A stretch of DNA of 50,941 nucleotides, the filler included, from Jimgerdemannia flammicorona (Eukaryota): NCBI GenBank assembly GCA_003990765.1. It is 2 parts of 2 records of this genome, joined end to end, with 100 filler letters (N's around TTAATTAATTAA, not from the genome) between each part and the next. Parts side by side here need not be neighbours in the genome. Positions count along the whole stretch, not along the records: positions 1 to 25,426 come from RBNJ01000834.1; 1 more part is not named here. One strand, written 5' to 3'. This document shows, piece by piece, positions 1 to 50,941 of the stretch (position 1 is the stretch's first letter; every line of letters begins with the position of its first letter). The position numbers were made by a program, and so were the translations under genes. The notes under the pieces were generated by a model. That model made no database searches. It was not told where the DNA came from and saw only the letters and a list, made by a program, of their open reading frames with translations.

Positions 1-300
1 CTTCACCTTGTCAGCAAAGCTCGAGGGACCAGCCTTTCCGCCAACACCACCTGTCGCCAGTCCACCTCGCGAGCCCTCACCACCGTTCGACCCTCCAAAG
101 GCCCCCATCCCCAGGCCATAACCCCTCCCCACTTGCTGCCAGCCGAAAGCCCCAGCTCCCCCCAACCCAGTACGCCCGTTGGAACTCTTGCTTGAAGACA
201 TATTGCTAGTACCTTTACTCCTAGTTGTGTCGAGAACTGTTGCTTGAAGTTTTGTGTAACGTGAATTGTACAGGAGAAAGGTCTGTCCAATTTTCGCCCA
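1..300 (-). mobile_element. 5' end of a young L1/Tx1-like LINE (family 2), truncated by the window edge and nested in ORF1 of the LINE at 301-1530
   Basis: ATG at 201 reads MSSSKSSNGRTGLGGAGAFGWQQVGRGYGLGMG...SFADKVK, homologous to the ORF1 N-terminus at 45231 (AFNWQHVGRGYGLGMG...SFVD). Has the CTTTCTC 5' motif of the family and retains many CpGs. Right boundary approximate. Confidence 0.85.
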
Positions 301-1530
301 TATTCAGTTCTTTGTAAACTCCTCCCATCACCTTTTTCTCAATTTCTTCACAGCCTCCCTCTTCTCCAGAGCCAGTAACAATTCCTTCTCCTCCTACTCT
401 GATCCCTTCCTCCTCCACACCTTACACTCTTGACTGCCAACCTGAATCACCTCTGGCCAGTCCCTACCAAGCCCTGTGGCCTCCTTGTCCTCTAGCTGAA
501 TCATCACCTCACAGTTGCCATTCCTCAGCTTGCTCTCCTCCCAGAACATGAATCCAAAATTGACCATCTCACTAAAGTCTGTCAGTGCCTCTGCCACTAT
601 CCCCTTAGTCTCATGTCTCTCTAGAGTTGGCTGCCCTTCCACCACCAGACATATGGAACATAGATCCCACCTCAGGTACCTCACTATTCCAACCTTAATG
701 CTCTTGACCACTAACTCTTTCTCTAGGGCCTTCATTATCACCTCCTTCTCCACAAAGCCAATCTCCACAGCCTCTGTCAATGGAATAAACTTCAGAGACT
801 CTGCACTGGCAATCTCCTCACCCACCAGCCACAAAACCTCTCTGACAGACAAATCCAGTCCTAGAATATTTGCTGAAATCACCTATATTGATACTAATTT
901 GTAGAAAAAAGAATATACCACCAGTTCTCTGGAGCCAGCTGCCATCATCATCTTCTCCTTATCTTCTAAGATATCAGCAGTTACCCCACCAGCTCCAAGA
1001 AGTCTACCAGCAGTCCCTCCCCCAACCACCAGCCCAGCTACCAGCCCAGTCTCAGAAATACCAATCTCAGTCATCACATCTCCAGACCCCTGTCTCCTGG
1101 CCATCACCTGACATACCATCTGGTTAGTCACCTGACTATCCCCCCTGTCAACACTATATCTCCTCTGCCCTACCCCTATAGGCATAGCAGTAGCCCTCCT
1201 GCCCTCTATTACTATATGCTAGCTTTCAATATCAGCAGGTCTCCTCTGACCACTTATCTCGCCAACAGCAGTACCCACTCCTGCTACTGCTGCAAAACTC
1301 TTAGTGAGGCCCAGGCCAGGCCTCCTCCTCTTCAAGCACTCAGAGCTTGATGAATCTTGGGTCACCATTCAATGAAAACTTGACAATTGTTTTTGTGGAC
1401 TGTTGCCAGACTCCTGTTACACCTAGTACACTAGTGTAGACAAAGTAAAAACTTGAAAACATGTTGCTTTTCACAAAAAGATATCTGTGTGACTTAGCTC
1501 ACTCTGAGGGGTTTGAGCAAAAGAAGTCCT
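301..1530 (-). mobile_element. 5' part (5'UTR + ORF1) of a degenerate LINE, family 1
   Basis: ORF 394-882 (ESLKFIP...LRWD...MVNFGF) matches ORF1 at 30088-30900. The 5'UTR GCTCAAAC...GCTAAGTCACAC matches 29772-29803. Confidence 0.85.
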
Positions 1531-1600
1531 CACCTAGTACTCTACCTGTATTGAGGATTTTACTATGGAACTCTACTTGTATGTTTGTTATAAAATTTCA
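1531..1600 (-). pseudogene. Stranded fragment of Ty1/copia RNase H between two LINE insertions
   Basis: Reads EIL*QTYK*SSIVKSSIQVEY*, a decayed form of the copia ISW.SKKQ..VA.SS..AEY motif. It continues directly from ...YLFHIGKG at 7460. Confidence 0.75.
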
Positions 1601-1601
1601 G

Positions 1602-4600
1602 TTTTTTTTTTTTTTTTTTTTTTTGTTTTTTTTCTACTTAGACTTCACCATTTATTACCAGTCTATTGATATAGTTATAGAATCTCCTCCCACTACCCAA
1701 TCCCCATAAGAGAGCCCCCCCCTACATCTTTATGTTTGAAGACCACTTTCCCACCCACTATCCCAATCCTCCCCCCACTCTATCTACAGATTTTCTCCAT
1801 CAATTGATGCCTCCAACCACTCTGCAGACCCCAACCAAGCCACCAGCCCATCATAGTCCTCCATTAGCTCTTGTTATCTCAACAGCTGTACCCCCAAACT
1901 CAGTTTCCTTTCTTTCTTAAAAATCAAACAACTAGTAACCTGCCAACCCCACCAAAACTACCAATACCCAACCTAAAGTAAGTCACTCCTTTTCTACCCC
2001 CCCCTACCAATCTATCCCTCAAATCCTCCCACTGATCCTGCTCACCATCCCCTCTATGTATGATACCCAATTGATCCCCAACTGCTAGCCAAAAGTCACC
2101 AAGTACCTCATACTCTTCTAGCCAATATTCTGGTATCTATTCAAATTCTCCTTTCTATCCCACATTGTGACACTCCTCATAGTCAAAGCTTCTCCCCTTG
2201 ATAAGGTGTCTTGAGTGGAAGTTGAGTATGATATTATGTACCACCAGACCATCTTGTACTTCAGGGACATCCACTGTCTTACCTCAGCACTCTAGGCCCA
2301 AACCTCATTCCAGTCCCACTCCTCTCCAATTTCTGCCAACTGCTATCTGCTGGGTCATAGATCCTGTCCTGGCTCACTCTGGTACTCAATTCCATTGCTA
2401 ATATCAAAATCAACTAGGGGGATACTCTCTAACAATACTTAGTCCTATCTCCACATCACTGGTTCCCAAGGTACCTCCCCTTCATTTCTCTACCAGTAAA
2501 TTCTAATATAGTGTACCCCATCTGCTACCCCCCACTGGAAGCCTTTATACTACATATGTCCATTGTTCCAAAGCCCAACCAAGGACAGTAGATCTCCTGT
2601 AGAGCCTCTTGGTAAGGACCTCATCTCTTAGACCTTCTGTATCAGAGAAACCCAGCTACCCCCTCTCAATACCACCACTCTCTTTAGTCTCCATACTCTC
2701 AGGCAGTATAGCCTCTTCAGAAAATCAACCAGCCCAAGGCCCCCTCTAGCCACCAGTAAAGACAAGACCTCCCAGCTGATTGGACTCCTTCTCCTGACCC
2801 AGATCCACCCCTTGGCTAGTTTTATCAATATCTGTACCACCCAGGCCAGAAAGTTAAGATGATAAACCAAATACCATATCTTTGGCAGCCAGTAGATGTT
2901 CAAAATCAAAACATGCCCTGCCAGAGACAAATGGTGTCCTCCCTAACTCCACAGGGCCTCCTCTCAGATCACAACCCTCTACTCCTACCAAGGTCTTGAT
3001 AGGACTGACCCATATACTACCGATAGCTACCCAAGTACTATACTTTCTCCCCAGCAGGGACAATTGTTCCAATGACATCCCCTTCCACCAGGCTATTGCC
3101 TAACACCATTATTTCACACTTATACCAATTGAATTTAGCCCCAGAGTATACCTCATACCACTCTACTGTCTTCTTGAGCTCCTTGACATCAATGATTGAT
3201 CTCAGACCAACCTATATATTATCCACAAAGGCTCCAACTTTCCACCCAATTCCATAAACTAAGAGTCTGACTATCTTCTGCCTAATTCTATTTATCAAAG
3301 ACTCTAGGGAAAGAGTATTCAGAATGGGGGACAGTGGATCCCCCTGGGGCACACCCCTACCCAGGGGAAACATGAGTGCAGCCCTACTCTCTTCCAGTAG
3401 ACTGACCATTACTGACTGGAACTGGTGGAGTACACTAATCCTATTCAATACATTTGCCAACCTGATCTGCTGAACCCAGTCATATATCTTCTCTTGATTC
3501 AGGAAGACCAGTCACCCATCCAGTCTCCAGGCTCACACCCCTTCAATAACTCCATGTACCCAAGCCATACTATCCTTAATGAGCCAGTCTCCTACAAAGC
3601 CTCACTGCTCCACACCCAAGACTTATTGGGCCACCTTCTGCAGCCTTGTGACCACCACCTTAGTAACCAACTTTCTGTCCATATCCAGTAGTATGATCAG
3701 CCACCAGTTCTTCCAGTCCTCCCTTCTTCTCTTTTTTCTTATAAAGCAGTGCCACTAGCCCCATATCCTGCTCCCCCAACCATCTCTCTGACTGTGGTAT
3801 CAAGTCTTACAGTACCATCAGCTCCCCCAGTACTTCAGGAACTCCCACCATCTTCTTCCAGAAGTCCCATGGCAGACCATCCTCCCCAGGTGCTATGCCC
3901 AGCATAGTTGCAGCAAGAATCTGACAGATCTCCTCCTTCTGTACTAGCATCACCAAGCCATCCAGCCCTTTTGCTTATAGTGGGTACCAATCCTCCAAAG
4001 CACAGTCAATAGTAGTAGTATCAGCCCCACCTTCCTCCTCACTCTATAAACCACTCCATCTCTCCTTTAATGATCCAAGAATGTCTTATATGCCATGCAC
4101 CAGCAGTTCATCAGAATCTAATATCCCCTCTCACCTCTACTTTACTCTCCTCACCTGAAGAATACTCATGAGATACTTATAAGGCCTTTTCCCTTCCTCC
4201 AGTCTCTGCCAACATAACTATACTGTCAAACTCTGCACCCATGCCTTCTCCTCTTCCCACAATATCTGTTGTAATTCCCCAACCTCTATTTTCACCTGCA
4301 TTAATCTCCAGTTTACTCCCCCCTCCATTGTCACCAGACCTGCCCAATCTTTCAGAAGCCTAGCCAATTTAGCAGAAGCCCATCTCACCCTTCTCTTTCT
4401 CTGTCTTTTGGCCACCTTGCTAGCCTTGCTCCTGTATACCCTAGCAGCCTCTTTCATCCTCATCTACCAGGTACCAACTGGGGCACCTTCTTGTATCCAG
4501 CCCTCTACCTTTTGCTGAATATCCTCAGCCCTCTTATCCCACAGTACCTTATTATCTAACAAAGAGGAATTGAGGCACCAATGTCCAGACCCATCCCCAC

Positions 4601-7459
4601 TTCCCCCAAAATGACCCTACCCTAGCAGCCCACAATAATCTTACTACAGACACCACTCTGCCTCCAGCAACTTCCAAACATCCAAACCCCAGCAGCTCAC
4701 TATCAGAATCTAGTTAATCCTCATCTTCAGGCCATCTGCCCAATGCATGTACACCCTCCTATCACCCCAGAACCCCCTGCCAGCATCTACCAGAGCACTT
4801 AGTCTTTTTAATTCCTTCTATGCCTCTAGCTCTCTACTCCTACCCTCAGCCCCCTGCCCTCTGTCAGTTCTATCCACTAGCACATTTCTGACCATATTGA
4901 AGTCTCCACCAAGCATATTCACTTCAGTCTCTGCAAGGGTCCCACTCTTTTAGAGACCCTTCACCCAATCTACATGCTCACTCTATATAGCAGGGCAGTA
5001 GCAGAAACTCACTGTATCTGGCTCCCAACCTATTTATATCCACTCTCCCCAAACCAACCTATCACTCTAGCTCCTCACATTACATACCTCCCCTCTGTGT
5101 TTCCAAATCAGAATTCCAACCTTGCTCTTCCAAACTACCTCACCTCCCCTTTCCTTTATCCATTCTAGCCTATCCAAATCATCCTCATATCTAACATTCT
5201 GCAAAAGAAAGAGATCAGCCTCCAATCTCTTTAGTCAAGTAAAAATGTTCTGATGCTGAAAAGAACCCTATAACTCATTCATATTCATAGAAAAAACATT
5301 AGTTGTACTGTTTATAGAGAAAATTATGTGATATCAAGTGTCTCCTCTACTGCTCTATATTTATTACCCTCTATGCCACATCTAGATTATGTTCATCAGC
5401 ACCTCTTCCTCTTCAGCCCTCTTAGCCTCCAATTCAACCAGTAGCTCAGTCATCTCCCCAACCTCCTTTTCCTCAAAATCTTCATGATACTCTAGGCAGG
5501 CCTCCTGCCAAAGCTGCAATCCATGATGCTTAGCCCAATAGTAGGTGGCCCACTCACCAGCAACAACTGCCAGCTGGGTCTCCCTCTCCTTATCCACCTT
5601 ATACCCTTCCTTCTTCAAGTATACTGCAAGTATTTCTGCCTTAATACTGCCACTACCCCATTGCTCCACAGGATCTGTGCCCAATACTCATCACTTATCA
5701 CTCTAAGATCTACTTCTCCCAACTCTTCAGCACTAAGTTATTCATCATCTAGCATATCCATAGTAGGTTCCCCACCTCCTTTCTCTCTGGAGTCGCTGGC
5801 CTTCCTTCATTCAGCATTGTGGTATCAGCCCCTGTGCTCACAGACTCATCTCACTCCTTCTCTGGGATATCTACCAATTACTCTTCACCAGCTACCACCA
5901 TCTGTCCTCCCATTGCCACATCAGGAACTCTAAAGTGCACTTGCTGGGCACTATGCATTGGTACATCCTCTGCCACCTAGTCTCTTGTAGCTAGTCTCTG
6001 TCTGATAAAAGGAGGAGAAGTATCCTCCTAGACTTCAAACATACCATCCTCACATGGGTCCTTACTCAGTACCTTCCTGGCCTCCTCTAGACCCAGCTTC
6101 TCAAATCCTCTACTTCCACTGGCCCAGACACTTGCCTTGGCACCTCCAGTATCTTCACTATCACCAGTACTCCTCTTTGCCTCTTTCTCAATTTTTGCCA
6201 GCAACTCCCTCTGTCTCCTATATCCTTGGGACCTCTCTCATGACCTCTTATCAATGCAGACCCACTTTCTATCAACAATCTCCAAGTGTGTTGTCTTCAC
6301 AAATACCTTCCAAGCCTATGCCATCTGCTTCACTGCACCACTCAACTCCTCCAGTACCTCTAACAAGTCCTCTTCCTCCTTCTCACTCTTTTTCACCCTT
6401 GTTACCTTACATATAAAGGCTCTCCACACCATCACTGAAGGCCAGTCCTGAGCCCTCCCAGTAGCCTACTTTTCTGCCAACTGAATCTGGACATCATCAT
6501 CTCCTGTCCAGAAGGAGATTCCTTTCCAAACCCTGAACTCTATATTGACTACCTCCCCATACTCAGCCATGACTTTCTCTACTCTCCTCCTTATCTCTAC
6601 TATAGTAACCATAGGAACTTCTTTCACCAGGAGCTGTACCACTCTGGGATCTCACCTCAGGCAGCATGCTATTAGTATACACACCTCCTCAACTATCAAC
6701 TCAGCCTTCAATGCATCCTCTAATGACCCAGCCTCCTCAAAGCCCACCTATACTCCTTCTAGGCCTCTCAGGAACTTAACAGATGCTATGCTACCCATCT
6801 ACTTCACAATCAGCCCCAGGACCATTTTTGTTGTCACTACCAAGCCCTGGAAGTACAAAGTAACCATGAACTCTATTGACTTCTTAGGTAATGGGGCTAC
6901 CACCAGTCTCATTACACTATCAGTCAGATCACTAGACCTCATGCCCTTCCCACAACTTAGTCCACTATCAGCAGTCACATCTAGATTTTTTTTCAGATTA
7001 CCTATCACACTCCCAACAGCAGTCACCCCCTCAGCTACTATACTGCCAGCCCCCCTACTCTGGCCATCCAGTGAAACTCCCCCCAGCTGCTACTGTCCTG
7101 TATTACATTCTTTGCTGCCTCCTTGCCCTTTTTCAGCCAGCTCTCCAGTTCAGTTACTGGCTGTCTCTCCTTTACCTTATCTGTGAAGCTCACCCTCCTA
7201 CTCTTCTGCCCTCCAACACTGCTCCCTCCCCTTCTTTGTCTGCCCACCAGTAAGCCTTTCATACTTTCTCCCAAGCCTGGGCCCCTCCCCACATGTTGCC
7301 AATCAAATGCACTTGGGTCTCTCTGCCCAGTATACATCTCAGAATACTTGTCACTTACTATATTACTAGTATCATTTCTCCAAAAACTATATTGTGAGTA
7401 TTGTTGGAAGGTTGTGTCACCTGAATGTTACTAGAGAAAGGTGAAAATGAAATGACAAA
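1602..7459 (-). mobile_element. Full-length degenerate L1/Tx1-like LINE (family 2)
   Basis: Poly(A) seen as a T-run at 1602-1633. RT motifs GVPQGDPLSP and AFVDN at 3212-3460. APE region ~4600-5310. ORF1 ~5335-7360 with AFDWQHVGRG. Many nonsense codons. Confidence 0.93.
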
Positions 7460-10400
7460 TCCTTTGCCAATGTGAAAGAGATATCATATTATAGACCAGT
7501 AGTTATCTAAGTCTCCAGTCTAGTTGGCATCATAAGTATCAGATAGCCAGATGTAATTACTCTTGCCACTGCTTCCACTCAATCCAATGTCATTGCCCAA
7601 TATAAGCATATAGTATACTGATCTCTTTAAGTATTAGAAAATCCTCTTAATGGTGCTTCAATTTGAATTATCATAGCAGGAGAAGTATTGTGCTATATTT
7701 TCTATAGTATATAATATGTCAGATCTCATTCCTAGTATAAGATACATGAGAGAGCCAACCACTTGCTAATAGGGAATGTTGTTGGCACTATTCTTATTAT
7801 CATCATTCCTTGGATATAGTATTTGGTTTCCTTAACTTTACAGAAGTATCTATAGGAGTACTGATCAGCTTATATTCACTTATATTAAAGTATTTGAGAA
7901 TGGCTTTAGTATATGTTACTTATAAGAGGTATATAATGTATACATTCTTGTTACATGTAATCAATATCTCCAAAAGGAAGGATATATTGCCCATATCAGT
8001 TATCTTGAATTCTTAGCATAGAGTCTCCTTTACTCTATTAAGCACATTCTTACTAACTACAATAATGATATCATCAACCCATATATTAATAAATACTATG
8101 ATATCATCATAATACTGGATGTATATATAATTGTCTACTTTACAATGCTTGAATCTATTGTCAAAGAAAATGTTTGTCAATCCTTTTATTCTATAGATAT
8201 ACTACTTGCTTAATTCTATATAATCTTTTATATAGTTTACATATAAGCTTGCCATTCTAGTTGTCATATAGTTTATATCTTTGTAGTTAATAGACATATA
8301 GTTCAGTATCTATATCATTATTCAGAAAGACTGTCTTAACATCCATCTGATGGATCTCTAGATTATATAGTTCACTAATTACAAGGAGTATTCTAAGTAA
8401 AGTAAGCTTAAACATTAGTGAAAATGTTTCATCATAATCTATGCCATAATCTTGTAAGTAGTTCTTGGTAATGAAATAAGCTTTATACTACTCTATATTA
8501 CTATTTGTGTTATGTTTTATTCTATATACCTACTTGGATCTGATTGCTTGATGATTGAGTAGAAGGGGTATAAAATCTCATATACTGTTCTTGATGAGTG
8601 AATTGTATTCCTCATTCATCACTTGTTTCCATTTCTTGCTATCGGGATTGATTATAACTTCATCACATATACTTGGCTCACTGGAAGATATTATGATATA
8701 TATATATTCATATACTTCAGCTTAGCTCATATAGTGCTTATATTGTCATCAAGAGCTTGTTGATATATCCCAGTAATTTCCCAATTCTGAATGAGCTTCT
8801 TGGCATATTTTGGAGCTCTTTTGCACTTGTTTACCCTTTATAGAGGTAGAGGATCCCTCACCATTAGAAGATTCGCTATTATCATCTTTGATCTCTGTTA
8901 TTCTTGGCTCAGGCATCTGTGGCTCAGACTTAGATATGTATTGTTGTTGAAAATAGTTCTGATTGACTGCTGAAGAGGTGGATGATGGTTGTGCTGATTA
9001 TTGTATTTGCACTAGCTAAGATGTAGATATAGAGGTTTCAACTAATACTTTCATACAGAGTTTCAAGCTATTTCCTTTTTCTCTGAATTGTATATTATAC
9101 AAGATGACTATATATCTCTTGTATGGATTTCATAGTTGGTATGTTTTGCTGAAATACCCAAGAAATATATACTTGCTCACCTTGGGTTGGAACTTATTCT
9201 GGATAGTGTTGCTTTTGTTGGAGACATATGCCTTACAACTGAATATATATAGATATGATACATCTAGCTTAAATCTGCTCTATAATTCTTCAGAAGTAAG
9301 ATCATTATCTCTGGAATACTTATTATTGAAGAAATGTGTCAATTATATATATATACTATAGTGTTTATAGCTTCAGCCTAATAAGAATACAACCATCTGG
9401 CAGCATTGATCATTATATACACCATTTCTATGGCCATACAGTTAAATCACTCAGCTATACCATTCTGCTAAGAGATATAAAGAGCTCTTGTTTGATGGAT
9501 TGTATTGTGTTTTATCAGAAACTGCTTGAATGTATAATTGATGTATTTATATCTATTATCTGATCATATAGTACATATTCTATATTCAGTTTTATTTTCA
9601 GCAATTACTTTGAATTCTTTAAATTTATCCAAGACTTCACTCTTTGCTGATAGAAGGTATACATATGCTTAACACATATTATCATTGATAAATATCAGAA
9701 AATATCTCTTGCCAGAGTATGATAGAGTATGTATTAACCTATATATATTTGTATATATGAGGTTTAGAATCCTGGATACATGCTTTAATTGTTCTTTAAA
9801 TAGTTATCAAGAAGTCTTGTTTTCTGTACATATCTTACAAAAATTATTCTTGGGATATATATGAATCAGTAGTCTATTTACAGAGCTATTTCAGATCATC
9901 CTTCTAAGGCTCATCTTAATGATATGTCTTAAGCATTAATGCTAAGTATTGGATATATCAGATATAGTTGTCATATATGTGGAGACTTTTGTGCTATTTG
10001 GTATACCATTGATTATATAAAGACTACCATGTTTTGAGACTGTCATTAATCTCTTATTATTATGTAAATCATATACTATTACACTCTTTGAATGCATATG
10101 TATCTCTTTGTTGCCATGGGTCATCATTTTGCCTATAGAGAAGAAGTTCTTTCCTATCTCTAGAGCATATAGTATATCTATGTATAAGAGTAGCAGTAGG
10201 CTTCATAATATTTCTATAGAGATGTATGTCGATATTTCTCTTTTCTTGAGCATAGATGATATTATTATCTCTCAACTTGATGAGTATAGGGTACTCAAAC
10301 ATTTGATATATAGAGAACCATTCCCTATGTGGTATCATATATTATATAGCTCCAGAATCCATTAACTAAATATTATTATCATTAGCTATATTAGTGTATT

Positions 10401-11700
10401 TACTAGATATATGGCTAGATATATGTACATATGATTGATGGTTTTTCTATCTGTACTGCTGGTGGTACTGGTATCATCACTACTTTTCATCAGCCCAAAA
10501 GTATTTTTCTGACCAGTACTTATAGATGACAAGTTGGTGGATTTGGTATAGATCTTGCACTTGCAGAACTAATACTACTTTGGACATTTTATTCCAAAAT
10601 TGTCATCCTTCCGACCAGATTTCATAGATGTAGATCTCATGCTAGTAGAATTAGCAGTGGAGCTAGTAGCTTGTGTAAAAAATAGATTACTACTTTCATT
10701 AGTTTCAGTGATATTTGCATTATCATACTTCTCTCAATAGTTTCTATATCTATATTTGCTGCAGTATTTATAATAACTCTCATACTTGATTGATTAGCTA
10801 TCATATTGTTGAGCTTGGGTTGAGATTTATTGACTTTGTTGATTATGCCTTTGATTTGGTACCACATCTACAGAATTCATAGAATGCCCTTTTATCATCA
10901 TTTTCTTCAGTACTATTTCCTTGGTACATTTTCTTGTTCATGAGACTTGTTATTACATAGGTATAGTCTATAAGAGTACTACTCTCATATATAACTATGA
11001 TAATAGTATTATATATGTCTGGAAGTCCCCTTGTGAGTACTATAACCTTATCTTCATTGCCAATATAATCCACAGATATACTGAGAGAATTTACTTAATT
11101 CCCCAGATCATCAATGTGGCTGGCATATTTACAGGTACTCTCCTTAGACTTCATTTGAACATTGAATAGCTGAGATTTCAGATGGAATCTATTTGATGCA
11201 GATACTTATATATGATGATTATATAGAGCTTTCCATATCTTATTGGCTATGTCTGCATATATTATGAGCTTTATTTATAAGTTTGACAATATGAATATAA
11301 TCTCACATAATGCTTAGTAATCATTTATAGGATCATAGTCTTGAATCTATACTTGTGGCTTTATATACTCTACCAAGCTATATTTGTCAAGGAGATTCAT
11401 TATAGAGAATGTTCAGATGGTATAATCTTTTCCATTAGAGATCAGGATAGACCTCTTGACTATATTTACACTTATAATAGAGACTATACCTATTGCTGGA
11501 ATACTTGTAGTTAGTATATCTATATTGCTTATATTGCTAGACTAGTTATCTGATATTTCTAGTATATATTATATGGTATATATTTATGAGATGTTTTTGC
11601 TATAGCTGCTTAATACTAGTGAGGCTCATAACCTTTATTAGAAAGAGAGATATTTTCATTCAGTTTGTATAAAATACATATTTTATATGTTACTGATAGA
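7460..11700 (-). mobile_element. Degenerate Ty1/copia retrotransposon (gag-PR-IN-RT-start of RH)
   Basis: Decayed gag (VLTRGLPDIY...), protease (DSGA..M at ~10350), integrase and RT blocks in copia order, then the RH start ending HIGKG. PBS at 11623-11633. 5' LTR boundary not resolvable. Confidence 0.85.
11623..11633 (-). other. Copia primer binding site GGTTATGAGCC
   Basis: Resembles the GGTTATG(G/A)GCC PBS of Drosophila-copia-type elements primed by a cleaved initiator tRNA-Met. Lies just upstream of gag. Confidence 0.7.
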
Positions 11701-12195
11701 TAATATTAGAGTGACAGAAAGAATTATAAGAATAGTAAAGAGTAATATAATACAAATACTACTGAAACTAATAATAATTAGTGATATATTTTATATATAA
11801 GTAATATATATTAAGTATATAGAGAAAATATCTATATCTATGACAAAGCTATATATTTTTGAGAAAGTAAAAAATAATAATATTAATAGAAAATTATATA
11901 CTAATATAGCTAATAATAATAATATATAACTTATAGATTCAGATACTATATAATATATGATAGTCTATCATAAACCATTTTCCATAAATATATTCTTTAA
12001 GTATCTAGTACCAATTAAGTTAAATAATAATAATATTATATATACTCAAGAAAGAGAAAATATTAGTATATATCTCTATAAGAATATTATAGAGTCTGCT
12101 AGTACTTTTCAGAACATATTATATGTTCTGAAGATAGATAAAAATCTTTTCTCAATTAGTAAAATAATTATTTAAAGTAATAAAGAAATACATAT

Positions 12196-12653
12196 TATAA
12201 TGTAGCAGATGTGGAGATGGACAAATACATCAGATTTCTTTATCTTGAATTCTTGTCTTCTTGACTCCCAGAGTCGGTAGTTCCTTGAGGTCAAATGTGT
12301 TTCAAAGAGGTAATCCCAAAAGTCCCTTTATCAATATACTTGTTCTTTTTCTAACACTTTCGATCTGAGGTTTATTTACTTGAAGATACTGGGGTATTTA
12401 TATAAGTTAGCTAGCTATGAGATGACTTACTAAGTTATGTGGCTAAGTTATGAGTCATTTAGCACTTTGCAAAATATTTTGCCAGTTGTAAAATGCTATA
12501 CTATATCGAGAAGCTCGATCTTACACTTTGCAAAATATTTAGCAAATGGCAAAATTGGAGACTACTGACTATGTGGCTATACTACTTTCAGACTGGTTAT
12601 GATCAAGTATCTGTTCTCTATTTTCTTCTTCCAAATTTGGCTATACCATCACA
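12196..12653 (-). repeat. 3' LTR of gypsy copy 1
   Basis: 458-bp direct repeat of 18404-18861. TG...CA termini, one mutated. Confidence 0.95.
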
Positions 12654-12690
12654 ACTTCCTCCTGAATAGATGATCTCATCCCTAAAGCAT

Positions 12691-13152
12691 CTATTTAAAC
12701 TTCTAGGCTTCAACAGTCTGTATGGTCTTGTACTGTACAATTTGTTGCATTACTGTTTCCCAATAGTACTACCTAACTTGGTCGAAGTCTGAGGGAGTTA
12801 CTCCTCGCAGATGGGCTAGTGCTGGTTCATTCTCTCGGAATAGCTTGTGGATTCTCTTAGTGATAGTAATCTGTGAATAAGAGAGCTGGCATTCTGCAAT
12901 CTAATTTTCTATAGTTATTTCTGGGTCCTGGTTGAGTACTTGGCCAAGTTTGAAGTACTCTTGAAATTCAGTTCAATGTTGATAGGCCTTGAAGTGTGAG
13001 ATTCGAGAGAGATGAGTCTGTATGATGCTTTGGATACTGTCATATGACTCTTCTATGGTCAGAGGCTTGGTAGTGTGCCATTGTCTCTTGATGGCTCTTT
13101 GGGCAGTGCTAGTGATCTTGAGTGCCATTGCAGTACTTTTGTTATTGGTCAT
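12691..13152 (-). pseudogene. Accessory ORF3 of gypsy copy 1 (internal stops)
   Basis: 462 bp, colinear with the intact ORF at 20061-20522. ATG overlaps the integrase end (CATGACCAATAA). Confidence 0.85.
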
Positions 13153-14339
13153 GGTACTTCTTGAGTTGGTTTTGGTGAATGGTAGTGGGGATTATTATGT
13201 CTGAGGGCTTTTATAGATGGAAAGTAGTCCCTTTTATATCTTGCATCAGATAAGGTCCTTCCCACTTGGGCTCTAGTTTTTATGACCAAGAAGCTTCTAC
13301 ATACCATGTTCTGATACACCAGGACTTCATCTCCTATCTTGATAATCTCTAGAGACTTGTGAGTTTTTTCTACATTGTTCCATTATAAGGTTTGTGCCTT
13401 AATTATGTAATCTTCTGCCTTTTTTCTAATTTGATGCAACCTCTATATCTCTATATCTACATACTTCCAGACTGCATCATTATTTGCTGACAAACTTCCA
13501 CTAGAACTTTCTTCTCTGAACAGCATTTCTCAGAGTGTAAAGTGGGTACTTTGTGATTATATATCCCATAGAGTGGATAATGCTATTGGAAGATAGTAGT
13601 CCCAGTTTCCGTATTCATTGCAGATCTTGGCAATAATGTTCTTGAGAGTCTTGTTGGTTCTTTCTGTTTATTCATTTCCTTATAGGTGATAAGCTGTGGT
13701 CTTGATGTGTTGGATCTTGTATTTTGTGTAAAGAATATCATAAAATTGGTTGACAAATTCTGTTTCTCTATCTGTGGTAACTTGCTTTGGGGTCTTGAAT
13801 TGGCAGATAATTTCTCTGTGAAAGAAATCAGCAATTGACTGTGTATTGGCTTCCTTGAGGGGTCTGGCTTCTACCCATTTTGTAAATAGGTCTATAATCA
13901 CAATGACATATCAGTTGCCAGTCAATGTCAGGGGTAGAGGGCCAATAACATCCATTGCTATATGGGCAAATGGTATTGGTTTGATGTCTACTAATCTGGG
14001 GGCTTAATCTCATTGATCTTGTTTCTGTTTCTGGCATTTGTCATAAGTTCTGACAAATTGTCTGATGTGTTCTTCCATTTCTGGCCACTACATGGTTCTT
14101 TTTGCTTTGTCATATGTATTTGTTCCTCCTACATGACCTTGCTCATGTACTTCCTTCATCACTTGATTCTTTCAGTACTTGGAGATAACTACTTGTTGTC
14201 CTTTCTTGAGTATTTCTCCATTAGTTTCAAATTGTTTCCATGTCTGATTAATAATTGTTTTTGTCCATTCTTCCAAATGTGAGGGTATCTTTTGCTGCCC
14301 CAGGTAGCTGATAATTCTATAGTACAGTTCCTTATTCAT
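13142..14339 (-). pseudogene. Integrase ORF of gypsy copy 1
   Basis: Starts MNKELYYRIISYL. Contains IIDLFTKWVEARPL and VTTDR..F. Has stops and frameshifts. Confidence 0.85.
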
Positions 14340-17300
14340 GGTGATTTTGTGGAGGTGGGGTCCACTGAGGTGTCCATGAGAGGGCATCAGCATTGCATTG
14401 GTTCTTCTGGGGTGGTGAATGATTGTGGCATCATATGCTTGCAGCTTTATGATCCATCAGGCATAGATTCCTTTGGATTCACTGGTAGTGAGCAACTAGA
14501 TGAGTGCTGAGTGATCTGTCTGGATGGTGAAATGTCTGTCTGCCAGATAGTAGTGGAATTTCTCTACAGCCCAGATAACTATAAGGCATTCCAGCTTGTA
14601 TGATTTGTAGGACTGCTCAGCTTTATGGGTACCTCAGCTGAGATAGGCTACTACATATTCAGTACTATCCTTCTTTTAAGCAAGGACTGCTCTAAGTCCC
14701 AGAGTACTGGCATCTGTTTGCAAGATAAATTCTTGAGTTCAGTCTGGTCTTCTCAAGATTGGGGCCTGGGTCAATCTGGTCTTGAGCTCATCAAAGGCTA
14801 GTTGCTGCTGCTGTGTCCACTGAAACTTGACCTCTTTTCTGAATAGATCATAGATAGGGCTGGCAATGAGGGAGAATTTTTGAATAAATCTCCTATAATA
14901 GGATGCAAGCCTCATGAAGGCTCAGGCTTCTGTGATACTGGTGGATATGGGGTATGCTGCTACTGTCTTGATTTTCATGGTGTCTGTATATGTTTCTCTA
15001 CCATTGATGATGTGTCTCAGATATGTAATTTCTTCTTCTCCAAACATGCATTTCTTGGGCTTAATGTAGAGGCCATGTTTGTGAAGTCTTCTGAGGATTT
15101 CCTCAATGTGGTCCAAGTGCTCCTTGGCTGTCTGACTGAAGATGATCACATCATTTACATATACCATCATTCATTTTTCCATAACATCCCTGAAGATGCT
15201 ATTCATCATTTGCTGGAAACTTGCTGGTATATTGCACATTCTGAAGGGCATGTGGAGGTAGATATAGATTCCATCAGGAGTGATGAAGCTTGACTTTTTG
15301 CTGGCTTCCAATGTAAGGCTGATTTGGTAGAATCCAGAAAACAGATCTAGGGTGGTGTAGAATTGCACTTCATTTCCTAGTATAATAAGAATGTCACTGA
15401 TATTGGGCAATAGTTGTCTATCTTTCTCTGTGACCTCATTGAGCCTTCTATAGTCTGTACAGAGTCTAGGTGCAAATTCTCCAGATCGGCTCCCTTTCTT
15501 GGGTGTAAGGACAATGGGTGAGGACCAGGGGCTACTGGCTTCCTTGATGTTACCAGATTCCTCCATTTCCTTGATTTCAGTCTTGAGCCATTCCCTGTAT
15601 GCTGGCAGAATGGGGTGGGCTTTTTGGTAAATTGGCTTTGCTTCTCCAGTATTAATATTGTGATAGTATAGAGGCTTCTTGGTCTTGATGTCCTTGAAGT
15701 CAGTGGCCAGTACATCTTCAAATATATGTAGGAGATTCTATAGTTCTTTTCTGAGAGGAAAGTTCTTTCCAATTATATAAGTGTGCTTGTCCTGATTTTC
15801 CTCCTTCTTGTGTAATCTGGGTTACTGTAAGAACTCCTCTTCCTATTGAGCTGAACCTGTTTCTTCCTCACTCTGTTTGTCTGGCTTTTGTAACTTTCTT
15901 GATCCTTGGTTAAGGACAGGTAGGATGAGCATTTGTGCTAGCCAATCCTTCTTCCTTACTTTGAAAGGAATGGTTGGGTTGTGGTTTCTGGCAAGAAGGA
16001 GGATTTCTCTAGTGTAATCTAAATTGATACCTCCTCCTTCTTTAGATATTTCACTTTTGACCAAGCTACTTCTTGTCTTGAGGATTTCAATGTAGTTTGG
16101 CAGGATGGTTACTTTAATTCCTGTTCCCAGTATAGTAGTGGTTTGCAGTTCGAGGATTGTGTATGTTGTAGTGGACAGGTTCATTCCTGCTACATTTTCC
16201 AATTTGTACTGTAGCATGACTGTATCAGGGTGGATTCTTTGTATCTTGACTGTAATGTCTTCTTTATCATCACTGTCATCCAGTAGCTCTGGTGGTCCAT
16301 CTTCTGGTTCCTCCTGGTTCTTCTTTGGCTTGTTGGTGATCTTCTTCACCTTGATGATACAGGAATAGCAGCAATCCAAGTGCTGGGTACAGTACATTCT
16401 TTCACCTTGGGGGCACCTTCCTAATGGGGTGTATCCATCTGCAATTCTTCTATACTATTCCTCCTCTGTCAACTGCTTACCTTTTCCCTTCTTTGTGGTA
16501 ACCATATAGGCTTCTTCTTCTTGCTCTTCCTCTATCTCAGAGCAAACTCCTTTGTGGACATTGATAGGAATTCTGATTTTCTTTCCCCAGTAGATGATTT
16601 GCATCTTCTGTATACTGAGGTCAATCATTGCCTTGGCTTTGTGAAGCCATTGATTGCTGATGAGGATATCATAGTTGGTTGCATTGATAACAATGACATC
16701 TACCAGGATAGTAGCTTCACCAAACTTGATTGGAACATCCTGGATCTTTTCCAAGGGTGTTGCTTATATTCCATTGGCTGTAACAAATTCCAGTTTGGTG
16801 GCTTCTTCTATTTCCCAGCCTAGGTGGTCTACTGCTTTCTTGGTGATGAGACATCCTCCTGCTTCTGTATCAATGATAGCTTCAAAGACTCAGTCCTCAA
16901 TCTGGCAGGTAGTATAGGCTGATGTCTTCTGATTATCTTTGCTTTCTTCATCTGAATCTTCTTGTGCATTATTGGCCTCAATGATTCTGTATCCTTGATC
17001 TTTTCTGATATCAGATATCCCCATTCTCACTTGCTGTCTGAATGTTGGGATTTTAGCCAACTGGCCAAAGGTTGCATTCACCTTCTGGTCTTTGAGGTCC
17101 TTAAAGATATCATATTTGAAGGTCTTGTTCTTGCATAATTTCTATTCCTTCTTTCCTTCACTTGATGGGATGGTATTTCAAATAATATCTTCTACTGCTC
17201 ACTCCAGTTCAATATCTTGTTCTAGCTCCATATCTTGATCAGCTTCAGTCTGCTGGATTTCCTTTTCGATGACTGTTTCTGGTTGTTTCATCTGTGTCTG

Positions 17301-18304
17301 GGCCTTCTTAGAAGGTCTGCCTGGAGGTCTTTTGTAGGGACCAGTTTGGACATCCTTCTTGCTTGTAGTAGTAGGATAAGCTTCCCATTCTTCCCTTTCC
17401 TTGTTAGATTCTCCAATCTCTTCAAAGGTGATGGTGTTCACCTGTTCACAGTTCCTGGTTGCATTACTTGGATTGGTCTTATACTTGGTTTCTATCATAC
17501 AATCAGAGGCATAATGGCCTTCTTCTCCACACCTGTAGCAGGTTACTGATTGCCTGTCATATGTGGCTGTGAATTTCTGTACTGGCTTCTTCTTGAACTC
17601 CTTGACCACATCACTGAGGTGTGCAGTCATTTCTGTAAACTGCTTGGCCAGTTCCTCCATTGGGTCAGCTCTTCTCTGCTCTTGTAGTTGGGGTTGTTGT
17701 TGTGTATTCCTGTTGACTATAGTAGTTGAGGCTGCATTGGTGATCCTCAGTACTTGTTCGATTTTTACTCCTGTTATTCTTTCTATTGTATGGCCTTGAG
17801 GGTGTCTAGCAGTCCAGTATCTTTAGGCATAAGTAATTTTTTGTCCCAGGTCCAGTGCTATTGGGGTAGAGAAGATGGCTAAGGCAATTTCTTGATGAAT
17901 GCCCTTCATGAAGGTATTCTCAGCCACTTGGTCTTGAACTGCATCTGGGTAGTCAGCAAGGACTATTTGGTGTCGGATCTTTGTGTAGAATATGTTTGAG
18001 TCTTCGAACATTCCTTAGCAAATAGTATTCAATTGATCCTTGAGTACTTGTTTGATTTCATCTGTATAGTAGGTTGCTCAGAGCCAGGTCTTGAAAGCCA
18101 GGATTCTTGCTGGATCATCAGCTCCTTGTACATTAGCTGCAGTGAATACAGTTCTTGCTAGGCCTCTGAGGCTATAGGGAGTAAGGCTACTTGTTGCACT
18201 GCACTTAAGATCCTTACAGTAGCATACTGCTCGAAGTCATCAATGAAGGTGATGATTGATTCATCAGAGGTATATCTATGGAATATAGGTGGTCCCATAT
18301 CTAT
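14332..18304 (-). pseudogene. gag-PR-dUTPase-RT-RNase H polyprotein of gypsy copy 1
   Basis: ORF fragments from 17823-18011 through 14922-15170 occur in this domain order. Ends NADALS...HHE*. Confidence 0.9.
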
Positions 18305-18403
18305 TTTTTCTGATTATATTGTGTGGGTTCTTGTTGCAGTTGTTTATTGTTCAGCTTGAAAGTGAGGGATTCATCTTCAATCACCAGCCAATGGGCACTA
18401 AGT

Positions 18404-18861
18404 TGTAATATAGCAGATGTGGAGATGGGCAAGTATGTTGGATTTCTTTATCTTGAATTCTTCTCTCCTTGACTCCTAGAGTTGGTAGTTCCTTGAGGCC
18501 AAATGTATTTCAAAGAGGTAATCCCGAAAGTTCCTTTATCAGTATACTTGTTCTTTTTCTAACACTTTCGATCTGAGGTTTATTCACTCAAAGATACTGG
18601 GGTATTTATACAAGTTTGCTAGCTATGAGATGGCTTACTGAGTTATGTAGCTAAGTTATAAGTCATTTAGCACTTTGTAAAATATTTTGCCAGTTGCAAA
18701 ATGCTATACTATATCAAGAAGCTCAATCTTGCACTTTGCGAAATATTTAGCAAATAGTGAAATCAGGGACTGCTGACTATGTAGCTATACTACTTTGGGA
18801 CTGGTTACAATTAAGTGTCTATTCCCTATTTCCTTCTTCCAAATTTGGTTATACTATTACA
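18404..18861 (-). repeat. 5' LTR of gypsy copy 1
   Basis: Adjacent to the PBS. Direct repeat of 12196-12653. Confidence 0.95.
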
Positions 18862-18903
18862 ATATATACTTTAAGAGAGTAATGATATATATATAGTTTG
18901 AAG

Positions 18904-19192
18904 TAGTACTCCCAATGAATTAAATCAAATATCTAACTTGATTTGAGATTTAATTTAAACTCTATTTTTGAAATATAATAGCTTAACAAAAATATATCTA
19001 ATATAAAAGAAATCTAATAAGCTAAAGATCATTAAATTCAGATATGTTTTTATTGAGTTATTATATTTCTCAAAATAGAATTTGAATTAGACCCTCAATT
19101 GGATTTGAATTGAAATATCCCCAATTCAATTTGATTTAAATGACTCTTAATTCAATTTAATTCAAATTGATTTAATTTATTTGAAAGTGCTA
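18904..19192. mobile_element. hAT-type MITE (289 bp)
   Basis: Perfect 8-bp TSD GTTTGAAG (18896-18903 and 19193-19200). Imperfect TIRs beginning TAG(T/C)ACT. Internal inverted repeats and AATTC/AATTG subterminal repeats. No ORF. Confidence 0.85.
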
Positions 19193-19547
19193 GTTTGAAG
19201 AATAATAAGGAGATTATAATAGTATCAAAATGAGATAATCTTTATTCTATATATATAACTATACTTGATACATCCAATATATAGTATTAATTCTTCAGAT
19301 ATATAGACAAATTAAGTCTAAAAAGAATAATTAGAAAAAGTTCAGTGAGGAGATTGCTAGTATATATAACCTAATGACAACTTTTATAATTATATAGCAA
19401 AAAAAGCATATTAACATCTATTCAATAAACATATAAAATACATATCTAGTATACTCAATTTAATCTATATAGATATATATGGTCTAATATATATTACTTC
19501 TTATAATAGAAAATGATATTTTATTATATTTATTAATAATTATATAT

Positions 19548-20023
19548 TGTAACGTAGCAGACACTTACTCTTGGAAGTACATCGGATTTCTGTATCTTGA
19601 AAACTTGACTGTTCTGACTCTCGCAGAGTCTCTTGAAATTGCAGGGGAGGGTAGGTGAGTTCGAAGTGTATCTGCCCGCAGGCTTACTAGTTCCTTTGCT
19701 ATCTCTTTGCTTTGAACTATTTCGATCTGAGGTTTATTCACTCAAAGATACTGGGTTATTTATACAAGTTTGCTAGCTATGAGAGAGTGGCTAAGTAATA
19801 AATGAGTCATTTGGACTTTGTCGAAACATTTGGACAATGTCTAAATGCTATACTAAATCGGGGTATTCGATTTGGATAATGTCTAAAATTTAGATAATGT
19901 CTAAGGATTTAGACAATGTCAAAATCGAGGACTGCTAACTATAAGGCTATACTACTTTGGGAATGGGTGTGATCAAGTGTCTATTCCCTATTTCCTTCTT
20001 CCTAATTCGGCTATACTGTCACA
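19548..20023 (-). repeat. 3' LTR of gypsy copy 2
   Basis: 476-bp direct repeat of 24832-25307. Confidence 0.96.
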
Positions 20024-20060
20024 ACTTCCTTCTGAATGGATGGTCTCGTCCCTGAGGCAT

Positions 20061-20522
20061 CTATTCAAACTCCCAGACTTCAACAGTCTGTATGGTCTTG
20101 TAGTGTGCAATTTGCTTCATGACTGTCTCCCAATGATGTCTTCTCACTTTCTCGAAGTCAGTAGGGGTTACTTCTCTCAGGTGGTCTATTGCTGCTTCAT
20201 CTTCTTGGAATAACTTGTGGATCCTTTTGGCAATAGTGATCTGTGAGTGGGAGAGTTGACACTCGGCAATCCAGTTCTCCTTGGTCTTTGCTGGATCCTG
20301 ATTGAGCACCTGTCCAAGCTTAAAGTACTCTTGGAATTCTGCCTGATATTGATAGGCTCTAAAGTGCGAGATCCGAGAGAGATGAGTCTGCACAATACTC
20401 TGAATATCCTCACAGAATGGCTCTATGGTCAGAGGCTTGGTGGTGTGCCATTGTCTTTCGATGGCTCTTTGGGCAGCACTAGTGATCTTGAGTGCCATCG
20501 CAGTACTTTTGTTACTGGCCAT
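20061..20522 (-). CDS. Accessory ORF3 (153 aa, unknown function) between integrase and the 3' LTR
   Basis: Open frame conserved in position and length in copy 1. Homologous to the LTR-borne ORF at 26521-27510. Confidence 0.8.
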   Translation of the reverse strand: MASNKSTAMALKITSAAQRAIERQWHTTKPLTIEPFCEDIQSIVQTHLSRISHFRAYQYQAEFQEYFKLGQVLNQDPAKTKENWIAECQLSHSQITIAKRIHKLFQEDEAAIDHLREVTPTDFEKVRRHHWETVMKQIAHYKTIQTVEVWEFE

Positions 20523-21705
20523 GATATTTCTTAAGTTGGTTTTGGGAAATGGTGGTGGGGATTATTGTGCCTGAGGATTTTCGTAGCCAAAAGGTAGTTC
20601 CTTTTATATCTTGCACAAGGTAAGGTTCTTCCCACTTGGGCTCCAGTTTTCGTGACCATGAAGCTTCTACCATATTCCAATACACTAGGACTTTGTCTCC
20701 TATCTTGATAATCTCCAGGGGTTTGTGGGTCTTTTCCGCATTCCTCCATTGCAGTGTCTGCACCTTGGTTATGTAATCCTCAGCCTTCTTCCTGATTTGG
20801 TGTAGTCTCCGTATTTCCACATCCACATGTTTCCATACAGCATCTCTATTGGGTGATAGGGTTTCTTGAGAACATTCTTCTCCGAATAGCATTTCTTGAG
20901 GGGTAAAGTGGGTACTTTGTGATCAGATATCCCGGAGAGCAGATAATGCTATTGACAGATAGTGATCCCAGTTCTTATAGTTATCACAGATCTTAGCGAT
21001 AACATTCTTGAGGGTTTTGTTGGTCCTTTCTACTTGTCCATTTCCTTGAGGGTAATATGCTGTGGTCTGAATATGCTGAATCTTGTACTTCTTGTAGAGA
21101 ACTTCGAAGAACTGGTTCACGAATTCAGTTCCTCTATCTGTAGTTACTTGTGTTGGGGTCTTGAACTGGCAGATGATTTCCTTATAGAAGAAATCGGCGA
21201 TTGACTGTGCATTGGCTTCCATAAGGGGTCCCGCTTCTATCCACTTTGTAAAAAGGTCTATAATGATGATGATATATCAGTTGCCAGTCAAAGTCAAGGG
21301 TAGAGGGCCGATTACATCCATTGCAATATGGGTGAATGGTACTGGTTCTATGTGTGCTGATCCTGGGGCTTGATTCCATTGGTCTTGTTTCTGTTTCTGG
21401 CATTTGTCGCATGTTTTGACGAATTGTCTGATATCTTCCTCCATCCCTGGCCACCATATTGTTCTTCTTGCCTTGTCGTATGTATTCGTTCCTCCTAGAT
21501 GGCCAAGTTCATGTACTGATTTTATCACTTGCTCCTTCTTGTGTTTGGGTATAACCAGTAGTTTTCCTTTCTTCAGTGTTTCTCCGTTGGTTTCGAATTG
21601 TTTCCATGTCCTGTTGATAATCATTTGTGTCCATTCTTCCAGATGTTGGGGCATCTTTCGCTGTCTCAGGTATGTGATAATTCCATAGTAGAGCTCCTTA
21701 TTCAT
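20512..21705 (-). pseudogene. Integrase as a separate ORF (398 codons, few in-frame stops)
   Basis: HELGHLG...CDKC zinc finger, D-D-E core (IAMDVIGP, TTDRGTEF, QVERTNK) and a GPY/F-like KWEEPY, all in one frame. No chromodomain seen. Confidence 0.9.
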
Positions 21706-24700
21706 GATTGCTTTGTTGGTTAGAGGTAGTTTGAGGTGTCCATGAGAGAGCATCTGCATTGGAATTTGTTCTTCCAGGGTGGTGTACGATGGTTACATCA
21801 TAGGCTTGTAACTTCATTATCCATCTGGCATAGATTCCTTTGGGTTGTCTGGTTATCAGTAGCCAGGTGAGAGCTGAGTGGTCCGTCTGGATGGTGAAGT
21901 GTCTTCCAGCCAGATAGTAGTGGAACTTTTCCACAGCCCAGATGACTGCAAGGCATTCCAGCTTATAGGACTTGTATTCTTTTTCAGCTCCTCAGGTTCC
22001 ATGGCTAAGATATGCAATGACATACTCCTTTTTGTCTTCTTTTTGAGCTAGGACTGCTCCTAGTCCTTATGCACTTGCATCCGTCTGAAGGATAAATTCC
22101 TGGATCCAATTGGGTCGTCTGAGGATAGGTGCCTGGTCAGTCTGACCTTGAGTTCATCAAATGCTTTCTGTTGTCTGCCAGTCCACTGGAACTTGGTATT
22201 CTTCTTGTTGAGTTTGTAGATCTTGGTGCTGGTGAATACTCCTCTTCCTGTGGATCCGAATCCTTTCTTTCCTCTTTTCGTTTCCTCCAGATTCTTGACT
22301 TCTATGATCCTTGGCTGTATGATTGAGAAGATCAACATCTGTGCCAATCGGTCCTTCTTCTTGACTGGGAATGGAATTGTAGGATTGTGGTTCCTAGCAA
22401 TGAGTAGAATTTCTCCAGTATAGTCTGAATCAATGACTCCTCCTTCAATTGTGATTTCGCTTCTAGCCAGGCTGCTTCTTGTCTTGAGAATCCTAACATG
22501 ATCCTTTGGGATGGTCATCTCCAGTCCAGTTGGGAGTAGGGTGGTTGTCTGGGGTTCCAGTACAGTCTCTTCCACTGTAGCGATGTTCATTCCAGCTGCA
22601 TTTTCTGACTTGTATTCTGGCAGGACTGCATCAGGGTGGATCTTTCGAATTTTGACCTTGATTTCTTCTTCATCATCACTGTCCTCCAGGAGGGCTGGTG
22701 GTTCATCATCTTCCTCCTTCTCTTCTTCCCTGATCTGTTTTTCGAGAGCTTTCTGCCTTCTTTCCTCATAGATCTTCTTGGTTCTGATGGTGCACTGGTA
22801 GCAATCATTGACATGCTCTGTACAGTACATCTTGATCCCATGAGGACAGACTCCTTGTGGGGCATAGCCTTCTGCGATCTTCTTGCACCATTCTTCTTCA
22901 CTCATCTATCCGACCTTCTTCTTTTTTGGAGTAGTCACCATATAAGCTTCCTCTTGCTCACTCTCTTCTTTCTCCATATCGGGCAGGACTCCTTTGTTGA
23001 CGTTGATGGGAATTCATATCTTCTGTCCCCGGTAGGTGATCTGCATCTTCTGAGCATTGAGATCGATTACTGCCTTGGCTTTGTGAAGCCATTGATTGCT
23101 GATGAGGATGTCATAGTTGGTGGCATTGGTTACGATTACATCTACTGGGATTATTGCTCCTCCGATCTTGATGGGAACATCTCAGATCTTTCCCAGAGGT
23201 GTGGCTCTTGTGCCATCGGCTGTGACAAATACTAGCTTAGTTGCTTCTTCCACATCCCAACCTAGGCAGTCTGCTGCCTTCTTACTGAGGAGACATCCTT
23301 CTGCTCCTGTGTCAATGATGGCTTCAAAGACTCGATCCTCAATTTGGCATGTTGCATAAGCAGAGGTTTTGTGATTGTCCTCACTTTTTTCTCCTGAATC
23401 CTCTTGAACATTATTGGACTCAGTTATCTTCCATCCTTGTTCCTTAGTTGTTTCGGCAAGTCCAAACCTCATTTGCTGTCTGAATGTTGGGATTTCTGCA
23501 AGCTGACCAAAGGTTGCATTGACCTTTTGTTGACTGAGATCCTTGAAGATATCATACTTGAAGGTCTTGGTCTTGCGAAGCTTCTTTTCTTTTTCTCCTT
23601 CGCTGGCTGGAGTGGTCCCTCGGATGATATCTTGAACTACTTGCTCCAGCTCGATATCTTGGTCCATCTCTTCGGCTTCACTTTCTGTGGCAGTTTCCAT
23701 CTGCTTTTCCACTGGGTTCTTCTTGGGTCTTCCTGTTGGTCTCTTGTAGGGTTCTTTGCGAACACCCTTCTTGGTGGTCTGAGCAGGGTAGGCCTCCCAT
23801 TCCTCTTCATTGGATTCTCCGATTTCTTCAAAGATGATTGTATTGGCCTGCTCCTTGTTTCGTGTAGCATTGCTTGGTTGAGCCTTGTGTTTGGTTTCAC
23901 TCATACATTTGTAGGAGTAGTGGCCTTCTTCTCCGCAGCTGTAGCAGGTACCTTTCTTCTTGTCTGAGGTGGCGGCAAACTTCTGAACAAGGTGGCGATC
24001 TCTTCCTCAGATTTCCTTTACCACATCTCCCAGGTGGGCAGTCATTTCAGCAAACCTTTTGGTGAGTTCCTCCATAGGGTCACTGTTCTTTTGCTGCTCA
24101 GTAGCTTTTGGCTGAGGTGTGTTTCGATTGATCATTGTGGTGGGGATCATACTGGTTGCCTTGGGTGCCTCGATTCTGACTCCTGTAACTCTTTCCATTG
24201 TATGGTCTTGTGGGTGTCTGGCTATCCAGTATCGCTGAGCATAGGTGACCTTCTGTGGCAGATCCAGAATCACTGGTGATGAGCGGATGGCCATGGCTAT
24301 TTCCGGATGGACTCCTTTCATGAAGGTTGCTTCAACTACTTGATCTCGGATAGCAGTAGTATAATCTGCAAGGATTATCTGATATCGAATTCTGGTATAG
24401 AATGTGTTTGGATCCTCACTCATTCCTTAGCATGTTGTGTTGAGCTAATCCTTCAGGGCTTGCTTGATCTCATCTGTGTAATATGTATTTCGGAGCCAGG
24501 TCTTCTGTGCTGTCAGTATAGCATCCGCATCATTTCCTGCATGGGTTGCGGCTGTGAATGCTGCTCTGGCAGGACCTCGTAGGCTGAAGGGCATGAGGGC
24601 TACTTGATGTACTGCTGTCAGGGTCCTTACAGCAGCATACTGCTCAAAATCATCAATGAAGGTGATGATTGATTCATCTGAGGTATATCCATGGAATACT

Positions 24701-24717
24701 GGTGGTCTCATATCCAT
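21698..24717 (-). pseudogene. gag-PR-dUTPase-(RT deleted)-RNase H polyprotein of copy 2
   Basis: ORFs 24445-24963, 24007-24423, 23182-23904 and 22060-22905 share one frame. RH (TDHSALTWL...NADALS) ends at TAA 21698. Confidence 0.9.
22246..22662 (-). other. dUTPase domain within pol (homolog at ~15840-16257)
   Basis: Five trimeric-dUTPase motifs: AAGMNI, KTRSSLA, GGVIDSDYTGEI, DRLAQM, RGKKGFGSTG. Confidence 0.95.
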
Positions 24718-24810
24718 CTTGTCTGGGTATTGGGGCTCGGTTTGTATGGTTGTTTGGGTGGTGGTGGTTGTTCGTTGTTCAGCTTGAAAGTGAGGGATTC
24801 GTCTTGAATC

Positions 24811-24828
24811 ACCAGCCAATGGGCACCA
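24811..24828 (-). other. PBS TGGTGCCCATTGGCTGGT of gypsy copy 2
   Basis: TGG begins after a 3-nt spacer following the 5' LTR. Conserved in copy 1. Primer tRNA not identified. Confidence 0.75.
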
Positions 24829-24831
24829 AGT

Positions 24832-25307
24832 TGTAACATAGCAGATGCTTACTCTTGAAAGTACGTCGGATTTCTGTATCTTGAAAACTTGACTGTTCTG
24901 ACTCTTGTAGAGTCTCTTGAAATTGCAGGGGAGGGTGGGTGAGTTCAAAGTATATCTGCCCACAGGCTTACTAGTTCCTTTGCTATCTCTTTGCTTTGAA
25001 CTATTTCGATCTGAGGTTTATTCGCTCGAAGATACTGGGTTATTTATACAAGTTTGCTAGCTATGAGAGGGTGGCTAAGTAATAAATGAGTCATTTGGAC
25101 TTTGTCAAAACATTTGGACAATGTCTAAATGCTATACTAAATCGGGGTATTTGATTTGAATAATGTCTAAAATTTAGACAATGTCTAAGGATTTAGACAA
25201 TATCGAAATTGAGGACTACTAACTATAAGACTATACTACTTTGGGAATGGGTGCGATCAAGTGTCTATTCCCTATTTCCTTCTTCCTAATTCAGCTATAC
25301 TGTCACA
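24832..25307 (-). repeat. 5' LTR of gypsy copy 2
   Basis: Direct repeat of 19548-20023. TATAAA on the minus strand at ~25044-25049. Confidence 0.96.
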
Positions 25308-25426
25308 ATATATAAAGTATATATATACTTATTATTAGTAGAGAACAAAGTTCTGAATAAATTTAAAGAATTTAAAGTAATTATAGAGAATGAAATAAGA
25401 TATAGAATATATACTATATGCTTAGA

Positions 25427-25526
25427 NNNNNNNNNNNNNNNNNNNNNNNNNNNNNNNNNNNNNNNNNNNNTTAATTAATTAANNNNNNNNNNNNNNNNNN
25501 NNNNNNNNNNNNNNNNNNNNNNNNNN
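25427..25526. other. Assembly gap with artificial TTAATTAATTAA six-frame-stop linker
   Basis: 100-bp N spacer with the linker at 25471-25482. Confidence 0.98.
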
Positions 25527-25740
25527 TGGAGTACTTCTTTCTTTGAATGAAGTTTATCCCACTTGTTGCAGGTGTGGAGGTCAAATTGTCCTTGTATGTC
25601 AGGTTCAATTCTCTCCAGATTGTCAGATGGTTCAGGATAAATTCCAGTTCAGAGGTTGGGCTCTATACCAACTTGTAGGAATTCTCAGAGGGGTTTATAG
25701 TGGGGTGAGGAAGCGTCTTGAAGCAGAATTGGATTGTAAT

Positions 25741-25752
25741 CCACTGCTACCA
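25741..25752 (-). other. PBS TGGTAGCAGTGG (initiator tRNA-Met-like) of a third LTR element
   Basis: Follows ...CTTACA-ACT, the same spacer as in the gypsy copies. Resembles TGGTAGCAGAGG, the complement of a eukaryotic tRNAi-Met 3' end. Confidence 0.75.
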
Positions 25753-25755
25753 AGT

Positions 25756-27798
25756 TGTAAGAGGGTTACTTTTTAGGATAACTGTTATGTAGTTCTGGAA
25801 GGGTTTTCTGAAAGTTCTGGATATTCTGGAAGACTGTTTTCTTATGGTCAAGGTCAATTTCGTATGGAGTACGTCCTCTACACTTATTAATTTCAAGATT
25901 GGGTTGACGTCTCAACCAAAGTCCTTTTCCGGACTAGTTCTGGATGTTCAGGATTTTCCATATTTCAGGAAGTTCAGGAAACTAAGACCAGCTTAGTTGG
26001 ATTGGCATATTGCTGCAGACAATACCCAATTAGGAAATTTCGTGGCAGGGTTGGGAGTGGGACCTAACAGGGAGCGGATTTACTTAAGAGTGGTTTGTGG
26101 GTTATGGAATAGATTTATTTGCTATTCATGATATTGCTATACTAGGAGTATTTGTGTGAAGGGGTATTGTGGGGAAGTATTCAGGAATGTTCTTGTCTGT
26201 TCGAGTCTCAGATTCTGAGGTCTGGGGGAGGGGGTATTTATACTAGTGAGGGGCTATCTAGACTATGCTAGATATGGATGTAGCACTAAGTGCCTTGCTG
26301 AGTCGGAATGCAGTCACGTAGTACAAGTGTGATCTGACATGTCAAGAGATCGTCTGACTGCTGAGTCAGTTCACAGTCACGTCATACAAGGCTAATCTAT
26401 CTATACTATGACTGCTAGACTATTTATAGGTCTAGGCACTATCTGGGTAGTCTTCGATGATATCACCATCAATTGCATCATCTCTGATGAAGTAGTTGTC
26501 TAGGAAGAGTGGTTCACGGATTACTTCTCCTTGTTGGCTGAGGTAGTAATCATTGGGACTTCATCTCCGTCCCATAGGATAGCATCATCTGTCTCGTACC
26601 CTGGATAAGGTGTTGGTGGGCAAAGGATAGGTGTATTGTCTTCGCTTTCATCGGATTCACTATCTGCGTACCTTCTATAGGTTACAGCACTATGAGTCAT
26701 GGAGTTGTAGTAAGCTGGCGGCTCTGGTTCAAGTTGCTTATACTCAGGTGGTGGAGTGGTTGGTTCAATCTCGAGGGTTGTCTGGAGGTACAGATTGTGT
26801 TCTCCGGTCTCTTCATTGTAGTTGAAGTAGTCGGGGGTGAATGCAGGTTGGTATTCGTGCCAGTGGTCATTGTCCCAATAAGTCTCATATGCAGTTATGA
26901 ACTGTTGTAAGTTCATTGGCAAGGTTGGCGGAGATCCTTGGCTAGAGGTCATGTCGGTGTCAGAGGGGTCATTGTCTTCTGCTTTGTCTTCATTGAAGTG
27001 GATTATATCGTAGACATCCTTCATGGTGTATCCGACTTGAGGCATTTGCAGGATATGGTCATCGGGGTGCGGGAAAGTTCTGTCTGTGGTTTCGACATAC
27101 TCGAGGTACTTGTGGTTGATTTCTTGTATCATGTCATCGATTTGGCCATAGGACAGAGTAGCAACCATTTCGCTGATAGTGACTCGGAGGTGGGGAATAA
27201 AGGTGTTGTACTCATAGAAGAGATCTCAATGTTTGTAGGTGATGAGCTTCTGGTGTTGAGACAGCTGGGTAATGTCTGTATCATGGTGGTGTTCGACCAT
27301 GTCTTCCAGGAGGCGGCCAATCTGGTAGTAGCTTGAGATTTGTCCGATTCGGTGTGCCTCGCTAAGCATGTTCAGGGCGTTCCATCGGGCTTCCACAAAG
27401 TAGAGGGGTGCTAGGCTATGGATATTCATGAGGGGCAGAGGGGGTGTGGCTCGGTTGACAATGGCATTTCAAATGTCAGCGCGGATGCGGTTGTAGATCT
27501 CAGTGGTCATGTTGGTGTGTTTGGAAGTTGTGGTTGTTGTTTGTTTTGGTTTTCTGATTCGACGCATCTCGGTGCTCAGTATATATGCATTTGGTCCTAA
27601 TTGGTAAGGTTCCGTTTGTGTAGATCTTGTGTTCCATGACTTTGTATTGACTCAGCTTTGTGCGCTGTGACTTCGGTTTGACTCAGCTTCGTGATCAAGC
27701 AGGTGATTTCCAGATTTGTTCGGAGGTCGCATGTGATTTCAGTGGCTTGTTCAGAGGGTGATGTGTAATTTTGGTGGCTTGGAGGTTGTGCGCTTACA
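25756..27798 (-). repeat. Probable 2043-bp 5' LTR of a third LTR retrotransposon (internal part runs into the gap)
   Basis: Inverted termini TGTAAG...CTTACA, adjacent PBS, TATAAATACCCC at ~26231-26242. Sharp composition change at 27798. Partner LTR is not in the window. Confidence 0.75.
26521..27510 (-). pseudogene. 329-aa ORF inside the LTR: ORF3-like N-terminal domain plus acidic/Pro/Tyr-rich C-terminus
   Basis: ATG at 27510 and ORFs 27226-27429 and 26521-27168 are all in one frame. Interrupted by only two TGA codons, probably CGA>TGA. Confidence 0.8.
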
Positions 27799-28033
27799 AA
27801 AAGCTATATACAGAATCTAGATATTGTATATATCTATACAAATACTAATTGATCAGTAATTGATCAGTAGTTTGAAATGTCAAAAAGAGTATATAAATCC
27901 TTAAGTAAGTATATTAGTTTGTTGATGAGGGTTTTTGTACTTATGAGAGATTTATTAGAATGAAGGAATGGGGTTGTACTAGATACTTTTAGCCTTGTCT
28001 GGTCTTGGTGACAGCCTCATTCTTATATAAGAT

Positions 28034-28036
<3 letters not shown>

Positions 28037-28111
<75 letters not shown>

Positions 28112-28183
28112 GTCACTTGGACTCCATTCCTTTATTAATATCCATCTATCCTATATAAATACAGTAATCCCACCCCCTATCCA
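28037..28183 (-). mobile_element. 5'-truncated LINE family 2 stub (3'UTR + long poly(A))
   Basis: Reverse complement ...ATTAATAAAGGAAT..AGTCCAAG.GACTAT(A)n matches the LINE 3' end at 44190-44236. Confidence 0.85.
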
Positions 28184-28701
28184 ATTAATAAGATATCATC
28201 ATGATATATATATTATAGACTATATAGGGAGTTAGCTAATCTTAGATATTAAGTATTAGTATAAGTTATCTGTAGGTTATTGGTACTTGTGGTGGAGCTC
28301 TCTAAGCTTTGATAAGCTTTCTAGCAAATATAGTTCTGATATAAATAACTGTTTTTTAAATAGTATTAGAATAAGAGAGAAGATAGACATTACAGATAAA
28401 AGGAAGAGTAATAATAGTGAACCAGTCAGATGCCAGACTGGGAGTAGTCATTGGGGTTGAAATAGACATTATCTCAATAGAGCTCTTTAGTTGGCTAATA
28501 TAAAGTAGAGTAATATAGTAACTGATATTCTGACTATACTCAACTTAAACTAAGAGCTGACAAGATAATGCAATTGAGGTCTATTAACTTAAAAGTAGAA
28601 TCTTTCTTATTTGGTAGTACTTAACTAGAACTGAGAGCTAATATAGTAATATAATTGAGGTCTGCAGACTCAGGAAGTGGGAGTGGTTTCATTTTAGGGG
28701 G

Positions 28702-31700
28702 TTTTTTTTTTTTTTCAATTGACTTTAAAGTTCTACAGATTTTAATTAAAAGAGAACCTAGACTATATAGGCCAAAACCCTTCTCTTCTACTTCTCAAGC
28801 ACTATACTTCTATTAAATTTAGACTAGCTATTATTTAGCAGTTTGATCATACTAGATACAGTAGGACTTAAGATAGTCTATACCTCATTCTGTGTATCAT
28901 ACTCTTTCTACTATCAGAGAGTAAGCAAATATATATTAATAACTAAAGATATATATCTGAAATCTCAATATATATATAAGACTATATGTACTTAAGCTAA
29001 TTTATATAGCCTCTACCATCTCAAGAAAAGAGACAGATAAAGAAAAATCTCTCTCAAAGTACAGAATAATAGATAGAATCTAGTTCTCTCTAATGAGATA
29101 AGTAGAGAACTTATATATGAGATAAGAGGAGACCTCTAATACTCTACTACTCAAGCCTATAAGCCTTAATTATATTACTATATCAGCTCTTAGTTTTAGT
29201 TAAGTATAGCTAAAATATCTAATCCAGATAGCCTCAGACCTCTCTGACTATTTCCAATAACTAAGATTCAACTCTACATATTGCCAAAAGCAGCCAAGAT
29301 TAATACCTACTATCTAATTACTCTATATCAATCAGAAGACCTACTGATATAGCATCTACTCTTGTTCTAATGACTATTACCAGTCTGATACTTAACTGGT
29401 TTACTATTATTACTCTTTCTCTTATTTATGATAGCCATCTCTCCTTTTTATCTAATTTTACTTAAAAAATAGTTATCTATATCAGAACTATACTTGCTAA
29501 GAAGTTTGTCAAAGCTATGAAGGCCCCATTATAGATACTGAAAACCTATAGATAATTTATACTAGTACTTGATATCCAAGATCAGCTGACTTCTTATGTA
29601 GTTTGTGATATACTAAGACAATACTTTATTGATAATAGCAAAAGAAAAAAGGTGCTGTACTAAAACAGATATATTCCAGAAATAGTCAGAGATATTAAAA
29701 ACTATAAAAAAGTAGAGAAGACACTGATTTGATACCAATAAAGGGACAACTCATCACTATTGCCTCACTTGGCTCAAACTGCCTAGAGCAAGCTAAGTCA
29801 CACAAATATCTTTCAGTAAAAGACAACATGATTTCAAGTTTTTATTTCAAACATACTGGTGTACATCATGCGGCAGGAGTCTATCTACAAGGCACAATAA
29901 GTTTCAGAGAAAACCATCAAGTTTTGATAACATGGCTAGTCAAGATCCCTCTAGCTCTGAGCATCTGGAGAGAAGGAGGCCTGGTCTGTGTATTCTCAAG
30001 AGCTTTGCAGCTATTGCAGAGGCTGGTATAGCTGCAAGAGGGGCTGGTGGTCAGGAGAGGTCTGGTGGAATTGAGACTTAGCATACTGTGGTTGGAAACA
30101 GGAGAGCTGCAGCCAGGCCCTTGGGGGTGGGGCAGGGGGGACATAGTGTTGACAGGGAGAGGGGTCAGGTGATGGGTCAGGTGATAGGTCAGGTGGCTGG
30201 AAGGGGACAGGGGTCTGGTGGTGTGATACTGGAGACTGGTTCTTCTGTAGCTGGACTAGTGGCTGGGGAGAGGACTGCTGGTGGCATAGCTGTGACTGGT
30301 GAGGTGACCACTGGTGTTTTTGAGACCAAGGAGAAGGTGACTCTGATAGCTGGAATGAGTAAGTTGGTGGTGAGGCCCTTCTTTCACAAATCAGTATTGA
30401 CATGGGTAATTTTGGTAAATTTCTTGGGATTGGCAATATCAGCTAGAGAGGTTCTGAGGCTGGTGGAGAAGGAAGTGGCTGGGGCAGAATCCTTGAAGTT
30501 TATCCCTTCAGCGCAAGCAGTGGAGATTTGATTTGTGAAGGAGAATGCAATAGTAAAAGCGCTGGAAAAAGGGTTGATGGTCAAGGGTGTCTGGATTGGG
30601 ATGGCAAGATGTTTGAGGTGGGACCTGTGAGCAGTTCAACTGGTGGTGGAGGGTTTGCTTACTCTGGGCAGATAGGAGACCAAGGAGATGGTGGTAGAGG
30701 TGCTGGATGGCTATGGTAAGATGGTGGATTTTGGGTTCATATTCTGGGAGAGCACCAAATTGAGGAATGGTAACTGCAAGATGATGCTGTGACTGGAAGG
30801 CAAAGAGGTGACTGGTCTGGGATGAGATTGGCCTGAGGGGATTCGAATTGGAGAGCAAGAGTGCAAGGTATGGAAGAGGAAGGGGGTGGAACAGGAGGAG
30901 GAAGAGTTGGCAATTGCTCTGGAGGAGAGAGAGGCTGCAAAGGAGTTGCAAAAGAGGAAGTGGGAAGAGTTTGCCAAAGATTGGGTCTGGATTCAGATAG
31001 ATGGCAAGCAGAAGAGATGAAGGAAAGGAAATTGGGAGTACCTGCAGGTGGCCCTTCAGGGGGCAGCAGTGGAAGAAGAGGCAAGAGTAGGTAGCTAAGA
31101 ATCAGATAGAGGGCATGGAAGTGGCAGAGGTGTCTTTCTTCCAGCTGGGTGGTGTGGAGAGCTCAGCACATGCACCAGTGAGAGGAAAGTGGGCAGATAA
31201 GGAGAAGGTGGGAGATGGAGGCTTTGATGCAGATATTGAAGTAGTGCTGGAGATGCAGGTTGAGGACACCCATATGGCTGGGGTGGTGAATGTTCATTGG
31301 GAGTGCCCTGAGGCTGGTGAGGTGGTACATTTGGAGAAGGTTGCAGAGGAGAATGAGCTGGTAGATATAGCTTTGGATGTGTTGGCAGATAGGGAGCAAC
31401 TACAGGAGCTGAGCAGGACCCCCAGACCATCAACTCCTGGGCCCCTGGTGATGATGGCAAAGAGCTGGTATCAGGCAGTGCTTGAGGAACTTACTGAGGA
31501 AGACATCAAGGAAGTGGACATATTTCATAGATCTCAGGAGGTATGGGAGAGATTTCTCAATATTGCAATGTAGAGGCCTAAGCTAGTAACAGCAATAGTT
31601 GCAGCTCTTCTGGATGATAAAGGATATGATGTTGATGAGAGCAGGATGACAGACATAAGGAAGGTAGCAGCAGAAAGAGTGGATCTTTTCTGCAGTAGTG

Positions 31701-34700
31701 TGAATGGTGATTGAATCTGGAGGGCAATTTGTGAGGACCAGTGCGAGATCATTAGAGAAAGGGCTGAGAAAGTGGTGGTGGTCCCAGCTGAGCTTTAAAC
31801 ATTTCTTTGATGATGATGAACAGTTTATTCATCTTATTGATCAATGTCAATAGATTGCATGATAGTGTTAAGAGGTAGAGGCTGTTTCGATGGCTTAAAG
31901 TCAGAAGATATGATATTGTTTTTCATCAGGATGTTTGGGCATATAGAGAGCAGGACTTTGAGGTATGGAGTAAAGAGTGGTATGGTGGAACAGGTTGGAA
32001 CAAGCAGGTGGGCATCCTGGTTGGTATGGGTAAAGGTGAGCTGGTGGAGATTAAGATGTATAGTGATAGATTGGTGTAGAGAAGGCTAAAAGGAGGGGCA
32101 GGTGATGGTCTAGCAGTAGGCTTGGTTTATCTCCCTGCAGTTAGCAGAAAGCAAAAGCAATGAGTTGAGAACTGGTGGGCTTGGGAAGGTCAGGAGGTGG
32201 TTACACTGGACATTCTGGAGGGGGATTTCAATATAGTATATGATTAGACACTAGACAGGTCAGATGGAGGGGCAGGTGCAGCAGTATCTCCTGGGCTATC
32301 TCAGTGGCTTCAGGTGGAATATGATATGGGGCTGGTGGATGGCATCCATCAGCAGCAGGGAGATGAGTCAGGACCATTTACCCAGTGGCACCTAGTTGGT
32401 AATAGATTGGTCAGAACATGAATTAATTGGGTGCTGGTAGCTGAGTGTTGGGGTAATGTACTAGATGTTGCTGAGGTACATTGGTGCCCTTGGTCAGATC
32501 ATTGAGGAGTGGAGGTATGTGGCAGATTCCAAGCAGCAAACTGTGGTGGTAGGTGCTGGCATCTCAATGTGGCTTTACTCAGAAGGAAGAAGGAGAGAGA
32601 TCGGTTTGTAGACATTGTGCAACAGGAAGTAATATGGTAGTAGAATAATGGGCAGTTAATAGCAGAATGGTGGGGTAAATTCAAACATTTGGCTGGTGCT
32701 TACTAGTGAGATGTTGGTGAAGTAGCTGGGAAGGAGCAGAAGGATAAGACAAGGAGGGTCAAAAAGGGGCTGAGGTGGTGATTGAAGCTACTGGAAGGGG
32801 GGAACCTGTCTGGAGAGAAGTACTACTAGCTGGCAGTGGAGGTAGTGGAGCTACAGACTGAATTGAGGGCTGCTAAGAATAGGGCAGTAGATGGCCTACT
32901 TACCAGACTATGGGTGAGGTGGGTGGAGGAAGGTGAGAGACCAACTAAATACCTGTCTGGAATCTTGAAGGCCAGAAGGGTGTGACACAGCTGGGTCTCA
33001 GTACTGCACAAGGATGGAATGGAGGTCACAGAGATTGCTGATATATTGGGAGAGGTCTCAGGACAATAGCAGGCTCTCTGGCAGGATGGAGGGGGGCATG
33101 CAGAGAATGTAGTGCTTGGGGAGAATGATGGCAATATGGTGGACACTTGGCCAGTAGCAGTGGTACCTGAGATAGGGGGGGCAGTGATGGGTGAAGTATC
33201 TTTGAATGAAGTTTTGGAGGTATTCCAGAAGACACAGACTGGTTTGTCACCTGGGGAGGATGGGTTGCCCTGGGAATTCTGGAAGGAGTTCAAGGCAGAG
33301 TTTGGTGGCTGGTTGGTGGAGATGGCCAACTTTGTTCTGAAGGAGAGCAGCTGGATAGACAATGGTTCCTGGGGATTAGTTTCTCTTCTACATATATAAG
33401 AAAAAGGATAATTAGTGGGTGTGGCAGAATTGGCAATCTATTATGCTGCTGAATGTGGATAGAAAGATGGTTTCAAAGATTCTAGCAGAAAGGACGCAGC
33501 AGTATATGGGCAGGCTGATTGGTGAGGAGCAGTGAGGCTTTGTCAAAGGAAGGCAGATCAGAGATAGTACAGCTTGGGTGCAGAATGTCTTAGAAAGCTA
33601 TAGAAGCTGGCAGGTGGATGGTAGGATGGTTTTCCTGGACCAAAAGAAGGCCTATGACAGAGTGCAGTAGATCTACTTAGAGGCTCTTCTGAGGAAGGTT
33701 GGATTTGGAGCAGCAGAAGTAGAGAGATTAATGGGCTTGATATAGGGATACAGAGCAGCAGTTATGATGAATGGATGGAGTAGCCTGGAGTTTGCTTTGG
33801 GGCATAGTGTGCCATAGAGGGATTCTCTCTCTCCACTCCTTTATATACTCTCTCTGGAGCCATTACTGGTATAGCTGAAGGGACAGCTTTCTGGACTGCA
33901 AATGGGTGGTGTAGTATGGAAGCTAGGTGCTTTTGCAGATAATATGGTGGTTGGATTAGGTAGCATGGAAGACATAGACCTCTTGTAGAAAGGGGTTGGA
34001 CAGTATGAGAGACTGGTGTGGGCAAAACTGAATTGGAGCAAGAGATAATAGAACTTGGTACCAGTCTGGGGGAACATAGACAATTTGGACAATTGGTGGC
34101 TACTAGTAGTGCTGTTTGGTATCTGGGTATTTGGTTCTCAGTATATGGGACAGTTCTGCCAAAGAAGTAGTGGAGTGGTATAATTCAGAAGTTGGAAGAT
34201 ACTTTAACTAGTTGGTCTGAGAGGAGTTTCTCCTTGATAGGCAGGATTATAGCCTTGAATGTATATTGGCTGCCTAAATTATGGTATTTAGGGTATCACT
34301 TAGACTTTCTGAGATGGGTAGTGCAGTGGTTGAAGAAGATTGTAGAAGGCTGGTTATGATATGGGAAGCAGCTACAGATTGGGTGGGATGCATTGGTGAT
34401 GTAGATGACTGATGGCGGCCTAGGGTTGGTGGACTTCAGGTAAAGACTGAAGGTACTTAGGGGTTGGTGGGGGTACTGATTGGCTGAAATAGATAAAGGG
34501 GGCTGGGGCAGGCTGGCAATGGACAATTGGGAGATTCAGTTCTGCCCCTATGGTAAGGTTTGGAAGGATATATGGGGTTTGCTTCAAGTTGGAAATGTCA
34601 GTCGACTGCAGTATAAGGAATTCTGGTGGAGCATGGTGGAGGCCTGGCTAGCTATGGGGTTGGCAGGGCCAGAGATGGAGGATGATAAGGATTCTGAGCA

Positions 34701-35566
34701 GAGATGGTGGCATTTGGGGGAACTCTATATTAGTGATCATAGTCTGAAGGAGTACTCATTGGTTGAGGTGATGGAATGGATCAGGCCTGGCCCTCTAGAG
34801 AGATAGCTGACAGGTTGGCAGAAGGCAGGATTGGGTGAAGGCTGGGAGTGGGGCAGAATCTAGAGTTGGGGAGATATCTTACTCAAGGTAGTACCCCCTA
34901 AGTACTGGGTTATATAGTGGCACTTTCTGAGAAAGAATGTGATATTGGGGTATCAGATAGGATAGATGGAGGTAGATGGCTGTTGGGACTACAAGTGGTG
35001 CAGTGAGATAGATAGTGGGGTGGTTCAGTCACTAGAGCATATTCTGGCAGCCTGCCCTGGTATAGAAGGGTTCTGACAGTGCTTGGAAGATTACTGGCAT
35101 ACTGCTGGCAGAAGGACAGAGGATTCTGTCAGTCTGGTAGTCAAGTGCCAGCTGGTGGGAGAGATAGAAGATGTCTGGGGTAGCCTAGGTCGAGTCCTGG
35201 GGGTCTGGGTTCTGATGGCAGTACATTAGAGATGGGTGTTTGAGTGAGACCCATGGTTAGAGATTGGTGAGCTGGTGGAGCAGTGAAAGTGGCTTCTTTG
35301 GGAGGTAGTATAAGGGTGGTGATATCAGGGGAGGTGGCTTCAGCCAGAGACCTTGTGGAAGGTACAGGATATTATTCAGCAGAGTTGAGGACACCTGGTA
35401 TTGGATGAGTATGGGATCAGATAGAAGGAAGGAGTTGGGTGACTGACCCTATCTAAATATGATATGTTACTATAGCAGTTGTGGTTAATTTTCTTGTAAT
35501 AGTGTTTTAGATAGTTTGAATAAAGAAGTCCAAGTAACTGTAAAAAAAAAAAAAAAAAAAAAAAAA

Positions 35567-35600
<34 letters not shown>

Positions 35601-35740
35601 ATTACCTCACTTTTACTATTCTATAATAGATATAATAAACCAACCTAAGGTAGAGGTGAAGTATAAGTTATAGAAAAGAAACTTAAAAGATTATCTACTA
35701 AATCTTATAACTGATAAGATAGTAGAGAAAGAAGTAGTCT
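28702..35740 (-). mobile_element. Retroposon X, copy 2 (pieces ~35740-35613 and 29770-28702; ~1.2 kb)
   Basis: Reverse complement aligns with 44262-45143 across the LINE insertion. Poly(A) seen as a T-run at 28702-28715. Confidence 0.7.
29771..35597 (+). mobile_element. Full-length degenerate LINE (family 1)
   Basis: 15-bp TSD ACTATT(G/A)CCTCACTT (29756-29770 and 35598-35612). ORF1, APE (INVN, GDFN, WSDH), RT (SPGEDGLP, LDQKKAYD, AFADN), C-terminal zinc finger and poly(A). Confidence 0.95.
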
Positions 35741-36167
35741 TTTCAGGCCTTAGCTTATGTATAAGTTCTTTTGAGAGGATCTCATATATAAGTCTTTTAC
35801 TTACTCACTATAAATCTATTCTACTTCTTATTGGTTAGTTGAAGGGTTTTTCTTTTACCTCTGACTTTTATTTGAAAGTTAGAAAGATTATATTGTTTAG
35901 TCTTAGTATTACTAAATTTAATATATAGATGTACTCTTATAGTATTATTTAAATAATAATCTAGTCCTAGTAAACAGATAAGTCTGATCTATATAGTAGA
36001 GGTCAGTATAGTCTATATAGCTGAAATAATGAGACTGTAGATTCTTTCTATAGCCTAAGGACAATATGGGAATAGTGCTTGTGGGGGAGAGGATGGAGGA
36101 GAGTTTTGGCCTATATAGTCCAGGTTCTCTTCTAATAAAAATCCACAAGACATAGAGTCTATTAATG

Positions 36168-36251
<84 letters not shown>

Positions 36252-36269
36252 CTAGTATGATAAAGTATA

Positions 36270-36402
36270 TTAAATTTGGACATATTTTCAGTGAGTTATT
36301 ATATTTTAAATTTGAGATAAATATTTCAAATTGAATTGAACTCCAATTCAATTCAATTGAATCAAATCAGGACTCAATTTGATTCTTTATTTGGGAGCAC
36401 TA
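36270..36402. mobile_element. Right half of a related hAT-type MITE
   Basis: Similar to 19035-19192 (GAGTTATTATATTT, AATTC repeats). Ends TTTGGGAGCACTA, complementary to the left TIR at 18904. Confidence 0.65.
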
Positions 36403-37062
36403 ATCTTGACACCATGGTAAGTTATTATAAATAACTGAGAGACCTTATATACAACAAGGAGCACAATATGAGACAAAGTCCATATAAGTAAGAAAATAGA
36501 AGCAACGATTGAGAAAGAAAGAAAAAACTAGATCCAAGGTTTCTGCGCTGCGGCTGCAGGCTGCTGCGGCTATTGAACAGTTCTAAGATTATATGCCTTG
36601 TTAGCTAAGTAATGTGTATCTGGCCACTTATGCCGGCCACTTGGGTCTGTGACTGTTGCCGCGATGCATTAGAGTGAAAAAAAAAAAAAAGGAGATGCAT
36701 TAGAGAGGATAACCTTCCGGTTCGATTCAGTCTCCAACACGTATCCGGCTCCGCACCATCAGATGACTGACGCCACCATGTACCCTGTCCAAAGAGATGC
36801 CAAATTTAAACATAGATTATCAAATTGACGGTCAACCCTAGTTAGAGGTGATGTGGGAACTCCATGGATATACTTACGTGATGGCACCCGTTTTGTTTAT
36901 GGCTAATCTGGTTTGTGTTGCATAGTAAGTAATTACATAATGTTCAGTACTTTTGCGTTTTTGGGACCAGGTGTTCTCGTGCAACTACTGCGGCATGAAC
37001 TCAGTGTCGAATAAATACGTAGGTGCGCTCTCCTAATCCTACGTCTTCATTTCCAACAAACG

Positions 37063-37207
37063 ATGTTTCTCACAAGCGTTCTAGTCTTGGTGCTATCCAT
37101 TTGCACTTTATCGGCTGCACAATATCAATATATTTATGTTGCATTTTACGATTACTACAACAAATTTGTAACCGTGCAGGCAAATTATGCTACCTGCTAC
37201 TCGTCAG
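37063..37207 (+). CDS. Exon 1 of a host gene for a predicted 195-aa type I membrane protein (signal peptide)
   Basis: Encodes MFLTSVLVLVLSICTLSAAQYQYIYVAFYDYYNKFVTVQANYATCYSS. The donor CAG|GCAAGT joins in frame to exon 2. Unmutated CpG-rich DNA. Confidence 0.8.
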
Positions 37208-37296
37208 GCAAGTAATTTTAGTCGTAAATTGAACGTTTTTTATGCTCAACATTAATTTTTTTTTTTTTTTTATTTAAAAAAAAAAAAAAAAAACAG

Positions 37297-37739
37297 TACC
37301 CGTCGTCGTCACCGTTGTTGTAACAAACGACCCAACCGCAGTAATATATTTTTACGGCGATCAACGTTGTTCGCAACCCATGTATTATACTGTAGGGAAC
37401 AATGTCCAGATCACTGCGCAATTTACCTACCGGTCGTGGGCATACGTCGGGGACGTCGCGGTGGCACCCAGCAGTTCCACCTTTCGCAGTCCCCAGCCTT
37501 ACATTACTAGTGCTACATCATTAGGAAGCATTCAAACCCCTACCGCGTCGGCGCCCGCCGTCACGGTCACGGCCACGGCCACGGGTACACTTACACCGAT
37601 AACTCCAACCTCGACGCCGGTTTGCCTTGGTATGCAAGAGGCAGGATGTGCCGGTGTATTAACAGCAATTATCGGTGGCATTGTTTCAATTACTGTGGCC
37701 ATTATAACATTCATGTGTAAAAGGAATAAAGGCGAATAA
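37297..37739 (+). CDS. Exon 2: ectodomain, Ser/Thr/Pro stalk, TM helix, short basic tail
   Basis: CAG acceptor ends at 37296. Open frame through the ORF 37380-37739. TM segment GVLTAIIGGIVSITVAIITFMC followed by KRNKGE*. Confidence 0.85.
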
Positions 37740-37914
37740 TGGTTCTCTCGTTTTCCGCCCTCCCTTACAATAACAGTGGAAAGCTTCGGAATGTAATTAT
37801 ATTAAGTCATCTGTATCTAGCAGTTTGTCTGGCCTTCGTTCATATAATATCACCTGACTTTACGCCAAGGAAAATAAAACCACCATAAACATAAGGACAA
37901 ACGAATATACAACC

Positions 37915-38045
37915 CTCCTTCGACCTTCGACATCTGCCCCCCATTCGGCATCTGCCTCCCAACCTTGACTCTGCCGCCCCTTTCCAACCTTCAACATCTG
38001 CCCCCCTTTCCGACCTTCGCACCCTTTAACATTTGACATCTGTTC
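37915..38045. repeat. Imperfect C-rich tandem repeat
   Basis: Recurrent ACCTTC.ACATCTGCCCC units, followed by CTTAGTC three times. Confidence 0.6.
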
Positions 38046-38344
38046 TTAGTCAGCGCGCTTAGTCGCTTAGTCGTCATGCTTCATAGTATAGTCTCCTAGT
38101 TGTAGGAGTGCGTTCTTAGAGTTTCTAGATTGTTCTATTACTGAATATAGCAATGTTTCCTTCTGGGTTTCTTTGTGTCTTGAGGTTGAATTTGTCAGCA
38201 GTGTTGTAACTTAATGGAGTGGGGAGCAGAGGAGAGAGCAGAGCATTGTTTATTATTCCAGATAGCATTTACGCGTTGAGTGACGTAACTCAAAGATGAC
38301 ATAGTTACATATGTATAAGCACTATTATTGAGATGTCAAAATAA

Positions 38345-41300
38345 CATCTTTCTCAGTTACCACTCACATTACACACACTTTTACAACACACTTTCAAGTG
38401 TTTATTGGAGAAAGGTACTAAGGCAATGGCAACCAACAAGTAAGTTGACATGTGTACTAGGTCAGGTAGACCTGGAGCCTTCAAATGGCAATATGTTGGA
38501 TGTGGATATGGATTAGGGATGGGGTCGTTTGGTGGTCTGAGTGGGCAGGGCAGTTCAGGCAGTGATAGCAGTGCTGGGGGAGGAGCAGGAGGGCAGAAGG
38601 AGAGGAGCTTTGCAGATACATTGAAGAATAGTGGATGGCCTATTGGATCTTATGATAGATGGATGGAGGGGAAGAGAAAGCAGAGAGAAGGAGAAGTAGG
38701 AGGTGCTGGACCTCTGCCAGTGGGGGGAAGGGCTAGTGGAGCAGCAGCTGGGAGTAGGGGGGGGACTGCTGATGGTAGTGTAACTAGGAATCTGGAAAAA
38801 AATCCAGATATAACTACTGATAGAGAGGCTGGGCAGATGGGTCCAAAGAGGAAGAGGGACCTGGCAGATGGTGTGATGGGGCTGGCAGTGGTACTGTTAC
38901 TCAAGAAGTTGATCTTGGAGTTTGCTGTGACCTTATATTTCCAGAGCTTGGCTGTAACAATAAGGATGGTTCTGGGAATTATCTTGGAGCAAGTGACTGA
39001 GATTGCATTGGTGAAGTTTCTGAAGGGACTGGAAGGGGTTGAGGTGGGTTTTGAGAAGACAGGTTCACTGGAGGAAGCTTGAAGACTAGAGTAGTGGTAG
39101 GAGAGGTAGTGGTCCTTATGGTATAGTGTTTGAGATGGGACTCTAGAGTGGTTCAGTTGCTGGTAAAGAGAGTGTCTATGGTGATGAAAGTTGAGACTAA
39201 GAGGAGGGTAGAGGAGGTGATAGTGAAGTATGGCAATGTGATCAATATTGGATTCTAGATATAGGAGGGAACTACTTTCAGGATAAGAGATATTGACATC
39301 AGGATTAGACAGGCAGAAAGAGAGGCCACTGGGAAGATGAGTGACTGGCCTTCAGTTATGCTGTAAGGGGCCTTCATCTGTAAGGTATCAAGAGTGAAGA
39401 GGAGTGAAGAGGAGGAGGAGGATCTGCTGGAGGTCTTAGAGGAGATGAGTGGGGTAGTTGAGCAGAGGGAAAAGGCCTGGAAGGTGTATAAAGAGGCTAT
39501 ATATTTGGAAATTGTGGATGAGAAGTATATTCATATGGACAAGAGGCAGTGAGAGAGGGCTCAAGGATGCAAGAGATAGAGAGAGTTGTTGACAAGTATA
39601 GATAGAGAGATAAAGAAGAATACTAGTAGAGCTGAAGAGTCTGGAGGGGCCAAGGTGAGTGTCTGGGCTAGTAAGAGAGGAGAGAATAGAGAGGGGGGCC
39701 TGGATGGGGCCAGAAAGATGCCATGCAATGACCTATATGCTGATGGTATATTCAAGATCTGGGAAGAGAAATTAGATAGCACTCCTCCTCCTCTTATCAG
39801 GAGGGATCCAGCTTGGAGATATAAGGCAGTGGAGGATATGCTGATGTATGGTGCCCAGTAAGTTCACTTTGGAGTTCCTGATATGGCAAAAGGGAGACAG
39901 GTGGTGGTAGTTAGCAAGGATGAGCTGGTGGATATTCTGAAGGAGGAGTGGGATGAGACAGTGAGTATAGGGGCCAATATTACAATATTGGATATCAGGA
40001 GGCCAGTGACATCAGGAGGGAAAGAGGTGGGGAACCTACTATAGATGTGTTGGATAATGAACAACTTCACAGCTAAAGAGTTAGGAGAAGTAGACCTGAG
40101 AGTGATGAGTGAGGAGCATTGAGCATAGATTCTGTATGATGATAGAGTGGTGGAGGTACTAAAGGTAGAGATACTTGTGATTCTTCTGGAGGAGGAGGGG
40201 TATGAGGTTGATAAGGAGAGGGAGGCTGAGCTGGCTGTTGTTGCTAGTGAGAGGGCCACCTTCTGTTGAGCAGAGCATTATGGGCTAAAACTCTAGCAGG
40301 AGGCTTATCTGGAGTATCATGAGGAATTTGAAGAAAAGGAGGATGGAGAGATGGCTGAACTGCTGATTGGATTAGAGACAAGAGAGGCTGAAGAGGAGAG
40401 ATTGGCTGCTGAACATAACTTGGATGTAGCTCAAGAGGGGAGAGATGTGGACTTATAGAGAATAAGTAGGATACTACTTCTAAACATTCTTCTCAATGAA
40501 TAGTATAACTAATATTTTTTCTCTAAATATAAATAGGTTATAGAGATCTAGGTGATAGAAGAACATTTTTACTTAGCTTAAGAGATTGGAGGCTGATCTC
40601 TTTCTGCTGCAGGACATACATTATGAGGATGAGATAGATCAAGTAGAGTGGGCTAGAGAATGGGGAGGAGCCATAGCTTGGATTGGAAAAATGGCAATTT
40701 TTGTACACAGGGATAAAGGAGAGCTTGGTGAAATCAGGAGCTGGAGTGACTATTTGGTATGGGGAGAATAATGTCAACCTGGGTAGGAGTCAGTGAGAGT
40801 TGGCTCTTACTACTGCCCAGTAGCTAGAAGTGAGTGGATTGCATGAATTCAGGGTCTTTTGAAGAAGAGCACATTCTTGGAGGATGGGGTGGATGTTCTG
40901 AGAGGTGACTTCAATATGGTGCAGAATCTTCAGTTAGATAGAACTGATGGAGAGAGGAGTACTGGTAGAAGGAGTAGTGGTCTGGATACATAGGAGGAGG
41001 TAGAGAACCTTAGCTTCTTAGGAGATATGGGCAGAATGCAGTGGGGAGAAAAGAGGATCTACACACATTGGATGAATAGTCTGGGTATAAGGATTGACTG
41101 GATACTGACAGCCAAATGCTGGGGCCTGGATGTTTAGAGGACTCTAGAGGTAGAGTAGTGCCCATGGTCAGACCATTGGGGACTGTTAGAGTAGGGGTAG
41201 TTTAGGGGGAGTGGAGATGGACCCAGACATTAGTGCCTTAACTCCTCTCTGCTAACTGAGGAAGTATTGTGGGACTCTTGGGCAGAGGATATTCAGGGGA

Positions 41301-44236
41301 AGATCATAGGCTAGATATATAAGGGGTTACAAGTAAATGTCCAGTAGATGAAGTTAAAAGAGGCTGTGAGAGTTTACTGAAGAGAAGTTGGTAGGGATGC
41401 TGGGAGGCAAAGGAGGAAAAGAGTGAGATGTACTTCCAATAGGTTGGTTAGACTGCAGATAGAATAGACTGATTTGATAAATTTGGGTGAGGTGGATGAT
41501 TGGTAGTTAGCATGAGCTAGGCTAGAGATAATAGAGCAGCAACAGGTGTTGAGGAAGGAGGAGGAGATGCATATAAAAGAAATGGCAGCTAGGTTGAGAT
41601 GGTAGGGACTTGAGAAGAGAGAGAGGCCATCTAGGTACTTGTTGAGGCTCCTTCAGGCAAGAAGGGTATACCATTGGTGGGATGGAGTCCTTGATACTAA
41701 GGGAGAAATAGTACATGGAATGCAATAGATCTTGGGGTTGCTGAAGGAGCAATGGCAGGGTCTGTGGAGTGAGGAGGAAGGGGGTGCTAATGCAGAGGCA
41801 ATTGGAGACACTCTGGAGAACTGAGAGCCACCACTAGTAGAGGGCCTGGGGGATTTGATCCTTCTAGTCCAAGAGGAGGAGGTCCAGAGAGTCCTTGTAG
41901 CAACTAAGCTTAGTAAGGTACCAGGAGAGAATGGTCTATCTTGGGACTTTTGGAAGAAGATGGTACAGGTCCCTAGGGTGTTGGGAGAGATGGCAGCCCT
42001 CTGTGATCTTGTTCTTTTAAGAGATCAGTGGGTGGGAGGGCAGGACCTAGGGCTGGTGGCTCTGTTGTACAAGGATAAGGGAAGGAGAGAGGATTGGAAG
42101 AACTAAAGACCAATTATGCTTCTGGATATAGACAGGAAGATAGTGACTAAGGTGATTGTGGTGAAATTACAGAGAGTTGCTCAACAGGTATTGGGTGAGG
42201 AGTAGCAGGACTTTGTTGGTAGCAGACTCATCAGAGATAAGATGGCCTGGGTCTATAGTATCATTGAAGGGGCAAGGACTAGTGGATTGGATGGGAGATT
42301 AGTCTTTTTGAACTAGGAGAAGGCCTATGACTATGTTCAGCAGGTGTGGCTGGGCAAGATGTTGGACAGAATAAGAGTTCCCCCATTGTTTCAAGCTTTT
42401 ATATTGAATCTGTTGGAGAGTAGTAGAGTGGTGATGATGTGTAATGGTCACCAGGGTGTGGCATTTCACTTAGAGAGAGGAGTTCCTCAGAGGGGCCCAT
42501 TGTATCCTATTCTATATGCCCTTTTATTAGAACCTTTGATAGATAGGATTTGGCAGAGAGTGGCAGGGCTCACTATTTATAGTATAGTGTGAAAGATGGG
42601 GGCCTTTGTAGATGACATAGTGGTTGGACTTGGATCAGTGGCAGATGTTGAGGCTCTTAAGGAGATGGTAGAATGGTATGAGGCATACTCTGGAGCAAAG
42701 CTCAACTAGTATAAGTATGAGACTATAGTATTGGGAAATGGATTAGTGGGTAAGAATATCATTAGAACAATTGTCCCAGCAGGAGAGGCAGTGAGGTATC
42801 TGGGTATCTTCCTTTCAGTATATGGATCAATCTTACTGTAGGTATGGTGGGAGAGGAGAGTGGCTATCTGGAGAGAGGTACTTCAAGGCTGGGGAGGTCA
42901 CCATATCTCTCTGGCAGGCGGAGTTTCAATTCTGAATGTCTACTGGTTCTCTAAGCTGTGGTATATTACCTATTACTTGAACTTTCTAGCTTGAGTAGTG
43001 AAGAGACTGATGAAGATGGCTAGAGATTGGATTTGGACTGAGAGGCGATCCCAGATCAGCTGGGATACTCTTTCATTACTGGTAGTTTGAGGGGAGCTAG
43101 GACTGGTAGACTTTTCTAAGAGGCTACATTGTCTGAGAGCTTGGTGGTTGAAGCAAGCAGTAGAACTGAGGGGAGGGGGATGGGTGCCATTGATACAGAA
43201 GATATGAGAGATGAGATTCTCCTCAAGAGAGTCCTCAGGAGATTTGCTTTTCCTGGTGGGCCTGGGTAGAAGCAATAGGCTGTAGTATAAAGGTTTCTAG
43301 TAAGGGGTGACAGATGGAGTACACCATATAGACATGTGCTAGAGTAGCAATAAAGAGGAGATACTGTGGAAACTAGCTATTTAGAGATGGAACAGACTGC
43401 TTCTGAGGGGCACTCCACTTATTGCCTTTGATATTAGTGATAGAGTGGAGTGTCAGAGGGGACTTGGTCAGGATCTCTGGCCTGACAGTTAGCAAGCAGT
43501 GAGGATTGGTGAGGAGTGGGATTGGGCAGAAGTCTGGGAATAGAGTACTGAGGTGTGGAGATGACTTCCTCCCAAGTATTGAGTAGTATGGTGGTGGATA
43601 CTATGGAGGAATATTATGTTGAATTTCTGTGCTGGGCATCTAGTGGATGGTGGCATACTGGAATATAAGTCATTCTATGATATCAGATAAGTTGAGGGAT
43701 TTGTACAGACTCTGGAACATTGGCTGAGAGAGTGTGAGGTTCTGGGAGACTTTTGGATAACAGTAGAGGACTGGCTGGGTATAAAGAGAAGGTCAGATGG
43801 GAAGAGAGATCACTGGGAGGATCTGAGAACTAGGTTGGTAGAAGGGGTGGGTAATGAATGGCTCACTATAGGGTGGGTTTTAGCTATATAGGTTGGGCTG
43901 GCCAGATATTGGCTCTTTGTATTTAAGAAGAGATGGCAGCTGGGCTTGTAGGAGAGTTTGTTAAGATGAGAGGAGTTGGTGGGTGATATACTGATAGAGT
44001 AGTGGGTTGGATGGAGTCCCCAGGGTGGGCATCACCACTATTTGGTAAAAAGGTTTGTTGACAGAGTAGTGAACAGGTGGGGGTGATTAATGGCCTAGTG
44101 GTCTTTAACCAAGAAAGGGCAGAGGGTGGGGGTCCCCTAGGGAGATCAGATAGGGGTGGACCTAGTATATTATATATGGAATAGACAGCTGTATTAATAA
44201 AGGAATAAGTCCAAGAGACTATAAAAAAAAAAAAAA
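38345..44236 (+). mobile_element. Full-length degenerate LINE (family 2)
   Basis: 15-bp TSD GAGAT(G/A)TCAAAATAA (38330-38344 and 44237-44251) and poly(A). Colinear with 45144-50941. RT motif GVPQRGPLYP. Many stops. Confidence 0.95.
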
Positions 44237-44261
44237 GAGATATCAAAATAATAATATATAA

Positions 44262-45143
44262 TAGTAGTTCTTTCTCCACTACCTTACTGGTTACAATGGT
44301 TTGGTAGACAATCTTTTGAGTCTACTTTCTACAATTATTACCCCCTTTATCTCAGGTTGGTTTGCTATATCTATTGCAGGGCAGTAGGAGGGAGGCAATG
44401 GTGATGAGTTGCTCTTTTATTAGTATCTGATCAGTGTCTTCTCTACTTTTTCATGATTTATGGTACCTTTGGCTACATCTGGAGTGCATCTGTTTTGGTG
44501 CAGCACCTTTTTCCTTTTGCCATCACCAATAAGATACTGTCTTGATGTATCATAGATTACATAGGGAGTTGGCTGACCTTGGGCATCAAGTGCCTAGTAT
44601 AGATTATCTGCAGATCCTCAGTACCTGTAGTGGGGCCCTCTGGCTTTAGTGAGCTTCCCAGTGAGTGTAGTTCTGATATAGGTGACTGTTTTTTGGATAT
44701 TGTCAGGATGGGAGAGGAGATGACCATTACAGATAAAAAGAAGGGCATCAAGTCCTTCAGAACTGCTGATACTTGAAAAAATTGAAATGATATAGAAAAG
44801 ATTAGCATGGCCCCTGCACAAGGATGACACTATCTTCCTGAGTGGATAGTCCTATATGGGCAAGTTTTTGATAAAAAGAAGGACAATTATGGTAAACCAG
44901 TAGGGTTCCAGGCTGGGGGCAGTCATCAGGACTGGGGCAGATACTGCTTCAGTAGGGCCTTTTGATTAGTATAGAGTGGTTAAGTAGTAGGTGTCACTCG
45001 ACTTCTTTTGATAATTTGGCAGATTGGGCCCTAGTTATTGGAGGGGATTGGGGGGCTTAAGGCTACTTATTTTAGGCATCTTGACTATACTCAACTGGAA
45101 CTGAGAGCTGATATGGCAATATAATTGAGGTCTGTAGACTTGA
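44262..45143 (+). mobile_element. Retroposon X, copy 3 (least decayed; holds the U6 insert; cut by the LINE at ~45144)
   Basis: Similarity to copy 2 begins at the same point (TTCTTTCTC.ACTA) and continues on both sides of the U6 insert. Confidence 0.75.
44752..44869 (+). pseudogene. U6: U6 snRNA retrocopy
   Basis: AAATTGAAA(T)GATA(T)AGA(A)AAGATTAGCATGGCCCCTGCACAAGGATGACAC is the U6 core with a transition-damaged ACAGAGA box. Decayed 5' hairpin GTCC-TTCG-GGAC, terminal TTTTT, and a 16-bp TSD. Confidence 0.92.
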
Positions 45144-45230
45144 CATTCCATCTTTCTCTGCTATAATTCGCATTACACACACTTTTACAACACACTTTCA
45201 AGGTGTTTATTGGAGAAAGATACTAAGGCA

Positions 45231-47267
45231 ATGTCAACTAGCAAGCAAGCCGACATGCATACTAGGTCAGGCGGACCTGGGGCCTTCAACTGGCAGCATG
45301 TCGGGAGAGGGTATGGACTGGGGATGGGGTCTTTCAGTAGCTCAGGTGGGCAGGGCAGCTCGGGTGGTGGAAGCAGCATTGGGGGGGGGGCTGGAGGGCA
45401 GCAGAGAAGGAGCTTTGTGGACACGCTGAGGACAGGAGGCTGGCTGATGGGAGATCATAGTGGACAGACAGGAGGGAAGGGGAAGAAGAAGGCTGGGAAT
45501 GCTGGGGGAGCTGGGCCTTCATCGGTGGGAGGTGGGGGAAGTGGAGTAGCTGCTGGGAGTAGTGGCAGGACTGCTGATGGTGGCGTGACGGTGAATCAGG
45601 AGGAAAAAAAAAGAGATGTGATGGCTGATGGCCAGGGGGGGCAGGGGTTCCCAATGCGGAAGGGGGACCTGGCGGATGGTGTAACAGGGCTGGTAGTGGC
45701 CCTATTGCTCAAGAAGTCAATTTCAGAGTTTGCAGTCACCTTATGCTTCCGGGGCTTGGCAGTGACGGCGAGGATGGTTCTGGGGCTGATTTCGAAGCAG
45801 GTGGAAGGGGCAGCCTCGGTGAAGTTCCTGAAGGGCTTGGAGGGAGTGGAGGTGGGTTTTGAGGAAGTGGGCCCGCTGGATGAGGCCCTGAAGACTGGAG
45901 TCGTGGTTGGAGAGGTGGTGGTTCCTATGGTGCAGTGCTTGAGGTGGGACCCTAGGGTGGTGCAGCTTCTGGTGAGGGGGGTGCCCACAGTGACGAGGGA
46001 GGAGACTAGGAAGAGGGTGGAGGAGGTGATGGTGGAGTATGGTGATGTGGTAGACATAGGTTTCCAGGTGTGGGAGGGGACCACAATCAGGACAGGGGAT
46101 ATCGATGTCAGGATTCAACTGGCGGGCAAGGAGGCCACAGGGAAACTGAGTGACTGGCCTTCGGTGCTGATGTGGGGGGCTGTTGTCTGCAAGGTATCAA
46201 GGGTGAAAGGGAGTGACGAGGAGGAGGAGGACTTGTTGGAGGCACTAGAGGAGTTGGGTGGTGCTGTGGAGAGGAGGGCGAGGGCCTGGAAACTGTATGA
46301 GGAGTCAATACATCTGGAGGTTGTGGGTGGGAAGCATATCCATATGGAAAAGAGGCAGTGAGAGTGGGCACAGGGACACAAGAGGCAGAGGAAGCTGTTG
46401 GCAAGTATGACAGGAGGGGTGGAGAAGAAGGTGGTTAGAGCTAAGGAGTCTGGGGGTGTTAAGGCCAGTGTCTGGGCTGGTAAAGGAGGGGAGGAGGTGG
46501 AGGCGGAGGAGGCAGAGACTGGGAAGATGCCAGACAAGGGCCCGTTCGCTGATGGTACCTTTGAAGTGTGGGACCCAGTGGTAGATGCCACCCCCCCCCC
46601 ACTTATCAGGAGGGGCCCAGTTGGGAAGAGAGGGAAGATGGAGGATACGCGGATGCATGGGGCCCAGCAGGTGTGCTTTGGGGTCCCTGATGTGGCACAA
46701 GGGGGCCAGGTGGTGGCAGTTGGCGAGGACGAGCTAGTGGATGTTCCTGAGGAGGAGTGGGATGAGGCTGCCAGTGTAGGAGTTGATACCACGATGTTGG
46801 ATGCAGGGCGGCCAGAGACTCCAGGAGGGAAGGAGGTGGGGAACTTGTTGTGGATGCGTAAGGTGATGGATAATCTTGCAGCAGAGACATTGGGGGAGGT
46901 GGATCTGTGGGCAATGTCTGAGGAGCATTGGGCACAGATTCTGCACGGTGATGGAATAGTGGAGGCACTGAAGGGGGAGATTCTGGCAATTTTCCTGGAG
47001 GAGGAGGGATATGAGGTTGACAAGGTGCGGAAGGCAGAGTTGGGAGTGGTTGCTGGGGAGCAGGCGACATACTGTTGGGCAGAGCATCATGGTCTGAGGC
47101 TCTGGCAGGAGGCCTGTTTGGAGTATTGGGAGGACTTTGAGGAGCATGAAGATGAGGCTATGGTAGAACTTCTTGGAGAGTTGGCAGCATGAGAAGCTGG
47201 GGAGAGGGAACTAGCTGCTGAACGTGACTTGGACTTGGTACAGGAGGAGCGAAATGCAGACTTGTAG
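45231..47267 (+). pseudogene. LINE ORF1 (~678 codons, two internal stops)
   Basis: ORFs 45210-46361 and 46398-47192 are in frame. Gly-rich N-terminus, RRM-like core, acidic C-terminus. Terminal TAG is conserved in sister copies. Confidence 0.85.
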
Positions 47268-47298
47268 AGGATGGGACCATGATATTTCAGTATTCCTT

Positions 47299-50200
47299 AT
47301 GAACAGTACAACCAACATTTTCTCCTTGAATGTGAATGGGTTAAGGGGCTCTGGGTGGTGTAAGAACATTTTTACTTGGCTCAAGAGATTGGAGGCTGAT
47401 CTCTTTTTACCACAGGATGTTCGGTGTGAGGATGAGGACAATTGGGTAGAGTGGACTAGGGAATGGGGCGGGGCTACTGCTTGATTTAGAAAGGTAGCGA
47501 TTCTGGTGAGGAAGGGCAGAGGAGATTTGGGGGATATTAGGAGCTGGGGTGATCGCTTGGTCTGGGGAGATTGGCATCGACCAGGGTGGGAATTGGTGAG
47601 GGTGGGCTCTTGCTACTGCCCTGCGGTTAGGGGTGAGAGGATTGCATGGATCAGGGGGCTGCTGGAGGAAGGGGTCGATGTTCTTGGTGGGGACTTTAAT
47701 ATGGTTTGGGATCAGCGTCTGGACAGAACTGATGGAGGGAGGAGTGCTGGGGGTAGAAGTGGCGGTCTGGATGCATGGGAGGAGGTGGAGACGTTGAGCT
47801 CCTTAGGGGATATGGGCAGAACTAGGTGGGGTGGCACCAGGGTCTTCACATATTGGATGAATGGCCTGGGCACAAGGATTGACTGGATTCTGACAGTGGA
47901 GTGCTGGGGTCCAGATGTTTGGAAGGTATTGGAAGTAGAGTGGTGCCTATGGTCTGATCACTGGAGACTGTTGGGGCAGGGGCAGTTTGGGGGGAGCAGA
48001 GATGGACCCGGACATTGGCGCCTTAACTCCTCCCTGCTGGCTGAGAAGGGATTGTGGGAATTGTGGGTAGAGGACATTCAGGCAAAGGTTTTGATCTGGC
48101 AGTGTGAGGGTCTGCCGGTGGCTGTCTGCTGGATGAGATTGAAAGAGGCTGTGCAGGTTTATTGGGGAGGGGCTGGTAGAGAGGCCGGGAGGCAGCAGAG
48201 GAGGTGCACAAGGTGTGCTTCCAACAGGCTGAGGAGACTACAAATGGAGTGGGCTGATTTGCTTACTATCATTGAGGTGGAGGATTGGAGCATAGAGAGG
48301 GCGAAATTGGAGATAGTGGAACTACAACAGGTGTTGAGGGAAGAGGAGGAGACTCATATGTGGGGTATGGCTGCTAGACTCCAGTGGCAGGGGCTTGAGG
48401 AGGGAGAGTGGCCTACTGGGTACCTATCAAGACTTCTCAAAGCTAGGAGAGTGCGACATCGGTGGGATGGGGTCCTGGATAGTGATGGGGACATGGTGCA
48501 TGGCACACAACAAATCTTAGGTGTTTTGAAGGAGAGATGGCAGGGCTTGTGGAGTGAGGGAGAAGGGGGTGCTGAGGAAGTAGAGATTGTGGGTTCATTA
48601 GCCGAGTGGGAGCCACCACCAGTAGCTGGTCTGGGAGACTTGATCTTACCAGTGCAGGGAGAGGAGATCCAGAGTATCCTGGCAGCAACTAAACTTGGGA
48701 TGGCACTGGGGGAGGATGGATTGCTGTGGGACTTCTGGAAGAAGATGGTAAATGTCCCTGGAGTTTTGAGTGAGATGGCTGCTCTCTGTGACCATGTCCT
48801 TCAGAGTGGTGAGTGGGTTGGAGAGCAGGATCTAGGATTGGTGGCCTTGTTGTACAAAGACAAGGGGAGGAGGGAAGACTGGAAGAACTGGCAGCCGATC
48901 ATGCTTCTGGATATGGACAGGAAGATGGTGACTAAGGTGATTGTCGCAAGGCTGCAGAAAATTGCCCAACAGGTGCTGGGAGAGGAGCAGTGGGGTTTTG
49001 TTGGGGGCAGACTTATTAGAGATGAGACTGCATGGGTTCATGGTGTCATTGAAGAGGCCCAGGCCTGTGGACTGGATGGAAGGTTGGTCTTTTTGGACCA
49101 GGAGAAGGCCTACAACCATATACAGTGGGTGTGGCTGGGCAAGGTATTGGACCAAATTGGGGTGCCCACAAGGTTTAGGGCCTCTATGTTGAGTCTGCTG
49201 GAAAGCAGCCGGGCAGCTCTGATGTGTAATGGTCACTATGGGAGGGCATTTTCCTTGGGAAGAGGAGTTCCTCAGGGGGACCCTCTGTCCCCTATTCTCT
49301 ATGCCCTTTCACTGGAGCCATTGATGGATAGGATTCATCAGAAGGTGGCAGGGCTTTCTATATATGGTATAGTGTAGAAGGTGGGGGCCTTTGCTGATGA
49401 TATGGTGGTTGGACTTGGGTCAGTGGCAGATGTAGTGGCACTTCAGGAGACTGTGGAATGATATGAGGATCACTCGGGGGCAAAGCTCAACTGGTATAAG
49501 TGTGAGATGATGATGCTAGGGAATGGACTAGTGGGTGGGGATGTCATTGGAACAATTGTCCCTACTGGTGAGATGGTGCAGTATCTGGGCATCTTCCTCT
49601 CTATATATGGTTCTGTCTTGCCATGAGTGTGGTGGGAGAGCAGGGTGAATATTTAGGAGGAGGCCCTTCGAGGTTGGGGAGGCCACCATATCTCTCTAGT
49701 AGGGCGGGTGTCAATCATGAATGTATATTGGTTCCCTAAGCTGTGGTATGTAGCATATCACCTTGACTTCCCAGCATGGGTGGTGAAGAAGCTGATGAAG
49801 ATGGCTAGGGATTGGATTTGGGTGGGGAGGAGGTCCCAGGTCAGTTGGGATACTCTTGCAAGACCAGTAGTCAGGGGAGGTCTTGGCCTGGTGGACTTCT
49901 CTAAGAGGCTGCACTGTTTGCGAGCTTGGTGGTTGAAGAGAGCAGTGGAACTGCAGGGAGGCAGTTGGGTGCCTCTGCTACAGAAGGTGTGGGAGATGCA
50001 AACATCCCCTCGAGGGTCCTCTGGGGACCTGATCTCTTTGGTGGGACTGAATGGATTTCGGAGGTTGTGGTTCAAAGGCTTTTGGTGGGGAGTGGCTGAT
50101 AGAGCTCACTGAATTGGCCTGTGATGGCAAGGTAATGAGGGGGAGACAGTGTGGGGGCCTAATATGTGGTATTGGGATAGGCTGCTCCTGGGGGATACTC

Positions 50201-50940
50201 CACTGGCTATGTTCGATATTGGGGAGGGAGTGGAGTGTCAGTAGGGGCTTGGCCAGGATCTTTGGCCGAGTGGCTGGCAGGTGGCAGGGATCAGCAAGGA
50301 GTGGGACTGGGCAGGTATCTGGTCTTGGAGTGCGGAGGTATGGTGGTGGCTGTCTCCCAAGTTCTGAGTGGTATGGTGGAGATTGTTGCAGAGGAATGTC
50401 ATGCTGAATTTCCACATGGGGCATTTGGTAGAGGGTGGACGATTCGACTGTGAAGAGTGCTACAATGTTGGGAGAGCTGAGGGTCATGTACAGATGTCAG
50501 AACATTGGCTGGGAGAGTGTGAGGTTTTGGGGGAATTTTGGGCTGAAATAGAGGATCGACTGGGTGTGGGGAGGAGGCTGAGGGGGGAGGGGGGCCGTTG
50601 GGTGGACTTGAGGACTCGGCTTGTGGGTGGGGTGGGGGATAGTTGGCTCACTGTAGGGTGAGTATTAGCAGTATGGGTGGGATTAGCTGGCCATTGGCTT
50701 TTTGTATTTGAGGAGGGGCAGTGGTTGGGGCTGCGAGAGAAGGTGTTAAGGTGGGAGGAGCTGTTGGGGGATCTGCTGACTGGATGGTGGGTGGGTTGGG
50801 GTCCTCAGGGGGGTCAGCATCGCAGTTTGGTAGTCAGGATCTGTGAGCAGAGTGGTGGAAGAGTGGCGATGGTATTAGACAAGGTGGTCTTTCATCAGAA
50901 AGAGGTAGGGAGGGGGGGGCCCCCTAGGGGGATCGGATAG
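47299..50940 (+). pseudogene. LINE ORF2: APE endonuclease, reverse transcriptase, CCHC zinc finger (~1213 codons)
   Basis: Motifs SLNVNGL, GGDFN, RIDWI, WSDH, LDQEKAY, GVPQGDPLSP, AFADD and CEEC...EHWLGEC, in one frame with scattered stops. Confidence 0.95.
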
Positions 50941-50941
50941 G

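Follow-up and report, generated by a model that had tools for sequence, protein, structure and literature searches.

LTR retrotransposons are generally thought to depend on host transcription factors, and in foamy viruses the gene for the regulator Tas immediately precedes the 3' LTR. DNA-binding regulators encoded by the element itself are established in complex retroviruses and in some DNA transposons (PMC517496, PMC5735166, and general knowledge). As described in PMC517496, Tas (or Bel1) is a retroelement-encoded regulator that binds response elements in the LTR and in an internal promoter, and that carries a C-terminal acidic activation domain with little homology between species. In the Arabidopsis VANDAL DNA transposons, the accessory protein VANC is more variable than the core enzyme and has family-specific target motifs, arranged in tandem repeats, that change together between related elements; its demethylation function has been demonstrated (PMC5735166, on which the likeness drawn below rests together with bioRxiv 10.64898/2026.08.24.746577). 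A further precedent is CERV, encoded by Cer1 of C. elegans, a novel LTR-retrotransposon accessory protein that regulates the expression of its own element (PMC10309623).

Extra ORFs and dUTPase-bearing fungal gypsy elements are already known (PMC2864245, PMC5408684, PMC11963269). Non-env ORFs between pol and the 3' LTR are described in the bdelloid elements Vesta, Juno and TelKA (PMC5408684), in the plant element Retand (TRP28, PMC11963269) and in fungi ('add. ORF', PMC2864245), while dUTPase-bearing backbones occur in rotifer elements (PMC5408684) and in PosPlaTy3-5, with the dUTPase between protease and RT (PMC2864245). According to the portions of these reports drawn on here, the known extra ORFs encode GDSL, DEDDy, transmembrane or coiled-coil proteins or the antisense TRP28, none of which is matched by the gene described below, and neither a pairing with LTR palindromes nor a separate integrase gene is reported for them.

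The gene in question, ORF3, lies in a window (the whole stretch of DNA analysed) of 50,941 nt from Jimgerdemannia flammicorona (assembly GCA_003990765.1), in which positions 25427-25526 are N runs with a short spacer joining two contigs, everything from 25527 onward belonging to a different contig. ORF3 is like Tas in being element-encoded and a candidate regulator of the LTR; a tail that is acidic by composition is seen in a second clade of relatives (clade 2, below) and in a probable member located in U3. ORF3 is unlike Tas in its host, which is not a vertebrate virus, in lacking an accompanying env and in its putative targets, which are short palindrome arrays. Tas was absent among the Pfam and fold-search matches of ORF3. 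The likeness to VANC would lie in an accessory protein that varies more than the core enzyme and in type-specific repeat arrays that vary between related elements, here as putative targets, whereas VANC is large, belongs to a DNA transposon and contains DUF1985/DUF287, for which ORF3 gave no match. CERV, in the parts of its report used here, is translated from a spliced mRNA and functions in RNA export, so the likeness is that of an accessory protein with a proposed self-regulation. No description of the ORF3 family or of an ORF-U3 pairing was found in the freely accessible literature searched.

The host element

The window holds two tandem LTR elements, and the ORF3 studied here belongs to copy 2 (Table 1). 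The host element has the traits of Ty3/gypsy: TG...CA LTRs, a primer-binding site, a polypurine tract, a 4-bp ATAT duplication in both copies and the domain order protease - RT - RNase H - integrase, with the dUTPase between protease and RT. Copy 2 itself has no reverse transcriptase, the counterpart of the copy-1 segment at about 14829-15833 being deleted (around 22195-22238). The two LTRs of copy 2 differ at 25 positions, all of them transitions, and 14 of these involve CpG.

Table 1. Positions, along the window, of the features of both LTR elements and of the related gene on the second contig
Feature	Position	Strand	Remarks
Target duplication ATAT, copy 2	19544-19547 and 25308-25311		
3' LTR, copy 2	19548..20023	-	TGT...ACA; 94.8% identical to 5' LTR
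AATAAA signal	19733-19741	-	role predicted from consensus
TATA box	19757-19767	-	role predicted from consensus
TGACTCA site	19803-19809	-	role predicted from consensus
U3 array, type A, 3' LTR of copy 2	19808..19925		five imperfect GAC-nnn-GTC palindromes, 18-19-bp period
Polypurine tract, copy 2	20024..20034	-	short hairpin-like motif just before, about 20045-20056
ORF3, copy 2 (type A)	20061..20522	-	153 aa; open, ATG to TAG, zero internal stops
Codons 119-129 of ORF3	20136..20168	-	short variable helix (clade-2 model); candidate specificity segment
Integrase, copy 2	20512..21705	-	separate ORF, decayed; stop 8 nt after ORF3 ATG
ORF1, copy 2	21698..24717	-	gag - protease - dUTPase - RNase H
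dUTPase, copy 2	22246-22626	-	within ORF1
Primer-binding site, copy 2	about 24815-24828		
5' LTR, copy 2	24832..25307	-	type A array about 25092-25201
3' LTR, copy 1	12196..12653	-	GCA-nnn-TGC-type array about 12459-12556
ORF3, copy 1 (type W)	12691..13152	-	462 nt; 4 stops, at codons 60, 84, 128 and 150
5' LTR, copy 1	about 18404-18861		
Probable distant ORF3-family member	26521..27510	-	2 stops, altered end; next contig

Several minor features of these elements were recorded. Despite lacking RT, copy 2 still keeps ORF3 open. A Cys/His-rich segment at 22700-22905 (-), between protease and dUTPase and also present in loci L091 and L094, is possibly a zinc-binding module (Pfam E 0.085). Insertion flanks show TA at positions 2-3 in 71/87 cases (ATAT 23, CTAT 13, ATAG 10), a preference for 4-bp targets centred on TA. 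All three groups (the window clade, clade 2 and the chromovirus loci L133 and L146) have a short hairpin ahead of the LTR, and that of clade 2, found after the ORF3 stop where a classical purine tract is absent, carries compensatory differences among copies.

ORF3 is a conserved gene

ORF3 is a real gene of a dUTPase-bearing Ty3/gypsy element, in which it follows the integrase stop and precedes the polypurine tract. In both window copies, its ATG overlaps the last integrase codons and the polypurine tract begins about 25-35 nt past its stop. The coordinates agree with an initial annotation made from the sequence, which had described an ORF of 462 nt with equal position and length in both gypsy copies and intact in copy 2; the two are 78.6% identical, gap-free. 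The same annotation had seen neither a transmembrane segment nor a signal peptide, and indeed the highest 19-residue hydropathy of the copy 2 protein is 0.28 (0.17-0.74 among 10 proteins of the family, by hydropathy scan only). The window protein is non-basic (pI 6.8, net charge -1).

The genome contains at least 150 ORF3 copies with 88-100% amino-acid identity (the best 150 of 2320 candidates scored), and the length was 462 nt in 88/88 distinct copies examined. Such identity at 150/150 scored places, together with the constant length, argues that ORF3 is not a chance frame. Among 105 copies, from loci picked as best matches, 37 were free of stops.

ORF3 is under purifying selection, in its own frame only, with a dN/dS of about 0.1. 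By pairwise Nei-Gojobori counting of natural copies, two gapped ones being omitted, the ratio was 0.106 within group A, 0.122 within group B and 0.126 between the window copies, against 1.06 and 1.65 in the remaining sense frames. Between groups A and B, pN was 0.206 and pS 0.792, with a pN/pS of 0.26 (840 pairs; pS saturated). Transition bias somewhat lowers dN/dS ratios of this kind, and transversions considered alone agree with them, being enriched at third positions (14.2, 13.2 and 34.6 per pair by codon position). The suggestion of a conserved, non-env accessory gene is thus borne out: neither a dN/dS near 1 nor the frequent frameshifts that would have spoken against it were seen.

Overlapping genes and a separate integrase

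A survey of fungal LTR elements describes pol as a single ORF (PMC3248453, in the part consulted). The canonical pol arrangement is not found here, the integrase being out of the RT-RNase H frame, also in two metagenome elements of clade 2. The integrase is +1 to RNase H in 61/61 covered junctions (65 matched, four of them not covering the junction, and one locus duplicated), with an ATG in 57 and the stop 5 nt on in 60/61. In the window, the integrase ATG overlaps the RNase H end at 21698-21705 in copy 2 (+1 frame, RNase H stop 5 nt on) and at 14339 (-) in copy 1. ORF3 begins with ATG in 99/105 copies, and the integrase stop follows 5, 8 or 17 nt further along. The integrase of clade 2 is shifted -1 to RNase H, whose stop lies 7 nt on, and the integrase stop comes 50-53 nt past the ORF3 ATG; ORF3 is +1 to the integrase in both clades. 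A slippery-looking heptamer occurs at the clade-2 RNase H/integrase junction. A fixed programmed frameshift at this junction is disfavoured, because the two clades differ in the shift (+1 versus -1). A conserved splice acceptor ahead of ORF3, sought by eye, was missing in one of three clade-2 loci. Translation of ORF3 may rely on restart at the overlapping ATG or on a subgenomic RNA.

This tricistronic organization (integrase +1 in 61/61 junctions, ORF3 ATG in 99/105 copies with the integrase stop 5-17 nt on) is in line with ORF3 acting on RNA, in export (like CERV or Rev), in packaging or in ribosome restart, the U3 arrays described below then being host-factor sites that hitchhike with it. 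The compensatory differences in the clade-2 hairpin and the precedent of CERV (PMC10309623, as far as its report was drawn on) point the same way, and adjacency would account for the joint inheritance of ORF3 and U3. This alternative is considered unlikely, since it leaves unexplained that both half-sites of all array units change between subfamilies within one host, that acidic tails occur, and that a probable member moved into U3.

The ORF3 protein family

Close relatives of ORF3 are found in metagenome DNA, and a second clade, at 17-26% identity in alignment, occupies the equivalent position in other metagenome elements. Profiles of the two clades align with a probability of 97.2% (E 2.8e-11). 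Three of the four clade-2 loci retrieved cover the start, and in these the ATG again overlaps the end of the integrase frame; the two long loci carry gag-protease-dUTPase-RT-RNase H upstream of integrase and ORF3. A linkage to dUTPase-bearing gypsy elements had been anticipated and holds for the window and clade-2 elements, although the family is not exclusive to the integrase-adjacent position, given a probable member inside a chromovirus LTR.

ORF3 belongs to a conserved, unnamed family, predicted to be helical and with no fold match found, a description that stands even if the mechanism proposed below is wrong. The initial annotation, which recognised no named domain, is matched by searches of Pfam and PHROGs (nothing significant), of PDB sequences with the family profile (best E 0.1) and of known folds. 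HMMER with the clade-1 profile against 1.84 billion representatives gave 5 matches, one of which, the insect repeat protein P0012, was rejected as spurious; three word-based homologue searches covered near-length proteins only. In the ESM Atlas, the window protein hit just unnamed or unrelated clusters and a clade-2 protein had zero usable matches.

The model of the window protein was too poor (pLDDT 45.6; best Z of its fold search 4.7), and the structural description relies on the clade-2 protein P0026, modelled as all-helical with pLDDT 78 and pTM 0.74 (two of five models at that level) and a low-confidence tail at 143-167. The small helical protein proposed earlier is consistent with this model. 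A fold search with it gave no match (best Z 3.4, rmsd 3.2, 72 aligned), nor did Foldseek, a check suggested at the outset for the window protein (PDB E >= 1.6, BFVD E >= 0.89); absence of a match is by itself insufficient to prove a new fold. A presumptive resemblance to DUF3102/ParB-KorB-type HTH proteins was unsupported (Pfam E 0.05-0.13; ParB rows Z 2.5, rmsd 3.0-3.9, 42-69 aligned). ORF3 is also no chromodomain of the kind fused in frame to integrase (PF00385), as had been noted before: Pfam gave no match, the model of the clade-2 relative is all-helical and the frame is different, while a control chromodomain was detected at E 1e-14.

At the C-terminus of both clades is a short acidic motif that includes an aromatic residue, Trp in most cases. 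Clade 2 has an acidic, aromatic C-terminal tail (low-confidence in the model, net -11 to -12 in the last 30 residues), and in the window's clade the tail is nearly absent or very short. Acidic and aromatic residues together are the make-up of acidic activation domains.

An ORF3-LTR cassette behind a shared integrase

ORF3 and the LTR move together as one unit, and the integrase ahead of them is common to the types. In 61 copies with full flanks (five loci with unrelated or truncated upstream DNA were kept in this sample), clustering by ORF3 matches that by LTR (adjusted Rand 0.90, rho 0.90) and hardly that by the adjacent integrase end (adjusted Rand 0.06, rho 0.36). Between groups A and B, the four-fold transversion difference is 0.022 in the integrase and 0.405 in ORF3, which indicates old ORF3-LTR types behind a shared integrase. 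In two metagenome elements, identity steps down from 93-100% to 62-78% (one may be an assembly chimera).

The uncoupling of ORF3 types from the integrase speaks against a role of ORF3 as targeting or structural partner of integrase or Gag, either separate or as a frameshift extension that replaces the chromodomain. ORF3 occupies the position of the chromovirus chromodomain, +1 to the integrase in both clades, and one database protein (P0063) is an integrase-ORF3 fusion, although this single record is probably a frameshift error. Moreover, the TA at flank positions 2-3 (71/87) is common to loci carrying several ORF3 types, an ATG is conserved at two distinct codon positions, and a probable member lies in an element with its own chromodomain, making this the least probable of the alternatives considered.

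Old types kept behind a homogenised integrase could also reflect a host arms race, if ORF3 were a counter-defence protein that contacts other proteins so as to oppose RNA interference, DNA methylation or restriction factors. The decay of copies, mostly by C-to-T at CpG (14/25 LTR differences), suggests that the host silences them, and the terminal acidic motif with its aromatic residue, mostly Trp, shared by clades 1 and 2, would suit such contacts. Nevertheless, no positive selection was seen (dN/dS about 0.1) and a host-directed protein requires no match to its own LTR, so that this role is judged quite unlikely.

Palindrome arrays in U3 and their pairing with ORF3 type

Each LTR type carries four to six imperfect palindromes of 16-19 bp, located between conserved blocks, upstream of the TGACTCA site and the TATA box, and each ORF3 type is paired with its own array. 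In 81 copies, two or more GAC-nnn-GTC units were present in 41/43 of type A, 3/3 A-like and 0/35 others; GCA-nnn-TGC units in 7/10 of type W and 0/46 A or A-like; and ACA-nn-TGT units in 4/5 of type 1 and 1/1 of type 2. The type 3 array is mixed (0/19 copies with two strict units of one class). Palindrome counts exceeded all 60 shuffles in 8/8 type-A copies tested, were partly above them in W and type 1, and were not above them in type 3. Both half-sites of the units change together between types. Clade-2 LTRs have 20-21-bp arrays ahead of the same TATA context.

The pairing was followed genome-wide by exact pattern matches of codons 121-127 and of the first array unit, about 220-225 nt away: 598 cases were concordant (A/A 451, W/W 147) and 0 discordant (A/W 0, W/A 0). 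In an upstream control interval of 240 nt, inside ORF3, a W-start with an A-segment gave 19 matches and the reverse 0; most of these 19 represent a separate A-like lineage, leaving about 2-3 independent A/W mosaics, in one direction, all of which keep the A segment with the A array. The DNA between codons 121-127 and the array shows the same A-to-W similarity as the control intervals do, so crossovers between ORF3 segment and array should be possible. Zero crossovers in the 225-nt interval has a probability of about 0.15-0.3 (a rough estimate), and with just about 2-3 independent A/W events the lack of discordant cases is not significant and the test suggestive only. Linkage alone predicts that ORF3 and U3, being neighbours, travel together; the pairing result is suggestive of functional matching over linkage.

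Residues 121 and 125 separate both U3 types in 76/76 full-length A/W copies genotyped (77 rows, one of them not ORF3 in this part), and array type is tracked in all 76 by codon 121 and by the markers from codon 125 until shortly beyond the stop. A diverged specificity segment had been proposed for this region from a cluster of differences between the window copies. The two residues lie within it and lend it indirect support, but the clustering itself is borderline: 7/16 transversion-containing amino-acid changes of the window pair fall in residues 110-128 (scan p 0.03-0.09 by window length), and across six subfamilies the best 11-residue window is non-significant (permutation p 0.71). Both peptide segments quoted in that proposal exist in the window ORF3 copies, although some of the copy-1 differences are probably C-to-T or G-to-A decay, most sisters having D108 and several R125.

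These observations are best read, with slightly less than even confidence, as those of an element-encoded, LTR-binding transcription regulator that works like foamy-virus Tas or VANC. This reading draws on selection, the cassette, the type-specific arrays, the genome-wide pairing, the clade-2 arrays and the acidic tails. ORF3 would be a small all-helical regulator binding its own LTR at the array of promoter palindromes in U3, in a two-fold symmetric mode to which the palindromes point, and most likely switching transcription on or keeping the promoter from silencing; DNA binding, and activation rather than repression, are predictions from sequence. Specificity would be set by a short variable helix around residues 119-127, protein and binding sites would diverge together into specificity groups, and ORF3 and LTR would form a subfamily-specific cassette that is swapped by recombination behind a common gag-pol-integrase backbone.

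Several facts count against such a regulator. The window protein has a pI of 6.8 and almost no acidic tail, and the searches turned up none of the known DNA-binding folds. A simple residue code is likewise missing, as types W and 3 share GCA/TGC units and not residues 121/125. In addition, the TGACTCA site of the LTR is a usual site of host bZIP factors, and U3 repeats that are specific to a subfamily are widespread among LTR elements. The same ORF3-array pairing would be expected if ORF3 were an autorepressor or exclusion factor and kept down the copy number of its own subfamily, and the very short acidic tail of the window's clade would fit it; as the families are very high-copy and acidic, aromatic tails occur in clade 2 and in the U3-located member, repression is regarded as very unlikely.

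If the activator reading is true, a cognate protein-palindrome system would show how a retrotransposon stays on under host methylation, would explain the divergence of subfamilies at the LTR despite a common integrase, and would provide a natural set of protein-site pairs. The prediction lends itself directly to testing, since few residues distinguish type A from type W and their arrays are different.

A probable third member inside a chromovirus LTR

A profile search of the six-frame translated window matched only both known ORF3 copies and the region 26521-27510 (E 4.8e-7). Profile comparison of an open relative of this third member with the ORF3 family gave 66% (E 5.8e-5), values that make the link probable and not certain. 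The gene, of about 360-400 codons, begins about 290 nt inside an LTR (LTR start 27798) and lies in U3, followed by direct repeats with TGACTCA and then by a TATA box. It has a long acidic, aromatic, proline-rich tail, much longer than that of clade 2. On its internal side, where loci show it, the LTR is flanked by a polypurine tract and an integrase end, and a chromodomain was confirmed in one locus of this gypsy element. The chromovirus LTR family (26521-27798) is high-copy, with at least 150 copies (the best 150 of 3861 candidates scored).

Together with this member, a wider proposal can be made, slightly more tentatively than that of a regulator as such: the elements would themselves supply a sequence-specific transcription factor, one with a fold not yet described, in swappable lock-and-key cassettes of factor and U3 array, giving private subfamily circuits on a shared replication machine, like phage immunity groups, and the gene would also have moved into a chromovirus LTR.

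Other features of the window

AT-rich inverted similarities (71-76%), at 9559-9670 / 25315-25426 and 10096-10399 / 11896-12195, flank both LTR elements, which suggests that these may have inserted into an older inverted-repeat element. The regions 309-7030, 29769-35500 and 38345-50941 contain several related elements with strong GC skew, probably decayed and LINE-type, two of them in tandem, and an RT domain is found in them (Pfam RVT_1 at 47701-49377). Finally, a Thr/Ser-rich ORF of 119 aa at 37380-37739 (+), without a Pfam match and with a hydrophobic end, is possibly part of a host surface-protein gene.

Follow-up and report, generated by a model that had tools for sequence, protein, structure and literature searches.

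The window, by which we mean the whole stretch of 50,941 nucleotides of Jimgerdemannia flammicorona DNA that was analysed, harbours two decayed copies of one Ty3/gypsy LTR retrotransposon family, as judged from their repeats and predicted domains (Table 1). Direct LTRs flank the coding region of both copies, as in Ty3/gypsy elements (Metaviridae). The LTRs of copy 1 are 478 bp each and have TG..CA ends, and all 25 differences between them are transitions. A stretch beginning with TGG, located 2-3 nt past the 5′ LTR of copy 1, is a candidate primer binding site, and a purine-rich GGAAG precedes its 3′ LTR at the polypurine tract position; no tRNA genes that could match the candidate site were found in the window. 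The LTRs of copy 2 are 88.7% identical across 460 bp. Since the two copies share 70-77% identity at the DNA level, against 94.8% between the LTRs of copy 1 (self-blastn), they are independent insertions of diverged subfamilies. The sole Rfam match in the window was a U6 snRNA, and its 36 further ORFs had no Pfam match.

Table 1. Features of the two retrotransposon copies in the window
Feature	Position	Strand	Evidence and remarks
Copy 1, LTR retrotransposon	19547..25308	-	self-blastn LTR pair; decayed, without RT core
5′ LTR of copy 1	24831..25308	-	self-blastn
3′ LTR of copy 1	19547..20024	-	self-blastn
ORF1 remnant, copy 1	21698..24717	-	gag with CCHC knuckle, protease, dUTPase, RT tail, RNase H; gag ATG at 24717, stop TAA 21700-21698
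RNase H/integrase junction, copy 1	21696..21706	-	CATGAATAAGG; integrase ATG 21705-21703, ORF1 stop TAA 21700-21698
Integrase cistron (ORF2), copy 1	20512..21705	-	397 codons, Pfam; stop TAA 20514-20512
Integrase/ORF3 junction, copy 1	20511..20523	-	CATGGCCAGTAAC; ORF3 ATG 20522-20520, integrase stop 20514-20512
ORF3, copy 1	20061..20522	-	153 codons, intact, without stops
Copy 2, same family	12195..18862	-	LTR pair (18403-18862 and 12195-12654) and Pfam; older, heavily decayed, RT core present
RNase H/integrase junction, copy 2	14330..14340	-	CATGAATAAGG; ATG 14339-14337, TAA 14334-14332
Integrase/ORF3 junction, copy 2	13141..13153	-	CATGACCAATAAC

Pfam analysis of ORF1 of copy 1 detected zf-CCHC, Asp_protease_2, dUTPase (2.1e-26) and RT_RNaseH (1.2e-20). 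A tblastn search with ORF1 of the related metagenome locus L001 revealed 6+2 in-frame stops in this copy, the loss of residues 796-1104, which correspond to the RT core, and, near 22135, a frameshift that copy 2 does not share. Copy 2 keeps the RT core (RVT_1, 9e-25) and carries 19 stops in ORF1, 14 in the integrase and four in ORF3. The relatives L001, L002 and L030 possess an unbroken ORF1 of 1281, 1493 and 1651 codons, respectively, all with CCHC, protease (PR), dUTPase, RT and RNase H. The Pfam domain order PR-RT-RNase H-IN, found in the window copies and in these three relatives, is that of Ty3/gypsy elements. The original prediction that gag and pol form one frame holds for the family, as the 1281 open codons of L001 indicate, but not literally for either window copy.

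At the RNase H/integrase junction, the plus strand reads TTATTCATG in both copies (21698-21706 and 14332-14340) and the minus strand CATGAATAA. The local RNase H frame ends as CAT GAA TAA (H-E-stop), and the +1 frame reads ATG AAT AAG (M-N-K), which is the integrase start. The stop sits +5 nt relative to the integrase ATG in both copies, and ORF1 and the +1-frame integrase overlap by 8 nt in copy 1. This is in agreement with the prediction in coordinates and sequence, including the linkers before the junction, which differ between the copies as had been claimed and are equal in length (25 nt). A 1-nt deletion private to copy 2 lies some 60 nt before the junction, within the N-A-D-A-L codons; because of it, the bulk RNase H frame of this copy runs directly into the integrase frame and H-E-stop ends only the final 26 codons. 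The agreement of the two window copies is explained by shared descent; it is conservation in related loci, described below, that shows the junction to go beyond chance.

The integrase of copy 1 contains two internal stops, matches Integrase_H2C2 (8.5e-21) and rve (2.3e-11) in Pfam, and shares 82% identity with the L001 integrase. Between the two copies, dN/dS (NG86) was 0.117 for the integrase (383 codons used, 15 skipped), 0.108 for ORF3 (147 used, seven skipped), 0.134 for gag-PR and 0.121 for the RNase H tail, compared with 1.0-1.5 for the two off-frames. Integrase and ORF3 have thus evolved under purifying selection across both subfamilies, with dN/dS of about 0.11. Many stops, frameshifts and a deletion mark both window copies as pseudogenes, as would be the case if an inactivating mutation common to dead or non-autonomous copies had caused the frame break and integrase were not made from them. 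Nevertheless, this explanation is hardly credible, since both of the selected subfamilies carry the break, relatives with intact ORF1 and integrase are arranged alike, and the ATG with its adjacent stop is conserved throughout the clade.

A word-indexed protein search retrieved 236 protein clusters of stand-alone integrase relatives at E<=1e-30, and 99 of the 120 listed have at least 99% query coverage, with 43-96% identity. At 43% identity or more, every relative of the integrase is a stand-alone protein (about 400-570 aa), whereas the 89 longer, fused proteins do not exceed 38% identity. Twelve out of the fourteen protein matches that reach the first six query residues begin within their own first six, with the motif M-[N/D/E]-x-x-x-Y. 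The fused relative P0100 (1497 aa) has a Met at the homologous site within a continuous frame. The taxon labels that the Atlas gives for the integrase N-terminus are mixed, namely Arthropoda, Mucoromycota, Basidiomycota and Oomycota. Source names given to the integrase relatives include 'InsO family' and 'IS30 family'.

From metagenomes, 74 contigs of the clade were recovered. The junction was compared in 30 metagenome loci with a match reaching integrase residue 9 or earlier, 29 of them with upstream DNA; the locus search used five closer sequences, the 15-sequence alignment being too diverse. The ORF of the RNase H tail stops between -5 and +8 nt from the A of the homologous first-codon ATG in 27 of the 29 loci. 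Nine of these 27 junctions have the form ATGA and nine TAATG or TGATG, three have ATGAATAA or ATGAATAG, three ATGGnnnTAG and one ATGAACACTGA, and two possess a spacer of 1-2 nt. The remaining two are the degenerate L031 and L060, an outgroup of 28% identity with fused RNase H and integrase. The integrase AUG itself is present in 28/29 loci, counting L023 with a 1-nt displacement, and 11 of the 27 integrases have no stop in 400 codons.

Twenty-two loci have the integrase in the -1 frame, whereas five loci and the two window copies have it in the +1 frame; the +1 forms do not cluster in the integrase tree (17 of 27 rows used). Since both alternative frames of ATGAATAA and ATGAATAG contain a stop, an indel in the linker can change the frame with the stop unmoved. 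The tight stop/AUG geometry spans integrase identities of 32-83%, and frame and linker sequence vary freely. In both copies and the 27 loci, the integrase stands out of frame behind a stop, unlike in the polyprotein of Ty3/gypsy elements, and the AUG lies less than about 20 nt from the upstream stop, as in termination-reinitiation. The element is filed in Ty3/gypsy as a variant, its separate integrase being a trait of gene expression and not of ancestry.

Sequence of the family was found in the 14 public sequencing runs listed, soil metagenomes among them, and none of the 14 is an RNA run. Contigs from four public runs cover the family. The junction-bridging contigs shown (X2 record 10 and X6 record 27) are gap-free, and no indel lies at 21690-21800 among those listed from the contig alignment, which has 13 further ones. 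One contig each in X2 and X3 joins 21706 to 21819, skipping 112 nt, which would put a truncated RNase H in frame with the integrase; the short side of this joint has just 21-26 letters, with the part between recorded as 'not known', and its ends, AT..TT, are not intron-like. As to whether the frame break is fixed, a check put forward with the original prediction, the comparison drew on metagenome loci and public-run contigs; RNase H and integrase occupy different frames in the most intact relatives, and the one continuous frame that would have spoken against the prediction was not seen there.

The comparison indicates that the integrase is a separate gene by design and not the product of a broken pol, and it supports a clade arrangement in which the stop/start overlap is fixed and the element has three ORFs. 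The predicted separate integrase cistron is borne out by the 27/29 loci with a stop within 8 nt of the conserved ATG, by selection and by several intact relatives; the predicted three-ORF gypsy with overlapping junctions is likewise supported by dN/dS and the related loci.

Reinitiation, +1 frameshifting and a separate RNA had been offered as mechanisms. The conserved AUG beside the stop combined with a variable frame favours termination-reinitiation, whereas +1 frameshifting does not fit a step of +1 in five loci and -1 in 22. Programmed frameshifting to an ORF1-integrase fusion (+1 in the window's family and -1 elsewhere, maybe at a slow GAA-UAA-G stop) would have to change direction between close lineages and would leave the invariant AUG unexplained, and we regard it as very improbable. 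The loci showed neither a slippery heptamer or common shift site nor the constant direction expected for +1 frameshifting of the Ty1, Ty3 or antizyme type. Stimulation of +1 shifts by a stop codon in the A site is known, a fusion would explain integrase packaging, and in copy 1 and L001 the stretch before the AUG has 29-36 open codons in the integrase frame. However, the frame is closed one codon before the ATG in L005, seven in L052, eight in L050, nine in L022 and ten in L032, therefore leaving little space for a frameshift site.

Other candidates were rejected. Splicing across the junction is opposed by the nearby GT dinucleotides, which lie only inside conserved RNase H codons, and a trans-splicing acceptor by the lack of a conserved AG upstream of the AUG. 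The linkers contain no conserved homopolymer run for transcriptional slippage. Stop-codon reassignment is irrelevant, as the frames differ and TAA, TAG and TGA end ORF1 in different relatives.

Our best explanation, to which we give a probability of roughly 0.6, is a three-cistron family with termination-coupled reinitiation at the integrase AUG. A single frame of some 1280-1650 codons, ORF1, encodes gag-CCHC, protease, dUTPase, RT and RNase H; ORF2 encodes the integrase alone, and ORF3 a conserved protein without recognisable fold family. We infer that a ribosome done with ORF1 would remain on the full-length RNA and restart at an AUG 2 to 8 nt away, that integrase would thereby be made at a set fraction of Gag-Pol, and that it would enter the particle unfused to Gag-Pol; independent packaging had been suggested with the original prediction and is a reasonable idea. 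Against the proposal stands the usually very low efficiency of reinitiation in eukaryotes once the upstream ORF exceeds 1200 codons.

Upstream signals were searched in 24 non-redundant 120-nt regions. The motif UGGGA, which in the calicivirus type lies upstream and is complementary to 18S rRNA, was present in just two of them, so that 18S complementarity of this kind is not a general feature by the motif count. No shared primary-sequence signal was found in the 24 regions, their sole enriched k-mers being the coding ADALSR block. In just 11/24 regions does the AUG have a purine at -3, so selection for a scanning-type context is not apparent.

Folding of the 120 nt ending at the junction gave z = +0.47 for copy 1 and +2.45 for L001, and no upstream structure was seen in these two members of the window's own family. 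Among the -1-type loci, 11/19 possess a hairpin in the most stable 5% of their own locus's 45-nt windows, ending 3-12 nt before the restart codon, but the hairpin-bearing loci are not phylogenetically independent and represent about seven lineages. A stable local hairpin is present in just 1/7 of the +1-type loci. In one subclade of six sequences, a 13-pair hairpin is 97.4% paired, with four pairs changed on both sides. In the available part of the review PMC10275272, a structured element upstream of the stop/start overlap, often just upstream, is described for viral reinitiation after long ORFs; the window's own family differs in this respect.

In both copies, ORF3 starts inside the integrase end in the +1 frame, as had been predicted, and the minus strand at this junction reads CATGGCCAGTAA or CATGACCAATAA. 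ORF3 homologues were found downstream of the integrase for 36 of 40 candidate ORFs from related loci, and across the clade they measure about 115-280 aa. ORF3 of copy 1 had no Pfam match at default thresholds, 27 ORF3 members gave only scattered single Pfam matches at E<=1, and a PDB profile search found nothing (best E = 0.12); the Atlas neighbours of ORF3 gave no clue to its function either. The integrase/ORF3 overlap is 8 nt in the window's family and varies from 1 to 71 nt in the clade. Reinitiation at ORF3 is therefore plausible in the window's family but, the overlap being loose, would not be a clade-wide rule.

Retroviral env and foamy-virus pol are made from spliced mRNA. Similarly, integrase and perhaps ORF3 could be translated from an mRNA of their own (subgenomic, spliced or from an internal promoter) or from an IRES, with the overlap reflecting genome compaction. 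This is unlikely, given that such an mRNA needs no ORF1 stop near the AUG, yet 27/29 loci keep one within 8 nt, and that the looser integrase/ORF3 junction of the same elements provides an internal contrast. The range of that looser overlap nonetheless fits a separate mRNA better than tight coupling, and the undetectable upstream tethering structure in the window's family also speaks for it. ORF3s of LTR retrotransposons also typically come from spliced messages, according to the accessible text of PMC5408684. On the other hand, neither an AG acceptor nor another shared motif lies upstream of the AUG, the -3 position does not indicate scanning, and no GT..AG pair around the junction spares the conserved RNase H tail.

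Ty3/gypsy elements with dUTPase between protease and RT include the bdelloid Juno, Vesta and TelKA, fungal elements and the planarian Burro. As far as the available portions of PMC5408684 and PMC6431247 go, the window's family shares with all of these the LTRs, the CCHC gag, the order PR-dUTPase-RT-RH-IN and a downstream ORF3, as well as the H2C2 finger, the DDE core and the GPY/F-like module of an integrase without chromodomain. In these elements, PR, RT, RH and IN lie together in pol and any frame change is between gag and pol, in the accessible part of PMC5408684. Unlike them, the window's family keeps gag to RNase H in a single frame, with the break falling between RNase H and integrase. 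Its ORF3 matches none of the ORF3 types named in that part of PMC5408684.

Among viruses, the victorivirus overlap of stop and start is AUGA. Termination-reinitiation is also described for calicivirus and influenza B TURBS and for the hypovirus CHV1 with UAAUG, in the available text of PMC10275272 and PMC2699510. Similar to the window's family, an out-of-frame AUG overlaps or abuts the stop of a long ORF (UAAUG, AUGA), the two being at most 20 nt apart, as the same portion of PMC10275272 presents it. The family differs in the scarcity of UGGGA-type motifs, in the greater length of the upstream ORF and in being a DNA-integrated retrotransposon.

The sole retrotransposon named in the accessible text of this review is SART1, a silkworm non-LTR element with ORF1/ORF2 coupling at UAAUG, which likewise has a stop/start overlap for the second protein (PMC10275272). 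SART1 is a LINE that couples a gag-like ORF1 to an RT ORF2 and needs structure downstream of the stop, in the same part of the source. The present element, unlike SART1, has LTRs and is split inside pol, and stable downstream structure was found in just 8/23 loci and not in the window copies.

Caulimoviridae are related to gypsy and reinitiate close or overlapping ORFs on one long RNA, and they lack integrase. The feature shared with the window's family is the close spacing or overlap of ORFs; Caulimoviridae need a viral transactivator, as mentioned in the available part of PMC10275272. ORF3 showed no detectable similarity to this transactivator (Pfam, E<=1). A tricistronic genomic RNA of an undescribed dUTPase-gypsy clade with ORF3 as helper is a doubtful reading, in which ribosomes would end on a Gag-Pol ORF of 1300-1650 codons and restart on the overlapping AUG, and ORF3 would either promote reinitiation like the caulimovirus transactivator or bring free integrase into the particle. 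ORF3 is specific to the clade and was present in all members examined. If this reading were true, dosage control would have moved from Gag:Pol to Pol:IN, and the clade would offer a natural example of integrase recruited in trans.

Ty1 and Ty3 share with the window's family a +1 step in the coding region of a retrotransposon, in the accessible text of PMC5911963. In Ty elements the shift takes place at a defined heptamer between gag and pol, with no AUG required, whereas here the break is at RNase H/integrase, next to a conserved AUG, and most relatives step by -1. Foamy viruses make Pol independently of Gag, via splicing, so that Gag and Pol are split, and plant Ogre elements have pol split by an intron between PR and RT. 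Both are precedents for a retroelement enzyme outside one Gag-Pol chain; unlike in them, no intron signal is present at the junction and the split is located elsewhere.

In textbook LTR retrotransposons and retroviruses, integrase reaches the particle as the tail of Gag-Pol, and enzyme dosage is set by frameshift or readthrough between gag and pol. The present clade, which is large, found in soil metagenomes and apparently undescribed, encodes as a whole a free-standing integrase behind a stop/start overlap. A full-text search of the literature, with subscription-only papers and Repbase outside its range, returned no description of a gypsy element with separately encoded integrase, nor of reinitiation in an LTR retrotransposon. 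If reinitiation is true, this would be the first case found in an LTR retroelement and would add to the eukaryotic examples of efficient restart downstream of a very long ORF. The clade also provides natural signal variants for comparison, such as ATGA, TAATG and ATGAATAA, some with an upstream hairpin and some lacking it, and its arrangement raises the question of how an integrase not fused to Gag-Pol would locate the reverse-transcription complex. Pipelines built around one undivided pol will annotate such elements as broken and their integrase as a bacterial-type transposase.

Both copies of the gypsy LTR retrotransposon carry a stop/start overlap between RNase H and integrase, as the original prediction had proposed; bases, three-frame translation and Pfam domains agree on it. 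By translation, the RNase H tail ends as N-A-D-A-L-S-W-(13 aa)-H-E-stop, and a 397-codon integrase is opened by an ATG lying one base on, relative to the frame of the tail. Pfam domains upstream of the junction include a CCHC knuckle, an aspartic protease, dUTPase (2.1e-26) and RT_RNaseH (1.2e-20), and the integrase frame matches Integrase_H2C2 (8.5e-21) and rve (2.3e-11). RVT_1 (Pfam, 9e-25) was present in copy 2 only, of the two copies. The start of ORF3 inside the integrase end, likewise anticipated, was seen in both copies (CATGGCCAGTAAC in copy 1, CATGACCAATAAC in copy 2), with an ORF3 of 153 codons opening +1 to the integrase.

Coordinates of the retrotransposon copies, their RNase H/integrase junctions and the hairpins of related loci
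Feature	Location	Strand	Details
Copy 1, LTR retrotransposon	19547-25308	(-)	self-comparison; 478-bp LTRs, 94.8% identical
Copy 2, LTR retrotransposon	12195-18862	(-)	460-bp LTRs, 88.7% identical
RNase H/integrase junction, copy 1	21698-21706	(-)	plus strand TTATTCATG, coding strand CATGAATAA
RNase H/integrase junction, copy 2	14332-14340	(-)	plus strand TTATTCATG, coding strand CATGAATAA
13-pair hairpin	L006:2757-2803		fold and covariation
13-pair hairpin	L007:255-301		fold and covariation
13-pair hairpin	L008:136-182		fold and covariation
13-pair hairpin	L010:415-461		fold and covariation
13-pair hairpin	L023:66-112		fold and covariation
13-pair hairpin	L025:1797-1843		fold and covariation

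By ancestry, the family belongs to the dUTPase-bearing Ty3/gypsy elements. PMC6431247 and PMC5408684 report elements of rotifers, fungi and planarians in which a dUTPase lies between protease and RT, and the window's family likewise has its dUTPase at this position. In full-text literature, with subscription journals and Repbase outside the scope of the search, we found neither a gypsy element with the integrase as its own cistron nor reinitiation in an LTR retrotransposon.

Copy 1 and copy 2 are both dead elements. Relative to L001, a close relative on a metagenome contig, ORF1 (gag to RNase H) of copy 1 has eight in-frame stops and a private frameshift near 22135, its integrase has two internal stops, and its ORF3 is intact. 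The RT core of copy 1 is absent, with L001 residues 796-1104 missing. Against the same reference, the damage in copy 2 comprises frameshifts as well as stops, of which 19 fall in ORF1, 14 in integrase and 4 in ORF3. One of these frameshifts, a private 1-nt deletion some 60 nt ahead of the junction in the codons for N-A-D-A-L, makes most of its RNase H read directly into the integrase frame. DNA identity between the copy interiors is just 70-77% (self-comparison), a divergence far above that between the LTRs of either copy, which marks them as separate insertion events from diverged subfamilies. The same difference rules out in-place duplication as their origin. The LTRs of copy 1 (19547-20024 versus 24831-25308) show 25 differences, every one of them a transition, and transitions also prevail among the differences to contigs of four public runs (e.g. 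443 of 508 in the contig set X1), which points to deamination-type decay. The abundant in-frame stops are consistent with C-to-T decay acting on methylated or RIP-like sites.

That the frame break is itself a product of decay is extremely improbable. Comparing copy 1 with copy 2 in their own frames gave low dN/dS throughout (integrase 0.117; ORF3 0.108; gag-protease 0.134; dUTPase 0.174; RNase H tail 0.121), against 1.0-1.5 in the two alternative frames. Since both subfamilies share the break and dN/dS is low (about 0.11 for integrase and ORF3), these two were functional while the break existed, and relatives with intact ORFs also keep it. Selection, relatives and intact members together identify the frame break as design, not decay.

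A 5-sequence integrase alignment was used to scan metagenome contigs and gave 74 loci, 30 of which match at integrase residue 9 or earlier; upstream DNA is available for 29 of these 30. In 27 of the 29 loci, the frame of the RNase H tail is closed by a stop at -5 to +8 nt relative to the A of the homologous first-codon ATG. Their junctions take the form ATGA (nine loci), TAATG or TGATG (nine) and ATGGnnnTAG (three), and more rarely ATGAATAA or ATGAATAG (three), ATGAACACTGA (one) or a spacer of 1-2 nt (two). Two loci depart from this: L031 is degenerate, and in L060 (28% identity) RNase H and integrase are fused, as they also are in more distant loci (25-28% identity). Single open ORF1s of 1281, 1493 and 1651 codons, each with CCHC, protease, dUTPase, RT and RNase H, are present in L001, L002 and L030, respectively. 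The L001 integrase is 83% identical to that of copy 1, and integrases free of stops over 400 codons were found in 11 of the 27 loci. With low dN/dS, the stop at the ATG in 27 of 29 loci and intact relatives, the claim that integrase is a separate cistron is supported. The most intact relatives keep the break, so the refuting condition named in the original prediction, RNase H and integrase in one frame in the youngest copies, does not overturn it.

A protein search with the integrase against 1.84 billion representatives gave similar N-termini. Among the 150 matches listed, 14 alignments reach the first six query residues, and 12 of the 14 begin at their own first six, following the pattern M-[N/D/E]-x-x-x-Y. 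The remaining two comprise one alignment beginning at residue 25 and one internal to a 1497-aa polyprotein (P0100). This fused gag-pol-integrase keeps a Met at the stand-alone integrase start site (...IGT-M-D-I-L-Y-Y...), and its fusion may be secondary or an artefact of the gene model. A word-indexed search of the near-length class, with the intact integrase of locus L003 as query, returned 236 near-length proteins at E<=1e-30; among the 120 matches listed, 99 are 43-96% identical to the query over at least 99% of its length, all from metagenome sources. The same query against longer proteins returned 89 fused polyproteins with identities no higher than 38%, in a search where absence is weak evidence. 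Source labels in metagenome annotation for such integrases include 'transposase InsO family protein' and 'IS30 family transposase', likely a systematic mis-annotation of eukaryotic retrotransposon integrases that results from the integrase standing alone.

Four public runs (three soil metagenomes and one organism) contain 1684, 291, 194 and 36 pieces of the family at a likeness of at least 80%. Among the matches listed, junction-bridging contigs have no gaps, and no indel at 21690-21800 appears among the rows listed for the four runs. One candidate joint, 21706->21819, would skip 112 nt in one contig each of two runs, with a short side of just 21-26 letters; it would join integrase in frame to a shortened RNase H, and its ends are not intron-like. 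What was first seen in two dead copies extends to an abundant clade whose tricistronic plan is conserved.

Across the clade, the AUG and the stop lying a few nt from it are conserved; the frame step can go either way. Integrase is +1 to ORF1 in the window's family, L002, L032, L034 and L052, and -1 in 22 loci; the +1 forms split between two groups on the integrase tree (17 rows, with 10 short or frameshifted rows omitted). In the window's family, each alternative frame of ATG AAT AAR meets a stop, TGA at +1 or TAA at +5, so that an indel in the linker can switch the frame with the termination site unmoved. TGA is the ORF1 stop of L003, L013 and L051, the loci carrying ATGAATAA or ATGAATAG. Of the mechanisms put forward in the original prediction, reinitiation fits this geometry of conserved AUG, nearby stop and variable frame, whereas +1 frameshifting fits it poorly. 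Programmed frameshifting into an ORF1-integrase fusion is very doubtful, given that the step varies between +1 and -1 among loci and that the integrase frame is closed 1-10 codons ahead of the AUG in several of them.

As described in the review PMC10275272, reinitiation after long viral ORFs uses an out-of-frame start that shares nucleotides with the stop (UAAUG, AUGA), with an AUG as restart codon at most 20 nt from the stop and often a structured element upstream; the SART1 LINE is given there as a retrotransposon example. The junctions of the clade resemble viral termination-reinitiation in the UAAUG/AUGA-type overlap, the AUG restart and the closeness to the stop. Ribosomes would end on the ORF1 stop and restart on the overlapping or adjacent integrase AUG, and we place the probability that integrase is made by such termination-coupled reinitiation at about 0.6. 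Its translation from a separate mRNA or by internal entry (IRES) seems unlikely, since neither needs the stop to sit on the AUG, and the looser integrase/ORF3 junction, with the ATG 1 to 71 nt before the stop, shows weaker constraint.

The calicivirus-type tethering signal UGGGA occurs in just 2 of 24 non-redundant upstream regions, and these regions share no k-mer beyond the coding ADALSR block. Folding z-scores of the 120 nt ending at the junction scatter about zero, with L007 (-3.4) as sole outlier. When the 45 nt ending at the restart site were set against every window of that length from their own locus, they fell within the most stable 5% in 11 of 19 -1-type loci versus 1 of 7 +1-type loci, the hairpin-bearing loci representing about 7 lineages and not 11 independent observations. 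In the L006-L025 subclade (6 sequences only), a GC-rich 13-pair hairpin ends 5-9 nt ahead of the stop; its pairing is 97.4%, and in four pairs both sides have changed in a compensatory manner. This hairpin overlaps the conserved RNase H-tail peptide G-K-G-P-P-F-T-E. At this position upstream of the junction, copy 1 and L001 show unusually little structure and are rich in A and C. Of 23 loci, 8 have stable structure 3' of the junction, and the window copies are not among these.

For ORF3, related loci supplied 40 candidate ORFs at the 3' end of integrase, and an iterative search grouped 36 of them with the window's ORF3 into one family, of which 27 members were aligned. This family has no match in Pfam even at E<=1 and none among PDB sequences, and its Atlas neighbours are uninformative. 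The overlap of integrase and ORF3 is 8 nt in the window's family, is ATGA in six loci and extends elsewhere up to 68-71 nt; across related loci the first in-frame ORF3 ATG precedes the integrase stop by 1 to 71 nt. Because of the 8-nt overlap and the six ATGA loci, a second restart is plausible at this junction in the window's family and in those loci. In L001 the integrase stop is lost at the ORF3 junction, and the L001 integrase is itself a pseudogene.

Outside the gypsy copies, no host genes were found in the rest of the window by Pfam, tRNA and Rfam searches. The filler join shows two 44-N runs (25427-25470 and 25483-25526) about 120 nt past the 5' LTR of copy 1, and the 112-nt stretch beside them (25315-25426) is 76% identical to 9559-9670. 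On the other side of the filler, upstream of copy 1, 26524-27225 (-) holds a 234-codon open frame, low-complexity, proline- and acidic-rich and with no Pfam match, which may belong to another element. G-versus-C strand asymmetry is strong and block-wise, with GC skew of -0.36 to -0.50 at 1-8000 and +0.33 to +0.49 at 30000-50941 (both 43-55% GC) and near zero in the gypsy copies and AT-rich spacers (28-31% GC); the ORFs tested in the skewed blocks had no Pfam match. A full-length U6 snRNA match at 44756-44859 (+) (71.8 bits versus a gathering score of 44) lies about 300 nt upstream of ORFs at 45144-46361, which have no Pfam match, with a LINE-like ORF farther on at 47485-49377 (RVT_1 1.8e-18; endonuclease match weak, below the cut-off). 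The match may represent either a chimera of U6 and a LINE or a true U6 gene. Homopolymers at 28037-28108 (T72), 35542-35598 (A57) and 36168-36249 (a perfect A82) could derive from non-LTR elements, as their poly(A) tails.

Follow-up and report, generated by a model that had tools for sequence, protein, structure and literature searches.

A retrotransposon LTR from Jimgerdemannia flammicorona with a probable accessory gene inside its U3 region

Accessory genes of LTR retrotransposons are usually described as lying between the LTRs and, to our knowledge, protein genes inside LTRs have, apart from the present case, been found chiefly in a handful of retroviruses. In the betaretrovirus MMTV, the superantigen ORF sag is located in the U3 of the LTR; nef of HIV/SIV and bel/bet of foamy viruses are accessory genes that start upstream of the polypurine tract and merely overlap U3. 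PMC6431247 describes the occasional capture of ORFs by LTR retrotransposons downstream of pol, and such additional ORFs (aORFs) are treated, for Ty3/gypsy and further LTR retrotransposons, in PMC7264820 and PMC5408684. A phrase look-up in PMC7264820 gave no wording for an ORF within an LTR or for an LTR-encoded gene, and the open-access literature, to which our survey was confined, yielded no described ORF inside a retrotransposon LTR.

In the window, by which we mean the whole 50,941-nt stretch of J. flammicorona DNA analyzed here, the segment 25756-27798 (minus strand; 2043 bp, plus or minus one nucleotide at each end) is probably the LTR, here the 5′ LTR, of an LTR retrotransposon whose U3 holds a complete sense accessory gene, broken in this copy. 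On the plus strand, the segment opens with TGTAAG (25756-25761) and closes with CTTACA (27793-27798), an exact inverted repeat with 6 of 6 positions complementary. The primer binding site (PBS) reported in the original prediction is recovered as a PBS-like TGG tract, TTGGTAGCAGTGGATTA, read from the sequence at 25737-25753 on the minus strand and beginning 2 nt past the LTR end; no tRNA gene to match against it was detected by ARAGORN anywhere in the window. The first 229 nt of the internal leader (25527-25755, minus strand), which are covered at lower depth in other sequencing runs, extend from the LTR to the contig end, and the LTR/PBS junction is bridged by record 9 of run X2 (25626-25833). 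With no more than these 229 nt of the interior present on the contig, the gag-pol of the element is not seen. A blastn search of 25527-28010 against the whole window returned the self match only, so that, with a single copy of the segment present, neither an LTR pair nor a target-site duplication is visible, and no RNA family was found by Rfam in the same interval at E ≤ 0.1. The adjacent 100 nt (25427-25526) consist of 44 N, TTAATTAATTAA and 44 N, with stops in all six frames, a form that points to a joining spacer. As the LTR stands at the start of the second contig, its physical adjacency to the gypsy elements of the window is not shown, and the description of the gypsy family as neighboring was misleading, given that this spacer separates the two. 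The two LTR types are, as had been stated, otherwise unalike and furnished with different PBSs: blastn detected no similarity between the LTRs, and the PBS bodies differ. The LTR-end/PBS junction and a leader 9-mer are nevertheless common to both element families. The 12-nt junction sequence, TTACAACTTGGT, recurs where the two gypsy 5′ LTRs meet their PBSs and, with at most one mismatch allowed, all three of its matches in the window are such junctions, a count reached by 0 of 100 shuffles. The 9-mer, TTCAAGACG (25714-25722), occurs elsewhere only in a gypsy leader (2 of 2 window matches; 2 reached by 0 of 100 shuffles).

The accessory ORF, hereafter ORF-L, spans 26435-27510 on the minus strand and amounts to ~358 codons when read through its defects; its ATG is located 288 nt inside the LTR and its stop ~190 nt before the main TATA motif. 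The window copy is a pseudogene. What stood of the single-frame ORF originally proposed is the reading frame from 27510 to 26524, inside the LTR and upstream of TATAAAT; this frame is broken, owing to in-frame TGA triplets at codon 14 (27469-27471) and codon 95 (27226-27228), where the homologous protein P0004 has W and R, respectively, and to a frameshift within 26550-26565 caused by the loss of one base relative to other copies (all on the minus strand). The longest ATG-to-stop ORF of the region accordingly measures 215 aa (26521-27168). The frameshift is apparent from the alignment of a second homologous protein, P0003, which matches the window in two frames with a junction at 26554/26557, and from an additional base behind 26550 in contigs of four of four other runs. 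It removes ~40 C-terminal residues, the other frame continuing to a C-terminus in YPDSA and a stop near 26434. P0003 (247 aa, E 7e-82, 64% identity) starts at residue 115, keeps its 247 codons open with in-frame indels only and continues past the window frameshift, and P0004 (128 aa, E 5e-69, 90% identity over residues 1-128) is open throughout. These were the only two real homologues among 1.84 billion protein representatives searched, and a full-length intact copy was not among them; being open where the window copy is broken, they argue that ORF-L is a real gene and imply a product of ~358 aa. A further candidate, P0005 (E 3e-4), was rejected as spurious, a 436-aa internally repetitive protein matched over 6 short stretches, and was left out of the alignments. 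Searches of viral, genome and metagenome contig collections with the ORF-L protein or alignment revealed no related locus, with 4, 17, 74 and 38 pattern matches (metagenome contigs being scanned twice), none of which was confirmed by tblastn.

The description of the C-terminal half of ORF-L as acidic and Pro/Tyr-rich proved accurate, with 37 D+E vs 7 K+R, 22 P and 15 Y in 184 residues (residues 146-329; net charge -30), and long conserved blocks are kept in this half. Pfam returned 0 families at E ≤ 1 for ORF-L and a PDB sequence search noise only (E 0.17-0.23). AlphaFold2, run on 3 sequences, gave an unusable model (mean pLDDT 34.6) of which the aligned part was mostly helical. The 19 best-supported differences between the window and the other copies inside ORF-L, counted by hand, fall 4, 5 and 10 times at codon positions 1, 2 and 3; no conclusion on selection is drawn from them, since they are private changes of a dead copy and come from a listing of 40 among 421 differing places.

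Judged from motifs, the LTR would harbor two promoter-like units, both on the minus strand. Two tandem 31-nt modules, each with GCTGAGTCA (27626-27688), stand upstream of a TATA-like box (ATATATA, 27580-27586) that lies 70 nt upstream of the ORF-L ATG and may serve its transcription. Downstream of ORF-L, two modules 63 nt apart (26296-26398), consisting of GCTGAGTCG/A plus GTCACGT and inverted relative to the upstream pair, precede the TATAAAT (26236-26242) presumed to be the main TATA box of the LTR; the U3/R border would then lie ~30 nt downstream of it, and the sole AATAAA on the minus strand inside the LTR (26114-26119) is the presumed poly(A) signal. A second TATAAAT motif occurs at 26428-26422. 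The motif GCTGAGTCR is common to the two units, the one upstream of ORF-L and the one upstream of the main TATA and AATAAA: all four of its sites in the 51-kb window are inside the LTR, two before each TATA, and 4 sites were reached by 0 of 100 shuffles. We considered a nested DNA transposon with the inverted modules as its terminal inverted repeats and rejected it, since the downstream and upstream pairs are only 70-77% complementary, each pair precedes a TATA, and none of the contig joints skips ORF-L.

ORF3 of the gypsy family encodes 153 aa in copy 2 (20064-20522, minus strand), ending 36 nt before the 3′ LTR of that copy, and is decayed in copy 1 (12694-13152, minus strand; 4 stops, 74.5% identical to copy 2). 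Nine database homologues share 61-78% identity with it, and the ORF3 family alignment (A3) comprised 11 sequences. The best Pfam match, PF24408, was below the family cut-off (E 0.13), and the AlphaFold2 model from the 11 sequences was unusable (mean pLDDT 43.6), its aligned part again mostly helical. From the comparisons that follow, we lean toward the helical N-terminal domain of ORF-L being a distant relative of this ORF3, as originally proposed. BLASTP aligned the two at E 0.017, and the ungapped match quoted at the outset indeed comprises 12 identities in 28 positions upon recounting. Hhalign yielded a score of 21.2 (P 0.0088, probability 4.6%) over 55 columns at 27% identity, in a register that pairs residues 57-111 with 62-118, a score reached by 1 of 160 column shuffles in each of two sets (2/320). 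When the ORF-L HMM was run against the 609 window ORFs of at least 40 aa, ORF3 copy 2 (E 0.0022) and copy 1 (E 0.041) came first, the next match having an E-value of 1.3; 2 of 200 shuffled ORF-L profiles attained E ≤ 0.0022 on any window ORF. The best non-self matches of the ORF3 HMM were P0004 (E 0.027) and P0002 (E 0.037). The proposed homology is suggestive but short of proof: the alignment beats 318 of 320 shuffles and the match is the best non-self one both ways, but the HMM E-values are only 0.002-0.03, every E-value exceeds 1e-3 and the hhalign probability is low.

A genuine LTR gene with no relation to ORF3, the 55-residue likeness having arisen by chance between two helical orphans and the gene having been acquired independently, for instance by capture into U3, appears unlikely to us, if less so than the other alternatives considered below. 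It would account for the hhalign probability of just 4.6%, for HMM E-values of 0.002-0.04 and for the shuffled profiles that did equally well (2/320 and 2/200), and the ORF-L/ORF3 pair was, moreover, chosen after the window had been read. The two proteins also differ in length (~358 vs 153 aa), the aligned part covers ~55 residues of 128 and 153, and no counterpart of the most conserved ORF3 block (residues 42-58) was detected in ORF-L. Against a chance likeness, ORF-L and ORF3 are reciprocal best non-self matches among the 609 window ORFs in both HMM directions, and one and the same register was obtained from BLASTP, hhalign and both HMM directions. The matches sit on conserved ORF3 columns (Y66, L69, L73, I85, L90, Q94, I97, L104 and F105), and both genes adjoin a polypurine tract in elements with common junction and leader motifs. 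Language-model searches with the two proteins led to the same first cluster and three further common clusters, an overlap that constitutes weak evidence as hub clusters are possible.

A second alternative bears on the extent of the LTR: the true LTR might be the ~680-bp stretch 25756-26440, with the ORF being an internal post-pol gene like ORF3 or the whole a two-element composite. Contigs of four other sequencing runs aligned to the segment (3658, 444, 412 and 31 contigs) and, in X1, X2 and X3, the depth of 25776-26440 was about twice that of the ORF part, so the ORF may be missing from certain variants of the LTR or have diverged further in them. A TATAAAT immediately 3′ of the ORF stop and the fact that an LTR pair is not seen go in the same direction, and none of the contigs covered the polypurine tract, the LTR start and the ORF together. 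The borders displayed by these contigs nevertheless make a short LTR very improbable. The segment behaved as a dispersed repeat with sharp borders, cover stepping down 2-5 fold left of 25756 and ending at 27798, beyond which depth was zero in four of four runs (by bin, low in 27768-27850 and 0 in the two bins from 27851). The GC content was 45% in the LTR vs 29% in the right flank. Loose contig ends at 27799 (five contigs of X2, one of X5 and one of X3) shared a consensus that, on the minus strand, is a purine run immediately preceding TGTAAG, i.e., the polypurine tract in other copies, and in one X2 contig the LTR end was fused to a second copy at its position 26126, which marks a nested insertion. 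Purine runs of at least 9 nt were listed only at 26532-26524, 25930-25922 and 25544-25534, leaving the vicinity of 26440 devoid of a purine run followed by TG. Finally, the exact 6-nt inverted repeats are at 27798 and 25756, and the GCTGAGTCR modules on either side of the ORF link both halves of the LTR. The conclusion that 25756-27798 is one true LTR with the ORF inside its borders therefore mostly holds; the termini of the original prediction were confirmed and its 2-kb unit was supported, and a short LTR with the ORF outside was not seen.

Least probable of all is that ORF-L is a dead relic, an old captured fragment carried in U3 and functionless in every copy. Three defects disable it in the window, protein libraries contain very few members of the family, and Pfam and PDB gave no match. 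Against this, the 247 codons of P0003 have stayed open at 64% identity with in-frame indels only, P0004 is open over 128 codons and the C-terminal half retains long conserved blocks.

Under the reading that we favor, an LTR with a complete accessory gene in its U3, the order along the minus strand would be the LTR start (27798), the two GCTGAGTCA modules, the TATA-like box and ORF-L (27510 to ~26435), followed by the inverted module pair, TATAAAT (26242), AATAAA (26119), the LTR end (25756) and the PBS. Any LTR, even a solo one, could then produce a short mRNA starting near 27550 and using the LTR's own poly(A) signal, and the genomic RNA, starting after the second TATA, would hold the same ORF-L at its 3′ end. 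The order of genes on the RNA would be the same in both families, which differ only in that the polypurine tract precedes the ORF here and follows it in gypsy; moving the site of plus-strand priming would suffice to bring a post-integrase gene into U3. As only the polypurine tract need shift, relocation of the gene into the LTR is plausible. It is conceivable, although we put this forward tentatively, that the LTR constitutes a self-contained gene with its own modules, TATA, ~358-codon ORF and poly(A) signal, that each insertion provides two copies of a trans-acting factor, solo LTRs becoming dispersed units that serve the family, and that the arrangement arose through a shift of the polypurine tract past an ORF3-type gene, as an independent counterpart, in a fungus, of retroviral U3 genes. 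As to function, the predicted helical N-terminal domain and the very acidic, aromatic, Pro-rich C-terminal half might suit a regulator that acts in trans on expression of the element itself, a guess that we consider doubtful: Pfam found no DNA-binding or other domain in ORF-L, and an acidic C-terminal half is compatible with, and not specific to, a transactivator role.

A whole gene with its own promoter in U3 would alter both dosage and inheritance, in that it is doubled with each insertion and persists in solo LTRs. Located in the 5′ LTR upstream of the element promoter, ORF-L could moreover, through read-through, interfere with or become coupled to genomic transcription. Should ORF-L and ORF3 prove related, a move of the plus-strand primer site would offer a simple route for a gene into an LTR, and sag- and nef-like retroviral arrangements may have arisen along similar lines. 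The orphan protein family is a target for study in repeat-rich fungi, where it may regulate transposon expression or counter silencing.

Among known systems, the locus resembles MMTV sag in placement, an entire sense ORF within U3 and hence carried by each of the two LTRs as well as 3′-terminally on the genomic RNA: ORF-L (27510 to ~26435) falls after the LTR start (27798) and before TATAAAT (26242), the U3/R border being presumed from motifs. It differs from sag in that no sequence relation was detected (0 Pfam families at E ≤ 1), in its host, a retrotransposon in an AT-rich fungal genome vs a vertebrate retrovirus, in having a TATA-like box and enhancer-like modules of its own in U3, and in an acidic product in which no membrane or superantigen features were detected. 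With nef and bel/bet, ORF-L shares the position of an accessory gene adjoining the polypurine tract and reaching into the 3′ LTR; unlike them, it has its ATG 288 nt inside the LTR and its stop ~190 nt before the main TATA. Like aORFs, it is an orphan accessory ORF located 3′-terminally in the RNA genome, but aORFs occupy the interval from pol to the polypurine tract and are not part of the LTR, whereas ORF-L is inside it. Lastly, ORF3 of the dUTPase-bearing gypsy family of the same assembly is likewise predicted to be helical, shares the 55-residue block at 27% identity and adjoins the polypurine tract. ORF3 is shorter (153 vs ~358 aa), is devoid of the acidic Pro/Tyr-rich half and lies upstream of the polypurine tract, outside a 478-bp LTR, whereas ORF-L lies downstream of the tract, starting 288 nt inside the LTR.

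The segment at 25756-27798 (minus strand), which had been proposed to be a single LTR carrying a gene, is bounded by exact inverted repeats, TGTAAG...CTTACA, at 25756-25761 and 27793-27798, and directly past its minus-strand end come AC and TTGGTAGCAGTGGATTA; the termini of the original prediction were recovered, as was a tract resembling a primer binding site (PBS) where it had placed one. No second copy of 25756-27798 was found in the window, and neither an LTR pair nor a target-site duplication was seen there. Contigs from four public sequencing runs (X1, X2, X3 and X5; two soil metagenomes and two runs from a single organism) were aligned to 25527-28010, with a minimum similarity of 80%. 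The segment was covered in all four runs, with 3658, 444, 412 and 31 contigs aligned. In each run, contig depth was zero from 27851 onward and already low in the bin containing 27798; left of 25756 it fell 2-5 fold and not to zero, as expected where a single-copy interior adjoins a repeat that each element carries two or more times. At 27799, loose ends from other copies mutually agreed (five contigs in X2, one in X5 and one in X3) and, read on the minus strand, are a purine run abutting TGTAAG, that is, the polypurine tract before a 3' LTR. In one X2 contig the same LTR end abutted position 26126 of a different copy, which makes it a nested insertion. Base 27798 thus marks the edge of the element in two unrelated contexts and adjoins an internal polypurine tract in others, a pattern characteristic of an LTR start. 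The LTR/PBS junction was spanned by X2 record 9, and the accessory ORF (ORF-L) lies within these limits, its ATG 288 nt inside the LTR start and its corrected stop ~680 nt before the LTR end. No contig of the four runs reached from the polypurine tract across the LTR start into the ORF, and depth over the ORF portion was about half of that over 25776-26440. This is a real, unusual LTR architecture, present here in a decayed copy.

Translation of 27510-26524 matched the single-frame ORF originally described, but the frame is not open, being interrupted by TGA at codons 14 and 95. A search of 1.84 billion representative proteins returned three matches at E <= 0.001: P0003 (247 aa; E 7e-82, 64% identical, residues 115-320), P0004 (128 aa; E 5e-69, 90% identical, residues 1-128) and P0005, a repetitive protein regarded as a spurious homologue. 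Word-index protein searches yielded no further homologues. P0003 aligned to the window in two frames meeting at 26554/26557, and the alternative frame ran ~40 residues further to a stop near 26434, so that the family protein would be ~358 aa long; the window copy is a pseudogene with three defects. Both TGA positions are occupied in P0004, by W and R. P0003 is open over 247 codons, differs from the window by in-frame indels only, and retains the C-terminal tail that the frameshift removed from the window copy; that the frame has stayed open at 64% identity would speak for constraint. As had been noted, acidic residues, Pro and Tyr abound in the C-terminal half (37 D+E, 7 K+R, 22 P and 15 Y in 184 residues). 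Many contigs of all four runs carried mutually agreeing loose ends at 26923-26933 (region 26917-26946), and other copies seem to have a short insertion or duplication at 26917-26946, within the acidic linker, a stretch in which P0003 has four extra residues. Differences between the window and other copies over 25527-28010 were mainly transitions, and skewed. In X1, 98 places had G in the window and A in the others, and 49 had C and T, respectively, the reverse being less frequent (A>G 54, T>C 27); the skew was similar in X2, X3 and X5 and, on the element sense strand, represents a C-to-T excess in the other copies.

The motif GCTGAGTCR occurs four times in the 51-kb window, always within the LTR, a count reached by 0/100 shuffles. 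Its sites sit in ~31-nt modules. A tandem pair (27626-27688) is upstream of ATATATA, a TATA motif at 27586-27580 (minus strand) that precedes the ATG by 70 nt; another pair, inverted, at 26296-26398 is upstream of a further TATA motif, TATAAAT, at 26242-26236 (minus strand). The latter lies beyond the corrected stop, in agreement with the ORF having been placed upstream of the LTR TATA box. The sole AATAAA on the minus strand within the LTR is at 26119-26114. Our reading of these motifs would place U3 from 27798 to ~26210, R to ~26095 and U5 to 25756. Under such a division, transcription from the upstream TATA would yield a short mRNA lying wholly within the LTR, and genomic RNA would have the ORF at its 3' end.

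Homology had been claimed between ORF-L and ORF3, the post-integrase ORF of a gypsy family. Two copies of the latter (~12195-18880 and ~19547-25308, minus strand) encode CCHC gag, protease, dUTPase domain, RT and integrase. The dUTPase domain (PF00692) lies between protease and RT in both, at 22063-22905 (E 2e-26) and 15846-16454 (E 1e-8) on the minus strand; its position in fungal gypsy elements is described as variable, the PR-RT interval being among those used (PMC2864245). ORF3 (copy 2, 20064-20522) is 153 aa long and ends 36 nt short of the 478-bp gypsy LTR; its relatives are the decayed copy 1 (12694-13152) and nine database proteins at 61-78% identity. BLASTP of the ORF-L/ORF3 pair gave E 0.017 with 16/56 identical, and hhalign of the two alignments gave a score of 21.2 (P 0.0088, probability 4.6%) over residues 57-111 vs 62-118, a score reached by 1/160 column shuffles of either alignment. 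In searches of all 609 window ORFs of at least 40 aa, which allow for the pair having been picked after the window was read, the ORF-L profile picked out the two ORF3 copies (E 0.0022 for copy 2 and 0.041 for copy 1), with the next hit at 1.3; 2/200 shuffled ORF-L profiles reached E <= 0.0022 on any ORF. The ORF3 profile, run against the same ORFs plus uninterrupted proteins, had P0004 (E 0.027) and P0002 (0.037) as best non-self matches. The four methods gave the same register, with matching residues on conserved ORF3 columns. In a language-model search, ORF-L and ORF3 returned an identical first cluster and had three more clusters in common, which is weak evidence as hub clusters are possible. 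The profile alignment thus beats most shuffled controls, a few of which equal it; the two proteins are each other's best non-self match in both directions, but the hhalign probability is low, the alignment covers only ~55 residues, and residues 42-58, the most strongly conserved part of ORF3, have no match. Structure models of both proteins were unusable. We lean towards true homology, a link that these comparisons leave suggestive and unproven.

At the nucleotide level, a 12-nt LTR-end/PBS junction is common to both element families (3/3 window matches at <=1 mismatch; three reached by 0/100 shuffles), as is a leader 9-mer absent elsewhere in the window (2/2 matches; two reached by 0/100 shuffles). 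Together they link the families independently of the protein comparison. PBS bodies and LTRs are dissimilar between families, as originally described. Both LTRs end in ...TTACA followed by ACTTGGT, a junction style common to the two despite unalike LTR bodies, and in both families one T separates the purine tract from the TGT that opens the LTR (20025-20036; loose ends at 27799). The description of the gypsy family as neighbouring was overstated: positions 25427-25526 consist of 44 N, TTAATTAATTAA and 44 N (100 nt, stops in six of six frames), in form a probable spacer joining two contigs. The LTR would then open the second contig, its nearness to the gypsy elements would show common assembly only, and features either side need not be genomic neighbours. 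The window carries eukaryotic retroelements, and elsewhere in it lie two LINE-like copies (38398-42650 and 45203-49435, plus strand), 71-76% identical and ~6.8 kb apart, the second with Exo_endo_phos and RVT_1 in 47485-49374; the associated upstream ORFs at 45144-46358 (405 aa) and 46362-47189 (276 aa) had no Pfam match. Very long poly-T/poly-A runs occur at 28035-28110, 35542-35600 and 36170-36250, in AT-rich DNA (right flank 29% GC).

In both families the RNA genome would be ordered pol, accessory ORF, R, the sole difference being a polypurine tract after the ORF in gypsy and before it in the LTR-gene family. Because the plus-strand priming site sets the LTR start, a priming site moved upstream of the ORF would put the ORF in U3, and a single reverse-transcription round would then place it in both LTRs. 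Searches of Pfam, PDB sequences and Rfam yielded no match, and the ORF-L protein has no detectable family. Its predicted helical N-domain, joined to a C-terminal half that is acidic and aromatic and has long stretches of conservation, would fit a trans-acting regulator; a role in RNA handling or anti-silencing would fit equally well, and ORF-L being a transactivator appears doubtful. A whole ORF lies in U3 in MMTV (sag), and nef and the foamy-virus bel genes overlap U3. Searches of the open-access literature turned up no retrotransposon LTR that contains a gene. Accessory ORFs of LTR retrotransposons are placed by reviews between pol and the 3' LTR (PMC6431247; PMC7264820), whereas ORF-L lies inside the LTR itself.
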